This document shows, in pieces, positions 1 through 64,000 of a stretch of 64,000 nt of DNA (the first letter of the stretch is position 1; each line of letters begins with the position of its first letter). Below the pieces are notes generated by a model. The model was given only the letters and a program-made list of their open reading frames with translations. It was not told where the DNA came from and ran no database searches. The DNA is from a virus. Where the stretch lies: positions 16,271 through 80,270 of the IMG/VR virus record IMGVR_UViG_3300033143_001281; one strand, written 5' to 3'. The translations under genes were made by a program, and so were the position numbers.

Positions 1-2704
1 TGAAAGTGGACCAACTTTTTCTAGCTTAACACAGCCGGTACAATTTTTACCTTATTCTAAAAAAACTGATGATTGGGCTGCATGGAATCTTGATTGGTTA
101 GAACTACAAGGAATAGAGTTCTTACGTATGAATTCTAGAAGACTTCTTAAAAATTATAAATTAGCAAAAGGTATAATTGATAAAACAGATTATATTGTTG
201 AACCAGATAATGAGTATAAAGAGTTGATGGATGTATTAACTCAAGAAAATGATTCAGCTTTAGAATTAAAATTTTATCCAATTGTCCCTAATGTAATTAA
301 TGTTCTTACTGGTGAATTTGCTAAAAGATATACTAAAGTACAATTTAGAGCCGTAGATGATACATCTTATAATGAGATGTTAGAACAAAAAAGAATTCAA
401 GTTGAAGAAGCATTGTTAGCAGATGCAGAATCAAAGTTAGTTCAGAAAATGGTGATGATGGGAATGGACCCTTCATCAGAAGAAGCAAAACAAAGTTTAT
501 CTCCACAGGGTCTTAAGTCATTACCAGAAATAGAAGACTTTTTTAGCAAGTCTTACAGAAGCATGGTTGAAGAATGGGCATCTCATCAACTAAATGTAGA
601 TGAAGAAAGATTCAAAATGCAAGAGCTTGAAGAGAGAGGCTTTAGAGATATGTTAATTGCAGATAGAGAATTTTGGCATTTCCGTATGTTAGAAGATGAC
701 TATGATGTAGAATTATGGAATCCAATTTTAACTTTCTATCAAAAATCTCCTGATCAAAGATATATTGCTGATTCAAATTATTGTGGTAAGGTTGATTTAA
801 TGACTGTTGCAGATGTTGTTGATAGATATGGATATTTAATGGATGAGAAACAACTTAAATCATTACAAAAAATATATCCTGCACGTTCTGCACAATATCA
901 AGTAAATGGTTATCAAAATGATGGTGCATATTATGATGCTACCAGATCTCATGAGTGGAATACTCAGATGCCAGGTTTAGCATATAGACAATTCACATCT
1001 AATTATTGGGATGACCCCGCAAGAGGTGGAGATATATTAAGTCAGATATTAGATGAAGGTGAAGATGTACAGATGTGGGGAGAAGGAAATCTTATGCGTG
1101 TATCTACAATATATTGGAAGACACAAAGAAGAATAGGTCACCTAACTAAAATAGAAAAAGACGGTGATATTACACAAGAAATAGTAGATGAAACATTTAA
1201 ACTTACTAAGAAAGGTGTATATGATACTTCTATATTCAAACAAAAAAGAAAAGATAATTTAATAGAAGGTGAACATATAGATTGGATATGGATTAATGAA
1301 GTTTGGGGTGGTGTTAAAATTGGTCCAAATTTACCAGCTATGTGGAGATCTACTATGGGTGATAATATTAATCCAATATATTTAGGTATTAATAGAACCA
1401 AACCTGGTAGACTTCCTTTCCAATTTAAAGGTAATAATTCACTTTATGGGTGTAAGCTACCAGTTGAAGGTAGAGTTTTTTCAGATAGAAATACTAGATC
1501 TACATCTTTAGTAGATTTAATGAAAGCGTATCAAGTTGGATACAATATGGTTAATAACCAAATTGCTGACATTCTAATAGATGAATTAGGAACAGTAATA
1601 ATGTTTGATCAAAATGCTTTACCACGTCACTCAATGGGTGAGGATTGGGGTAAGAATAATTATGCAAAAGCATACGTAGCAATGAAGGATTTCCAAATGC
1701 TACCACTTGATACATCTATTACAAATACTGAGAATGCCACTAACTTTAATCATTATCAAACTCTTAACATGGAGCAGACTAATAGATTAATGTCTAGGAT
1801 TCAACTTGCTAATTATTTTAAACAACAGTGTTTTGATGCAATTGGTATTAATCCTCAACGTTTAGGAGGTGCTGTTTCAGCTCAAACAGCTACAGGTGTT
1901 GTTCAAGCTATGCAACAATCATATGCACAAACAGAAATGTATTTTGTACAACATTCAGATCATTTAATGCCACGTGTACATCAGATGAGAACAGACTTAG
2001 CTCAATATTATTATAGTACAAATCCAAGTTTAAGATTATCTTATATATCTACAGAAGCAGAAAAAGTAAACTTTACAATTAATGGTACTGATTTATTGTT
2101 ACGTGATTTTAATGTATTTGCAACAACCAAAACAAATCATAGAGCTATATTAGAGAATCTAAAACAAATGGCTTTAACAAATAATACTACAGGAGCAAGT
2201 ATTTATGAATTAGGAAATATAGTTAAAGCAGATTCTATTGCAGAAGTAACAGATATATTAAAAGATTCTGAGAAAAGACAGCAGGCAATGCGTGAGCAAG
2301 AAATGCAACAACAACGTCAGTTGCAAGAACAGCAGATACAAGCTAAGGCTCAAGAAGAACAACAAAAACTTCAAGTGGAGATTTCTGAAAATGAAAAAGA
2401 TAGACAGAATAATATCACACTAGCAGAAATTAGATCTGCTGGATATGGGTCTATGGTTGATTTAAATCAAAATCAAGTGTCTGATTACCAAGATGCTATG
2501 AAAGATATTAGAGAAACAACTCAGTATCAACAGCAAATGGATATGAAGCGTCAAGAAAGCACTATGAAACAAAGCATGGAATCTGAAAGATTAAATGTTG
2601 AAAGAGAAAAGATAAATGCCCAAAAAGAGATAGCTAATACAAAACTTCAAATAGCTAGAGAAAACAAAAATAAGTATGATCAAAAGGATTCTGAGAAAGA
2701 ATAA
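1..2704 (+). CDS. Portal protein of crAss-like phage (5' end lies upstream of the window)
   Basis: The frame is open from nt 2 (ESGPTFSSLTQPVQFLPYSKKTDDWAAWNLDW...) into the 858-aa ORF. It has YPIVPNVINVLTGE, WIWINEVWGGVKIG, SLVDLMKAYQVGYN and GINPQRLG motifs and a Gln-rich coiled-coil C-terminus. It precedes the scaffold and MCP, as in Crassvirales. Confidence 0.85.
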   Translation, partial: ESGPTFSSLTQPVQFLPYSKKTDDWAAWNLDWLELQGIEFLRMNSRRLLKNYKLAKGIIDKTDYIVEPDNEYKELMDVLTQENDSALELKFYPIVPNVINVLTGEFAKRYTKVQFRAVDDTSYNEMLEQKRIQVEEALLADAESKLVQKMVMMGMDPSSEEAKQSLSPQGLKSLPEIEDFFSKSYRSMVEEWASHQLNVDEERFKMQELEERGFRDMLIADREFWHFRMLEDDYDVELWNPILTFYQKSPDQRYIADSNYCGKVDLMTVADVVDRYGYLMDEKQLKSLQKIYPARSAQYQVNGYQNDGAYYDATRSHEWNTQMPGLAYRQFTSNYWDDPARGGDILSQILDEGEDVQMWGEGNLMRVSTIYWKTQRRIGHLTKIEKDGDITQEIVDETFKLTKKGVYDTSIFKQKRKDNLIEGEHIDWIWINEVWGGVKIGPNLPAMWRSTMGDNINPIYLGINRTKPGRLPFQFKGNNSLYGCKLPVEGRVFSDRNTRSTSLVDLMKAYQVGYNMVNNQIADILIDELGTVIMFDQNALPRHSMGEDWGKNNYAKAYVAMKDFQMLPLDTSITNTENATNFNHYQTLNMEQTNRLMSRIQLANYFKQQCFDAIGINPQRLGGAVSAQTATGVVQAMQQSYAQTEMYFVQHSDHLMPRVHQMRTDLAQYYYSTNPSLRLSYISTEAEKVNFTINGTDLLLRDFNVFATTKTNHRAILENLKQMALTNNTTGASIYELGNIVKADSIAEVTDILKDSEKRQQAMREQEMQQQRQLQEQQIQAKAQEEQQKLQVEISENEKDRQNNITLAEIRSAGYGSMVDLNQNQVSDYQDAMKDIRETTQYQQQMDMKRQESTMKQSMESERLNVEREKINAQKEIANTKLQIARENKNKYDQKDSEKE

Positions 2705-2772
2705 CTGGTGTTAGCTATATACTGCAATTTATTTTTAATTTTCATCAAATATTATAAGTTTATAATATAAAG

Positions 2773-2792
2773 TTTACGTATATTATATATGT
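2773..2792 (+). promoter_or_regulatory. Putative phage promoter motif (TTTACGTATATTATATATGT)
   Basis: One copy of a recurring intergenic GTATATTAT motif found upstream of several genes. Confidence 0.45.
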
Positions 2793-2825
2793 AACAAGTA
2801 TTAATTATTTAAAACCAACATAATT

Positions 2826-4133
2826 ATGGCAACTGAAACACAAACTGTGAATAGTAAAGTAGAACAAGTAGATATTAATTTAGATGAAATATTTAACGCT
2901 GCACCTAGTGGCGCTGATATGATTCAAGATGATAAGAAGCAGAAAAATATTTTTTCTGGAAGTTCTGCTAAAGCAGACTTTAGTTTTGCAGATCCTGATA
3001 AAGATGAAAAGGATGACCTAAATGCTAAAGTTGAAGCTAAAGAAGAAAATACTGAAAATGAAACAGAGGTAACAAATACCCCTGAAAATGAAACAGAGGT
3101 AAAAGAAACTGAAACAAAGGTAGATGATATTATTGATTCTTTAAATGAAGTTGAAGAGGAAGATGATAAAACAGATGCACCAAAAAGAGGTAGAAAATCT
3201 ATTTCTGGTATATCAGATGTTTTTAACAAATTAATTAAAGATGATAAAATTGTTCCTTTTGATGATGATAAAGCATTAGAAGATTATACTGCTAAAGATT
3301 GGGAAGAATTAATTCAAGCTAATTTAGAAGAAAAAGCTAATCAAGTTAGAAGAGAAACCCCTAAACAGTTTTTTCAGTCTTTACCAGAAGAATTACAAAT
3401 TGCTGCAAAGTATGTAGCGGATGGTGGTAAAGATTTAAAAGGTTTATTTTCTACATTATCACAGGTAGAAACCCATAAAAGTTTAGATGTAAAGAATGCT
3501 TCTGATCAAGAAAGAATCATTACAGAATATTTATCTGCAACTGGCTATGGTACTACAGAAGAAATTGCTGAAGAAATAGAAATTTGGAAAGACTTAGGAA
3601 AGTTAGAACAACAAGCAAACAAGTTCAAACCTAAGTTAGATAAGATGCAGGAAAAAGTTGTTGCTCAAAAATTAAAAGAACAAGAGTTAAAGAAAGCACA
3701 ACAAGAGCAAGCATCAAAGGCATATATGAAAAATGTATATGATACATTAAAAGAAGGAAAATTAGGAGATATCAAAGTTGATAGAAAGACACAGGCTATG
3801 TTATATAATGGGTTAGTACAACCTAATTATCCTTCAGTAAGTGGACGTAACACAAATTTACTAGGTCACTTACTAGAAAAATATCAATTTGTTGAACCAA
3901 ACTACGGATTAATATCTGAGGCATTATGGTTATTGCAAGATCCAGAAGGATATAAAGCAAAAATTATGGATAAAGGTGCACAGAAAAGTGTAGAAAAAAC
4001 AGTTAGAAAATTGAAGACTGAGCAATCAAATGCAGGAGGAGCATCATTGGGTGTTAATAGAGCGGAAGCAGAAAGCAAAAGATCTTCAAAAAGAAAACTA
4101 AGTAGACCAACAAATATTTTTAAACGAATTTAA
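2826..4133 (+). CDS. Acidic, scaffold-like head assembly protein
   Basis: 435 aa with a D/E-rich low-complexity N-half and a helical C-half, located between portal and MCP. Confidence 0.6.
   Translation: MATETQTVNSKVEQVDINLDEIFNAAPSGADMIQDDKKQKNIFSGSSAKADFSFADPDKDEKDDLNAKVEAKEENTENETEVTNTPENETEVKETETKVDDIIDSLNEVEEEDDKTDAPKRGRKSISGISDVFNKLIKDDKIVPFDDDKALEDYTAKDWEELIQANLEEKANQVRRETPKQFFQSLPEELQIAAKYVADGGKDLKGLFSTLSQVETHKSLDVKNASDQERIITEYLSATGYGTTEEIAEEIEIWKDLGKLEQQANKFKPKLDKMQEKVVAQKLKEQELKKAQQEQASKAYMKNVYDTLKEGKLGDIKVDRKTQAMLYNGLVQPNYPSVSGRNTNLLGHLLEKYQFVEPNYGLISEALWLLQDPEGYKAKIMDKGAQKSVEKTVRKLKTEQSNAGGASLGVNRAEAESKRSSKRKLSRPTNIFKRI
3052..3102 (+). repeat. 21-nt direct repeat CTGAAAATGAAACAGAGGTAA with 30-nt period (ENETEV x2)
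   Basis: Exact copies at 3052-3072 and 3082-3102. Confidence 0.9.
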
Positions 4134-4195
4134 TTAAGTAAATTAAATATATAGTAACTAAAAACAATTATTAACAATTAAAACAATCAAAAATT

Positions 4196-5771
4196 ATGGC
4201 AACTCCAGTTTTAAATAATGGGATTTTCCTAAGAGATACAAGCTATAAAGCTAGTTCTCATGTTGATTCGTATCACCTTACCCAAATGCTTGGTAATCCT
4301 GAGCCTATGGATATGGGACCAATTGATCTTTGGGCTATGACCCAAAAGGTAGAAATGCCTTTGTATCAAATGGCTTCTTTTGGTATGGCAAACTCCTATT
4401 GCACAAGACCTTCCTTACATTGTAGCTGACATTGAACCTGCTAACGCTAGCAAAGGTATTGATGGAACTACTTTTAAGATTAAGGTTAACAAGAGATCAT
4501 TTGGTCATGGTGATATTATCACATATGACAAGTATAATGGTCTTGAATTATACATTACTGCGGATGATATTATCCCTGCAGGTGATGGTTTTGTTTATAC
4601 AGTACAGTTGGTAAACAACAATAATAGTGCTGTATTAGACAACAAGTATCTTGCAAAAGGAACTAAATTCTTTAGAAAAGGTTCTGCAAGAGGTGAGTAT
4701 GGTGAAAGATTTTCTGACATTGAAACAGGATCTGGATTCCGTGAATTCTACAACTTTGTAGGAGGAGCTGAAGCACACGTACACTATTCTATTTCTAGCC
4801 GTGCTGATCTTATGATCAAAGGTGGTTTGAATGCTGATGGTACTGTACCAGTAACTGAGATTTGGAGAAACTTTGATACTGACCCAAATAATCCATCTGT
4901 ACCTAGTATTGAAGGATTAGTAGCATCTATGGGTAAAGCTGGTGCAAGAGAAGCATTTGAAAATGGAACTCTTACACGTACTTTCATTACAAATATGGAA
5001 GCAGCACATTTATCTAAAATTGCTACAGATATTGAAACTTACCTCATGTGGGGGAAAGGTGGTAGAATTAAGCAAGACGGTCCAGATGATATTAGATTAT
5101 CTGTTGGTTTATGGTCTCAGTTGGATAACTCATTTAAAAGAGTATACAACAAGTCATCATTTACACTTGACATGTTTAAATCTGAGCTTTACAACTTCTA
5201 CCAAGGAAAAGTTGAATTCAAAGGACCAGACCCACAAAGATCACTTGTTGTACAAACAGGTATTGGTGGTATGCAACTTATCAACAAAGCAATTGCTGAT
5301 GAAGTATATGGTTCTGGTTTAGTTCAAAATGCTACTGATGTTGGAGCTGTAACAGGTAAAGGCATGGATTTAGATTATGGTTTTGCTTACACAAGCTTTA
5401 CTATTCCTTTCTTAGCTAACGTTAAGTTTGTATTGAATCCGGCATTTGATAACTTAAATACTAATGACATTGAGAATCCATTAATTGATGGAAGACCTCT
5501 AAGTTCATTTAGTTTTATCATCTTTGATGTAACTGATGAAGGTAATGACAACATTCACTTGTTGAAACTTTCTTGGGATAATCAACTTAAGTGGTTCTAC
5601 CAAAATGGTACTATGGACTACATGGGAAGAACTCAAGGATTTGCATCTACTGGACAGTTCAATGGATATAGAGTTTATATGACTCAAACCATGCCAGCTA
5701 TATGGGTTAAAGATCCGACTAAAGTTCTAAAAATTGTAATGAGAAACCCTGTAACAGGAGGATCATTCTAA
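4196..5771 (+). CDS. Major capsid protein, broken by an indel at ~4385 (ORFs 4196-4429 and 4380-5771)
   Basis: MATPVLNNG...MPLYQMASFG continues in the +1 frame as WQTPIAQDLPY...WVKDPTK. It has an A-rich leader, a strong terminator downstream, and the canonical MCP position. Confidence 0.8.
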
Positions 5772-5782
5772 GAACAATAATT

Positions 5783-5822
5783 AAAGGGGAGGTGGGTTAA
5801 ACCTCCTCCCTTTTTATTTTTA
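5783..5822 (+). terminator. Intrinsic terminator after MCP
   Basis: AAAGGGGAGGT...ACCTCCTCCCTTT hairpin followed by a T-tract. Confidence 0.8.
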
Positions 5823-5842
5823 ACCTTTTAAAATATACTATC

Positions 5843-6040
5843 ATGGCACTAGATATTAAAAGACAAAACAAAACATATGAATTTTCAAATTCAAGTGTTT
5901 CTAAAATACTTGCTTCTAAAGCAGTTGGTACGGATATCTTAGCAAGAGACCATGCAGATGATGCAGCAGCAAAAGCTGCAGGTTTAGCAAAAGGTGATTT
6001 ATATCACACAGCTGGAGCTTTGAAGATAGTTGTTAGTTAA
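5843..6040 (+). CDS. Small virion/decoration-like protein (65 aa)
   Basis: ATG start and TAA stop. The HADDAAAKAAGLAKGDLY motif resembles small phage structural modules. Confidence 0.6.
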   Translation: MALDIKRQNKTYEFSNSSVSKILASKAVGTDILARDHADDAAAKAAGLAKGDLYHTAGALKIVVS

Positions 6041-6157
6041 AGTCAAAAACTATAGCAAGGGTAATACCTTGCTTTAGAAATATTAGTAATAATAGAATGT
6101 ACACTATGGTGTATTATTTGACGCAAGTAATAATTATTAATTTTTAAAAACCACAAA

Positions 6158-7177
6158 ATGGAAGATTACACAATTGTTGAAAAGTATCAACACACAAAAA
6201 AGAATAGCACAATTGCTATTCGTCCTTATTTTAATCCAAGCAAAGAAAATATGGGTTTAGAAGCATATGGGCTATCATTACATGATGGTGTATGGCATCA
6301 AGAAAGTTTAGCTTGTTTAGAAATGAATGGAGTTAAGAGATACGTTACAGGTCTTAATGAGTTTGCTCCTGAAGTTAAAATGCTTGACCCTAAAAAGAAA
6401 AAAGAAAAAATTGCAGAAATTAGAAAAGTAGTTTCTGAATTAGAAGCAGAGTTAGCTGCTAATGTAGTTGATCCTGAAGATAAAGATTTTTGGAATAAAC
6501 TTACAGTTATGAAACCTGATAACTCAAAGTTTTGGGATAAGATTGAAATTAGATGTGGTAATGATCCGGTGTTTTTAGAACCTGATACTGATCCGTATGA
6601 TAAAATAAAATTATATGCTATTAAAGCTGGAGGTTTTTCTATTGTTGCTAAATCATTAGCTGAAGCTAAAAGATCTCAGAAAGAACCTAAATTTTATTTA
6701 GATACAGTTAAAGAAACTCTTACAACAAGAACAGAGTTAACTAAAATTAAAAATAAAGCATTATCTAACTTGCAAAAACTTTATGATAGTAATGCAACTA
6801 AATTGATGTATGTTTCAAAAGTAGTTGATGTAGATAGTGTACAATATACTAAGAACACACCTAATGATATTATGTATGAAAATATGGATACATATATAAC
6901 AGGTAATGGTGCAGAGAGCAACAAGAAAAGAGCAGCATCACAGTTTTTAGAAGTATCTGAATTAGATATGGAAGAATTAAAATTAAGAGCATTAATAAAA
7001 GATGCCTTATATTATAGATTTCTATTAACTAAAGCAGGTGGTTGGATAGAGCCAATGGATAGTGGTGTTAGGTTAGGTAAAAGACCACATGAATGTTTGG
7101 AATTTTTAAAAGATCCAAATAATGAAGAAACATTATTATCATTATTGGATAAAGTAGAACCATACTGGAATTCATAA
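6158..7177 (+). CDS. Conserved crAss-like protein downstream of MCP (gene-75-like)
   Basis: 339 aa, assigned by synteny; no catalytic motif recognised. Confidence 0.55.
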   Translation: MEDYTIVEKYQHTKKNSTIAIRPYFNPSKENMGLEAYGLSLHDGVWHQESLACLEMNGVKRYVTGLNEFAPEVKMLDPKKKKEKIAEIRKVVSELEAELAANVVDPEDKDFWNKLTVMKPDNSKFWDKIEIRCGNDPVFLEPDTDPYDKIKLYAIKAGGFSIVAKSLAEAKRSQKEPKFYLDTVKETLTTRTELTKIKNKALSNLQKLYDSNATKLMYVSKVVDVDSVQYTKNTPNDIMYENMDTYITGNGAESNKKRAASQFLEVSELDMEELKLRALIKDALYYRFLLTKAGGWIEPMDSGVRLGKRPHECLEFLKDPNNEETLLSLLDKVEPYWNS

Positions 7178-7187
7178 TATATAAAAA

Positions 7188-7892
7188 ATGGAAAATAGTA
7201 CACTCTTAATTAAGATAAAACAAAGGCTCAATAAGCTTGATAGCAATGACTATGATAACATTGAGTGTTGGCAATTTATAGAAGCCTTTAATAAAGCACA
7301 AATTGAGTGGTGTAGAAGAAATCTTCATGGTGGAAATATGTATAAGGAAGGGGATGAGCTATCTAAAAAAAGGATAGATGATCTCCAACCTTTACTTATT
7401 GAATTATCATTAACAGGAACTGTTACAGAAACTTATTTTGAAACTAATAATTTTCCAGTAGATGAATATTTAGAATATAAACGTGTAACAACACAGGCAA
7501 AAGATGATTGTTGTACACCTAGATCTATGACTGTTTATTTAGCTGAGGAAGCTAATGTGCCTCTTTTATTAAGAGATCCATTAAAAAATCCAAGTTTTGA
7601 ATGGGGTGAAACTTTTTGTACTATGTTAAATAATACAATAAGAATATATAAAAATGAAAATTTTGATATTGTGAATCCTATATTAACATATTATAGAAAA
7701 CCAACTTTAATACAAATACCAGATTGTGTAGATCCATATACTGGGCAAGTAAGTACAGTAAATGTAAATTGTGAATTCAAAGATGATTTAGTAGAAGTTA
7801 TACTTGATGATACAGCAGCATTAATAGCTGGTGATATAGAAAATATGTATCAGCAGCAAAGAGGTACACAATCTGCAGAAAGGAATAATTAA
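7188..7892 (+). CDS. Tail ring / head-tail connector protein (gene-74-like)
   Basis: 234 aa with NKLDSNDY...FNKAQ at the N-terminus and YYRKP...CEF...EVILD at the C-terminus, a pattern typical of crAss ring proteins. Confidence 0.6.
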   Translation: MENSTLLIKIKQRLNKLDSNDYDNIECWQFIEAFNKAQIEWCRRNLHGGNMYKEGDELSKKRIDDLQPLLIELSLTGTVTETYFETNNFPVDEYLEYKRVTTQAKDDCCTPRSMTVYLAEEANVPLLLRDPLKNPSFEWGETFCTMLNNTIRIYKNENFDIVNPILTYYRKPTLIQIPDCVDPYTGQVSTVNVNCEFKDDLVEVILDDTAALIAGDIENMYQQQRGTQSAERNN

Positions 7893-8020
7893 TGTATTGT
7901 TTTTTTAACTAAAAATGATTATATTATTATAGTAACAATGAAGTTACGAACAGAGTAAACTGTTAAAATCTTTATTTATAACCAGTGAGGGTAATGGTCC
8001 TCACACAAATTTTATTTATT

Positions 8021-9502
8021 ATGGCTTATTTTAATAATGCGTTTAACAAGACGTTTGTTGTGTCTTCAGTAGATACTGCTGGTGGAACATCAACAAGCGC
8101 ACTTACCGCAGGACAATTAGGTTTAGTAGATGGAGCTGACTGGCAAACTGTAGCAGTTGCTGGTGGTGGTGCCGTTCCGGCTATCACTGCTGGAGAGCTT
8201 GCTTATGTTGTTGAAGGAGCTTTTTATTCTAAAGACACAATTGGTAACAATCCTGGACACGGTGGGTACAAAGAGTCTGTAAAATCTAAAGGAATTAATC
8301 CAAGATATATTACAAGATTATGGGCTGCTAACTGTCTTAGTGCATCTCAAGCAACAGCAAGCTTATCATTAGGTTCTGACTGTGCTCCATGTGGTAAAAC
8401 ACAATTTATGAGAATTGATGTAAAAGGTTCTCCAGCACTAAGATTTTTAAATCACAATGCATATGCTATTGGTGATTCTGCAAATGTATGTTGTGTAGAA
8501 GGTCAAGAATACATTGATCCTACATTAATTGTTGGTGCAATGGCACAAATGGTTTTAGCTGACCCGCTAATCAAGCCGTTTGTAGCAGAAGCTGATTTAA
8601 ATGGTGTAGCAACTGCATCATTATCTGCTGGTGGAACAGGTTATGCTCTTGCTTCAGGTGTTGCAACTACTGGTGGATCAGGATCAGGTGCTAAAGTGAA
8701 CATTGATTCTCTTGGTGCTTCTGATGCTGTAGCAACATTTTCAATTGCTGATGTAGGTAGTGGTTATGCTGCTGCAGATGTATTAACTATTACTGGTGGC
8801 GGTGGAAATGCAACATTTATTGTTGATACAGTTACTGAAGGTGGTGTTATTGTAAGTGTTACTGATGCAGCTGGTGAAGTTGTACAATCAGTTTATTCAA
8901 TTGCAGAAACACAAGATGGTACATACACTCCTTCTACAACTCCAAACACATCAGGAGCTAAAGTTTCTGCTGAAGTTAAATTTGTAGGTGCATATGTTGA
9001 TACTGTTTTTGGTAATTGTTCATTTAGAACTACTGATCACTTTAATGCAGAGCCTGTTGAAATCATTGTATCTTTACTTGATGAGACTGGTAATCCTTGT
9101 AATGATTGTGGTGTAGCTTCATCTACTCCAGGTTCAATGCAACAAACTCAAGGTGAAGAAGTACTTAGAGAATTAATTTTATCTGAAAGATACCGTCAGA
9201 GTCCTTTTAATCAAGGTAATGCTGATAGTTCAAGAATCAGAGAAATTGAAATGTCTTCTGAAATCCTTGCTGCTGTAGATAGAACAGCTACATATAGAGC
9301 TTATTACATCCAACATTCTGTACCAAGATTCAACAATCCTTCTGGAGTGTTTGATAATGATCAGTATGTTTACAAAATTTATGTAAAATGTGATGATGCT
9401 GCTGGACAAGCTGCAGTTATTGATCTTATGGAAGCTTTAGAAGCTTGGGCAGGTGATAACGGAAACAAAATTGTATTTGAAGATACTAACGTATACTGGT
9501 AA
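8021..9502 (+). CDS. Virion structural protein (gene-73-like / auxiliary capsid protein) with a Gly-rich insert
   Basis: The likely start is ATG 8021 (MAYFNNAF) rather than GTG 7985. The codon style resembles the MCP, and a terminator follows. Confidence 0.6.
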   Translation: MAYFNNAFNKTFVVSSVDTAGGTSTSALTAGQLGLVDGADWQTVAVAGGGAVPAITAGELAYVVEGAFYSKDTIGNNPGHGGYKESVKSKGINPRYITRLWAANCLSASQATASLSLGSDCAPCGKTQFMRIDVKGSPALRFLNHNAYAIGDSANVCCVEGQEYIDPTLIVGAMAQMVLADPLIKPFVAEADLNGVATASLSAGGTGYALASGVATTGGSGSGAKVNIDSLGASDAVATFSIADVGSGYAAADVLTITGGGGNATFIVDTVTEGGVIVSVTDAAGEVVQSVYSIAETQDGTYTPSTTPNTSGAKVSAEVKFVGAYVDTVFGNCSFRTTDHFNAEPVEIIVSLLDETGNPCNDCGVASSTPGSMQQTQGEEVLRELILSERYRQSPFNQGNADSSRIREIEMSSEILAAVDRTATYRAYYIQHSVPRFNNPSGVFDNDQYVYKIYVKCDDAAGQAAVIDLMEALEAWAGDNGNKIVFEDTNVYW

Positions 9503-9526
9503 TACATATTAATGTTTAAATTAATT

Positions 9527-9560
9527 AGAGCAGGGGGAAATCTCCTGCTCTTTTTATTTT
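9527..9560 (+). terminator. Intrinsic terminator
   Basis: AGAGCAGGGG-GAAA-TCTCCTGCTCT followed by a T-tract. Confidence 0.85.
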
Positions 9561-9575
9561 ATATATTCTTGTTTT

Positions 9576-9597
9576 TTTTGTATATTATCTATATAGT
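9576..9597 (+). promoter_or_regulatory. Putative phage promoter motif (TTTTGTATATTATCTATATAGT)
   Basis: Recurring GTATATTAT motif directly after a terminator and before ORF 9616. Confidence 0.5.
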
Positions 9598-9615
9598 GTA
9601 TTAAAGTAACAAAAA

Positions 9616-10191
9616 ATGGCAAGCAGACATATATTAAGTTTAGAAATTCCCACAGTATCTAACTGTGATTTATTGTGTATAAAAGACACTAGTCAATATT
9701 CTAAAGAATTGGCTGTTGATTGTGAAGAATTGTTGATAACCTTACCTGGTTATTCGGTACCTGTTTTAATAAAAGTTGATAAAGATTTTGATATGTGCTT
9801 AACTGCATGTACTCTTTCTTTACAAAAAGAAGACTGTGGAACTAAACAATCACAAATTCCTGATGGTATTTACATTATAAAATATAGTGTATCACCTAAC
9901 TCTAAAGTGTATGTTGAATATAATCATTTAAGAGTAACTAAATTACTAACTACTTATTATGAAGTATTGTGTGATTTAGATGTGCAAGCATGTCAGCCAG
10001 ATTCTGATAAACAGGAATTATTATCAGAAATGTATTATATAAGAACTATAATTGATGCGGCAGTATCTAATGTTGAATATTGCCAATCATCTGCACAAGG
10101 TATGCAGTTATATAATTATGCAAAACAAATGTTAAACAAGATATCTTGTCCATCAGGCAACTGTGGATCAAGCTCAAAATATTTAATATAA
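9616..10191 (+). CDS. Cys-rich virion (tail hub/fibre-attachment-like) protein
   Basis: 191 aa with an IPDGIYIIKYSV motif and multiple Cys; first gene of the fibre cluster. Confidence 0.5.
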   Translation: MASRHILSLEIPTVSNCDLLCIKDTSQYSKELAVDCEELLITLPGYSVPVLIKVDKDFDMCLTACTLSLQKEDCGTKQSQIPDGIYIIKYSVSPNSKVYVEYNHLRVTKLLTTYYEVLCDLDVQACQPDSDKQELLSEMYYIRTIIDAAVSNVEYCQSSAQGMQLYNYAKQMLNKISCPSGNCGSSSKYLI

Positions 10192-10203
10192 ACCAACAAT
10201 AGA

Positions 10204-10386
10204 ATGGCAAATTGTACCAAATGTAATAAAGTATTTACTTGTGGATGTCAAAAAGCTAGATCAAGTACAGGTGAACTTGTTTGTAAACCATGTGCAGCTA
10301 AAGAAAGAGCTGAAATGGATTTATCATCAAGAGATTTATCTTTAGAGTTAGCTAAACAACAAATACAAGATTTAAGAAATAAGTAA
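10204..10386 (+). CDS. Small Cys-rich (CxxC...CGC...CxxC) putative Zn-binding protein
   Basis: 60 aa; fills the gap between neighbours with an A-rich leader and TAA stop. Confidence 0.6.
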   Translation: MANCTKCNKVFTCGCQKARSSTGELVCKPCAAKERAEMDLSSRDLSLELAKQQIQDLRNK

Positions 10387-10393
10387 AAGAAAT

Positions 10394-10936
10394 ATGGCAT
10401 CATCTATAGTAGCAACATCTAATACTGCTCAAGAAAAAGAATTGAGTCTTTTAAAGAGAATCAAGACTGAGCAGAATTTTGCAAAACAAGCTTATGCTAA
10501 GTTTCAATCTGCAAGGTTTGGAATTGCATCATGTTGTTATACAGATTTTCAATCTGCTAATGTAAAAAAAGAATTATGTGATTGGCAAAATGCTGCTTCA
10601 TCAAAAGTTGTTGTAGCATCAGGTGTATCAGGAGTATTTGTTGAACCATTGGCTTCAATAAATATTAAGGCAAGCCAATCATGTCCTCCTACACCAACCA
10701 ACGTCTGTACAGTATTAGATTTAGCAGAAATAATTGCTGATACTGGAACATATGTTTTCTGTCAAGATGCACCATTGGCTGTTTGGACTATTACTCATAA
10801 CATGGGTAAATTTCCTTCAGTTACAGTTGTAGACAGCGGTAATAGTGTTGTTGTAGGAGATATAGATTATACTAATTCAAATGTATTAGTTATAACATTT
10901 GCAAGTCCATTTAATGGGTGTGCATATTTAAATTAA
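10394..10936 (+). CDS. Virion fibre-associated protein
   Basis: C-terminal WTITHNMGKFPSVTVVDSGN...GDIDY beta-domain common in phage fibre proteins. Confidence 0.6.
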   Translation: MASSIVATSNTAQEKELSLLKRIKTEQNFAKQAYAKFQSARFGIASCCYTDFQSANVKKELCDWQNAASSKVVVASGVSGVFVEPLASINIKASQSCPPTPTNVCTVLDLAEIIADTGTYVFCQDAPLAVWTITHNMGKFPSVTVVDSGNSVVVGDIDYTNSNVLVITFASPFNGCAYLN

Positions 10937-10970
10937 ATAAAGTAAAACAATAACAATAAATTAAATAATT

Positions 10971-13286
10971 ATGGCAAGTATCAAATTTTTAAATAATATT
11001 ACCTTAGTGGGTAATCAGCTAGAATTAGCTAGGATTCAAAATTTAGGTAGTGCTCCCACGGTTTACGGTGATGGTCAATTATATTATGATACTGCCACCA
11101 ACAAACTTACATTACGTGAAAATGGAAATTGGGTGCCTATCCAAACAGGACCAGAAATATCTTATGATTTAACTGTCCCAAGTGGAACAACAGCAATTAG
11201 ATTAACTGATGGAACTACAAATGATGATATCACTATTACAGGTGGTACAAATGTAACAGTTGTAAGAACAAGCGCAACAGAGCTTACTATTAATGCAACA
11301 GATTCTGCTGCAGGTACAGTAACTAGTGTAGCTGGAGGAACTGGTATTACAATAAGTGGTACACCTACAGTTACACCAACTGTTAATATAGATTACTTAG
11401 GTGCAGACAACGCAATTTTAGCCACGCCATCAAGTGCAACTCCTGTTGGTGCTGATACAGTGTGGTTCTCAGATGCTGATGATAGTAACATCAAAAAAGC
11501 TACTATTTCATCATTTCCAGGTTTTGGTAAAGATGGTACAGTAACAAGCGTTGGTACTAGTAACTCAACATTTATATCTGGATCAGGTGGACCAATTACA
11601 AGCTCAGGATCTTTAACATATAGTTTAAGTGCAACAGGAACACCAAGTGCAACTACATTCCTTAGAGGTGATAATGCTTGGGCTACTCCTGCTGGTGCAT
11701 ATACAGACTGGAAATTAATTGGTGATGGCGGTACACCTGTAGATATTGGTGATGGTGAATCAGTAAACTTTATAGGTGGTGCAGGTATTGATGCTACAGC
11801 TGCAAGTGGAACGCCAAATACTTTAACATTAGCTTTAGATCTTAATGAATTACAAGCTGTATCCGCAGCTTCATCTGATTATATTGCTATTGTAGATTCA
11901 ACAGATAACTCTACTAAAAAAGCATTGGTTAGTAGTTTACCATTTACTAACAATAGTGGTGTAACTTCAATTAACTTAGCTGGTGATAGTGGTTCAACAA
12001 GTGCTATTACTTCAACAGGTACATTTACTATTGCAGGCGGGACAAACGTTACAACATCTGCTACAGGTACTACAGTAACAATTAATTCTACAGATCAATT
12101 CCAAGGTACAGTAACAAGTGTAACTGCAGGGCTTGGTTTAACGCAGACTGGTACAAGCACTGTTAATCCTACAATATTAGTAGATTACTCTAATGCAGGT
12201 ATTATTGCTGATGCAACCGGTATGTCAGGTTCTGCAGAATCAGATGATATAATTTTATTAGCTGATGATAGTTTAAGTGGTGCTGTTAGAAGTGCTTCTT
12301 TAGTTGATATCCCATTAAACGTATTAGGACAACCTAATGCATCTGTAAATTTAGGCTCTCAGAAAATAACTTCTCTTGCTAATGGTACTGCTAGTTCAGA
12401 TGCTGTTAATTTAGGACAAGTACAAGGATTAATTGCAGGAGTAGGTTTATTCAAAGGTGGATATAATGCAAATACAGGTTTAACTACAGACTTAGGTGCA
12501 GGAAATGGTTCATTAGATGGGGCAAGTAACATTGCTTTAGACTTAGGTGACTTCTTTGCTGTAACAGTTGCGGGTACTGCGTTTTTTACAGAGACGTTAG
12601 AACCTGGAGATATGATCTATGCTAACACTGATATTGCAGCTAATTCAAGTCCTTCAATTAGTGATTATACTGTAGTAATACAAGATGCAAACGTTGCAGG
12701 TGTAGGTGCTACAGATGGTGGCACAGATAAAGGTGTTGCTGGATTTAGTAGTGCATCTTTTGCTGGTACATCAAATGGATTTATTACAATTAAAGCTGGT
12801 GGTATTAGTGATGCTCAGTTAGCAAGTACATTTAATAAGATCATTGGTACGGACTCAGATATTAATACTTCAGGTGTTATTGTAATTGATCAGTTAAATA
12901 TGACTGATGGTGTTATTCAGTCACACACTACAAGATCATTACCTAATTCTACAGAAACATCAGTTGGTGTAACTGAAATTGCTACACAAGCAGAAGTAGA
13001 TGCTGGAACAGATGATTTCAGATATGTTACTCCTGAGAAGTTAGCAAATTATGCAAGTATTAAAACTTTTGTAGGTACGTATCCTGCTACAAATACTAAT
13101 AGCTGGACAGTAGCCCATGGTTTAGGAACAGCTGATGTAATTGTACAAATTTATGAGTTATCATCAGGAGCAACTGTATATGCAGATGTACAAAGAGATA
13201 CGTCTTCTCCATATAGTTTAACTATCAACACAGGATCAACTACTACAGCAAGTACGCTTAGAGTTATGGTTACTAGGGTAGGATAA
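10971..13286 (+). CDS. Tail fibre protein 1
   Basis: 771 aa, T/S/G-rich, with repeated GTVTSV units, an ATQAEVDAGTDD...VTP motif and a C-terminal WTVAHGLG domain. Confidence 0.8.
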   Translation: MASIKFLNNITLVGNQLELARIQNLGSAPTVYGDGQLYYDTATNKLTLRENGNWVPIQTGPEISYDLTVPSGTTAIRLTDGTTNDDITITGGTNVTVVRTSATELTINATDSAAGTVTSVAGGTGITISGTPTVTPTVNIDYLGADNAILATPSSATPVGADTVWFSDADDSNIKKATISSFPGFGKDGTVTSVGTSNSTFISGSGGPITSSGSLTYSLSATGTPSATTFLRGDNAWATPAGAYTDWKLIGDGGTPVDIGDGESVNFIGGAGIDATAASGTPNTLTLALDLNELQAVSAASSDYIAIVDSTDNSTKKALVSSLPFTNNSGVTSINLAGDSGSTSAITSTGTFTIAGGTNVTTSATGTTVTINSTDQFQGTVTSVTAGLGLTQTGTSTVNPTILVDYSNAGIIADATGMSGSAESDDIILLADDSLSGAVRSASLVDIPLNVLGQPNASVNLGSQKITSLANGTASSDAVNLGQVQGLIAGVGLFKGGYNANTGLTTDLGAGNGSLDGASNIALDLGDFFAVTVAGTAFFTETLEPGDMIYANTDIAANSSPSISDYTVVIQDANVAGVGATDGGTDKGVAGFSSASFAGTSNGFITIKAGGISDAQLASTFNKIIGTDSDINTSGVIVIDQLNMTDGVIQSHTTRSLPNSTETSVGVTEIATQAEVDAGTDDFRYVTPEKLANYASIKTFVGTYPATNTNSWTVAHGLGTADVIVQIYELSSGATVYADVQRDTSSPYSLTINTGSTTTASTLRVMVTRVG

Positions 13287-13295
13287 TAAATATTC

Positions 13296-13323
13296 AGAGA
13301 GGATAATTAATTTTATCCTCTCT
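13296..13323 (+). terminator. Intergenic hairpin / probable terminator
   Basis: AGAGAGGATAA-TTAATT-TTATCCTCTCT with a perfect stem. Confidence 0.65.
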
Positions 13324-13334
13324 AAATTATTTTG

Positions 13335-13342
13335 TATTTTTG
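13335..13342 (+). promoter_or_regulatory. Bacteroidota -7 promoter box (TATTTTTG)
   Basis: Matches TAnnTTTG, 15 nt upstream of the tail fibre 2 start. Confidence 0.4.
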
Positions 13343-13357
13343 GTAAAAATTATATAG

Positions 13358-16300
13358 ATGGCAATAAAATTCTTAAATAGTCAATCCATAACGGGTTCCC
13401 TTACAGTTAGTTCAATATCTAATGCGTCATCTGATACAGATAAGTTTTTAGTAAGTGATAATGGTATTATTAAATATAGAACTGGTGCTCAAGTTTTAGC
13501 AGATATAGGGGCTGGTACAGGTGATGGTTCTGTAACTTCTGTAGGTTTAGGATCATTAGATGGAATATCTGGTTCTATTGCTAATCAAACTACAACACCA
13601 TCAATAAGTCTTACAAATACTGATAAAGGATCAGCACAAAATATATTTAAAAATGTTGCGGTTTCAGGACAAGGAACAATTGTAGCTGATTCAAATAATG
13701 ATACTATAACGTTAGTAGGTACAGGTGTATCAATAACTACTAATGCTACAACTGATACAATTACATTTTCAGCATCTAATAATTATTTAACAAGTGCAAC
13801 ATTTAATACTTCAGACGGTGTATTAACACTTAATAGACAAGGTCTTTCTGCAGTAACTGTTGATCTTGATGGTAGATACGTTACATCTTCAGGTGTAACA
13901 TCTGTTGCAACAACTTTTCCTGTATTAGGAGGAACAATTACAAGTACAGGAACTATTAGTGTTAAAACACCTGAAAGTGGAGATTGGTGGAATGGCGGTG
14001 TACCTGTAGTAGGAACAGATGGTGTAATGGAAATTGGTAAGTATATTGATTTTCACGCTACTGATACTGCTACTTCAGATTTTGATGTAAGATTAACAGC
14101 TACAACTGGTAGTTTAGATGTATCAGGAGATATAGTAATAGGTGGTGGTGATATAACTCTAACTGGTACAGGAAGAATTCAAGGTGTGGATACTGTATCT
14201 GCAGGAACTGATGCAGCTAATAAAACTTATGTAGATAATGCTGTTAGTGGTTTTGTTGATGGTTCTGGTACAGCTAATGATGTAGCAATGTGGTCAGATA
14301 GTGATACATTAACAGATGCACCAATAGCTATTTCTGGAAATAATGCAACTTTTGCAGGGACAGTTTATATACCTTCAAAGTTAGAGCATACTGGAGATAG
14401 TGATACTTTTTTGAATTTTTCAGATAATACTATAACACTAACCGCAGGTAACTCTTCTACAATTTTTTCAGGTAATGGTAATGTAACTTTTCCAGGTGAT
14501 ATTTCTATTGCAGGTGGTGATATTACTTCTAATGGTATACAAATTATAAGTAATTCAGCTTCATCAAATCATTTAAAAATAGGTGATATTTCTGTTGATG
14601 ATTCTATACAACAAATCTATTTAGATACATGGGGTGCTACACAAATATATTTAGATGATAATGAAACTGATATTAAAAGTGATACAGTAAAATTTTCTGG
14701 TGGAATACAAACATCAGCACCAACAACTTATTTAGGTTTAACATCAACTAATTTATTAACAGAAAGAACTCTAGCACAAACTAAAACAGATTTAGGTATT
14801 ATTACTACTGTTCAAACTGCAAATCAAAATAGGATAGCAGTTAGTAACATTAATGGGCCGGTTGTATCAATAGATGCAAATACATCAGCAGTAAGCAGTT
14901 CTTCATCAAATTTAGCTACAGGTGCACAAATACAAACAGCTATAGATACAGCAATAACAGGAGTATTAAAATATCAAGGAACCTGGAATGCATCTTCAAA
15001 TTCACCAACATTAACAAGTGGATCAGGTACACCAGGTTATTATTACATTGTATCAACAGCAGGATCTACTAACCTAGATGGCATAACAGATTGGGCCGTA
15101 GGAGATTGGGCAGTATTTTCTGATTTAGCAACAGATGCATGGCAAAAAATAGATAACACTCAAGTTGGTAATGTAACAGGTTCTGGAGCAAGTGGTAAAG
15201 TTGCTTTTTGGAATAGTTCATCAAATATAACAAGTAATTCAGCATTTACTTATGATGGCAATAATTTAGCTGTTGGTGGCAGCATGACCTGGTCGGGTGG
15301 TAGTTCAACTGAATCTAATTTAGCTTATGATAGAAGTATTACTTCATTTGGTGATTCAGGTACGTCTACCGTGACGTTAACAATAGGTAGACAAGATGGT
15401 AATACTTTAAGCACATCATTTAACGTACCACAAGGAACTGTAACTGGTACTGGGTCTAGTGGAAGAGTAACATATTGGAATTCTTCAACAGGTGTAACAA
15501 GTAATTCAGCTTTCACATTTACAACTAATAATGGTGGTAGATTACAAGCAAATAATGTAATTCTTCCAAATGATGGAAATTATTTAGGTTTTGATACAAG
15601 TGGTAATGCTAGAACTGTAGCAACACTTGATTCTAGTAATAATATTGAAATATCAAACGCTGCTTTACAAAGCGGATCTAATACAAATATATATGGTGGT
15701 GATAATACTATATTTTATGTAGGAGGTTCAGAAGAATTAAGAATAAATAATGTAGGAGCTATTGGTATTGCTGGAACAAATTATGGTACATCAGGACAAG
15801 TTTTAACTTCTTCTGGTTCAGGATCAAATCCAACATGGTCAAATCCAAGTACAGGTAGCAACAATTATGTAAGCTCTGTTAGTTTTAATACTAGTGATGG
15901 TATACTTACTCTTAATAGAAATGGATTAAGTGCTCTAACTGTTGATTTAGATGGTAGATATAATCCTACTATAGGTACAGATACTGATATCAATACATCA
16001 GGATATAGTATTATTGATCAGATTAACATGACTGATGGAGTTATAACATCTACTGGTGCAAGAAACTTATTAAATGTACATATAGAAGATACTAGAGCAG
16101 CAGAAAAAACACCTAATGATTATCAGGACAAAGCATTATCACTTGACTTTACAGATGAATTTGGTTCACTAGGATCATGGTGGAGTGGTATTACTATGAA
16201 AGGTTGGGCTGATAATTATCAAGCATGGCAGCTTATTAGTGGTTCTGATACAAGTGCTGATAACGTATTATATTTTAGAACTGGTATTGGTACAACATGG

Positions 16301-17629
16301 GGAGACATGCATGAAGTATGGGGTTCCATGAGTTCTAAAGGAGAATTTGGTGATAATCATAGTATTACAGGTGATAGATCTTTTGCTTTAGGTGATGGTA
16401 ATACTGCATCTGGTATTAATTCAGTTGCTTCAGGTAATATAACTACTGCATCAAATTTTGCATCAGTTGCATTTGGATATGATACTACAGCTAGTGGGGC
16501 AACTTCTATGGCTATAGGAGCATTAACAACAGCCTCTGGATCTAATTCATTTGCAGCTAATGGAAATTCAAGAGCAACTGGTCAAGATTCATCATCTTTT
16601 GGTCAAGAAACTTTAGCATCTGGTAATCAGTCCTTTTCTATAGGGTATAAGACAACAGCAAGTGGTGATTCCGCATTTTGTGGAGGTGGTGAAGGTTCTT
16701 CTGCTACTAATACAAACTCTTTTGCTTTTGGTGCAGATGTAGATGTTACGGCTGCACACAGTGCTGGTTTTGGTAGAACACATGATATTTCTGGTGTAGA
16801 ACATTTAGTAGGTGGTTTATCTAATACTATTAGTGGGGGTGCCAATTTAGTTGGTGGATCAATAAATACATTAGCAGGTTCACCTGAAGGTTTACTTATG
16901 TGTGGTGCTAGTAATTCTAATTTAAGTGGTGCTGGTGATTATAGTTTAATAGTAGGTCAATCTAATCAATGTCAATTTGGTGATTGGAGTTTTACTGGTG
17001 GTAAAGATTCAGACAACTTTAGTAATTTTGGTATTGCATATGGTTCTGGTGCTACTGCAAGTAAAGCAAATACAAATTTTGCTTTTGGGGAAGGTGTTAC
17101 AACACCAACTAATGCAACAGCAGCAAATGATGCTAATCAATTTGTGGTTGGTAAATATAATAGTTATAGTGATGGTAGAATACATAGATTTTCAGTAGGT
17201 AATGGTACAAGTGATCTTAGCAGATTCACTGCATTTTGTGTAGATAATTCAAGTAGAGTTGGTATCAAAGATCCTACGCCATCATATGAATTAGATGTAA
17301 CAGGAACAATTAGAGCAACTGGTAACGTTATAGCATTTTCTGATGAAAGAGTTAAAGAAAATATTAAAACAATTGATTCAGCATTAGATAAAGTAAATAA
17401 TTTAAGAGGTGTTGAGTTTAATAAAATAGGTGAAGAAAAAAAGTCTATTGGTGTTATAGCCCAAGAAATAGAAAAGATACTTCCAGAAGTAGTTGAAACA
17501 GATGATAAAGGAATGAAATCAGTTGCTTATGGAAATATTGTAGGTGTCCTTATAGAAGCTGTTAAAGAACAACAAGCACAAATAAATCAACTTACAGATA
17601 TAGTAGAAGAATTAACTAAGAGAGTTTAA
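13358..17629 (+). CDS. Tail fibre/spike protein 2 with YadA-head-like repeats and C-terminal peptidase S74 intramolecular chaperone
   Basis: 1423 aa with ~14-aa ASGxxSxAxG repeats (~16360-16760) and a C-terminal FSDERVKENI...GVIAQE...VAYGNIVGVLIEAVKE followed by a coiled coil. Confidence 0.88.
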   Translation: MAIKFLNSQSITGSLTVSSISNASSDTDKFLVSDNGIIKYRTGAQVLADIGAGTGDGSVTSVGLGSLDGISGSIANQTTTPSISLTNTDKGSAQNIFKNVAVSGQGTIVADSNNDTITLVGTGVSITTNATTDTITFSASNNYLTSATFNTSDGVLTLNRQGLSAVTVDLDGRYVTSSGVTSVATTFPVLGGTITSTGTISVKTPESGDWWNGGVPVVGTDGVMEIGKYIDFHATDTATSDFDVRLTATTGSLDVSGDIVIGGGDITLTGTGRIQGVDTVSAGTDAANKTYVDNAVSGFVDGSGTANDVAMWSDSDTLTDAPIAISGNNATFAGTVYIPSKLEHTGDSDTFLNFSDNTITLTAGNSSTIFSGNGNVTFPGDISIAGGDITSNGIQIISNSASSNHLKIGDISVDDSIQQIYLDTWGATQIYLDDNETDIKSDTVKFSGGIQTSAPTTYLGLTSTNLLTERTLAQTKTDLGIITTVQTANQNRIAVSNINGPVVSIDANTSAVSSSSSNLATGAQIQTAIDTAITGVLKYQGTWNASSNSPTLTSGSGTPGYYYIVSTAGSTNLDGITDWAVGDWAVFSDLATDAWQKIDNTQVGNVTGSGASGKVAFWNSSSNITSNSAFTYDGNNLAVGGSMTWSGGSSTESNLAYDRSITSFGDSGTSTVTLTIGRQDGNTLSTSFNVPQGTVTGTGSSGRVTYWNSSTGVTSNSAFTFTTNNGGRLQANNVILPNDGNYLGFDTSGNARTVATLDSSNNIEISNAALQSGSNTNIYGGDNTIFYVGGSEELRINNVGAIGIAGTNYGTSGQVLTSSGSGSNPTWSNPSTGSNNYVSSVSFNTSDGILTLNRNGLSALTVDLDGRYNPTIGTDTDINTSGYSIIDQINMTDGVITSTGARNLLNVHIEDTRAAEKTPNDYQDKALSLDFTDEFGSLGSWWSGITMKGWADNYQAWQLISGSDTSADNVLYFRTGIGTTWGDMHEVWGSMSSKGEFGDNHSITGDRSFALGDGNTASGINSVASGNITTASNFASVAFGYDTTASGATSMAIGALTTASGSNSFAANGNSRATGQDSSSFGQETLASGNQSFSIGYKTTASGDSAFCGGGEGSSATNTNSFAFGADVDVTAAHSAGFGRTHDISGVEHLVGGLSNTISGGANLVGGSINTLAGSPEGLLMCGASNSNLSGAGDYSLIVGQSNQCQFGDWSFTGGKDSDNFSNFGIAYGSGATASKANTNFAFGEGVTTPTNATAANDANQFVVGKYNSYSDGRIHRFSVGNGTSDLSRFTAFCVDNSSRVGIKDPTPSYELDVTGTIRATGNVIAFSDERVKENIKTIDSALDKVNNLRGVEFNKIGEEKKSIGVIAQEIEKILPEVVETDDKGMKSVAYGNIVGVLIEAVKEQQAQINQLTDIVEELTKRV

Positions 17630-17631
17630 TA

Positions 17632-18114
17632 ATGGGAATAGTTACTTCAGGTGTATTGTTTTTAGGTAATAGTGAAGAAATAGTAGATGGAAGATCTATT
17701 GCCCGTGAATTAGGAAGAGAAAACGGAGGTGAAGTTTCCTTGGGAGAATCATCCGCAAGAGCTTTAGCACAAAGAGAAGGAACTCAAGAAATATCAATGC
17801 AGGACTTTTATGGTAAATCTCAAGCACAGTGTTTTCCACATCTATTTGGTTTTGATTCTAAAGATCCGAGAGTTGCATGTAAAAATTTTGGTACTGGATC
17901 TTTAACAGTATATTCTACACAGTCTATTGATTGTGATAGTTTTCAACAATGGAATGAAACAGGAGGTTCTTCCCCTTTCTTTATGGATGGATCATGTACA
18001 CAATCATGGATAAGAATACTTTTTGGATGGTATAGTTTTCAAAATGGACTAGGAGAGATATGGACTGTTAATTTTGGATCTAGTGGTTGGAACAAATGTA
18101 ACCCATGCAGTTAA
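17632..18114 (+). CDS. Fibre-associated small protein
   Basis: Translationally coupled to the fibre gene; has the ISMQDFYGKS motif often seen after S74 fibres and a Cys-rich C-half. Confidence 0.55.
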   Translation: MGIVTSGVLFLGNSEEIVDGRSIARELGRENGGEVSLGESSARALAQREGTQEISMQDFYGKSQAQCFPHLFGFDSKDPRVACKNFGTGSLTVYSTQSIDCDSFQQWNETGGSSPFFMDGSCTQSWIRILFGWYSFQNGLGEIWTVNFGSSGWNKCNPCS

Positions 18115-18161
18115 AGAAAATAATTTTTATTATATTTACATAAAATTTTAAAATTTCTATA

Positions 18162-18554
18162 ATGGCAAAAAGAAAAACTAGAAAAAAAACAGTTAAAAAA
18201 TCTGTTGAAAAACAAACAAAAGAATTAGGACCTGATGATATTAAATATACTTGGGAAATTGTTTCAATAGTTACATCTGCACAATCAACTATTGAACAAA
18301 TTATATACGAACTTCACGGTACTGTTGGTAAATATTCTACAAAGAAAACGGCAGCAGCAACTGGAGCACTAGCTCTTTCATTTGATCCAAAAGATGAATA
18401 TACTACTACAGATTACAATCAGTTTAAAAAAAATGATTTAATAAAATATGTAAAAAGTAAATTGAGTGATAAATACTTAAATAGTTTAAAAAATATTATT
18501 ACTCAAGAATTATTTGGAAATAAAAAAATAATTTCTGGATCTGATTTAAAATAA
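18162..18554 (+). CDS. Hypothetical protein (possible fibre assembly chaperone)
   Basis: 130 aa with a basic N-tail and a YTWEI...DYNQFKKNDLIKYVK pattern. Confidence 0.5.
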   Translation: MAKRKTRKKTVKKSVEKQTKELGPDDIKYTWEIVSIVTSAQSTIEQIIYELHGTVGKYSTKKTAAATGALALSFDPKDEYTTTDYNQFKKNDLIKYVKSKLSDKYLNSLKNIITQELFGNKKIISGSDLK

Positions 18555-18559
18555 TTTAC

Positions 18560-18567
18560 TATATTTG
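18560..18567 (+). promoter_or_regulatory. Bacteroidota -7 promoter box (TATATTTG)
   Basis: Matches TAnnTTTG upstream of ORF 18589. Confidence 0.4.
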
Positions 18568-18588
18568 TTAATATAAAAACCAAATAAG

Positions 18589-18843
18589 ATGGCTAAAGCA
18601 AAAACAAAAAAGGCAGCTAAATCAATTACAGCTGCAGAGTTAAAAGAAGTACAAGATGTTCAGACAACACTTAATCAAGTTATTTATAACATAGGTGCTG
18701 CTGAAATAGCAACTCAGAAATTGCATGAAGCTCATGCATCTGCAAATGCAAAATTTCAAGAAGTTACTGCAAAACTACAAAAAAAATACGGTGAGGTTAA
18801 TGTAGATTTATCTACAGGTAATATTACACCAATAGAGGCATAA
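18589..18843 (+). CDS. Small coiled-coil protein
   Basis: 84 aa ending KYGEVNVDLSTGNI, a pattern seen in small marine phage proteins. Confidence 0.6.
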   Translation: MAKAKTKKAAKSITAAELKEVQDVQTTLNQVIYNIGAAEIATQKLHEAHASANAKFQEVTAKLQKKYGEVNVDLSTGNITPIEA

Positions 18844-18906
18844 TACTCCACTTCTCATAATATTCTTACAAAAGTTTTTAAGATCAGACTTTTCTGGTTT
18901 TAAAAA

Positions 18907-18926
18907 TTTTTGTATATTATAATTGT
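18907..18926 (+). promoter_or_regulatory. Putative phage promoter motif (TTTTTGTATATTATAATTGT)
   Basis: Recurring GTATATTAT motif upstream of ORF 18971. Confidence 0.5.
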
Positions 18927-18970
18927 ATAGTTTGTAAGTCAGAAGTACATTATAATAAAAAAGAATATTT

Positions 18971-21181
18971 ATGATCCCAACAAATTCAAGTATAACCACA
19001 AACGGTTGTGATAATATATCATCCAATTGTGTAATTTGGCAAGGGCCAGATATTGCATGTATAGATTTATGTACTGGTGATACTATAAGCATAGTTACAA
19101 AAAAAATTGCAGATAAGGTTTGTCAAATTATAACTGATGGTGTAACTGCTAATCCGGACTTAACAGGATTAGATTTAAGTTGTCTTAATATTCAAGGTGT
19201 AACACCAACAGAATTGGTTCCTGTTCTTCAGGCAATGGTTACTCAAATATGTGCTAACACAAATAGTAGTGGCGGTGGAGGTCTTGGTCCTTTACCAACT
19301 ATGACATTACCTGCTTGTTTAGTGTATGATGATCCAAGTGGAAACCCAGTAACACAATTACCACTAGATCAATTTGCTACATTAATTGCAAATCAGGTAT
19401 GTACTAATTTAGCAAGTATTACTACTATAAATGCTACTTTAACAAGTTACAATACTAGAATTACAACTTTAGAAAATTGTGTTTTACCTTGTGGTGGTTC
19501 AGTAGCAGAAGTTCAAATAGTACCTACTTGTGTAAGTAATGTAGGTCAATTAACTAATGTATCAGTAGTAGTATTAGCACTTGAAAGTGCGTTTTGTGCA
19601 TTACAAACGGCTGTTGGTTTACCTGGAGCTATATCTTCTGCAATATCTCAAACAGTAATTACAGGATCTTATAATACACTAACAGATAATAGTGTTTCCT
19701 ATGGAAGTATTGTTGGTTGGAATAATAGTCCAAGTACATTGGCAGAAAGCGTTCAAAATGCATGGGTTGTAATTGATGATTTATATAGTGCAGTAGCAGC
19801 TATACAAACAAATTGTTGTCCTGGTGGATGTGACAGTGTAGTTTTTGCATACTCTACATCTACTCAAATTAATACATCAGGTGTAATAACAGGTATTAAT
19901 TTTGATTTTACAGGATCTACTATACCTGCTTCATTTAATGATACATCAGGTTATTCTATTATTACTTTAACAGATGCAAATGGAGCTTCAACAAATACAG
20001 TATTTAGTGTAGCAAGTTTACAAAATAATCCAGCAGGATTATTAGTGTCAACTGGAACTTTAAATACTTTTCAAAATATTCAAGTTTCTTTAAGTTTCTC
20101 AGTTACTGATGGTAGTGATACATGTGAAGCAGCTCAAAATTCTGTGGTTAATGGCGTAATACCTTGTCCAACTATGTTATCATCAGGAATTACTACAACA
20201 GAAGCAACAATATCATTTGGTAATTTATTAGGTACTAGTGCTGTATATACATTAGACTTGTTAGATGTTAGCAATAATGTGGTTGCTACACAAGTATTTA
20301 ATAATCCAGGTGTATCATTAACACATACATTTACAGGATTAACTCCAGGTAGTAATTATACAGCTAGGCTTACTATAGGTATTGGTGGAGCAACTGAGGT
20401 GTGTACTAATACAATTAATTTTACAACAGTTAATGGTGCAGCACCATGTACAGATGGTATGGATGTAGCATTTGTTATTGATTACACTTTCTCTATGGGT
20501 AGTGAAATAAATGCAATTAAAACTGGATTTGCTTCATTAGTAAACACTATTCAAACAAGCTCAGGAGCTAATAACTATAGAATAGGTGTTACTACTGCTG
20601 ATGAATATACAGATCCTACTACTCAACCTACTTATAGTGCATGTGCTGATTATCAAGCATTACCAGCTTCGCAAAGAATTATAAATACAGGAATAGGACA
20701 TACACAAGTTATTACAGCTTGGGAAATGTTCTCAGATAATAATGGTGCAAGTGCTACAACACAAGTTAATTTACTTAATGATGGTGTGGGTGATGGTACA
20801 GGATGTATTCAATTAGGTAATGGTGGTGGTGCTCCTGAACCAACAGATATGGCCATAAATCAAATATTAAATAATGATTTCTTAGGCGCTTGGAGACCAA
20901 ACGTTGCTAAGTATATTATTGTTATAACAGATGAATTGTCAGGTGGTCCAGACGATAGCTTTACTGCAGTAGATTATGCACAAATACAAACGTTTATTAA
21001 TCAAGCATTAGCACAAGGAGTTACAATATTTGTTCTAGGTGAAGGGGTTGATAAAACATTTAATAATGGTGGTACTTTAGTATTCCCATGGAGAGAGTTA
21101 GCAGATCAAACAGGAGGTAGTTGGAATATAAATGAAGATCCATCTACAATAAATGCAGAAATAGTAGCTGGTTGTTCATAA
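18971..21181 (+). CDS. Cys-rich virion protein with FN3 and C-terminal vWA domains
   Basis: FN3-like TFTGLTPGSNYTARL; vWA MIDAS-like MDVAFVIDYTFSM...IIVITDE...LADQTGG. Confidence 0.75.
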   Translation: MIPTNSSITTNGCDNISSNCVIWQGPDIACIDLCTGDTISIVTKKIADKVCQIITDGVTANPDLTGLDLSCLNIQGVTPTELVPVLQAMVTQICANTNSSGGGGLGPLPTMTLPACLVYDDPSGNPVTQLPLDQFATLIANQVCTNLASITTINATLTSYNTRITTLENCVLPCGGSVAEVQIVPTCVSNVGQLTNVSVVVLALESAFCALQTAVGLPGAISSAISQTVITGSYNTLTDNSVSYGSIVGWNNSPSTLAESVQNAWVVIDDLYSAVAAIQTNCCPGGCDSVVFAYSTSTQINTSGVITGINFDFTGSTIPASFNDTSGYSIITLTDANGASTNTVFSVASLQNNPAGLLVSTGTLNTFQNIQVSLSFSVTDGSDTCEAAQNSVVNGVIPCPTMLSSGITTTEATISFGNLLGTSAVYTLDLLDVSNNVVATQVFNNPGVSLTHTFTGLTPGSNYTARLTIGIGGATEVCTNTINFTTVNGAAPCTDGMDVAFVIDYTFSMGSEINAIKTGFASLVNTIQTSSGANNYRIGVTTADEYTDPTTQPTYSACADYQALPASQRIINTGIGHTQVITAWEMFSDNNGASATTQVNLLNDGVGDGTGCIQLGNGGGAPEPTDMAINQILNNDFLGAWRPNVAKYIIVITDELSGGPDDSFTAVDYAQIQTFINQALAQGVTIFVLGEGVDKTFNNGGTLVFPWRELADQTGGSWNINEDPSTINAEIVAGCS

Positions 21182-21198
21182 AATAAAAAAGAATTAAA

Positions 21199-21762
21199 AT
21201 GGCATGTAATTGTACAAAATGTAGTCAAAAGTGTAGCTGTGCTGATACAGCATTAACAAACCCGTGTACTTATACTGATTGTAGTGTGGGTAGCGAAAGA
21301 TGTGATGATGTACAGTGTGCTGCATGTGTAAGCTATTGTGGTACATCTTTTAAGATAGGTGATACTGGTAGTGAAATAGTTATAACTTCTGGTGAAAGAT
21401 TAGATTCTATTATTCAAAAGTTTGCTATGATATTAGCAAATGGTTTGGGTGCTTGTACATCAAGTGATTTACAGCATGATCCATATAATGTTTATGCTGG
21501 TGTTATTACAAGTAGTACAGCAGAAGTAATATGGGATGGATTGTGGAGTTCAAGTACTGGAGTAAATATATATTTAGATACTCAAATAGCTCCTGGAGGA
21601 TGGGTATTACAAAACTCATCACCTATTGCAACTACAATAAATAATTTTCAATTAACTAATTTAACAGCAAGTACTGCATATAAAGTAAAAGTTGTTGATA
21701 ATGGGAATAGTGCGGCATGTAAACCAATAGAGATTTTATTCTCAACATTAGCGGCATCATAA
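21199..21762 (+). CDS. Cys-rich protein with C-terminal FN3 domain
   Basis: Cys-dense N-terminus; LTNLTASTAYKVKV FN3 signature. Confidence 0.65.
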   Translation: MACNCTKCSQKCSCADTALTNPCTYTDCSVGSERCDDVQCAACVSYCGTSFKIGDTGSEIVITSGERLDSIIQKFAMILANGLGACTSSDLQHDPYNVYAGVITSSTAEVIWDGLWSSSTGVNIYLDTQIAPGGWVLQNSSPIATTINNFQLTNLTASTAYKVKVVDNGNSAACKPIEILFSTLAAS

Positions 21763-21811
21763 AAAAAAACAACAAGTGGTGGTTTGTTGGTTTTTCTACT
21801 ACAAACGTTGG

Positions 21812-21843
21812 GAGAGACTGGGGTGACTCAGTCTCTTTTTTTT
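21812..21843 (+). terminator. Intrinsic terminator
   Basis: GAGAGACTGGG-GTGA-CTCAGTCTCT followed by a T-tract. Confidence 0.85.
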
Positions 21844-21893
21844 ACAATTAAATAAAAATGCTTATTTTTACATAAATCCTAATTAAAACTTTT

Positions 21894-23114
21894 ATGTCAA
21901 ATTATTTAAAACAAAGAATCATTGAAAGCCTCAAATGGAAAAAACATCCCTCATATTGTGCAGATAAATTAAATATTACAGAATCACAATATACCAAATT
22001 AAAGAAGCAAATATTACAAGAAAGAAAGAAGGATAAAAAGAAAGATAAATTTTTTAGTAAAGCTGCAGATAATGCTCAATTAGTTGAATCAATAGATTTA
22101 GAAAAAGGTGAAGGTAAAATATCTGGTACATTTGATCATGAACCTAAAAGTGCTGAAGAAATTATTAAACTACTTAAGATAGATACAAACAAATGGAAGC
22201 TATCACAATATTGGAATAAACAAATGGGTGATCACTGGAGAGTTTCTGCATTAATTAGTCAGATAAAAAATCCAGATGAAAAACATTTTGAAGAGCTTCT
22301 TAAAAATTGGAAACCTCAGCAATATAAATTACCAAAAACTAAACTAAATAAAAAAGGAGAAAAAGTTTGTGGTGTTATGTCATTACAAGATATTCATTTT
22401 GGTAAACAAGGAAATGAAACTATTGATAAAGATTTTGAGGAAACCATTATTAATTTATTAGAAAGAGCTACACCAGCACATAATATTGAAAAGATGTATT
22501 TTGTTGTAGGAGGTGATCTAATCAACATGGATACATTTGAGGGTACAACTACAAGTGGCACAGGATTAGATAATTGTATGACAGCTACAGATGCGTATAT
22601 ACAAGCATTTAATGCCATGCATTGGGCTATTGGTTATATAAAAGCTTTCTGTAAAGAACTAGTTATAGTTTATGTACCTGGTAATCATGATAGACTTTCT
22701 TCATTTCATTTAGTTCATGCTCTATCACAATCTATAAATAGTACTGAAATTACTTGGGATATTAAATATGAAGAAAGAAAAGTTCATGTGTGGTATAATA
22801 ATTTTAATGCATTTGAACATGGTGATAAAAGAAGTAAAAATAATCCATTAATATATGCATCCGAGTATCCTAAAGAATGGGGTCAGACAGTTAATAGAAC
22901 TTTATTCAAAGGTCATATTCATACAGACAGAAAAGTAGAATACATGACATCTAATGAGACAGCAGGTTTTATAGAAAAGACATTACCTAGTCTAGGTAAA
23001 ACAGATTATTACCACTATTCTAATAAGTATGTGGGTAACAGAAGAACAGGTAAATTAGAATTACAGCATCCAACTTTAGGTAATATAGCTGAATTTGCAC
23101 ATCAAGTATTATAA
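21894..23114 (+). CDS. Calcineurin-like metallophosphoesterase
   Basis: All five motifs are present: DIHFG, GGDLIN, GNHD, HGD and GHIH. Confidence 0.85.
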   Translation: MSNYLKQRIIESLKWKKHPSYCADKLNITESQYTKLKKQILQERKKDKKKDKFFSKAADNAQLVESIDLEKGEGKISGTFDHEPKSAEEIIKLLKIDTNKWKLSQYWNKQMGDHWRVSALISQIKNPDEKHFEELLKNWKPQQYKLPKTKLNKKGEKVCGVMSLQDIHFGKQGNETIDKDFEETIINLLERATPAHNIEKMYFVVGGDLINMDTFEGTTTSGTGLDNCMTATDAYIQAFNAMHWAIGYIKAFCKELVIVYVPGNHDRLSSFHLVHALSQSINSTEITWDIKYEERKVHVWYNNFNAFEHGDKRSKNNPLIYASEYPKEWGQTVNRTLFKGHIHTDRKVEYMTSNETAGFIEKTLPSLGKTDYYHYSNKYVGNRRTGKLELQHPTLGNIAEFAHQVL

Positions 23115-23151
23115 AGACTCCTGTTAAATTTCATTTAATGGGGTTTTTTTT
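23113..23151 (+). terminator. Intrinsic terminator
   Basis: AAAGACTCCTGTTAAA...TTTAATGGGGTTTT hairpin followed by a T-tract. Confidence 0.65.
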
Positions 23152-23172
23152 GTAAATTATAAATGTAACCAT

Positions 23173-23739
23173 ATGATTAATAATTTTAGAAAGCCTGATC
23201 TAAAAGCACCTAGATATAGAGAAAAGAGATTGGGGTTATTAAACGAGGAAACAATAAGAGAGTTCAAAGATAAAAAACCTATGTACTCTCAAATAGATAA
23301 TGTTAAATTAAAAAAGATTATAAAACTATATAATGTAAAACTTTGGAATGCAGTTATAAACAATAGAGATGGTGTAGAATTACCTGATTCATTAGGTTTC
23401 TTATTTATTGGAACGTGTAAGCCTTCTAAAACAGTTAATACTAATTATGCTTTATCTAAAGAATATGGCAAGGTTTTACAAAATAAAAACTGGGAAACTG
23501 ATGGTAATTTGGGTAAAATATTTTATACAAATTATTCAACTAAATATAGATTTAAAAATAGAGAGTTGTGGAGGTTTGTTGCATGTAGAGAGTTTAAAAG
23601 AGCTGTAGCTAAAAGCTATCCTAATAATTGGACCAGATATGTAGTTATGAAGAATAAATATAGAGTAGCTCATTTATATGATGAGAACTCAGATGAAACC
23701 AACAAAGCATTAAAGTATTATAATGAATTTGAAAAATAA
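23173..23739 (+). CDS. IHF/HU-like protein (crAss gene-53-like)
   Basis: GVELPDSLGFLFI...FVACREFKR HU-fold pattern, in the conserved position before the tail ring genes. Confidence 0.6.
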   Translation: MINNFRKPDLKAPRYREKRLGLLNEETIREFKDKKPMYSQIDNVKLKKIIKLYNVKLWNAVINNRDGVELPDSLGFLFIGTCKPSKTVNTNYALSKEYGKVLQNKNWETDGNLGKIFYTNYSTKYRFKNRELWRFVACREFKRAVAKSYPNNWTRYVVMKNKYRVAHLYDENSDETNKALKYYNEFEK

Positions 23740-23744
23740 AAAGA

Positions 23745-24416
23745 ATGGCAACAATAGCAGAAACAATATCTAGAATTAGGGGTCAAGTCAAAGCTGAAGT
23801 TCAAGATGCTTTTGTTACTGATAGATATATTTATAGTCTTATTGAAAAATATGCTCAGTTCTTAATGAGAAGGCAAGACTATGCAAACAAACTTATAAAA
23901 TTTAATTCAGTTTGGAAAACATTACCATATGTAGAATTGATTGAGGTAGATAAAGTAGAAGCACATTGTGCTGGAATACAAAGTGGTTGTACAATAAAAC
24001 GTACAAAAAATAAACTTCCATCAATGTTTGAAGGATATTGGGGACCTCTTATACGAACCATAAGTTCTATTGATGGATCACAAGAGTTACAAGCAACTCA
24101 ACCAGGAACTTATACCTCTATGACTAAAACTACTACTTTTAAATATAATAGATCATTATATTTTTGGTGGCTTGATGGTTATATATATTGCCCAAACATA
24201 GAATGGGATGCTATTAAAGTTGAAGGTGTATTTGATTCTGATATTACTAAATGGGATTGTGATATAGAAAATGACTGCACACCTAGATATGATCAACAAA
24301 TATTTATACCAGAGGCTTTGTTTGCAGAAATAGAAAGTCAAGTTGTTGCAGCAATGACAAATACAATGCAAATCCCTTCAGAAGATTCTGATAACAAAAG
24401 AAACATAAATAGATAA
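23745..24416 (+). CDS. Tail tubular/ring protein
   Basis: 223 aa with IKRT..KLP, YFWWLDGYIY, IKVEGVF and C-terminal PSEDSDN motifs; assigned with synteny. Confidence 0.65.
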   Translation: MATIAETISRIRGQVKAEVQDAFVTDRYIYSLIEKYAQFLMRRQDYANKLIKFNSVWKTLPYVELIEVDKVEAHCAGIQSGCTIKRTKNKLPSMFEGYWGPLIRTISSIDGSQELQATQPGTYTSMTKTTTFKYNRSLYFWWLDGYIYCPNIEWDAIKVEGVFDSDITKWDCDIENDCTPRYDQQIFIPEALFAEIESQVVAAMTNTMQIPSEDSDNKRNINR

Positions 24417-24418
24417 TA

Positions 24419-25357
24419 ATGGGAGTATCACATAAATATAGAACGTTTAGTCAATTAATGGAAGATGTATCTATTGATTTTTCTACATATGCATTAGAAG
24501 GTATGATAGAACCTCAACAGCTAATAAAAGTTGCACAAAGGGTAAACTATGATTTAGGTTTAAAAATACATAGAACTAAGCAAGTAATAATTGATATTGA
24601 ACATGGTAAAGGACAATTACCTGTAGATTTTAAATATATTAATTATGCATTTAGATGTGGTAATTATAAAATAAACACAACAATGCCGTCAGGTACACAC
24701 GTTGAAACATTTAATGATGTTCCATATGTACCTGCACCAGGTGAGAAAGCTCCGTGCAATACAGATCCTACATGTAAAGATGTATGTGTAATTAAAACAT
24801 GTGATGATGAAAAAAGTTATCAATTAGTTCAAAGAGTTGGACCAGATCAGTATAGATGCTTTGATAGTTGGACACAACTTAGAATTCAAGATGTTAATGA
24901 TGCTGTATGTTATTGTCCAACATTAGGAGCACAAGCATTAGATATTGCTGAAGTAAAAGATGGATGGCTTATTACAACTTTTAAAACAGGTAAAGTTTAT
25001 TTGAGTTATCAAGGAGCTATGGAAGATACTTTTGGTGATTTACTGGTATTAGATCATCCATACTGTAATGAATATTATGAGTATGCCATAAAACAAAGAA
25101 TACTTGAGAATATGGTTTGGCAAGGAGAAAATGTATCTAATCAATTAGGATTAGTAGAACAAAGGTTAAGAGCTGCAAGAAATAATGCATTAGGTTTTGT
25201 TAATACTCCTGATTTCAAAGATATGTGGAAAGTCTTTACAATGAATAGAAGAGCACAGTATCATAATTATTATAATATGTTTTTGAGTTATGCTCCTATA
25301 AATCCAAGAGTTGTTTCTGCACCAAATGTTTCATCAAGCGGTAGCACAACAGTTTGA
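24419..25357 (+). CDS. Tail ring protein (second paralogue)
   Basis: 312 aa with GQLPVDF and TTFKTGKVYLSYQG motifs; precedes the muzzle gene. Confidence 0.6.
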   Translation: MGVSHKYRTFSQLMEDVSIDFSTYALEGMIEPQQLIKVAQRVNYDLGLKIHRTKQVIIDIEHGKGQLPVDFKYINYAFRCGNYKINTTMPSGTHVETFNDVPYVPAPGEKAPCNTDPTCKDVCVIKTCDDEKSYQLVQRVGPDQYRCFDSWTQLRIQDVNDAVCYCPTLGAQALDIAEVKDGWLITTFKTGKVYLSYQGAMEDTFGDLLVLDHPYCNEYYEYAIKQRILENMVWQGENVSNQLGLVEQRLRAARNNALGFVNTPDFKDMWKVFTMNRRAQYHNYYNMFLSYAPINPRVVSAPNVSSSGSTTV

Positions 25358-25375
25358 AAATAGAAGTAATATATT

Positions 25376-28300
25376 ATGGCAAAAAAAAGATCATCTTCTT
25401 CAAATAACAGGCAGAGGCAATCTAGAACAAGTTCATCTGTGCAAACAAATTCATTCACTAAAGGAATGAACAAAGACATTGCACCTTCTTTGGAAAATAA
25501 CCAAAGTTGGTGGCATGCACGTAATGCTGCAAATAATTCAGAAGATGGTGATGTGGGTGTTATTGGTAATGAGCCAGCTAATTTAGCTTGTGGTGTTATA
25601 CCATATACAATCATTGGTGCTGTTCATAGATATGGGGATGAGTGGATAGTATATTCTACAGATGATATTAATTCTGAAATAGGAAAATTTGATGACAGTG
25701 AATGTAAATATGAAACACTTGTTAATGATCCTTGTTTAAACTTTAATAGAAAATATTTAATTACAGGTGCAGCAAAAGAAAATTTTGATTGTACATGGCA
25801 AGTCTATTGGGATGATGGTAATAATCCATCAAGAACATTAAATATTGATGACATACCTTGGAAAAAAGTTCAAGTCACAGGTCCAGATATAGATGGTAGT
25901 GATTGTGTTACTTATGAAGTTATTGAGCCAAAAAGATTAGACTGTGAACAAATAAGATTAGCGCCTTTAGTTGATACACCTTGTATTGTTTTAAGCAATT
26001 CAACTGACTCAGGTATGATACGCAATGGTGCTTATCAAGTGTTTGTTGCATATGTAGAAAATGAAGTAAGAGTAACTGATTATATTGGTATTTCAAATAT
26101 TCAGACTATATGGAGTCATGAGGGAAGTAATGGTTCTTTAAATATAAGTTTATCTAATTTAGATAAAGATTATGAATATTATGAAGTAGTACTGCTTAGA
26201 AGAAACCAAGGTCAAACTTCTGCTAAAAGAATTGGTTTTTATAGTGTCCAGCAAAGTGATATAAATATAGATTATATAGATGAATCATTACCAGCAGTAT
26301 CTTTAGAAACAATTCCTTTGCGTAGTCCAGCCTATGAAAAATCTGAATCAATGTTTGTTGTAAATGATTGGCTGATAAGACAAGGCCCAACAGAACAATT
26401 TGATTTTAATTATCAACCAGATGCAAACAACATTCAAGTAGAATGGGTTGCTAATGCAGAAAATACTAACTTTTACTATAAAGGCGGTAATAAATATAAT
26501 TTTTTAAGAGATGAGCAATATGCTTTCTTTATAAGATGGATATATAATACAGGAGAAAGATCTTCTTCATATCATATACCTGGTAGAGCACCAGAATCTT
26601 ATACTACTCCCAGCGGTTTAGTATATCAAGAAGATGAGATAATTTATGGAGATAATGTTTTAGATACTGTAAGTGGAGATAAACTATTTAAAGTATATAA
26701 TACAGCTTCAGTTACTTCATTAGTTACTGAAGAGTTAGATGATGGTACTGTTGTTTATGCAAGAGGAAAAATGGGATATTGGGAATCTACGGAAAGATAT
26801 CCTATGAAGCCTGATATTTGGGGTGACTTATGTGGTAAGCCCATAAGACATCACAAAATGCCATCAGAAGAAACATCTAATGCATTAGCACTAACAAACA
26901 CAAGTGGTGATTTAATAAATATATTGGGTGTTCAATTTTCTAATATTGCAAGACCCAAATATAATGATGGTACATTTATACCAAATGTAGTAGGATATGA
27001 GATACTAAGAGGTTCTAGATTAGGTGCAAAATCTATACTTGCAAAAGGATTATTTAGAAACATGCGTAAGTATACTGTTCCTAATCCGGAAGATTTAATT
27101 GGAAATAATGTTCAAGGCTTATATGTAAATTATCCTTATAATGATCTTAGACCAGATATTTATTTTCACACAGGTGGATCAGGTAGTTTAAAAAGAACAG
27201 ATGGTTGTGATTCATTTGATGGTTCTATGACATCTTATCAAGCATTAGGTGATGAACCTGATATAGGTGGTGAGCCGGCAGGTTATTCAAGAAAAGTTTT
27301 TAGTTTTTCTTCTCCTGATTTAATGTTTACAAAGCCATTTTTAAATGCTTATGAAACTCGTATATATGGGCAGCTAAGTGGTAATGCAACTGGTAGATTT
27401 AAACAATCAGAAGACCATCCTCAGTTTAAGTTATTAAGAGGTGGTGCTGCATTAGTAGCATCTATTATAGGTTTTGGATATGCAATTCATCAGATTAGAG
27501 GTACAGAAGGTAGAAGAATGAATTCTACTGGAGGTAATATGACAAGTATTTCAGGTAAAGGAGAAGAAATAAAAGGTACAGAGCAAAGGGGTAACAATGG
27601 ATTTGTTACGTTAACTGTACCACCTGGTGTTGCTACGGTAAATTGGAGTCCAAGAAGTGGAGGAGTAATTTCTGGTGGTGATTGGGAAATACAAGATCCT
27701 GCTAAGCTAACTACATATCAAACAGCTGCTACTGCAGCAGTTGGTGCTTCTTCAGGCTCATCATTAGCATTATCTTTATTAATGGAAAGTTTAGCTGGTA
27801 TAGGAGATTTATATACTGGTGGATTAGTTACTGAGATTCAAGAAGGCGCTCAAATCACACAAAATGCTGGTCATGCAAGTGTGTTGGGTGTCAATTCAGG
27901 AATACAAACAAATACAAGAACAAAAGATACAAGTACATCTAATATTCCACAAATATTTAGAACAATTACTGGTTTATTAAGTACTCAAACAAATCTTGCT
28001 ATAGGAGGTAATGAAATTATTGAACTTCTATATAATTTAGCAGATGAATCTTCTTTTGCATACAAGTACAATTCAGAAGGTTTTTTCTTTGATTTCTCAA
28101 ATCAAACAAATGGTTTATGGAGAATAAAAAATACTGATTCAAATTATATTGGTCAATCATTTCAAACATTTAATCAAGGTGAATATAAAATAAATAATTT
28201 ATATAGACCTAGTACAGTTGCTGTAGCTTTAGATAAAGAATTAACTGATCCAGCTACAGTTGATACATCTAGATTTTCTATAGGTGGTGAACTGAATTTA

Positions 28301-31300
28301 ACTTTAAATGCCGCAGGAGAATATGTAAGTTCTACTCCAGTAGAGTTTAGTGATAGTTATTTGCTAGAACCTACTACTGAAAGAGGATCAACAATATCAG
28401 CATATTATGGTGCATTAAAATTTAATTTTGATAATCAATATGGTCAGTTATCTGGTATCAAACAAGTTCAAATGCGTGGTTGTGTTGAGCTGCTTGATCC
28501 TGATAAACCAGATGAATATTTATACAGCAGTAAACCTATTTTTGCAGGAGATACATTTGTAGGTAGGTATACTGAAAAAGTTATAATGCCAATATTTAGT
28601 AATTATTTATTAGGCCAACCTGATAATTATACTTTTGATTATTCTTTATATGTAAACATACCTTACCCAAGATGGTGGTTAAATTCTCAAAGATATGACA
28701 TCACACCATTAGCAAGAGAAATAGCTACTCTAGGTCTTGTTAGTACTGGCTCTTTAGAAGCTCTTTATCCAAATGATTTATTTTATTTGGATAGAGGTAA
28801 TGATTCTTGTGCTACAGGTTTTAATGCATTATTTAATGATGATGATCCTAATCCAACATTTGAAATGCTATATGCATATATGTATACACATATTAATGGT
28901 ATGTTAGATTTTTATGTGGAGTCTGAAATTAATTTAGATCAAAGAGATTGGGAAGATGAACCAGCAAAAAGAATATACAGTGTTTATGATTATAATGATA
29001 CTGATGAATTATTCCATGCAGCTATAGAAAAAGAAGACAACTTTTATAAATATGATGAATCATTAAGTGTTGGAAAGTTTCCTACACAAATGGCATCTTT
29101 TGCTGAAGTACAGCGTTTAGATTATGATCCTTACATTGCTGAGACTTGTTATGTAAATTATCCTAAAAGGTTAATATATTCTTTACAGGCACAAGAAGAA
29201 TCAAGAAAAGATTATTGGAGAGTATTTTTAAATAACAACTATAGAGATTTTAAAAATGATGTTAGTGTTATAAAACCAATCAATAAAAGCGGTGCATTAA
29301 TATTCTTTCCACATTTGTCACCTCAAATGTTTCAGGGACTTGATACATTGAAGACTCAGCTTGATACTAAATTAACAATAGGTGATGGTGGTTTGTTTAG
29401 TCAACCCTTCCAAAATGTTGCAAATGCAGATATATCTAATGAGTATGGTTCATGTGAAAGTTTAAGAGGTGTTATTAATACACCTGTTGGTTTATTTTTT
29501 ATATCACAAGCACAAGGTAAGATATTTCAATATGCTGGTAAAGGTCTTCAGCCAATATCAAATCAAGGTATGAAATGGTGGTTTGCAAAATATTTACCAT
29601 CTAAATTTATAAAACAATTTCCAAATTCAGAGACATCAGTATGGACAGATAATCCAGTTCAAGGTGTGGGTTGTCAAGTTATATATGATTCAGTAGATGA
29701 TGTAGTTTATTTTATGAAAAAAGATTATAAACTTAAATCTCAATATATTGCAACAGCAGAATTTGTTGACACTGATTATAAGCCGGTTATTGTAGAAACT
29801 GTACCTGGTGTAAAAGTTAATGTAGACATAGGTGATCCAATTTATTTTGATGATTGTTCATGGACTATTAGTTATGATCCTAAAGTTAAAGCTTGGATTT
29901 CATTTCATGATTGGCACCCTGAATTAGCGTTACCAAGTATAAATCATTTCTTTACTACAAAAACAACAACTACTACTATACCTCAATGTCCTCCAGGATA
30001 TTCTTATAATCCTTCAAATGGTTTGTGTGAAATAGCAATTAATCAAACTGTAGATGCAACTATTGTTGTTGATGAAATAACTGAAAATGTTGTATCAGGT
30101 GGACCAGTTAATTGTTTGGTAGATGTTGTGATTGCAATGGACACTTCTGGTAGTACAAATAGTGCTAATAGAAGACAAGCACAACTTGCCCTTGTTGCTG
30201 CTTTCTTAGCGGATCCTCAAATAGTAACTTTGATGAATAATGCACAGATGCAGATTGGATTTACAGAATGGGATACTACAACTCAACCTTATAATATTCC
30301 TAATCCTGCTGGTGGTACTTGGTCTATGAGTAATACAGTTACTAATGCAGCGGTACAAAACTGGTATAACTCAGTATGGTGTGTTGGAGGAGGTTGTGGT
30401 ACAAGTGAAATTGTAGGTTTGAATGGCGCACAAGCATTAATAAATAATAAGGCTGGTTCTCAACTAGGAGATAGAAGTGCTCAACCAAATTTTAGAAATG
30501 TTATTTTATTTATAACAGATACAACAGGTACTCCTGGTGCACAAACTGGACAACCTTTTCAAAGTAGCAATGTAGGTACTGGTACTGGACCTGCTAACCA
30601 ATTTTTGTATGGTATATATTGTGGTGCTACAAATGCAACTCCACCTAGTACAGCAACATTAAATGCAATAACACAAACTACAGGACCAGTTAACGTTGAT
30701 CCATTTCAATTTGGTATAAATGCTGCCAACCCAGCAACTTTTCAACCTGTTGCAAATGCTATTGCTGGTGCAGTTTGTGGAACAGATTATGAGTGTGAAT
30801 GTCCTACAGGCTATACATTAGTTTATCCAGACCCTGTTACTTCATCATATAGTTCTGCTACTGGTACTTGTACAGATGTTCCTGGAGAAGCTCCAATATG
30901 TAGAAGAGTTACTTGTGAGTGTCCACCTGTTGTTGTGCCTGGAACAGTAGTTACCGAATTGGGAACTTGTCCAGATAGTGCTCCTGGAATATATGATATT
31001 GGTGATCCTAATTGGGTTGACCCAGATCCAAGACGTTGTAATTTTTATTTTTATGAAAGTACAACAGCTAATTTTGAAGTAGGATCATTTTGGAGACATA
31101 ATGTAAGATGTGATTTATTTGCAAATTACTATAATGAAGATTACCCATGGGAAATAGATTTAATATCTAATACCGGTCAGTCAGTAAACACAGTCCGTAG
31201 TTTTGAATATCAATTAGAGACTTATGTTTATAAAGGAGATCCTCAATATAATATGTGTGGGGGAGATAAATGGGAAGATTTAGATTTTAATTTTGATAGA

Positions 31301-31699
31301 GCAATTGTATATAACAATGATCAGACTTCTGGATTATTAAATATTAATCAGCAGTCTACAAATGATCCTTGGGGTAATCTAACATATCCAATAATAAATT
31401 TTAATAGTATAGATATTTTAGCATCTAAAGTTGAACACAAATTTAGATTTAATCAATTTTGGGATATAACAAATGATAGAGGAGAATTTACAAATGTTGA
31501 GCAGTCTATATTTGATACGGAATGTAATGGATATATAAGACCTTTAAATAGTATAAATTTAAATTATAATAAACCTCCAACACAAAGAAAGAAGTTTAGA
31601 CATTATTCAAATCAAGTTATATTAAGAAGACAGCTTTCAGGAAATAGAAAAATGTTATTAAGATTAAATAATACTAAGTTATTACTATCACAAAGATAA
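25376..31699 (+). CDS. Tail stabilisation / muzzle protein with inserted vWA domain
   Basis: 2107 aa with NSFTKGMNKD, YWDDGNNPSR, PIRHHKMP and WTISYDP..KAWISFHDW motifs typical of crAss muzzle proteins. The vWA insert spans ~30115-30780. Confidence 0.78.
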   Translation: MAKKRSSSSNNRQRQSRTSSSVQTNSFTKGMNKDIAPSLENNQSWWHARNAANNSEDGDVGVIGNEPANLACGVIPYTIIGAVHRYGDEWIVYSTDDINSEIGKFDDSECKYETLVNDPCLNFNRKYLITGAAKENFDCTWQVYWDDGNNPSRTLNIDDIPWKKVQVTGPDIDGSDCVTYEVIEPKRLDCEQIRLAPLVDTPCIVLSNSTDSGMIRNGAYQVFVAYVENEVRVTDYIGISNIQTIWSHEGSNGSLNISLSNLDKDYEYYEVVLLRRNQGQTSAKRIGFYSVQQSDINIDYIDESLPAVSLETIPLRSPAYEKSESMFVVNDWLIRQGPTEQFDFNYQPDANNIQVEWVANAENTNFYYKGGNKYNFLRDEQYAFFIRWIYNTGERSSSYHIPGRAPESYTTPSGLVYQEDEIIYGDNVLDTVSGDKLFKVYNTASVTSLVTEELDDGTVVYARGKMGYWESTERYPMKPDIWGDLCGKPIRHHKMPSEETSNALALTNTSGDLINILGVQFSNIARPKYNDGTFIPNVVGYEILRGSRLGAKSILAKGLFRNMRKYTVPNPEDLIGNNVQGLYVNYPYNDLRPDIYFHTGGSGSLKRTDGCDSFDGSMTSYQALGDEPDIGGEPAGYSRKVFSFSSPDLMFTKPFLNAYETRIYGQLSGNATGRFKQSEDHPQFKLLRGGAALVASIIGFGYAIHQIRGTEGRRMNSTGGNMTSISGKGEEIKGTEQRGNNGFVTLTVPPGVATVNWSPRSGGVISGGDWEIQDPAKLTTYQTAATAAVGASSGSSLALSLLMESLAGIGDLYTGGLVTEIQEGAQITQNAGHASVLGVNSGIQTNTRTKDTSTSNIPQIFRTITGLLSTQTNLAIGGNEIIELLYNLADESSFAYKYNSEGFFFDFSNQTNGLWRIKNTDSNYIGQSFQTFNQGEYKINNLYRPSTVAVALDKELTDPATVDTSRFSIGGELNLTLNAAGEYVSSTPVEFSDSYLLEPTTERGSTISAYYGALKFNFDNQYGQLSGIKQVQMRGCVELLDPDKPDEYLYSSKPIFAGDTFVGRYTEKVIMPIFSNYLLGQPDNYTFDYSLYVNIPYPRWWLNSQRYDITPLAREIATLGLVSTGSLEALYPNDLFYLDRGNDSCATGFNALFNDDDPNPTFEMLYAYMYTHINGMLDFYVESEINLDQRDWEDEPAKRIYSVYDYNDTDELFHAAIEKEDNFYKYDESLSVGKFPTQMASFAEVQRLDYDPYIAETCYVNYPKRLIYSLQAQEESRKDYWRVFLNNNYRDFKNDVSVIKPINKSGALIFFPHLSPQMFQGLDTLKTQLDTKLTIGDGGLFSQPFQNVANADISNEYGSCESLRGVINTPVGLFFISQAQGKIFQYAGKGLQPISNQGMKWWFAKYLPSKFIKQFPNSETSVWTDNPVQGVGCQVIYDSVDDVVYFMKKDYKLKSQYIATAEFVDTDYKPVIVETVPGVKVNVDIGDPIYFDDCSWTISYDPKVKAWISFHDWHPELALPSINHFFTTKTTTTTIPQCPPGYSYNPSNGLCEIAINQTVDATIVVDEITENVVSGGPVNCLVDVVIAMDTSGSTNSANRRQAQLALVAAFLADPQIVTLMNNAQMQIGFTEWDTTTQPYNIPNPAGGTWSMSNTVTNAAVQNWYNSVWCVGGGCGTSEIVGLNGAQALINNKAGSQLGDRSAQPNFRNVILFITDTTGTPGAQTGQPFQSSNVGTGTGPANQFLYGIYCGATNATPPSTATLNAITQTTGPVNVDPFQFGINAANPATFQPVANAIAGAVCGTDYECECPTGYTLVYPDPVTSSYSSATGTCTDVPGEAPICRRVTCECPPVVVPGTVVTELGTCPDSAPGIYDIGDPNWVDPDPRRCNFYFYESTTANFEVGSFWRHNVRCDLFANYYNEDYPWEIDLISNTGQSVNTVRSFEYQLETYVYKGDPQYNMCGGDKWEDLDFNFDRAIVYNNDQTSGLLNINQQSTNDPWGNLTYPIINFNSIDILASKVEHKFRFNQFWDITNDRGEFTNVEQSIFDTECNGYIRPLNSINLNYNKPPTQRKKFRHYSNQVILRRQLSGNRKMLLRLNNTKLLLSQR

Positions 31700-32997
31700 T
31701 GAAAGAATCATTTGAATATAGCACAGTCAGAGGTTTGCCGGGTGGGCCTAACGAAGAAATTACTTATGTAACAGGTGTTTTTTCTATAGAGGGTTATAAA
31801 AGAAACTCACCTGATGTAAACAATCCTTATAATATTATACCATCAGCAGATATTACTATGAAGGGTGTAGATTTTCCAGTTAGAGGATATGGTAATAATG
31901 GTATTGTTCAAGATATGATACCCGGAAAAGAAAATTATAACTATGGAGATGCAGATTATGTTGTTGAAGTTCCAATGGCTGAAACTGGTGGTGAAGGTAG
32001 ATGTTGGCCTGGATATAAACCTGTTAGTGGAAAATTAGCATATACTTCTGGTAGTTGTGAAAAAGCGCAGGATGGTACAGAAACACAACCTATAGAGCTT
32101 GATGAAGTTGTTGTTAAAGCATATAATTTAAATAAGCTAACTGAAGATGAAAGAAAGCTTTATAACATTTTTAGAACAGGTGTAGGAAGATTGCAAATGA
32201 TAGATAACCCTGATTATAATCCAAACTGGAAAGATAACCCATCAGAAAACATAGGTATTGTAAGAAGAGAAAAAATACCAATGAAAGATGAAGATGGTAG
32301 ATCAGTGAGAGTAAAAGATTTTATGCCTAATTTAAAATTATATAAAAAGATTGATGGAAATAATGTTGAATTTGATGTTTCTTTTGAAGATGCTTTACGT
32401 TTATATAGAGAAGCTGGATCACCAACTATATCTAATAAACCAGGTTTTATGGCAAGATTAATGCCTGAAAAATATAAAGTTAATAAAAAATCTGGAGATT
32501 TTAGAGCTCATGCTAATCCGGTTTTTAATAAAATTTATATACCAGAGGGATCGGGTCCAAGTTATTTTAAACCTTTTCTTGCTGAAATAGCTCACATACA
32601 TCCAGATTATAATTTTTTACCAACATTATCGGGTACACTAGACAGAATAAAAAGGTCATATCAAGAAAGTGATTTTATAATACCTGGTCCTGGTTTTATA
32701 CCTTTACCTACTAAAATAGCAGATGATAGTAATTATAAAAGCAAAAAAGATTTTGAATATAAAACTCATCAGATAGCAGAAAAAAATATTGCAGATGCTT
32801 ATTTTAAAAGAAAGGAAAAAGGCGGGCAAGTAAAAGAAATGTTTAGTACATATGCAAATTACATTAATGGAAAAGATAAAAGTCAAAATGCTAAAAAAGC
32901 ATTTGATAAACTAAATAGAATCTATTATAAAGATGCTAAGAAAAGTGGGATGGGCGTAGCTAATTTTATTGCTACATATATTATTCCAAATTCTTAA
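31699..32997 (+). CDS. Putative cargo/internal virion protein with modular architecture
   Basis: TAATG overlap with the muzzle gene. Contains GYKRNSPD...ITMKGV, a CWPGY module and a zincin-like AEIAH segment, separated by AxxGG/AQDG linkers. Confidence 0.6.
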   Translation: MKESFEYSTVRGLPGGPNEEITYVTGVFSIEGYKRNSPDVNNPYNIIPSADITMKGVDFPVRGYGNNGIVQDMIPGKENYNYGDADYVVEVPMAETGGEGRCWPGYKPVSGKLAYTSGSCEKAQDGTETQPIELDEVVVKAYNLNKLTEDERKLYNIFRTGVGRLQMIDNPDYNPNWKDNPSENIGIVRREKIPMKDEDGRSVRVKDFMPNLKLYKKIDGNNVEFDVSFEDALRLYREAGSPTISNKPGFMARLMPEKYKVNKKSGDFRAHANPVFNKIYIPEGSGPSYFKPFLAEIAHIHPDYNFLPTLSGTLDRIKRSYQESDFIIPGPGFIPLPTKIADDSNYKSKKDFEYKTHQIAEKNIADAYFKRKEKGGQVKEMFSTYANYINGKDKSQNAKKAFDKLNRIYYKDAKKSGMGVANFIATYIIPNS

Positions 32998-33026
32998 ACC
33001 CTAAAGATTAGTGAATCTCCTTAATT

Positions 33027-33048
33027 ATTTGTATATTAATAATATAAT
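33027..33048 (+). promoter_or_regulatory. Putative phage promoter motif (TTTGTATATTAATAATAT)
   Basis: Recurring motif upstream of ORF 33058. Confidence 0.45.
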
Positions 33049-33057
33049 ATTAGCAAA

Positions 33058-36000
33058 ATGGATCTAAATAAAATAAGTTTAAAACAACAAGGTGGGGATG
33101 CTATGATTCCAAATGAACCGGGTATGAGAAATGAACCCAAAGTAGATCCTGCTATTCAACAAATTACTGAGTTTTTTGCACAAGCAATTGAGTCAGGTCA
33201 AAGACCTGAAGATGTTGTTATTTCTTTGATGGATAAACAAGTTGATCAAGAAACTATCATTCAAGTTCTTACAGGTATAGGTTATGAACAAAATGACTTA
33301 GAAGTTTTGTTTCAAAACATTCAAGAAAGAACTAACCCTGCACCTCCAACAGATCAACAGATAAATCAAAATCCTGAACAGTTAGCAAGACAACAAAAGA
33401 TACAAGAAGAGCAAGAAGGTTTAAACGTTAATATAGATCCTATTGAAATGGCTAAATCTGGTATTGAAATTAAGCCAGAAAATAGAGGTAAGTTTACTAA
33501 GTGGGCTAAAGCACGTGGTATGACTGTTAAAGAAGCATATACAAAGGTTTTAAAAAATAAAGATAGATACCCTGCATCAGTTGTAAAGATGGCTAATTTT
33601 GCACGTAATGCAGCTGGTTGGAAAAAAGGACAAGAGGGTGTTGAAATACCAAGCCAAGCTTTAGATGTAGTTGAACCATCTGCTTTGGAAAGAATGCAAG
33701 CTAAACTTCGTAACTTCGTGGCTTAATGAAAAGAGACGAAAGGGCATCATCTATGACTCCAGAAAATTCACCTCTATTCTGGGGCACAGAAGTAATGGGT
33801 GGTATTCCTGAAGGATATGCACTAAATCCATTACAAACAGCGGAGTTTAGAGATGTAAATCAAAATGGTAAAGATGATAGGGAAGAAGGCCTATATATAA
33901 AAAGAGATTTAATACGTAAAGAAGATTTGCCTAAAAGCAATGGTCTAAAAAAAGGTGGGGAGTTTAAACCACATTTAATGTATGATCCAAAGACTGGTAA
34001 AGCTTATGAAGCTAAAGTACCAGCTGATCATGAAAGAATGGCTAAGATGGGATACTTGCATAAAGATGAAATGCAAGGTGGTAAAGCTCAGATGGGTTTT
34101 GAAATGTCTGAGTTAGCAAATTTTCTAAGAACCGTAGAAGGTGATGATCTAACCCAGTATAAACAAAATTATCAAAATAGTTTTATGGCTGAAGGATATA
34201 AACCTAGCCAAGAGGAGTTTGATAGAATGGATCAATCTACAAAAGAAATGTATGTTGAATCTTTTCCTGGTCATTATAAAATATCAGCTGATACACCAAC
34301 AGCTTTAGATTTATACAAGTTAAGATATCAAAATAGTTTTATGATGCCTACACAAACTGATGGGCCTCAATACAAATATGGTGGACCAAAAGGTGAAGAA
34401 GCTTATTTAGCAAGAAGAGATGCTGCAATAAAAGCATCTATGGATAAAGCATATACAGGTAAAGAATTAAATGATGCTATTCAAAAATATGCTAAAAAAG
34501 ATAATATTTATATTACAGGTAAGGACGGCAATGTGATATATGATGGTAGAAGTAATGAATCTCCTGCTGCTAATGGAGTAGTTACAAATCCATTTTATGT
34601 AAACCCTTTAATATTTAGTTCAGGTAAAAGTTTTCAGCCGGGTAGACTTGTAAATGATATTACTGATTTATATATGGGTGTTATTGGAACAGAAGATAGT
34701 CCTGGTATAATAGGTTATGGAGGAGCAGAAGCTAACTATTTACAAAATCAAAAAGATAAATATGAAAATGCAACATTTGAATATAAAGCAGATGATTCAC
34801 CAGAAAATATAGAAGCTATAAAAGCTTACATGAAACAATATGCTTTAGAGAATCCTAATGTAGAAGATGCAATTGCTAATTTACCAAATATTAAAACTAG
34901 TGAAAGAAAAGTAGATAAAGCATTAAACTCATTTACAGATTGGTTTAAAAATGCAGGACAAAATGTAAAACAAGGTGGTCAAGAAACATATAATGCTATC
35001 ATAGATATGATACAAGGTACTAAGGGTACTAGCACAAGAACACCGGGTATAGTTCCTGATGCTCAACTTGGTAATGGTGAATTTGGTGATTTTGATGTTA
35101 TGACAGAAGATAACCCATATGGTTTACCAAATTGGATGTTTGATTTAACTGTAGATCCTGGTCAAACTAATTATATGGAAGACACAAGGGCTGTGGCAGA
35201 TGCACAGTTAGCAAAAAAGTTTCCTGGTTTAGGTGATACACCTTTGCAAGAAGAACAAAATAAACAACGTGAAAATCAAGAAAGAGATGCACAATTAACT
35301 GCAGATGAATTATTTGAAAAAATAGAACCTGGTACTATGGATATAGATACCAATGAAGGATTCTTTGAAAAAGCAGAAAGATTTGGTAATAGCACAGCTG
35401 TTAGACTGGCTGATCAACTTGCAGATAGTACAGTTAAAATTTTTAGTAATGTAAATGACATTTATGCTGATCAAGCTGTTGATGAAGCACAAGTAGATTT
35501 TTATAATACTAGAGGTGCAGATTTTGTAGCTCCAGTTGTTACTGATGCTTTATTTAAAAGAGGAAAAGGACCAGATATAAATTCAGGTATTTATGGTTCT
35601 GAGGGAGATGCAACTACAGGTTTATATTTAACCAAGAAAGGTGGTGAACCTAGTAATGCAGGTTTTCAAGCTTTGCCAGATTATGTTCAAGATAAGATAA
35701 TGAAAAGACAAAATGGTGGAGAAGAAATATATAACAATCCTTTTGGTGATCTAAGATCTTTTACAGATGATTTGAATCAATATCAAGATGGAAATGGTGA
35801 GATGACAAAAGATGAATTAATGAGTCAAATAATGGATCTTAGAAGTCAAGTAGAAAAAGAGGACTCAAGGATTCAAAATTTCCAAAGTAATATTGACAAG
35901 TTATATAGAGGCTTTTTAACATCTAAAGAAGTGGATGATGAGGAACTAAGAAAAGCGCAACTAGCAGAGATATTAGGTGCTGATTCTTCCATTGATCCTG

Positions 36001-36711
36001 CTTTATTTAATACTATTGAAGGTGATTATGGACAGCGTGTTGTAGGATTAGATAGTATTCCAGCAGCAACTAGAAAGTGGTTACAAAGTGGGACTAATGC
36101 AGGTTATGGTTGTACAAGCTATGGTTGCGGAATATTAAGACAAGCAGGTGCAACAACTGCAGAAGGCAAACCTTTTCCAATTATATCAGGAAATAGCCAA
36201 CTTAATAGTATGATTGAACGCAATGAAGGAGGTTTAGGAATGCAATTAATGGAACCTGGTTTTACTGATTTATTACCAGGTGATAGAGTTGTATCTAATT
36301 ATAGTACTTCAGGTGGATCTGGTTCTGCACATACAATGATATTTACTGGAGATTATGATGAAAGCGGTTCTCCTATAATGATGGAAAATAGTGGTGGTAG
36401 AGTTAGAGGTGGAGTAAGTTATAGATCATTGAGTGATATTAAAGGTTATCAAGATACTAGTGATCCTGAATCAGGATTAAGAGTAACAAGATATGTGGGT
36501 CAAGCACCTGAATTACGCACTCAACTAAGAGATTTACAAAGAGAATTAGACCGTAGAAATATGGCTGATATACCTTTAAAAACTAGACCTATAGCACAGC
36601 TTTCAACTTTAACCACCTACTTTTCAAAAAAGCGGTGGTGAAACAATAAATGTTGATGCTACAATGTTAGCTAAATTAATTGCAGCAGGAGCTGATATAG
36701 AAATGTTATAA
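33058..36711 (+). CDS. Putative cargo/ejection polyprotein with a papain-like (NlpC/P60-CHAP) domain; appears split by two indels
   Basis: Removing the 8-nt duplication at 33704-33719 fuses 33058-33726 with 33726-36641. A +1 shift at ~36612-36638 adds FQKSGGETINVDATMLAKLIAAGADIEML, ending at TAA 36711, 2 nt before the next ATG. Confidence 0.6.
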
Positions 36712-36713
36712 TT

Positions 36714-39557
36714 ATGGCAAAAATTAAAATAAATAAATTACCAAAAGGATTTAAACTTGTTGATGGTAAAGTTGTAGAAGAAAAAGTCATGCGAAATGGT
36801 GGAGACATTTATTCTACAGGTGATCAAGCTGATTATGGTTTAGTTACAACACCTCAAGAGTATTATGGGCAAACAATGTTTAATAATACAGATGACCAAT
36901 CTACAAGATATAGTTTATCTGGAGTACCACGTGAAGATGCAAACATTGAAGCAGAAGGTGGTGAGACAGTGCTTACTGATTTAAATGATGATGGTAATTT
37001 TGGTTTATATAATATTACTGGTCCAAGACATTCACAAGGTGGTGTGCCAATGTTTTTACCAGAACAATCTTTTATTTTTTCAGATACACCTAAATTAAAA
37101 TTTACAAAAGATGAGATGTCAGAATTTGGAATGGGTGGTTCTAAGAAAACACCCGCTAAAATTTCTAAGAATTTTGGTTTGAATAATTATTATGCTGAAT
37201 TAGACTCACAATATGCTGATGAAATATCAGCTGTTAGTGCAGAACTTATGTTAAAAAAGAACATGGAAGACCTTTCAAAATTAGCTTACATGCAAGAAGC
37301 AAAAAAGAATTTTGAAGATGGTGTACCATTAGCAGCACATCCATTTTTATTATCTGAAAATATTGATCCATTACAGTTTACAGCTCAAGTAGAAGATATA
37401 ACACAGCAACAAGCAAGACAAAATGCTATTGCTCAATTATCTCCAGGTCAACAAGAACAATTATTTTTAGTTCAACAAATGTTGCAACAACAACAAAATC
37501 AAGTTGATGCAGCACAGGCTCCTGATCCTTCACAATTTGCAAACCAAATGCAAATGGCTAATGCAGATAACGATATGTTAAGCATGGCTGAATATGGTTA
37601 TGAAATGAGAGAGTTTTTGGATAAAGCTCAAAGAGGTACTGAAATTGTATATAATAGAATGGAGGATGGAGACTATGGTATACCTAGAAAGGCTGAAGCA
37701 ACTGAAGGTATGTATTATGTAAATGCTATACCGGGCAGTGAAGATTTTGGTAAGGGTTATATATTTAAAGATGGTAATTATGTACATGTTGAAACAGTTG
37801 CATTTGATGAAGACTTTAATATAATAAATAGAGTACCTGCTGAAGAAACCGTTACTGATACTGAAGCTATTGATATTGTTGGTTCAGGAAATACTGAAGT
37901 TGTAGAAACAGAAGAAGAAACTACAAATACTAATTCAGAATTTAATCCTTTCCCAATAGGATCTGAAAACTATATAGAAATTGAAAATCTTAAAAAAGAA
38001 GGTTATACATTTTCTATTGTAAGAGATGGACCTGAAAAAGGAAGACTTAGAGCATACAGACCAAGAAAGTCTAGATTTGATGCGCAGGGTGACAGAGAAA
38101 TAGCTCAATATGAAACAACAGGTAGTGGAGGTGATATAAATGTATATGATGACAATGTAAGTTCACAAGGAGATGTATTAAGAAATTCTTCTATAGCAAA
38201 TGAAAGATATGGTAGATTAGCTGGTGTAAGACCTGAGACACAAGGTTTTGCTGGTGGTGATTTTGCATTTGGTACTAAAGAAATTGAATCACAAGAATCA
38301 CAACAAGCATTTGAAAGAATGTGGAGTGATGTTTTAGATGATATAGAAGGTTGGGATTATAGAAGACCAGCATTTAAAAATGAAGAAGATAAAGCAAAGT
38401 ATTTAAGAACAAAAGACAAAAGTCTTTTTGATCCTGAGTGGTTAGGACAATGGAAACAATTTCAAATAAAATCTGAAGAATTAAGAAAAGCAGATGCTAA
38501 AAGATTAGGTATTCCATATGTACCATATTACAAAAATCCAGGTGATGAAGGATACAGAACAGGAGATGGTCCTGATGGTATTCCTGGTTTAAATACCTAT
38601 AATACACCAAGGTTTGACGTAGATGTACAAACAGAAGATGAAAGATTTTTTGATTTACCAAAAAAGAAAGAAAAAATTGAAATAACTGATATAGAAGAAG
38701 CAGAAGGACCAGTTAAAAGGTATTGGGCACAGGATATGAATAATATGACTGCTCTTGGTTTAATGAAAGATGAGTTATTTTTACCTTGGTCACCTAAGTT
38801 AGAAGAACAAAAAATTGATTATGTTTTAGATGATTATACAGGAAGAGTAAATGCAATAATGGGAGCACAGAATGTTATGTCTGGAGCTTTAGGGGCATAT
38901 GGTCCACAGGCTATTGCAAGAAGTAATATTCAAGGTAAGTCACTAAATGAAATAGGTAAAGCTATACAAACAACAAACACTAATAATGTTAATACAATGA
39001 ACCGTGTTGCTGCAGCTCAAGCTTCTATGGATAATAGAATTGATGCAGGTAATGTAGGTATAGAAAGACAGCTTTATGATGATACACAAGCATCATTACA
39101 ACAAAAACAAAATTTTGATAATGCAAAAATTGCTAAGGCAAATGAGTTATGGAATACAGCAATAACAAATGCATCTAATACATATAATATGAATACTATG
39201 TATGATGAGTTTAACATTCGTCCAGATTGGGGTGGAGATGTTATATTTACTGATATTGGAAGAAAACCATATAAGGATACTTCACAAAATAAACAAGAAG
39301 CTTTCTTAGATGCATATACTAAGCTTAGAAAAAATTTACCAGCAGATCAAAAAATAACACCTGAGTTATTGAATATGTACATGCAATTAGGAAATAGTGG
39401 TGGTTATACACCTAGTACACAAGGAAAAGCTGTATTACAACAAAGGGGTTTGACAGGTTACACGGGTAGTAATGTACCGCTTGGAAAAAAAGGAACAGAA
39501 ATAAAAGATTTACCAAATGCATTTCCCAATTTTACAGTAGGTAAGATGGGTGTATAA
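36714..39557 (+). CDS. Putative cargo/ejection protein
   Basis: 947 aa with the NIEAEGGETV...GPRHSQGG motif, Gln-rich stretches and AQRG/KKG linkers; lies between muzzle and RNAP genes. Confidence 0.62.
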   Translation: MAKIKINKLPKGFKLVDGKVVEEKVMRNGGDIYSTGDQADYGLVTTPQEYYGQTMFNNTDDQSTRYSLSGVPREDANIEAEGGETVLTDLNDDGNFGLYNITGPRHSQGGVPMFLPEQSFIFSDTPKLKFTKDEMSEFGMGGSKKTPAKISKNFGLNNYYAELDSQYADEISAVSAELMLKKNMEDLSKLAYMQEAKKNFEDGVPLAAHPFLLSENIDPLQFTAQVEDITQQQARQNAIAQLSPGQQEQLFLVQQMLQQQQNQVDAAQAPDPSQFANQMQMANADNDMLSMAEYGYEMREFLDKAQRGTEIVYNRMEDGDYGIPRKAEATEGMYYVNAIPGSEDFGKGYIFKDGNYVHVETVAFDEDFNIINRVPAEETVTDTEAIDIVGSGNTEVVETEEETTNTNSEFNPFPIGSENYIEIENLKKEGYTFSIVRDGPEKGRLRAYRPRKSRFDAQGDREIAQYETTGSGGDINVYDDNVSSQGDVLRNSSIANERYGRLAGVRPETQGFAGGDFAFGTKEIESQESQQAFERMWSDVLDDIEGWDYRRPAFKNEEDKAKYLRTKDKSLFDPEWLGQWKQFQIKSEELRKADAKRLGIPYVPYYKNPGDEGYRTGDGPDGIPGLNTYNTPRFDVDVQTEDERFFDLPKKKEKIEITDIEEAEGPVKRYWAQDMNNMTALGLMKDELFLPWSPKLEEQKIDYVLDDYTGRVNAIMGAQNVMSGALGAYGPQAIARSNIQGKSLNEIGKAIQTTNTNNVNTMNRVAAAQASMDNRIDAGNVGIERQLYDDTQASLQQKQNFDNAKIAKANELWNTAITNASNTYNMNTMYDEFNIRPDWGGDVIFTDIGRKPYKDTSQNKQEAFLDAYTKLRKNLPADQKITPELLNMYMQLGNSGGYTPSTQGKAVLQQRGLTGYTGSNVPLGKKGTEIKDLPNAFPNFTVGKMGV

Positions 39558-39616
39558 ACTTAAACAGTTTATGCTCAATGCTTTGTAAACTTATTAAATT
39601 ATATTAATTTTGAATT

Positions 39617-42600
39617 ATGGCAACATATATTAAAGGATCAGAATCTTTCTTACCGGATATTAAACCATTTACACCGGATTATAAATTTTTGTCTGCTGTT
39701 TTGCAAACAAGAACAGATAAGTATGATGCTAACTTTAAAGCAACTAATGATCTATATAATAAAGTTGTTTATGCAGATTTATCAAGAGAAGACACAAAAG
39801 AAAGAAGAGATCAATACGCAGACTTAATAAGTCCTCAGATAGAAAAAATATCTGGAATGGATTTATCTTTGGCACAAAATGCTGATGCAGCACGTAGTGT
39901 TTTTGCACCATTTTATGATGATGATTTAACTGTAAAAGATATTGTTTTTACATCTCAATATAGAGATGAAATGGCTTATGCGGATAGGTTAGCTGAGAGT
40001 TCAAATAAAGAAATGAATGAAAGATATTGGGAAACTGGTAGAAGAGGTTTACAATATAGAATGGATGATTTTATTAATGGATCTGCAGATCAAGCACTCC
40101 AAGCTAGTTTGCCTAAATACATAGAAGATGCTGATTTATATCAATTAGCTACAGATTATTTAGAATCTATGGAACCACCTTTGAGTGTTAAGATAGATCA
40201 TTATGGAGAAAATGCTGATGGTACAGCAAACACTGATTGGATTATTACTGAAAAAAATGGAAGATTGGTAACTGGTCAAGCACTACAAGCTGTACAAAAT
40301 GCATTACTAAATAATCCTAAAGTACAAGCTGCATATCAAGAAGATGCATTTGTAAAAAGTAGAGATTTTGCTGCTCAAGGTATGCAAGCAGGACAATTTT
40401 CTTCTGTAGAACAAGGTCAAAATGCTTGGGCAACTGAACAGATAAATATTATAAATAAACTTAATGATTCAGAAATAGAAGAAGCATCACAAAAGAATGA
40501 TCAAGCTCAAAGAGTAAATTTATATTGGCAAGACTATAAAAATAAAAATGGTATTATACCTGGTTCTGATATGGATGAAGCAATGAAAGAGCACGAAAGC
40601 ATTGCAGAAGCAACACAGAAAGCATTAGATGCTAAATTAAATATTAAACGTATAGGTGCAGCTCCTAAAAAAAGTATACAGGGTAATTTAAATAAAGCAT
40701 ACAATATGCTTATGAATTACAATATTGCTAGAGATATGAAAGCAGCTGCTGTAAATTATGGAGCCAGAGACCAAGAATACACAATGCGTGTTAATGAGAT
40801 TGCTTTATTTGAAAAGAAGAAAAAGTGGGATTTAGTAATGGAAAGAACTAGAGCTAGTAATAACATGGCTTTACAAAGACTTAAAAATAAAAATGCTAGA
40901 GACTTAGCAATTGAGAAAGGAGAAATAGTTGATAATTCTGGTAATCCAAATTCATTACAAAATAAATTAAAAAGAAGAGGTATAACTTTTAATGACCCTA
41001 ATACATTTACAGCAAAAACTGATAAAGATGGAGATGTTACTAGTAATGTAGATGTACCAGCTATGAATAGCGAAAGGTTTATTGAACTTGATAATAAAGT
41101 TTTTGAGCGTCAAGTAGATGCAATCCTAGATATGAAAAAAACTTTATACCCTGATGGTAATACACCAGCAAGAAATCAGACTTACAAGTTTGAGTACGAA
41201 GGTGCTATAATAGAAGGGACTGTAGAATCAATAAAGAAAAAGTTATTAGAAACAGTAAAAACTGAAGGAGATGAAGGTGGACCTACCGAATATGTTAATA
41301 GAGGTCTTGTAGCTTCTTTGTATGAAAAAGAAAGTGAATTATTTTTAAACAACCCAGAAGTAACAAAAAATATTAACCCTAATGCAACTGCTGATCCTAA
41401 TATACGTGGTCAATATGATGATCTTTATGATAGAATAGCGGGACCTAACAATAGCATTAATACTCAAATTGCTGGTTTACAAGCTGCTTATGGTAAAGTA
41501 AATGAATTAACTTTTAATGCTGGAGAACTTACTTATAAAGCATTACATGATATAAATAGTGGTTATGCTGGTGGATACAGCAAAGATGCATCAGATTTAC
41601 AAAAGGCAGGATGGCCATCAATTTTTGATGAGAATGGTGTATTGTTAAATAAAGATGAATATAGAAAACTAGTTGTAGCTGGCATTGAGAAAGGTGAGAT
41701 AACAAACCCAAATATATCTGGCTGGGATAGTGGCACTAACAACAAAGATTATAAAGCATTCCGTACTTATAGCAGAAGTGAAATGGATAATTTATATGGT
41801 TATGATCGTAATAATGCTTATGCTCAAGAAGTAAGAAAAAAGTATAGGAGTTTGATAGGTGGTGTTAATGAAGTACAAATGGCGGCTGTTAACAATGATC
41901 TAAATGCTTATTATGACATGCAGTACAATGCATTAAATAATGCTTTAACAGGTAAAAAAGGAAACATACCAACAGCATCTTTAAATACTGTGTTAGAAGG
42001 TGGTGATTATAATGTTGGAGATTTAATGATGAATCCAAGTTATAAATATTCTGTTAATCCATTAACTCCTAATATTGAAGCTGAAACAGAAGTTGGTAAC
42101 TTTTTGGATCAAATGGATCATTTAAATACTACAGGTAAAGGTTATGGTATTGTAGCAGGTGATATAGACGGATTAGATTCTGATGAATTATTATCTCAAC
42201 AAGCTGTTGCACAAAAAGTGCATAATTTATATATGGAAGATTTACAAAGTTGGTACAATAATCCAAAAAGATCTAATGCTGACAAGACTGCTCCAATAGC
42301 AACATATACTTATAATCCTGTTTATGGCAGGTCAGAAGATGGTAGAAAAACTACAGCAGCAGCTCAATGGTTATATAGCCCAGAGTGGTTAGCTTCTAAA
42401 GTTGTAGGTGGTAGTGATGTTAGCGACCAATATGGAGCATTAACAACAGATGATATTAAATTATTAAGTGATGCGGGTCAAAATGGAGAATCAGGAATTA
42501 CTATAATTTATGATCAAAAAGATGATATAAATCCAAATTCAAATGAGAATTTTTATGTTTCTAAAATAAATAGTGCAATTCTTCAAAATGGTAAAGGTTA

Positions 42601-42895
42601 TGCAGAATATTCATTACCAGATGGCATTGGTAATACTGTAGATTTTAGAGTAGTTAAAGATGGATCATTAGATTATAGATTAAATTATACTTTACAGACT
42701 TATGTCCCATACAATCCTACTACAGAAAGTGGTGGTAGTTATATAACAGAAACTCAAACTCAACCTATTGATATGTCCTATGGTATAAGAAAGCTTGATG
42801 AACAAGTATTTAATTTTTATGATTGGGCTAAGTCAAGAAGAGAAGAAAATAGATTGGCTCACAAAAGAGATCAAGAACAGTACGGAATAAAATAA
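39617..42895 (+). CDS. Large internal virion/ejection protein
   Basis: 1092 aa, helical, with an N-terminal PFTPDYKFL motif; immediately before the RNAP gene. Confidence 0.55.
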   Translation: MATYIKGSESFLPDIKPFTPDYKFLSAVLQTRTDKYDANFKATNDLYNKVVYADLSREDTKERRDQYADLISPQIEKISGMDLSLAQNADAARSVFAPFYDDDLTVKDIVFTSQYRDEMAYADRLAESSNKEMNERYWETGRRGLQYRMDDFINGSADQALQASLPKYIEDADLYQLATDYLESMEPPLSVKIDHYGENADGTANTDWIITEKNGRLVTGQALQAVQNALLNNPKVQAAYQEDAFVKSRDFAAQGMQAGQFSSVEQGQNAWATEQINIINKLNDSEIEEASQKNDQAQRVNLYWQDYKNKNGIIPGSDMDEAMKEHESIAEATQKALDAKLNIKRIGAAPKKSIQGNLNKAYNMLMNYNIARDMKAAAVNYGARDQEYTMRVNEIALFEKKKKWDLVMERTRASNNMALQRLKNKNARDLAIEKGEIVDNSGNPNSLQNKLKRRGITFNDPNTFTAKTDKDGDVTSNVDVPAMNSERFIELDNKVFERQVDAILDMKKTLYPDGNTPARNQTYKFEYEGAIIEGTVESIKKKLLETVKTEGDEGGPTEYVNRGLVASLYEKESELFLNNPEVTKNINPNATADPNIRGQYDDLYDRIAGPNNSINTQIAGLQAAYGKVNELTFNAGELTYKALHDINSGYAGGYSKDASDLQKAGWPSIFDENGVLLNKDEYRKLVVAGIEKGEITNPNISGWDSGTNNKDYKAFRTYSRSEMDNLYGYDRNNAYAQEVRKKYRSLIGGVNEVQMAAVNNDLNAYYDMQYNALNNALTGKKGNIPTASLNTVLEGGDYNVGDLMMNPSYKYSVNPLTPNIEAETEVGNFLDQMDHLNTTGKGYGIVAGDIDGLDSDELLSQQAVAQKVHNLYMEDLQSWYNNPKRSNADKTAPIATYTYNPVYGRSEDGRKTTAAAQWLYSPEWLASKVVGGSDVSDQYGALTTDDIKLLSDAGQNGESGITIIYDQKDDINPNSNENFYVSKINSAILQNGKGYAEYSLPDGIGNTVDFRVVKDGSLDYRLNYTLQTYVPYNPTTESGGSYITETQTQPIDMSYGIRKLDEQVFNFYDWAKSRREENRLAHKRDQEQYGIK

Positions 42896-42902
42896 AATAT
42901 AA

Positions 42903-45900
42903 ATGGAGGATCAGTCTAACAAACCTTTAGCAAACACCATAGCTAATAATCAAAGAACTTCTAGTGTTATTCCACCAGGAGAATTTAATTTTATACCTAT
43001 AGAGGAAATGTTTGAAACACCAGAAACAGATCTGGCAAACGTTATTGCAACAGATCCTGGTGCTATAGCTCAAGTAGATAGGTATAAAGCAGACATAGAT
43101 AAATATGGTATACCTGCAATGGCAAGTTTAGGTACGGTTAGTCCATCTTTAGCAACAGGTAAATATAATCCAGTTGCTCAACAAAATCCCTCACAAGCTG
43201 CTTATCAAGAAGTTAAAAATATATTAACTGCTAAAAAAGACGGTCCCGGTGGTCAACGTGTTGCACCCAGATATGCAAGTATTAGACAAAGCAATTTCTT
43301 AAGATACTATGAACATCCAGAATTTGCTGATTTAGGTTTTACACCATATGCAAATATGGAAGAGTTCTATAATGCTAATTCTACAATATGGGATGATATG
43401 AGTAGAATGAGTGGTCAATTTGCAAGTCTTGCTGGATCAGGTTTTAATAGTGTATATAGATCTTATGGTGATATGTTTGGTGACGGAAGTTATTTATCAC
43501 AACCAGATTTAGAATCAGCTTTTGAATTTGAAGATGCAATGGCCATTGGTAATTCTAGTAGAGGTGGTGCATTAGGTTTTACAAATAATCTTTTATTAAA
43601 TAGTGCATATACATTTGGTATTATTGGATCTATTGCAGTAGAAGAATTAATATTAGCAGGTGCTGCAGCAGCACAAGGTTTTCTTAATCCAGCATCTGAT
43701 GCATTATTAGCAAGTAGATCAGTTGCAAACGTCAAACGTGCAGGTGATGCTATTAGTGGTTTATTTGATATGAAAAAAATGGCAGATGCTACACGTAATG
43801 CAATGAAAACATTAAGTGAGATAGATACTGCTAGAGATTTTTGGGCTGCAACACAAGGTACAAGAAAAGTTTTAGGTCAAGCCTTTACACCTAATACAAT
43901 GTATGCTTTAAAGAATTTTAAGAGTACAAAAAATGCAACTCAAAATGCTGTTAACTTAGCAAAAATGAAAGCTGGTTTTGGTGGCTTTTATAGAGATTTT
44001 AGAGCTGTCAATTTAGCTTTAGCTGAAAGTAAACTAGAAGGTGGTATGGTTTACAATGAGCTTATAAGAGAAGGTGTGAATATGGCACAAGCCAAAAGTG
44101 GTGTAACTGTAACTCCTGAAGAATTTGCTAGTATACAATCAAAAGCATCAGAGGGTGCGTTTTATACAACTATGGCAAATGCACCTATTATATATGCCAG
44201 TAACTGGTTTGTTTTAGGAAATGCCATGGGCGGATTCAATAGAAGCCTGGGTAGAGTTTTTGGAGAAACTTTTGAAAAAGGATTGAATGGTAGACTTTTT
44301 AAAGGTAAAGGAGTAAAAGATGCAGCAACGGGAAAAGTAAAAAATGTTTTTAAAGATGCTGGTACAGGTCTAGGAGGCTGGTGGACAAAAGTCAGAGCGG
44401 GTGGAGTAAAGGGTAATACCGGCAGGGCATTAGCAGCTAGTGCTAGATATTTTGCTGCAAACATTGCAGAAGGTATACAAGAAGTTGCACAAGAAGCTGT
44501 TTCAGCAGGAACTAAAGGTTACTATACTGCCCTATTAGATGATCCGTTGGCAGGTGGTGTAGCATTAAGAAATCAATATATTGCTTCTGGAATGTCTAGC
44601 CAGTTTAGTGGTCAAGGAGCAGAAACTTTTTTATCTGGTTTTTTAATGGGTGGTATTGTACAAGGACCACAGAAATTATTTTTTCAAGGTATACCTGCTT
44701 TATATCAAAGAATAAGTGATCCTAAAGCTTATAAAGAGTATCAAGAAATTAAAGATAAGTATGTTAAAGATTTAGTCACTGTGCATAATGAAGCATGGAA
44801 CGCACAGGCTGATGATCCAGGATCAGTGTTTGATCCTCAAAAATTAAATTTCTTTTTTCAAAAACAGGCTGCTGCTGAAATGAAAAAGAATGTATTTAAT
44901 CAAGATAGATTTGGATTTCAAGATGAAAAAGATGGAGCTAAGTTTCATCAGATGTATACTATTTTTAGAACTGGCACATCAGAACTGTTTAAAAATCAAT
45001 TGAGAGATTATTTAAAAATGACTGATGCAGAATTAGCACAGGCGTTTCCATCTAGTAAAGCTGATGTAAAGAGTGGAAAGATAAGATCAAGATTAGAAAA
45101 ATTTATTACACAAATAGATAAGGCAGAAGCTGATTACATTAGAAGAAAAGATGATAATAAAAATCCTTTTGATCCAAGCCAGTTTAATAAAGAGACAGAA
45201 AAAAGACAGTATATACAAGAAGTTTTAAAAAGTCAAGCATGGGAGCATGCTAATTACTTGTATATGTTTACTGAAAATGGATTTCAACGTGCTCTAGAAA
45301 GAGCTAATAGTATATATACTGAATTAGCTAATGATCCTTTGTTTGATGGTATGGCTGCTAGTGATGTGACTGTATTATTAGATCCTGATTCTATAAGTAA
45401 TGAATTATTTTTACTATCAAAAGATATATTAGTTTTAGATGATTCAACAGAACAAGGTAAGAAAGATAAAAAAAGATTAGAAGGTAAATTAGAAAGACTA
45501 AAAGAGATTCAAAAAGTTTTATCTGATAAAAATCTACTTAACAATGATGGTACTTTTGATAAAAGAAAACTGGGTAGCAAACTTTTACCTGTGTTTGAAA
45601 AGTACATAAAGTATTTAGCAAATAGCAAAAATACATTTGCTGATAAGTCTAAAATAAAAGAAGCACTAAAAAAAATGATAGATTATGGTGCACTTAAAGG
45701 TAGAGCAAGAGTATATGATAAAGCAATTGAGTACTTAGCTAATCCAGAAAGATTTAATGAGATTGTTAATAGACAAATAGAAGTTAATAAAAATATATAT
45801 AGAAGTTTATCTTCTAATTTTGAAAAACAAATAAAAAAATATTTAAATGTTGCAGAGGCCAATGAGCTAATGAATCAACTTTTTAAAAGAGGTTATGTTG

Positions 45901-48900
45901 GTGATCCAGAAAATGTAAAAGGTTTTTTACAAACTGGAGATGTAAGATATTTAAATGCAATGACTTTTTACAACGAACAAGGTCAAATTGATAAAAAGGT
46001 TGATAAAGTTAAGTATGATGAAATACAAAGATTACTTGATGTCTATAGGAACAATCAAGAAAAAACTGAAGAGTCAGAACAATCTCCTAAAGAAGAAAAT
46101 CAAAAGGAGGATATTACACAGGCAAAAACAGCACAAGATCAAGTTTTAGATGATGCATCTATAGATGTTATATTACCTGAAACAAATAATACAAGAATGC
46201 TAAATGAGCTTTTAAAAAGACAGTATTCTAAGTATTCTGCTACACAAACAGTTTTAGGAGAAAACGTATTGACCTTTGAAGAGTGGAGAAATGCTGAGGG
46301 TGCAATATGGCAAAACACATTTAATGCTTTAAAAAAATTATGGGCATCTGGTAAACTACCAGTTTTAGATGCACAAGGTAATGCAGCTTACGTAAATGTA
46401 ACAGAAGATCAATTACTAAATGAACTAGGTTTTGATGCATGGTTAAAGTCTAGAGAAGTAAGAGAAAATGATTTAGTAAGTGAAATTTTACAATCAGCTA
46501 ATGTTTCTTTGGATGAAATAATTGCACCTACACAGAAACAAACAACTAAAGAAGATATAACTAAAGGAAAAAATAATGTTGATATATATAAAGAAGGTGC
46601 ACGTGTTAACGTTATTAAAGTTACAACTATAGATGAAAATGGAAAACCTGTTGCATTTTTTAAACTAGTAGATCCAAAGGGTAATGATTTATCAGCAGAC
46701 TTGCTTGGTTTGATAGATAGCAAATATGAAGGTACATATCCCACATCAAAAGAAGCTGTACAAGCACAAGAAGCTTTAGAAAAACAAGCACCCGATAATG
46801 CACCTTTTAAATTTGATAATGAAGAATTAAATCAAGGAATGCTTGTTTATAGAAATGGTAAGGAGTATGTTGTAATAAGTACACCTAGATCTATTTCAGG
46901 TGGTAAGTTGCGTTTAAGAATTAATGATGGAAGTAATAAGATAACAGTTATAAATAGGGGAGAGTTTGCCGGAAGATTTACTAAACAAGAAATCAAATAT
47001 GATTTTGATCCTACTAATGCAAGAGTAAATATTCAAAAAATAAATCAAATATATCCTCATGCTAATACTGTTGATGGTCAAAGAAATTATACTGAGGCTT
47101 CTAAAAGATTAGATTTGATATTACAAATCTTAGATGAAACAGATTTAAAAAATTTAAATTTAGTTATAGAAGCAGATCCGAAAGGTGGTGTAGATCAGGG
47201 TCAGTTTACTATGGAAGGTAAAAACCCAAATAAATATGTTAAAGTAAAAACATCTGCATATAGAATAGGTTTAGCAGCAGGAAGTCAAGAAACACAGAAA
47301 AGAATAAATGATGCATTGCTTAAGAATGGTATAAAACTTTCAGATAATCCAAATGGTATTTTTGCTTATATACCAAATGATGTATTTGAAATGATAGATG
47401 CAGAAGGAAATCCTGTAGAAAATCTTAGCACAATAACTCCTGATCTTGCTAATAGTACATTGTTTGTTAGCAAAGCACTTAGAGATAGTTTAACAAAACA
47501 AGAAATATTAAATTTAGCAAGAAGTAATTTTGCTCTTAATAAGTTAATTACTATTGAAGCAACAAATGCACTTGCTAAATCTGAAGGTGCAATAGCTTTT
47601 GTGCCTGTAGATAAATTAGATTTTAACTTTTCACTTTTAGTTTCTGGAGGTAATGTTGTTTATGATAATAGTTCAGTTAGATCTTTGTCTTCATTAAAAT
47701 ATCAACATGCTGATGAAAATGGCAACTATTTAATATATGATCTTAAAAAACTAAAAGGTGGTAAGGTAACAGAGAGCACTATTACTAATTTGGAAGGTAA
47801 AGAAGCTAGAGAACTAGAAGCTAAGGTTGAGGCTGGTCTTGAAGCGTCTGGACAAAATGGAATATTAGAAGCAGCTAGAGATAGATATATGGCTGCAGTT
47901 TTGTTACCTAATGGAGCATATAGATTAGTTCCTTTGAAAGCAGGTACTATGACAGCAGAAATGCGTGCTGAGTTAGCTGTAAAACTTATTGAGCGTGCAG
48001 AGTTAACAAAAAAAGAAAATTTAGACAAGAAGGGCAAAGAAAAAAGTTTATCATACAACTATAAATATAATGATAATCTAAGTGAAGGATTGTTTATTTC
48101 TACTATACCGGGTTATAAAATATCATTACAAGTAGATCCATGGGGAAAGATACAAATGCAGCTTTATGATAAAAATCTAGGTAAGCAAGTGGGTAAAACA
48201 ATTAGCGTTGAAGTTAAAGATATAGACTTGCTTAAACTTCAAGATGATCCTTCTCAAGCTGTAACACTAATGCAAGAGTTGGTTACCAAATTTAATAGTG
48301 ATGAAGATATTAAAGCAACCGAAGTAAAACTAACAAATAAAAATTTTAGAACAAGTTTTCCTGATGCAGCAACTGTTAATGATATAATTAATAAAACAAC
48401 TACTAATGTAGTAGGACAAGTCATAGATACTTTTCAAGCCCAAGTATTTTCTTCTTCGGATGTTATACAAGCAATGGTTGATTTAGAAATGACAACAGTA
48501 GCTTCTGAAAGTCAAACTGATCCTTTACTACAAGAGCAAGAAGAAATACAAGATGTTTTGTCTTTAGAGTCTTATAGTGAAGAAGAGTTTAAAGATTTAG
48601 AAAATAATGGTTTTGAAGATATATCAAGAAAACAATTAGAAGTAATAGTAGATAAACTCACACAACCTGTACCAGCAGCATTAACTGAAAGAGAGAAAGA
48701 AGTCTATTCTTATAGGTCTGATATGATTGATTCAATGGAAGCAATCAAAAGAGAAAAAGAAAATCTTAATCAGGATAGCTCAGACCAGCCTATTAAATCT
48801 AGCACGGATGGAAGAAGTGCTGGTGTAAAACAAATAATATCTATCTATGTTGGAGGACAATTATTTTTTAATATAAATGCTTCAGGCTTTGAAATAGCAG

Positions 48901-51900
48901 AAGCTTTTAGTGCTAATGGGGTAACGTTACAGGAAGCTAAAGCCGCAATACCTGGTTTAGATGGAAAATTGAAAGCTTGGTTTCAAAGAGGTATTGATTA
49001 TTTAGAAGGTGATATCAGTGAGCTTGAAAGTCTAAAACAAAAACTTGAAGCACTAAAATCTGAATTAGTAAAAGATATATCTCCAAAAAATAGACGTAAA
49101 GTTCTTAGAGAAAATGAAGAATATCAAAAACTTTTAAAACAAGTTAAAGATATTGAACAAAAAGGTGCTAACAAGATACTTTCACCAGAGCAGTTATCTC
49201 AATCTGATGAAACAGATATCAATGTATTTACTAAATGGGCAGAAGAAAATCTACCAAGTTATATCAATATAGCTGATATAAATACTCTTGGTAACAACAT
49301 GAAAGCTGGTGGTGTACGTGTTGGTGCTTTTGTTTTAGCACTAGATCAACTAGCATCTGGACTAAACCTACAAGGTACAATATATACATCAGCTACTAGT
49401 CCTTATAAATATCATGAAGCTTTTCATGGTGTGTTTAGAATGTTATTAACTGATGTAGAAATTAATCAGTATATAAATATTGCTAGAAAAGAGGTGAGAG
49501 CAAAACTTAGATCTGAGGGTAAAAGTTTTGAAGCTGAACTAAAGAAATTTAGAAATTCTGCTAATACATATACTAATATGTCAGAATCAGAATTAATAAG
49601 AGAATATTATGAAGAGTATTTAGCTGATGAGTTTGAAAAATTTAAGACAGATCCAACTAATACTAAAACAGATTCTTCAGTTAAGTCTTTATTTACTAGA
49701 ATATTGGACTGGATTAAATCTATATTTAGTGTTAAATCACAGAATGAACTTCAAACATTATTTCAAAATATTGATTCTGGTAAATTTAGAAATGCTGAAA
49801 TTCAAAGAAATCAATTTACTATTTACCCGGAAAACGGGTATATATTAGAAGCAAATGCTATTATACCTTATGCATCAGAGCAAGTAGATAATAAGGTTGG
49901 GTATATTTATTTAGACAGTGATATAGCAGATCCTATGTTACGAAACATAAGTGCTATGTATTTATCTAGAACTTCTGAGCTTAAAGAAGCATATAATCCC
50001 GGAAAAGTTTTAGATGAGTTAATAGATGATTTTGCATGGTTATATAGTCCAGAAAATCCTATAAATGCAGAAAGAAGTGAAATGCAGTTAGATAAGCTTA
50101 GACAAATTGAAAACGCTTTTGATAATTACTCACAGGAAATAAAGGATCAAGTTGTTAAGTTTTTAACTAGTATTAGTGATAATGTATCTGGAGAAAATCT
50201 TGACGCAGCAGAATTTGAAGACTCAAAAGAGTTAAGAAAAACAACAGAGTATGACAAAGATGCTTCTATGATAGGAGGATTTAGATCTTTAAGTTCTTCT
50301 ATAAGACAGTATATTGCTACAACAACATTAGAAGAAACGGATTACTTTGGGAATGTTGAACTTACAGATGGAGAACCATTAATTATAGCTGTTGATTTTA
50401 TTAATGCATACAATGGATTATTAAAAGCAGTCAAGAGTAAATCAGATCCAAAAGCTATATTACAAAGCATGTATTTCTTTGGTCAGGATAATGCTCATGC
50501 AGGTGCTGTTGTAAGAAGAATATTAAAGGATGTTGGTATAACTGAAGAGCAGTTGCTTTCAGAGAAAACTCTTCCAAAACAAATAGCTAATCCATTATTA
50601 TTTCAATCTATATTAAAAGGTTTTGAAAACTTTAGAGTAGATTATTTATTTAATGAGCGTGATGATAAGGGTAATGTTATTATATACTCTGCAGCTGAAA
50701 GAGATGATAGAAATTCTCAGTTGGATAATTGGAAACAAGCATATATATACAAAAGAAAACAACTTGTATCTAATAGAGATAGAAAAAGAAGATTGAATAT
50801 ATTATTAAAAGATATATCAGATGATATAAGAATAACTAATAAATCTATTACAAACAAAAAGCTCAAAGAAGATGCACAAAGATATTCTCAAGAGTTATTT
50901 GATTTAGTTGGTATAAAATTGAGCCCTTTATATTTACAATTTAATATGGTCTATAACAGATCTAAGTTAACTGTTAAACAAAAAGCATTATTAAATTTTG
51001 ATAAGGATGCCAACCCATTGACTGAAGATCTTGATGGTAAGGCTTATAAGGTTAATTCAATAGACATGCTTAATCTTTTAACTAAAGCTGATAGTGATAT
51101 ATTTGAGAGAGGTGATGAAGGTATGGATAGTAGGTTAAAAGCAATGGCTATTGGTAATAGCTCTTTTGATGAGACTGTTGGTGCAACTGTATTTAAAAAC
51201 CCAAATGGCGATTTAGTATATGCACATCAGATGCCTACATATCACTTGAGAAAAGTTGCTGAACTTAATGATCCAAGTAAGTTAGAAGCTCTTATTACTT
51301 CTGATCCTTATTTGGCTAATAACTTTTTGTTAAACAGCAGCGCTTTTAAAAATTTATCAAAAGAACGCAAACTAAAAGTATTAAGAATTGCAGGTACTAA
51401 AATTTCTGATTTAATAAAAGCAAATCAAGAACAAGATGAAAGTTTAGGTAAGACTAAAGATAGTTCATCTTATGGTGATTATACACCACAAGAGTTTACT
51501 CTTAATCTAATTAATAATTATACAGCTTTATTAAATAATAGAAGTTACAAGGTTACTTCTGTTGATTCATTAGATAAAAATGGTAATGAGGTATTAACAG
51601 CATTAGCTCCAGTTTTAATTAGAGTTATGGAAGCATCTAATACAGGAGATATGATAAATCTACCTGTTATTAAGACAGTTGATTTTAATGGTAAAGAATC
51701 TAAAATAACTGAAGAGGTTGTAGATATTTACATTGATCAAATAAGATCTGAGTTTCAAAGGATTGTTAGAGAAAGCAATGAAAAAACTAAGACAAAAGAA
51801 CTTATAGAAGGTTATAATACACCGGGTGGTAGAGCATTTCAGTTTTTTAATAGTGGTTTGTTAATTGGATCACCAGCTTTAAAAAAGCAATTGGTTGAAG

Positions 51901-54900
51901 CAGCAATAAATGCTGGTAAGACAAATACAAAATTAACTTTAGATGAAGCAATAGAGGGATTAGTTATACAAGTAGCTCCAACACAACAAACTAGTGAGGT
52001 AATAAATATATATGCAGGAACAAATGAAAATGCTGAGTTAAGTAATTTTGCAAAAAGACCTTTTGCTAGTGAGCTTATAGATGGGCAGTCTAAATATGGT
52101 AATTTTATTTTTAATACTGTACTCCAAGTTATTTTAATGAAGAAGGATTGCTTACAAAAGAAGGGGAAAAACTGATTGCTGATTTAAGTAAAGCTACTGG
52201 AGCACAAGCTAAATCAATAGGTAGAAAAATAAAGGGGTTAGATGTAAAAAGATGGGATAGTCTATCAGAAGGAATTATGAAAGGTTTAATTAAAGAATCT
52301 TTTGAACAAAACCCTAAAGCTCTTGAGAAACTATTAGCTACAGGTAATGCTACATTAACTCATACACAAGATAAGACTAAGTACCGTGAATTGTTTCCTA
52401 AAATATTAATGGAAGTAAGACAAGAGTTAGGTGGTTCTCAACCAACACAACAAGCTAGTGAGGTTGTAGGAATGACAGCTTTAAGAAAATCTGTTGTTGA
52501 TAATTTAGAAAAAGAGTTTAGTGAATTTAGAAAAGAAATAAATGAACTTAATATATCTGATAAAATATCTAAGCAAATAGCAGAAGGACCAACAGTTGCA
52601 GCAGGTGTAAGTAGAAGAGAACTTACTAAATCTCAGGAACAATTAAATTTAGTTACTAATAATCCTAATCATAATTTAAAACAAGTATTTTTTAATGATT
52701 GGATAAATACAATGGCTATAAATGAAATATTACTTGGAGATCAAGCTATTTCACTATCTAGCCCAGTAGATAAAATTAAAAGAGCTAAAATGCAAAATGC
52801 TGCTTACTTTAGTGCAGCATCTGCTATTTCCGCTCCTGAACAAGGTGTACATCATCCTGTTAAAGATATAAGTTTGGTAGCTTTAGAAGAGCCTGTTAGT
52901 CCTGACGGTATTGACTTGGCGGATGCACAAATGTATATTACCACAAAAGCATTTAGATATATGTGGTTTGGTTTTGGAAAGCTCACTGATGCACAAGCTG
53001 AATTACTTGATTTAATAGATGAGGGTCAAGAAATAACATCTTATTCTGTTTTTGGTGACAAAGAAAACACCCAGGCATACGCTAAAATGCAAGCATTATT
53101 AAATTCAAAAAAGCTTATATATGGTGATGGTAGTACATTCTTAAAAATGTCTGCATTTACTTTAACTAAAAACTTTACTTCTATTCAGAACCCAGAAACT
53201 AAAAAGTGGGAACCAAGACCTAATAGAGTACAGTTACATAACTTAAGAGAAAAGTTAGAAGCAATAGAAAATGAGAAAGGTAATCAGACACTAGGGATTG
53301 CTGCACCATTGAGTGCAATTAAAATGAAAAAGCAAAAAGTAAATGAGCTAACAGATTTAGATAATTCTAATCCATTTACTAATGGCTATACAAATTTAGA
53401 TGCTTCATTTATGGGTCTGCAGCAATTAAATGTTTCAAATAAATTGGAACAAGTTGATCCAACACAAATCAAACAAATTATAACATCTGAACAAGATCCA
53501 AAGACACATGTTCCTGGATTAATGATGAACGTTGGAGATATAATTACAGAATATAATAAAGCAATAAGTAAGAGAGTTACAATTAAATTCCAAAACAAAA
53601 AGAACTTAACCTTCTCTTATGAAACCGCAATGGATGAATTTGAGATGTCCAAAGATGCTGGTTCTATTACTCCAAAATTGTCTGCATATTTAAATTTTGC
53701 AATAAACGGATTACAAGCATCTCAGTCTAGTAGTCAACTATTAGAGTTCTTTTCTATGGACAATGGTGTTCAAGAGTATAACTTAAATAATCCTATAACT
53801 TCTAAAAAGTTTGAACAATTATTTCTAAGTTATTTTAGTAAAGGTGTTTTCTCTGAAAGAATACCAGGTTTAGCATTGACTTTAGTATCTGATTTTGGTA
53901 ATCAAGTATATAGAAGAGTATACGAAGTTGAGATAGTAGATGGAAAAACTATACCGGTAAGATCTGAGATTATAAGAGAAAAAAGTTGGAAAGGAAATAG
54001 TAATGATATACAAGACTTAAATACCTTAACTCCAGAATCTGAAGGTTTGTCTGAAGGTATTGTAGTTTTAGATAGACTTAGACACGGTCTTAAAGAATAT
54101 AAAGATATTACTGATCCAGATTCATATACAGGACAAAGATTTACAGAGATGATGATGCCAAGTCATCATAAATCTGTGATGGATATGATAGAAAATAAAC
54201 CTAATGCAAAAATGCCTGATGTAATATCTAAAATGTTTGCTATTAGAATACCTTCACAGGATAATCATTCAGCAATGAATGTAAAGTGGGTTGATTTTTT
54301 ACCTGTTTATTATGGATCATCAGCTATGTTTGCAAGAGAGTTGGTAGAGATATCAGGTGCTGATTTTGATATTGATAAAGTATTTGCACAAATAAAAGAT
54401 TTTTACGTTGAGTCAGGTGAGTTTAAAGAATATGGAAGAGCCGTTGGCATGGCTGAAAAGCATAAAGACTATCTTAGATATATTACTAGAGAAGTACAAA
54501 AGCCTGGTAATACATATTATGAAGCATATCAAACTTATATTAGAAATCAAAATGCAAGTGAAATAGATAATAGTGTTGAGACAGATGTTTTAACTGATCA
54601 GGGTTTAATTTCACAAGAAGGATTAATAGCATTAGAAATGTTAGGTTTGCCTAAAACTTTAGAAGAATATAATAATTACTATAAGAAATTTCAAGGAGAA
54701 CCATATGAAGCGCCTTATAATAATGACATACTAGATTATAGATATGCTTTATTAGGTAATGATAATGTAACATCTGGTGATAATCCTATATCATATACCC
54801 CAGCTACAGTAAATATAATCAAAGATGTTTTATCAGAACTATCGGGACAGTCTAAAGTATTCAAGGATAGAATGGAAGAAGACAGTGTAGAAGTTGATAA

Positions 54901-57166
54901 TATATTAGGAAAAATAAAAGCTTTCAAAGCAAATAAGGGAGCATCAATTGGTGCTGTAGTATTACCTAACTTATATTTAAGTTTATTAACTGAGTATGGT
55001 ATTACCTTAAAAAATCCCATACGAATAAATGGTAAAGATTACTTTGACTATAAAGAAACATTAGATGACAATGGTAATAGAAAACAAGATACAATATCTG
55101 CTTTGATTACTATGGCAACAGATAATGCAAAAGATAGGTTGTTATCTAAACTAGGACTTAATAGACACTCATTGGGTATTGTTGCTAATTTAACAGCTTT
55201 AGGTATAAATCTAAAAACATCAACTCTTTTAGTCAATCACCCTACTATACAAAAATTATATAATGAAGCTCTAAATAAATCAGAGAAAACTGATCCAGGA
55301 ATTAAAAAGTTGGTGCAAGATTTTATAGAGTCTACTACAGACGTCAATGAGTTATTAGAAGTTACTGATGAGTTATTATTAGATAATATAAATCAACCAC
55401 AAAATATTTCTAAACAAGATAATCTTAGTGTATTATCAGTATTTTTTGAGGCAATAAAATTAAAAGACTTTACTGGAAAAATGGGTGCAGCTACTAGCTT
55501 AACAAAAGGTATTGGTAGAAACATGGCAGAAGTAAAAGAAAAATATAAAAAGATTGCTGAGCTTACAGATAAAGATGCTCCAATGGATCTAAATGCAATT
55601 TATAAAAGCAATACTTGGTACAGTCAATATAACAGAATGTTTAATCAACTTGTAGAACAACTGCTTCCTGCTGTAGTTCTAAGATCAAATGCATCTTTTA
55701 CTAGTATATTAGATCGTGCATTAGAAACTATGAATACAGAAAGCAGACAGTTTACATCTGAAGTAGAAGAAGACGTATCATTAGATTTACTTTCATATTT
55801 GACAATAAAAGCATACCAAAAAAATATGCTAGATAATGGAACACTTGATCAAAAAAGTTTTAGCAATGATTTAATATATCCTTCTGAATATAATATTACT
55901 GATGTTATAGCTGATCTTAAAGAAATACAATCTTCATTGGGTCAAGAAAATTTATTTTTAGATGATTATGTAATACCTGAAAAATCTAGTGATGTAGGAA
56001 ATTCAACAGGTCTTAATTTAGCAAATGCAAATACTTTTAGAAATTTAAGTAAACAACAAAAAATAGATCTTCAAAATGATTTTTCTAAATTATTTGGATC
56101 ATTAACAACAAGGGGTGCTGCTAAAACACTAATTAACTATATGATGGTGAAAGATGGATTCCAACTTAGATATGGTTCATTGTTGTCATCTATTAGTCCT
56201 TTTGTTTTAAATGATTATTTATCTACTATTAATTCTGTTGAGTCAGCGCTCAAAGGTGCATCTACTTTTGAATCTGTTTTTGGGATGAGTCAAGATAACT
56301 TAGCTGAAGAGTTTAGAGATAATTATCTAAGGTCTAATATAAGTGGTAGACTTCTTAAAACTTATAATCAAAGTCCTATTACTAGAGGGTTTGGTAATAA
56401 AAAAGAAAAAATAATTTTTAATAGACAAGAGGGTATATTAAAGATGAATAATGTAACCATGCAGGTTCCAAAAATGTTTATAAGAGTTCAAACTATAGAA
56501 GGTGCAACCATAACTTTAATGCTTGATAGAGAAGCAACAAAAGATAAAAAACTAGTATATAATGTTATTGAAACATATGGTTCTAATAGTCAAACTGGTA
56601 TAGGTTTTATTTTTGGTGATAGACCCACCCATAGAGAAGTAAGAAATTATGTTAGAAATAAAGGTAATGATGTAAATCAAGATCCTGATGCAAGCATAAG
56701 CTTTGATGCTATGGATGGTGCAAAAGCTGTACAAGCTGAGATATTACAATCAGAAAATATTAATATTACTGCTGATGAAAATTCTATCATGGTTAAGTTA
56801 GATCCAGAAGCACAAGAAACTGATATAGCAAACACAAACTTACTACTTGAACAGCTTGGTTTAAATGAGGTAGCTAAAGACCAAGATGAGTTAGAAGCAA
56901 ATGTTATTGAAGATGTTGATACTTCTTTACCTGATGTTGACGAAGGAGAAGCACAATTAAGTCTCAATTTTGAACAAGAGTTGGATGAACAATATCCTGA
57001 AATAACTGAGTTTTGGGATACAGTAATATCACCAGATAAAAAAGCTTTAGAAAATTTAAGAGCAAATAATATTGTATCTTTGGAAGACTTGATTGAAGAA
57101 TATAATAGAGGAACTTACGCTAGCATAGCAGAGTTTATAGATCAAATAAAAAATTGTAACTTATAA
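42903..57166 (+). CDS. Giant virion RNA polymerase polyprotein (hydrophobic N-region, HExxH zincin, NADAR insert, two-barrel RNAP); split by an indel at ~52120
   Basis: HEAFH at 49413-49427 followed by EEYLADEF. RIPSQ at ~54245 and GADFDIDK (DFDID 54362-54376) match the phi14:2 gp66-type RNAP. ORFs 42903-52175 and 52148-57166 overlap inside one NADAR domain. Confidence 0.82.
51978..52464 (+). repeat. 23-bp direct repeats CCAACACAACAA(A/G)CTAGTGAGGT flanking a NADAR domain
   Basis: Copies at 51978-52000 and 52442-52464, 22/23 identical, encoding PTQQTSEV and PTQQASEV. Confidence 0.92.
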
Positions 57167-57169
57167 GAT

Positions 57170-60100
57170 ATGGCACGTTGTCCTAATAAAAATACAGCAG
57201 AGTATAAAGCTCTTAAAGAAGTTTTTAAAACAGAAATTATTACAAATAATGTAATTAATAACTGGCAAGATCTTAATAATGTAGATACATTTCCTAGTGT
57301 TATACAAGCACAAGATATGTTAAGGAACCAAAGACTTGCAATGAACTTAAAAAAAAGACAATTTGGTGAATCTTTATTAAATAATTTAAGAAGAGAAAGA
57401 ATAGGTCACAGCTACAAAAACAAATTTTATATTAATAATTCTAATCCTAATACAGGTTTATTTGATGAGTTATTTTTAAGTAAAAACATTAAGAGGCTTA
57501 ATAGATATCTTGATGTTAATAATATTCCTTCAAATAGAATTACATTAGAAAGAACAGCTAAAACATATAGATTAACTGTTAATGATGATTTGTTTACAAC
57601 AAACGATATGCTTGAGTCTTCTAGATCTTGGGATACACCAAGAGCAAGAAGTATTGTAAAACATCTTAGGAGAATGTTTCCTCAAGTAAATATAGAGATG
57701 CTTTCTGTTGCAGAAGCAAAAGAGATGTATAAGTCAATGCCTGAATGGAAAAAGTCAAACACCCCTTTTGATAAAGTTAATTCTTTTTATGTTGATGGAG
57801 TTGCTTATTTAATTAAAGGAAGAGTAACAGATGAAATTGCTATTGAAGAAATGTTACATCCATTTGTTGATGCTATAAAAGCAGATAATGAAGATTTGTT
57901 TAACTCATTACTTAAAGAAGCAAATAGTAATTTCCCAGAGATGGTACAAGAAATTGCTGATTCATATAATTTAGATAGAAGGTTTAGTCAACTTGATAGA
58001 GATTTAGAGATTGTTACTCAAGCTTTATCAAGACATTTTAATAATCAATATGAAAAAGAAGGTGGACCAAGCCGAGGATTTTTAAATAAAATAAAAGAGG
58101 TCATTCAATGGTTTGCAAATATCATTAAAAATTTTAATGAGTATTTAACAGGAAGACCATTAGACGTATCATCCATTAATGATACAGCAACATTAACTGA
58201 TATTGCAAAACTTTTAAACACAGAAGGTATACAATTTAAACTTGAGTCACGAGTTAATGGCAAGATTAGATATAGTTTATCTCCTGAAAAAAAGAAAGCG
58301 CTTGACATACAGCGTAATTCTGCAAATGAAATTCAGAAGCAAGTATTAAATAAACTGTTTAATGTTGTAGAGTCAAGCAAAGAAGAGTTTGATTCATTAT
58401 CAGCAAATCTAAATGATACTAGTAATCCTAGCATTGTTATTTTAAATGAAAAGGATCATACATATTATAATATTACTACAGGAGAAGTTTACACTTCCGT
58501 GACTACTGCTATTAAAGGGAGATTGAAAAATCAAGAAGATGTTCAACTTAATTTGGATGTTGGTAATGATGTAGATGCAATTCTTGATTCAGTTATTGCT
58601 GGTGAATCTCCTGCAGAAGTACAATCAAAACTCAGTATTTTGACACCAGAAATGGCTGAGCAAGTATATGCACAGTTAGAAACTACATTAGATATGATTA
58701 TGCCTGAAGGTTCTATAGCATTATCACAGGTTGTTTTATTTGATGAGAACACTAGTTTAGCAGGAACAGCAGACTTACTTATTATTGATAGAAATGGTTT
58801 TATTAGAATTGTTGATTTAAAAACTAGTAAGAACTCAATTAAATCTAGATATGTAACTGATAAAATTACTGGTAGAAGTGAATTTAAAAAGTATGATAAG
58901 AGTTGGGATATTGTACCATCAGATCAAGATGTCATAAAAGATTTACAAGACAATAACGTTAAAAAAGAAAACGGTAAAAAATATTCTAAAGAACAAATTG
59001 AAAATAGAAAGAAAGAGTTATCTCCTTTATTGTATGAAAAAGCAGGTGTAGAAAAACTATCTACTAGAGAACAACACAACCTTCAAGTAAATTTATATAG
59101 AAGGATGGTTGAGAATATGGGCTATAAAGTCTTTCAAGGAGAAGGGGCTTCCACCACTATTCATTTTGTTGCTGATATAACAGGAAAAGGTAAAGATCAA
59201 AAATTTAATGGTAATATTAAACCTGACGGTAGAATAGATCATCCGCCTTCAGAAAATTTAATTTATGTAAATAAACTAATACCTGAAAACTTAGATAACA
59301 TTGAAAAGGATAAACTTGAAAGTGCAGTTAAAAATGCTGAAGATCAAATACTAGATGCAGAACAATTAGCTGTAGACTCTGAGCAAGAAGCAGATACCGT
59401 TGATGCACAACAGTATCCAGAGTACAATACTATTTTAGCAGCACTTGAAAACTATAGATTAGGTTTAGTTGATAGAAGAAAAGCACTAGATCAAGTTAAA
59501 AAAAGTATTTACAGTGATAGAACAAAAAAAGAGCAACGTGAGCAAATTGCAAGTCATCTAGCATATATTGGTATTGCAATAAGTGAAGGACCTATAGCAC
59601 AATCAAAAGCATATTCTTCTTTATTACGTGATGCATTAAAGGAAATTAGAAAGTTTTCTGCATATGTACAAGATCCTTCAAACTTTGGTAAGACAGAGTA
59701 CATAACATATGTCTTAAATTTTGATAGGTTTGCAAAAACATTTGTTGGATTATACTCTATTGAGCAGTCTAATGAATTAAATGCAACTCAACGTTCTTTA
59801 GTTTTATCTTTACAGTTAGAACTTAATAAGCTAACTGGTGGTGACAAAAAAGGAGAAGGTATAATTAATCAAGCAATTTCTGATTATGTAAAAGAAACTA
59901 TCCGAACAAGATCTAGTAATGAATTTGGAGTAGATGGTAGTGCATTTACTAAAGAAGATCTTGATATGGTTATGGAAATGGCAAGAGATATAAACGGTAC
60001 AGAGCTACAAACTAGAGATTTAGATACTTCACCGGATGTTCTTTTAGGAGTTATGGCAAAAATATACAAGGCCAAAAAACAAGAACTATTGGACAGAGTT

Positions 60101-62947
60101 GCTGAAACTAAAGCAAGAGTTACAGTAGCTGCAGAAAAACTATTAAAACTTTCACCAACAAACGATAAAGAAAAGATTTATGACTTTATGCATGAGTCAG
60201 ATGGTAGATATGTAAAACCAATAGGTCAACAGTACTATGATCTTGAAGAATCTTTGGGTGCTGTATTAACAGATAATGATGGCCAGCCATATTATTACAG
60301 AGACATATCAAATTTAGATAATGCATCACAAGAAGATATAGACTATAATATAGATTTAGCAAATAAAAAAAGAGCATACTCTGATTTTATGGCGGGTGAA
60401 ATGAAAAATAGTGCTAATGAACTTGTAGATGGTGAATACCATAGATATACTGATGAATTTAAACAGGCTAGAAATAAGTTTGAATATTGGTCACCTGGTT
60501 CTGATAAAAGCCGTAGAGGCAGATGGAATAGAAAAGCTGGTAATAGTGATAAAGACTATGCTTTATATGAAGCTAAGTATTATGATATGAAACCTGTTAC
60601 TTTTGCAGAAAGGAATGCCCTAGGTGATGCCACAGGAGTTATAGTTAAAGATCAGATTTTCAGAGCAGTTAAGCCTGAATTTAGAGAGGTCCGACTTACT
60701 ACAAGAAGTGGTCAGGACATGGCAAGTGCTAAATACAGATCTATCATGAACCCTACAAATGCATTAGAACAAGCACAAAAAGAGTTTTATGAAATGTATA
60801 TAGATGTTTATGAAAACTACCTATTAAAGAAATTACCTGTAGGTGAATTAACTAAGATGGTTGGTAAAACACCACTAGTTAAAAATAATTTAATAGATGA
60901 TTTAAAAAATAAACCTACTATAGTATCTAAGTTATATGCAAAAACAATTGGTAGTAGTGCATGGAACATGTTCAAGAAAACATCATCTCAGAGAGGTGTT
61001 GTAACAGATGAAAATGGAAACTTAATTAGTTCATTGCCTATATACTATACGGGAAGACCAAGAATAGATGGAGAAATAGAAGTTGTAGATAAGCAGATAA
61101 CAGCACTACAAGATAAAAAAAGAAAGGGTTTAATTGGTCCAGATGCATATGAAAAGGAAATAGCCATATTAAATGGTAAGATGGAAAGACTAAGATCACA
61201 ACCTAGTACGGGTCAAATAAGCAGAGATTTAGGAAGTAGCTTATTAAAGTTTGCTGCAATGGCTGAAAACTATGAAGTGATGGGCACAATTGAAGATACT
61301 CTTAATGCATTTTTAAATGTTATTGAGAGAAGAGAATATCAACCAGCTGATACAAGTATTGAAACAGGAACATTTATAGACAATGCATTTAAGAAAAGAG
61401 GTATTATAAAAGGTAAAGATTCTAATGTATTAAAAAGAGCTAAGAAATGGATGTCTATGATATACTATCAAGATGATATGATGACAAAAGGTGCTGCTGA
61501 TAAAATAGCAGATGGTCTTATTCAGTTGTCTTCTTTATCTTATGTTGCTTTTAACCCATTTGGTAACTTCAATAACTATGTTATAGGTAGAATTAATAAC
61601 AATATTGAAATGCTAGGTGGTAGATTTTATAGCAGAAAAGCATATCAAAGAGCTACTTATGAATTTAATAAACGTGCTATACCAGATATAGTTCAAAGAA
61701 CATCATATGTTGTAGGAGACCTTGGTGATGTTTTGACTTTGGGATTAGTACCTGGTTTACAAAAGTCTACTTATGATCCACAGAAACCTAATAGTAAGTA
61801 TGAAGCATTTGTAGATTTATTTAGAATGATGGATAGTATGTCTGATATACGTGAACAATCCTCATCTACATCAGAAGGTAAAAGTTGGTTTGAAAAAGCT
61901 ACTGAATGGGGATATGTATTACAAGATGCAGCAGAATATAATGTACAAACAAAAGTTGGTATGGCTTTACTAATGGATACATTTATAAAGAATACAGAAA
62001 CTAATGAGGTTATGTCTTTATATGATGCATTTGATTATGATGCAAATACACATAAAAATGTATTGAAAGATGGCTTTACTATGATTGTAGATAAGAATGG
62101 TAATAACTTGCGTGAATACTCTGATGAATTTAGATATGAACTTAGAAATCAAATACGTGAGGTCAACAAACAAATTCATGGTAACTATGCAAAAGAAGAT
62201 AGAGTTGTAATGCAAAGTACTACTATTGGTAAGTTAGCATTTCAGTTTCATAAGTGGGTGGCTCCAGCTATAAGAGCAAGATATCAAAGAGAATACTTTG
62301 ACCAAAACCTTGGTTGGATGGAAGGCCGTTATATATCTGCTTGGAAGTTTTTAGCATATACAAAAGAACAAATAGTAAAAGGAAACATGGAGTTTTCTAA
62401 GTATAATAAAGGTTTTTTAGAGTCATACGGTTACACAGGCAAAGGTGGTAATATAGATCAAAGAGCAACTAATAAACTTTTTGGGTTTTATAGAACAATG
62501 GGTGAAATAGGAATTATATTATCTACTCTTGTTTTAAGTGAAATATTAGGATCTTTACTTGCAGGTGAAGATGATGATAGTGATACAATGAAGAGATTTA
62601 AAAATGTTGCAAGATATCAAGCTGATAGATCTTTTAAAGAACTTATAATGTTCTTACCAGTACCAGGAGGATTTGAACAACAATATCAAATGTTTAAATC
62701 ACCAATTGCTGCAACAAGAACTTTAGGTGAATTAGGTGAAGCACTTTCTCTCACAATAAGAACTCCTATGGCATATTTGTATTATTCTGATGATGAGTTC
62801 AGATCAAATTCAAGTTTTGTTTACCAACAAAAACCAAGAAAAGGAGAACTTAAAGTTTATAAAAACTGGAAAGATGTGTTACCTATTATTTATTCTATAC
62901 AAAAATGGGATGCATATCTGAAATTGAATAATTTCTATATCAAATAA
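57170..62947 (+). CDS. Giant virion/ejection protein with zincin-like and PD-(D/E)xK nuclease domains and a C-terminal hydrophobic segment
   Basis: 1925 aa with EEMLHPF (HExxH variant), AGTADLLIID...IVDLKTS...QVNLY and a C-terminal GIILSTLVLSEILGSLLAG. Confidence 0.7.
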   Translation: MARCPNKNTAEYKALKEVFKTEIITNNVINNWQDLNNVDTFPSVIQAQDMLRNQRLAMNLKKRQFGESLLNNLRRERIGHSYKNKFYINNSNPNTGLFDELFLSKNIKRLNRYLDVNNIPSNRITLERTAKTYRLTVNDDLFTTNDMLESSRSWDTPRARSIVKHLRRMFPQVNIEMLSVAEAKEMYKSMPEWKKSNTPFDKVNSFYVDGVAYLIKGRVTDEIAIEEMLHPFVDAIKADNEDLFNSLLKEANSNFPEMVQEIADSYNLDRRFSQLDRDLEIVTQALSRHFNNQYEKEGGPSRGFLNKIKEVIQWFANIIKNFNEYLTGRPLDVSSINDTATLTDIAKLLNTEGIQFKLESRVNGKIRYSLSPEKKKALDIQRNSANEIQKQVLNKLFNVVESSKEEFDSLSANLNDTSNPSIVILNEKDHTYYNITTGEVYTSVTTAIKGRLKNQEDVQLNLDVGNDVDAILDSVIAGESPAEVQSKLSILTPEMAEQVYAQLETTLDMIMPEGSIALSQVVLFDENTSLAGTADLLIIDRNGFIRIVDLKTSKNSIKSRYVTDKITGRSEFKKYDKSWDIVPSDQDVIKDLQDNNVKKENGKKYSKEQIENRKKELSPLLYEKAGVEKLSTREQHNLQVNLYRRMVENMGYKVFQGEGASTTIHFVADITGKGKDQKFNGNIKPDGRIDHPPSENLIYVNKLIPENLDNIEKDKLESAVKNAEDQILDAEQLAVDSEQEADTVDAQQYPEYNTILAALENYRLGLVDRRKALDQVKKSIYSDRTKKEQREQIASHLAYIGIAISEGPIAQSKAYSSLLRDALKEIRKFSAYVQDPSNFGKTEYITYVLNFDRFAKTFVGLYSIEQSNELNATQRSLVLSLQLELNKLTGGDKKGEGIINQAISDYVKETIRTRSSNEFGVDGSAFTKEDLDMVMEMARDINGTELQTRDLDTSPDVLLGVMAKIYKAKKQELLDRVAETKARVTVAAEKLLKLSPTNDKEKIYDFMHESDGRYVKPIGQQYYDLEESLGAVLTDNDGQPYYYRDISNLDNASQEDIDYNIDLANKKRAYSDFMAGEMKNSANELVDGEYHRYTDEFKQARNKFEYWSPGSDKSRRGRWNRKAGNSDKDYALYEAKYYDMKPVTFAERNALGDATGVIVKDQIFRAVKPEFREVRLTTRSGQDMASAKYRSIMNPTNALEQAQKEFYEMYIDVYENYLLKKLPVGELTKMVGKTPLVKNNLIDDLKNKPTIVSKLYAKTIGSSAWNMFKKTSSQRGVVTDENGNLISSLPIYYTGRPRIDGEIEVVDKQITALQDKKRKGLIGPDAYEKEIAILNGKMERLRSQPSTGQISRDLGSSLLKFAAMAENYEVMGTIEDTLNAFLNVIERREYQPADTSIETGTFIDNAFKKRGIIKGKDSNVLKRAKKWMSMIYYQDDMMTKGAADKIADGLIQLSSLSYVAFNPFGNFNNYVIGRINNNIEMLGGRFYSRKAYQRATYEFNKRAIPDIVQRTSYVVGDLGDVLTLGLVPGLQKSTYDPQKPNSKYEAFVDLFRMMDSMSDIREQSSSTSEGKSWFEKATEWGYVLQDAAEYNVQTKVGMALLMDTFIKNTETNEVMSLYDAFDYDANTHKNVLKDGFTMIVDKNGNNLREYSDEFRYELRNQIREVNKQIHGNYAKEDRVVMQSTTIGKLAFQFHKWVAPAIRARYQREYFDQNLGWMEGRYISAWKFLAYTKEQIVKGNMEFSKYNKGFLESYGYTGKGGNIDQRATNKLFGFYRTMGEIGIILSTLVLSEILGSLLAGEDDDSDTMKRFKNVARYQADRSFKELIMFLPVPGGFEQQYQMFKSPIAATRTLGELGEALSLTIRTPMAYLYYSDDEFRSNSSFVYQQKPRKGELKVYKNWKDVLPIIYSIQKWDAYLKLNNFYIK

Positions 62948-62990
62948 GACAAATTTGCAGGTTTAATTCTTTCTTGTTTAAATAAGAATA

Positions 62991-63005
62991 GTTATATTAT
63001 AGTAT
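62991..63005 (+). promoter_or_regulatory. Putative phage promoter motif (GTTATATTATAGTAT)
   Basis: Variant of the recurring motif upstream of ORF 63043. Confidence 0.4.
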
Positions 63006-63042
63006 AAACCAACAGATACAGACTATAATTTAAATTTTAAAT

Positions 63043-64000
63043 ATGAGAAGGTATTTAATCCTGTTGGTTTTTTTCTTAGTTTCTTACACATCTAGCGCTC
63101 AAGGTTTCTTTGATTCTCTTTACAAAGATTTTTTAAAGTTTGGTACTATTTATGGAGCAGGTGATATAAGCAATTCCATAGAAGCAGCTGAGCCAACTTA
63201 TTTTGTTAGAACTAATCCTAATGGTAGTATATATGATATCCCTGTTGTGGAAGATAATACTCCTGATTACCCATTTGATTATAGAATAGGTTTTGGTATA
63301 CGTAAACTAGCTAGGTTTAACTATGAAAGAAAACCAAGAAACTTTTATGATGGTACTGAAACACAACTTGCTTTTACTGCACCAACATCAGCATTTCAAG
63401 GTTTAGAGTATCAACTCCATTATGAAAAAGAAAGATGGAGGGGTGAGTACTTTGATAATAATAGATACTTTGTAAAGCATACTGGTAAATATCATATAGT
63501 TAAAGCTGAGTCAAGAGAAGTAGGTAAAATTAATTTAAAGTATCAATCAGCAGAAGCAAGGTTGAGATTACCTATAGGTAAAAAGTTCTCTTTATCTGGA
63601 GGTGCAATCTTCAGAACTCATGACCGTGCTTATGGATATAATCCAATTGAGATCTGGTTAAATGAAACTGATGAAGATGGTTTTGCAGCTAATCCTTGGT
63701 ACACTTTAGGTTTTATATATGGATATGATGATATATTCTATACTGAAGAAGATGAAAATGGTAATGAAATAAATGATTGGTATTGGGTAGATCCAGATGG
63801 GAACAGAGTTGCAGATACAGATTTAGAATTTAGAGAAACAATCTTTAGAGATTTAATGAATAGATACAATAGAGAAGCATGGTCAACTCTAGATAGATTT
63901 GGTGAGATTGCTCCTATAGTAGGATTTGATTACTATCATTATAAAAACAATTTCTGGTTGCATGCCTATGCTAACTGGATTCTTCCTTATCATAAGTATA
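63043..64000 (+). CDS. Secreted / outer-membrane beta-barrel-like protein, 3'-truncated (absent from ORF track)
   Basis: Open frame to the window end: MRRYLILLVFFLVSYTSSA|QGFFDSLYKDFLKFGTIYGAG...DYRIGFGIRKL...RLRLPIGKKFSLSGGAIFR...PIVGFDYYHYKNNFWLHAYAN. Sec signal peptide plus alternating aromatic beta-strands. Confidence 0.72.
   Translation, partial: MRRYLILLVFFLVSYTSSAQGFFDSLYKDFLKFGTIYGAGDISNSIEAAEPTYFVRTNPNGSIYDIPVVEDNTPDYPFDYRIGFGIRKLARFNYERKPRNFYDGTETQLAFTAPTSAFQGLEYQLHYEKERWRGEYFDNNRYFVKHTGKYHIVKAESREVGKINLKYQSAEARLRLPIGKKFSLSGGAIFRTHDRAYGYNPIEIWLNETDEDGFAANPWYTLGFIYGYDDIFYTEEDENGNEINDWYWVDPDGNRVADTDLEFRETIFRDLMNRYNREAWSTLDRFGEIAPIVGFDYYHYKNNFWLHAYANWILPYHKY

Follow-up and report, generated by a model that had tools for sequence, protein, structure and literature searches.

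A short linker conserved as DNA bounds domain cassettes in giant RNA polymerase-type proteins of marine crAss-like phages and is probably a site of domain exchange

Introduction

Can a short DNA sequence within a coding gene serve as the joint at which whole protein domains are exchanged between phages? The question is raised by a 64,000-nt stretch of viral DNA (the window), in which two 23-bp direct repeats enclose a NADAR-type domain inside a giant RNA polymerase-type ORF. A sequence-only reading of this stretch had proposed that the repeat, encoding PTQQxSEV, is a linker at which domain cassettes plug in and out. Polyvalent proteins have been described in phages and conjugative elements, N4 virion-RNAP-like forms included, and 'recombinational variability' was raised there as a possibility (Iyer, Burroughs, Anand, de Souza and Aravind 2017, PMC5512222). 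The phage NADAR protein AdfN (T4 gp30.3) counters the DarTG1 system (PMC11257639).

Results

Two repeats in a giant ORF

The features of the locus, all on the + strand, are the following.

42903..52175, N-terminal part of the giant polyprotein ORF, 3090 codons (ORF list); ends at a TGA reached only through a frameshift
51978-52000, linker copy 1, CCAACACAACAAACTAGTGAGGT, peptide PTQQTSEV
52001..52441, NADAR (YbiA-like, PF08719) cassette, broken here by a 34-nt deletion (Pfam, profile of relatives)
52121..52122, break point; the missing 34 nt, GAAGGAGCTTTTCAAGCAGCAAAACTTATAGCCG, encode EGAFQAAKLIA plus one base (run contigs)
52148..57166, C-terminal part of the polyprotein, 1672 codons, in frame -1 relative to the N-terminal part; RNA polymerase catalytic region (ORF list)
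52442-52464, linker copy 2, CCAACACAACAAGCTAGTGAGGT, peptide PTQQASEV
54362..54376, DFDID catalytic motif of a gp66-type RNA polymerase, 640 codons downstream of linker copy 2

The two linker copies are identical in 22 of 23 letters and, in frame with the ORFs around them, both encode P-T-Q-Q-(T/A)-S-E-V. They were the sole matches to the 23-mer in the window when up to three mismatches were allowed, no further copy was present in the whole 80,270-base record, and none of 100 dinucleotide shuffles of the window contained a match. The direct repeats of the sequence-only reading were thus real, and the NADAR-type peptide strings that it had quoted from between them are present in the ORF translations. 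The loss of 34 nt at 52121|52122 puts the two copies out of frame with each other; their spacing is 464 nt in this record versus 498 nt (166 codons) in the intact allele from other samples.

The deletion in the record

A contig of sequencing run X15 spans the break with the 34 nt and no other difference, and loose contig ends of runs X16 and X1 carry the same 34 letters. The deleted form of the cassette was not found in any run examined. With the 34 nt restored, 42903..52175 and 52148-57166 form one ORF of 4765 aa; the loss of the 34 nt therefore changes the frame and splits the ORF at the TGA. Either the assembly is at fault here or the record represents a defective variant. The possibility that the polymerase is functionally split at about 52120, or read through a programmed frameshift there, was considered and is ruled out by the X15 contig and the X16 and X1 ends, which restore a single ORF, and by the absence of the deleted form from the runs. 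An alternative genetic code is unnecessary, since the break is a change of frame and not a reassigned stop.

The catalytic residues of the E.coli C7 NADAR are E88, K95 and D171 (PMC11543638). The catalytic Glu/Lys pair, seven residues apart, is absent from this record, the segment having been deleted. As read from its sequence, the NADAR copy of the record is inactive: the deletion takes out the equivalents of E88 and K95 and splits the ORF. EGAFQAAK, which contains the E-x6-K pair, is present in the allele of runs X15, X16 and X1 and invariant among relatives, and the intact allele also retains the THTQD segment. The sequence-only reading had spoken of a repaired domain; the copy of the record is indeed broken, with the qualification that an intact allele exists in nature.

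Identity of the cassette

The C-terminal half of the window's own cassette matched the Pfam NADAR family PF08719 (E 7.5e-10, 39.7 bits, cut-off 35.1). Relatives with the same boundaries are intact, and the structural evidence rests on these. The intact cassette of locus L130 scored 51.2 bits against PF08719 and matched Phage_30_3 below that family's cut-off (E 8.7e-6). A profile of cassette relatives (A5) matched PDB entries 8BAU (E 1.3e-11) and YbiA 2B3W (E 1.4e-10). The AlphaFold2 model of the L130 cassette (pLDDT 90.8), not of the window's broken copy, gave 2B3W (TM 0.74), 8BAU (0.73) and 8BAT as top Foldseek matches. The proposed NADAR assignment was thereby borne out by the HMM for the window's half and by profile and fold for its intact relatives.

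The carrier is a gp66-type polymerase

The last 500 aa of the N-terminal part found 17 relatives with 37-60% identity, and in the orthologues one open frame runs through the cassette site for about 1600 aa. The downstream 500 aa, used as query, found no relatives; this reflects the peptide patterns of that search, since the region is conserved in the loci found with the upstream query. In phmmer searches neither half of the ORF matched the PDB. A profile (A2) of aa 521-960 of the C-terminal part and 11 relatives, however, reached PDB 6VR4, gp66 of phi14:2, with E 2.6e-17; this structure was reached by profile only. The alignment covers RIPxQ...GxDFDIDK, gp66 residues 1317-1517, and alignment A2 shows no variation at D219, F220, D221 and D223 of the aligned window segment (D, F, D and the final D of DFDID). 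The cassette site lies 640 aa upstream of DFDID, and both of its flanks are conserved across orthologues; a profile of the 600 aa around it gave no PDB match. The NADAR domain is thus enclosed in a giant ORF that carries a gp66-type polymerase core.

The polyprotein gene is located after the structural genes. Because of this position and the homology to phi14:2 gp66, the polyprotein would be carried in the virion and leave it together with the DNA. A HEAFH motif is found at aa 2171 of the giant ORF.

The linker is conserved as DNA

The 23-mer was found in about 110 marine phage contigs. Its exact copy-1 form occurs in 21 IMG/VR contigs, and in 86 metagenome contigs when a final GAG/GAA variant is allowed. 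The pooled set comprises 116 occurrences, with 71 left clusters, 65 right clusters and 82 combinations of the two. All occurrences but one (115/116) are open in the same PTQQ(T/A)SEV frame, in giant ORFs. A degenerate search of 2.9 million viral contigs for any coding of PTQQ(T/A)SEV (Ser as AGY) yielded 27 contigs, with identical codons except for GAG/GAA. Over 146 contexts, 17 of 179 changes were synonymous and 162 changed an amino acid, while third codon positions were near-invariant, which indicates that the linker is conserved as DNA rather than as peptide.

This result bears on the possibility that the linker is kept for its peptide, whether as a flexible spacer or as the place where a capsid or zincin protease cuts to free the domains, recombination being incidental. 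Of the four open frames of the linker, one is always used, and the encoded peptide has many P, T, Q, S and E residues; autoprocessing by built-in metallopeptidase domains has been proposed for polyvalent proteins (PMC5512222), and the giant ORF of the window contains the HEAFH motif. However, a peptide role predicts synonymous variation, opposite to the 17 synonymous versus 162 non-synonymous changes and the near-invariant third positions, and many orthologues have no linker at the site. As the sole explanation it is quite improbable, but it may hold in addition to the one favoured below.

Homology breaks at the linker edges. In pairs sharing only one flank, identity was 88-97% over the shared flank and 98% over the linker but fell to about 30%, the background level, over the opposite flank; in most pairs it continued for 0-6 nt beyond the linker edge and then broke. 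The conserved flanking bases are [A/C]AA-23mer-TGAA. Spacings between successive linkers were divisible by 3 in 76 of 77 cases (median 411 nt). The linker letters did not differ even between phages with portal proteins of only 24-31% identity, and diverged copies with 1-5 mismatches also bound cassettes.

Sharp edges, near-invariant synonymous positions in the face of varying amino acids, and identical letters in phages with such distant portals would also be expected if the 23-30-mer were recognised by a dedicated sequence-specific enzyme, such as a recombinase, a nuclease or a homing-type system, that moved cassettes in frame, like an integron inside a coding gene. Third-position invariance and identity across distant phages could indeed mean an enzyme-read sequence. 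Against this, the cassettes encode the domain alone, the 23-mer has by eye no clear dyad symmetry except an internal ACTAGT, and the short junction that connects NADAR in gut relatives is a different one. A dedicated enzyme is accordingly considered unlikely. Counting against the explanation favoured below, ERF and RecT recombinases were not found in five near-complete linker-bearing genomes. The only matches there were to AAA_24 (Sak4-like), which also matched in all 14 control genomes.

Alleles at the orthologous site

Allele and junction evidence was comparative, from assembled contigs. The site orthologous to that of the window exists as empty, single-cassette, multi-cassette and re-ordered alleles:

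no linker: 15 loci
one linker, no cassette: L029, L031, L032 and L033
a single other cassette between two linkers: L030 and L034
two cassettes: L077 (A-C)
three cassettes: L127 (D-C-A), where A and C stand in the reverse order to L077
four linkers at the junction, hence three or more cassettes: L010, of which only the downstream flank aligns to the window

Since 15 orthologues lack a linker at the site, the linker is dispensable for polymerase function. The same linker-bounded NADAR was also found at another site of an orthologous polymerase (L130), so that one cassette occurs at two sites.

Variation was also seen within one sample. A contig of run X16 is identical to 51630-52000 and continues past linker 1 with a different cassette, which matches the NADAR-like cassette of L098 and L155. 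In the same run, depth over the window NADAR was about half of the flank depth. One natural population thus holds two cassettes at the window site. Neither the window's left flank joined to the linker, searched exactly in metagenome contigs, nor the first 29 nt of the alternative cassette, searched exactly in viral contigs, gave a match.

The sequence-only reading had suggested looking for empty sites with one repeat, different domains between repeats, tandem arrays and excised circles. The first three were found, the 23-mer flanking many other domains and arrays reaching two to three cassettes; excised circles were not seen, and one X15 joint of 52000 to 52439 has unread content between its sides. 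Its view of the repeat as a joint for plugging cassettes in and out is supported by the allele series and the breakpoints, recombination at the linker being the inferred step.

That empty sites carry one copy and filled sites two would also fit the duplication of a target site by a mobile insertion; mis-assembly and a chance repeat were considered as well. These explanations are very improbable and already largely refuted. The same sequence bounds cassettes in about 146 contexts, the cassettes carry no mobility gene, and the combinations recur across independent data sets. Moreover, cassette-bounding copies with 1-5 mismatches cannot cause mis-assembly, and the 100 shuffles gave no match.

Cassette families

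Linker-bounded cassettes belong to the families NADAR, ART-PolyVal, Kinase-PolyVal, 2OG-Fe(II) oxygenase, DUF7831 and SprT-like. All but NADAR in this list were found on orthologues and linker-bearing giant ORFs. About 60 types of linker-delimited module were distinguished, most without a known family, and Pfam searches of whole linker-bearing giant ORFs and of the L030 and L034 cassettes gave almost nothing. ESM Atlas scores for cassettes C (L127) and A (L034) were below 0.9 and are leads only, among them an ASCH-like hint for C (0.83).

Discussion

The explanation that we favour, and think probable, is that the 23-mer with a few flanking bases is an in-frame inter-domain linker, shared as DNA by giant RNA polymerase-type 'polyvalent' proteins of marine crAss-like phages, and that recombination at the linker moves domains. 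Recombination between two linkers, in co-infecting phages or at two places in one gene, would add, delete, replace or re-order whole domains with the frame kept. Exchange of whole domains in frame is suggested because unrelated modules are joined by the same ~23-30 nt. The mechanism would be recombination over short homology, probably with the general recombination functions of phage or host. In the window, the module inserted between the two linkers is NADAR, 640 codons ahead of the polymerase active site. An intact NADAR is predicted to remove ADP-ribose from DNA bases and so to counter DarT-type defence.

A bolder reading, in our judgement rather unlikely, takes the 23-30-nt linker to be the attachment site of a dedicated in-frame cassette exchange, an integron inside a protein. 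The linker would be read as DNA by a trans-acting enzyme, and as peptide it would be a cut site of the ejected polyprotein, releasing each counter-defence enzyme.

Short conserved motifs that border a swapped module are familiar from polymorphic toxins (CdiA with VENN, Rhs with PxxxxDPxGL) and from antigenic-variation cassettes with short direct repeats. As in the proteins described here, the motif separates a constant part from exchangeable modules. Those systems, however, exchange a single module at the C terminus, frequently drawn from silent orphan copies, whereas the present cassettes are internal, form multi-copy arrays, all lie in expressed giant ORFs and have the same 23-mer at both borders. 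The adhesins of T-even tail fibres, the subject of work by Tetart et al. in 1998, reportedly recombine between conserved motifs. There too, exchange between phages runs through short, conserved DNA motifs that lie in frame on either side of variable segments, but segments of one homologous adhesin are shuffled, and not unrelated enzyme folds.

Polyvalent proteins (PMC5512222) resemble the present ones in being giant, proposed to be packaged in the virion and equipped with many effector domains on one polypeptide. Likewise, the 4765-aa polypeptide of the window (with the 34 nt restored) carries NADAR together with a polymerase core, and cassettes of the present set match ART-PolyVal PF18760 and Kinase-PolyVal PF18762. 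They differ in that the carrier here is a gp66-type (two-barrel) polymerase of crAss-like phages and in that an allelic series at one orthologous site displays the exchange. No mention of a DNA-conserved in-frame linker was found in the main text of PMC5512222, where the word 'linker' is absent, and no earlier description of such linkers was found in the literature searched. The cassette shares its domain family with AdfN (PMC11257639) and with the DarT1-associated NADAR antitoxins (PMC11543638), as reflected in EGAFQAAK and THTQD of the intact allele and in the weak Phage_30_3 match. AdfN, unlike the cassette, is a free-standing early protein; here the domain, with a predicted substrate, is built into a giant polymerase that has a virion-packaged relative in phi14:2.

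Through a short DNA joint common to a gene pool whose core genes have diverged almost beyond recognition, phages could shuffle predicted counter-defence enzymes as finished modules that keep the frame, which is a concrete and testable route. The long-standing notion of 'linker sequences' between phage modules is matched here at the level of protein domains. NADAR, a family known to reverse DNA ADP-ribosylation by DarT1, is placed in a protein that could act before phage gene expression. Most of the approximately 60 linker-delimited modules, being without a known family, are candidates for new anti-defence activities, and the linker itself could serve as a natural design rule for modular phage proteins constructed in laboratory strains.

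NADAR cassette and its setting

In the window a divergent crAss-like phage has its block of structural and virion proteins, with a run of giant ORFs after the tail fibre. The source record is a viral contig of 80,270 bases with an estimated completeness of 70%.

Features of the window
128-2701, portal
4380-5768, major head protein
13358-17626, tail fibre
42903-52175, N-terminal ORF
51978-52000, linker 1
52001-52441, + strand, NADAR cassette
52442-52464, linker 2
52148-57166, downstream ORF

The 23-bp direct repeats reported in the sequence-only reading were found in place. They differ in a single base, encode PTQQ(T/A)SEV and are the only copies of the 23-mer in the window and in the 80,270-base record; 100 shuffles yielded no match. 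A zincin-like motif, HEAFH, is located at 49413-49427 (aa 2171 of the giant ORF), where no Pfam family was detected. The next giant ORF (57170-62947, 1925 aa) matches the PHROG exonuclease phrog_298 (E 2.1e-9, aa 424-652).

The enclosed domain had been assigned to NADAR, and profile and structure searches agreed. Its C-terminal half matches Pfam NADAR with 39.7 bits, which exceeds the curated cut-off, a profile built from seven intact relatives finds YbiA 2B3W as well as the ADP-ribose-bound NADAR structure PDB 8BAU, and a confident structure model (pLDDT 90.8) of the cassette copy in the related locus L130 superposes on YbiA, 8BAU and 8BAT. Parts of the cassette (52001-52232) are 88% DNA-identical to the N-terminal DUF1768 domain of the 2402-aa protein of the human-gut phage cr126_1 (MT774391; L001:6001-6248), and the cassette flanks have no detectable similarity to this phage.

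The stop codon of ORF 42903-52175 falls inside the NADAR domain, and ORF 52148-57166 goes on in another frame. At the break intact relatives, for example the N-terminus of the cr126_1 protein, read FNTVEGAFQAQK; the window passes from FNTV to PSYFNEEG with a change of frame. Contigs from four public sequencing runs were aligned to the cassette region. One contig of run X15 has 34 additional nt between 52121 and 52122, with both sides identical to the window, and the same 34 letters are present in runs X16 and X1 as loose ends. The deleted form was seen in none of the four runs, and the edges of the gap are without microhomology. Restoring the 34 nt gives the reading FNTV-EGAFQAAKLIAA-PSYF, a repeat spacing of 498 nt and a single ORF of 4765 aa (42903-57166). 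The missing piece covers the equivalents of E88 and K95 of the E. coli C7 NADAR, for which mutagenesis identified E88, K95 and D171 as catalysing guanine de-ADP-ribosylation (PMC11543638). The gap in the record therefore stems from misassembly or belongs to a defective variant; in nature the NADAR allele is intact.

Carrier protein

The proposal that the cassette is carried by an RNA polymerase was borne out by the downstream ORF. A profile of its aa 521-960 with 11 relatives matched gp66, the virion-packaged RNA polymerase of phi14:2 (PDB 6VR4), with E 2.6e-17 over RIPxQ...GxDFDIDK. Judged from this sequence match, the carrier is a gp66-type RNA polymerase. The catalytic motif DFDID is 640 codons downstream of linker 2. 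The profile around the cassette site matched no solved structure, and the site may lie inside the polymerase fold or between the fold and an N-terminal extension. A second cassette hot spot was noticed near the C-terminus of polymerase orthologues (L004, L015, L016, L022, L130), at roughly aa 1450 to 1530 in downstream-ORF numbering; the equivalent in the window (about 56500-56740) is empty.

Alleles at the cassette site

For the 500 aa that precede linker 1, 17 relatives were found, with further ones among metagenome loci.

Alleles at the site of the window (A, C and D are different linker-bounded modules)
No linker, conserved flanks directly joined: 15 loci
One linker, no cassette: L032/33 (TQQTSEV), L029/31 (degenerate copy)
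Two linkers, one cassette: L030, L034 (different cassettes without family), window (NADAR)
Three linkers, two cassettes: L077 (A-C)
Four linkers, three cassettes: L127 (D-C-A)
Four linkers upstream of the conserved downstream flank: L010 (N-terminal 1300 aa without match to the window's)

Empty sites, alternative domains between the repeats and tandem arrays, which the sequence-only reading had named as support for cassette exchange, were thus all present. L077 and L127 are close orthologues carrying the same two cassettes, A and C, in opposite order at the site homologous to 51978-52464. In L130, an orthologue of the polymerase part, the same linker-bounded NADAR, intact, occupies a different site near the C-terminus; compared with the window's cassette, its linker-adjoining ends are nearly identical and its centre is far more diverged.

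A contig from run X16 is identical to window 51630-52000 and then, after linker 1, continues with other letters encoding KSENISSKGS. Ahead of linker 2, another loose end gives ...EALADAYNSTQ. The two sequences correspond to the ends of one cassette in L098 and L155, which shows the EHAYQ hallmark and matches NADAR weakly (E 3.6e-4, below the cut-off). In X16 the contig depth over the window's NADAR is roughly half the flank depth, a rough guide only because these are per-contig figures. At this site the natural population seems to contain two NADAR-type cassettes. In X15 a low-depth contig links the end of linker 1 (52000) to just before linker 2 (52439); this joint could represent a site with no cassette, linkers in tandem or a further cassette.

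The linker as a DNA-level joint

The exact 23-mer was found in 21 IMG/VR contigs. A degenerate search with all codings of PTQQ[TA]SEV (Ser as AGY) brought in just six more, each differing solely by GAG to GAA, and all 27 matches lie in giant ORFs. Marine metagenomes contained the 23-mer in 86 contigs. Clustering the flanking sequences of the 116 pooled occurrences with full flanks, 115 of them open in the PTQQ frame, gave 71 clusters on the left and 65 on the right, joined in 82 combinations. Many flanks were paired with more than one partner: one left context is followed by three different cassettes, and the DUF7831 cassette has four different contexts on its left. In pairs sharing only the right flank (n=22) identity was 88-97% in that flank, 98% in the linker and about 30%, the background level, in the left flank, and in most of them it ended 0-6 nt past the linker. 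Pairs sharing only the left flank (n=14) gave the mirror pattern.

Linker copies occur as arrays, with a median spacing of 411 nt, about one domain, and 76 of 77 distinct spacings divisible by three. Five near-complete linker-bearing genomes, with one or two copies each, all have a crAss-type portal, whose identity to that of the window is 76, 31, 29, 25 and 24%; the linker is therefore common to phages of very deep divergence. Gut crAss-like phages have another short conserved junction for NADAR, GAACAA[C/T]CTTCAGAAACA, encoding EQ(P/S)SET. It lies about 18 nt upstream of INIYAG in L050-L072 (IMG/VR 3300045988 contigs, a set including cr126_1 relatives), where four or more different left contexts are linked to the NADAR module through it.

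A comparison of 146 non-redundant contexts, allowing up to 4 mismatches, gave 179 differences, of which 162 are non-synonymous, and the third codon positions are nearly invariant, GAG/GAA excepted. This is the opposite of the pattern left by peptide selection, and is that left by repeated DNA copying or DNA recognition. The peptide may in addition serve as a spacer or cleavage site, but such a role is unable to explain the codon pattern.

As a pattern, the flank breaks and the allelic series support the earlier view of the linker as a recombination site; as to mechanism, we infer recombination between common linkers as the best-supported reading. The frame would be kept, since the linker consists of whole codons. 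A single linker could act as a landing pad, two would permit deletion or replacement of a cassette, and the linkers would stay identical through frequent exchange. A dedicated enzyme reading the linker sequence could also be at work. An AAA_24 (Sak4-like) gene scored above the cut-off in three of the five complete linker-bearing genomes, and the family also matches all 14 control genomes; a search of the five for ERF and RecT found none.

Cassette families and known relatives

When 59 different post-linker segments were scanned against Pfam, most had no family. The others included NADAR (3), ART-PolyVal (2), Kinase-PolyVal, 2OG-Fe(II) oxygenase, DUF7831 and SprT-like domains. The DUF7831 cassette (EVVSRYTN...; L117, L128, L133, L156) is the most promiscuous module. 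By these families the carriers belong to the polyvalent proteins of Iyer et al. 2017 (PMC5512222), predicted there to be delivered with the DNA and possibly self-processed by metallopeptidase domains. That paper raises recombinational variability as possible, and its main text does not use the word 'linker'; our literature search found no paper on such DNA-conserved in-frame linkers. Phage NADARs countering DarTG1 are known as free proteins (AdfN, T4 gp30.3; PMC11257639), whereas the window's NADAR is a cassette inside a giant polymerase ORF. This cassette would enter the cell together with the phage genome, and its enzymatic target is a prediction. The present case is characterized by its marine lineage, by a site upstream of the catalytic core, by the codon-position test and by run contigs pointing to two alleles in one population.
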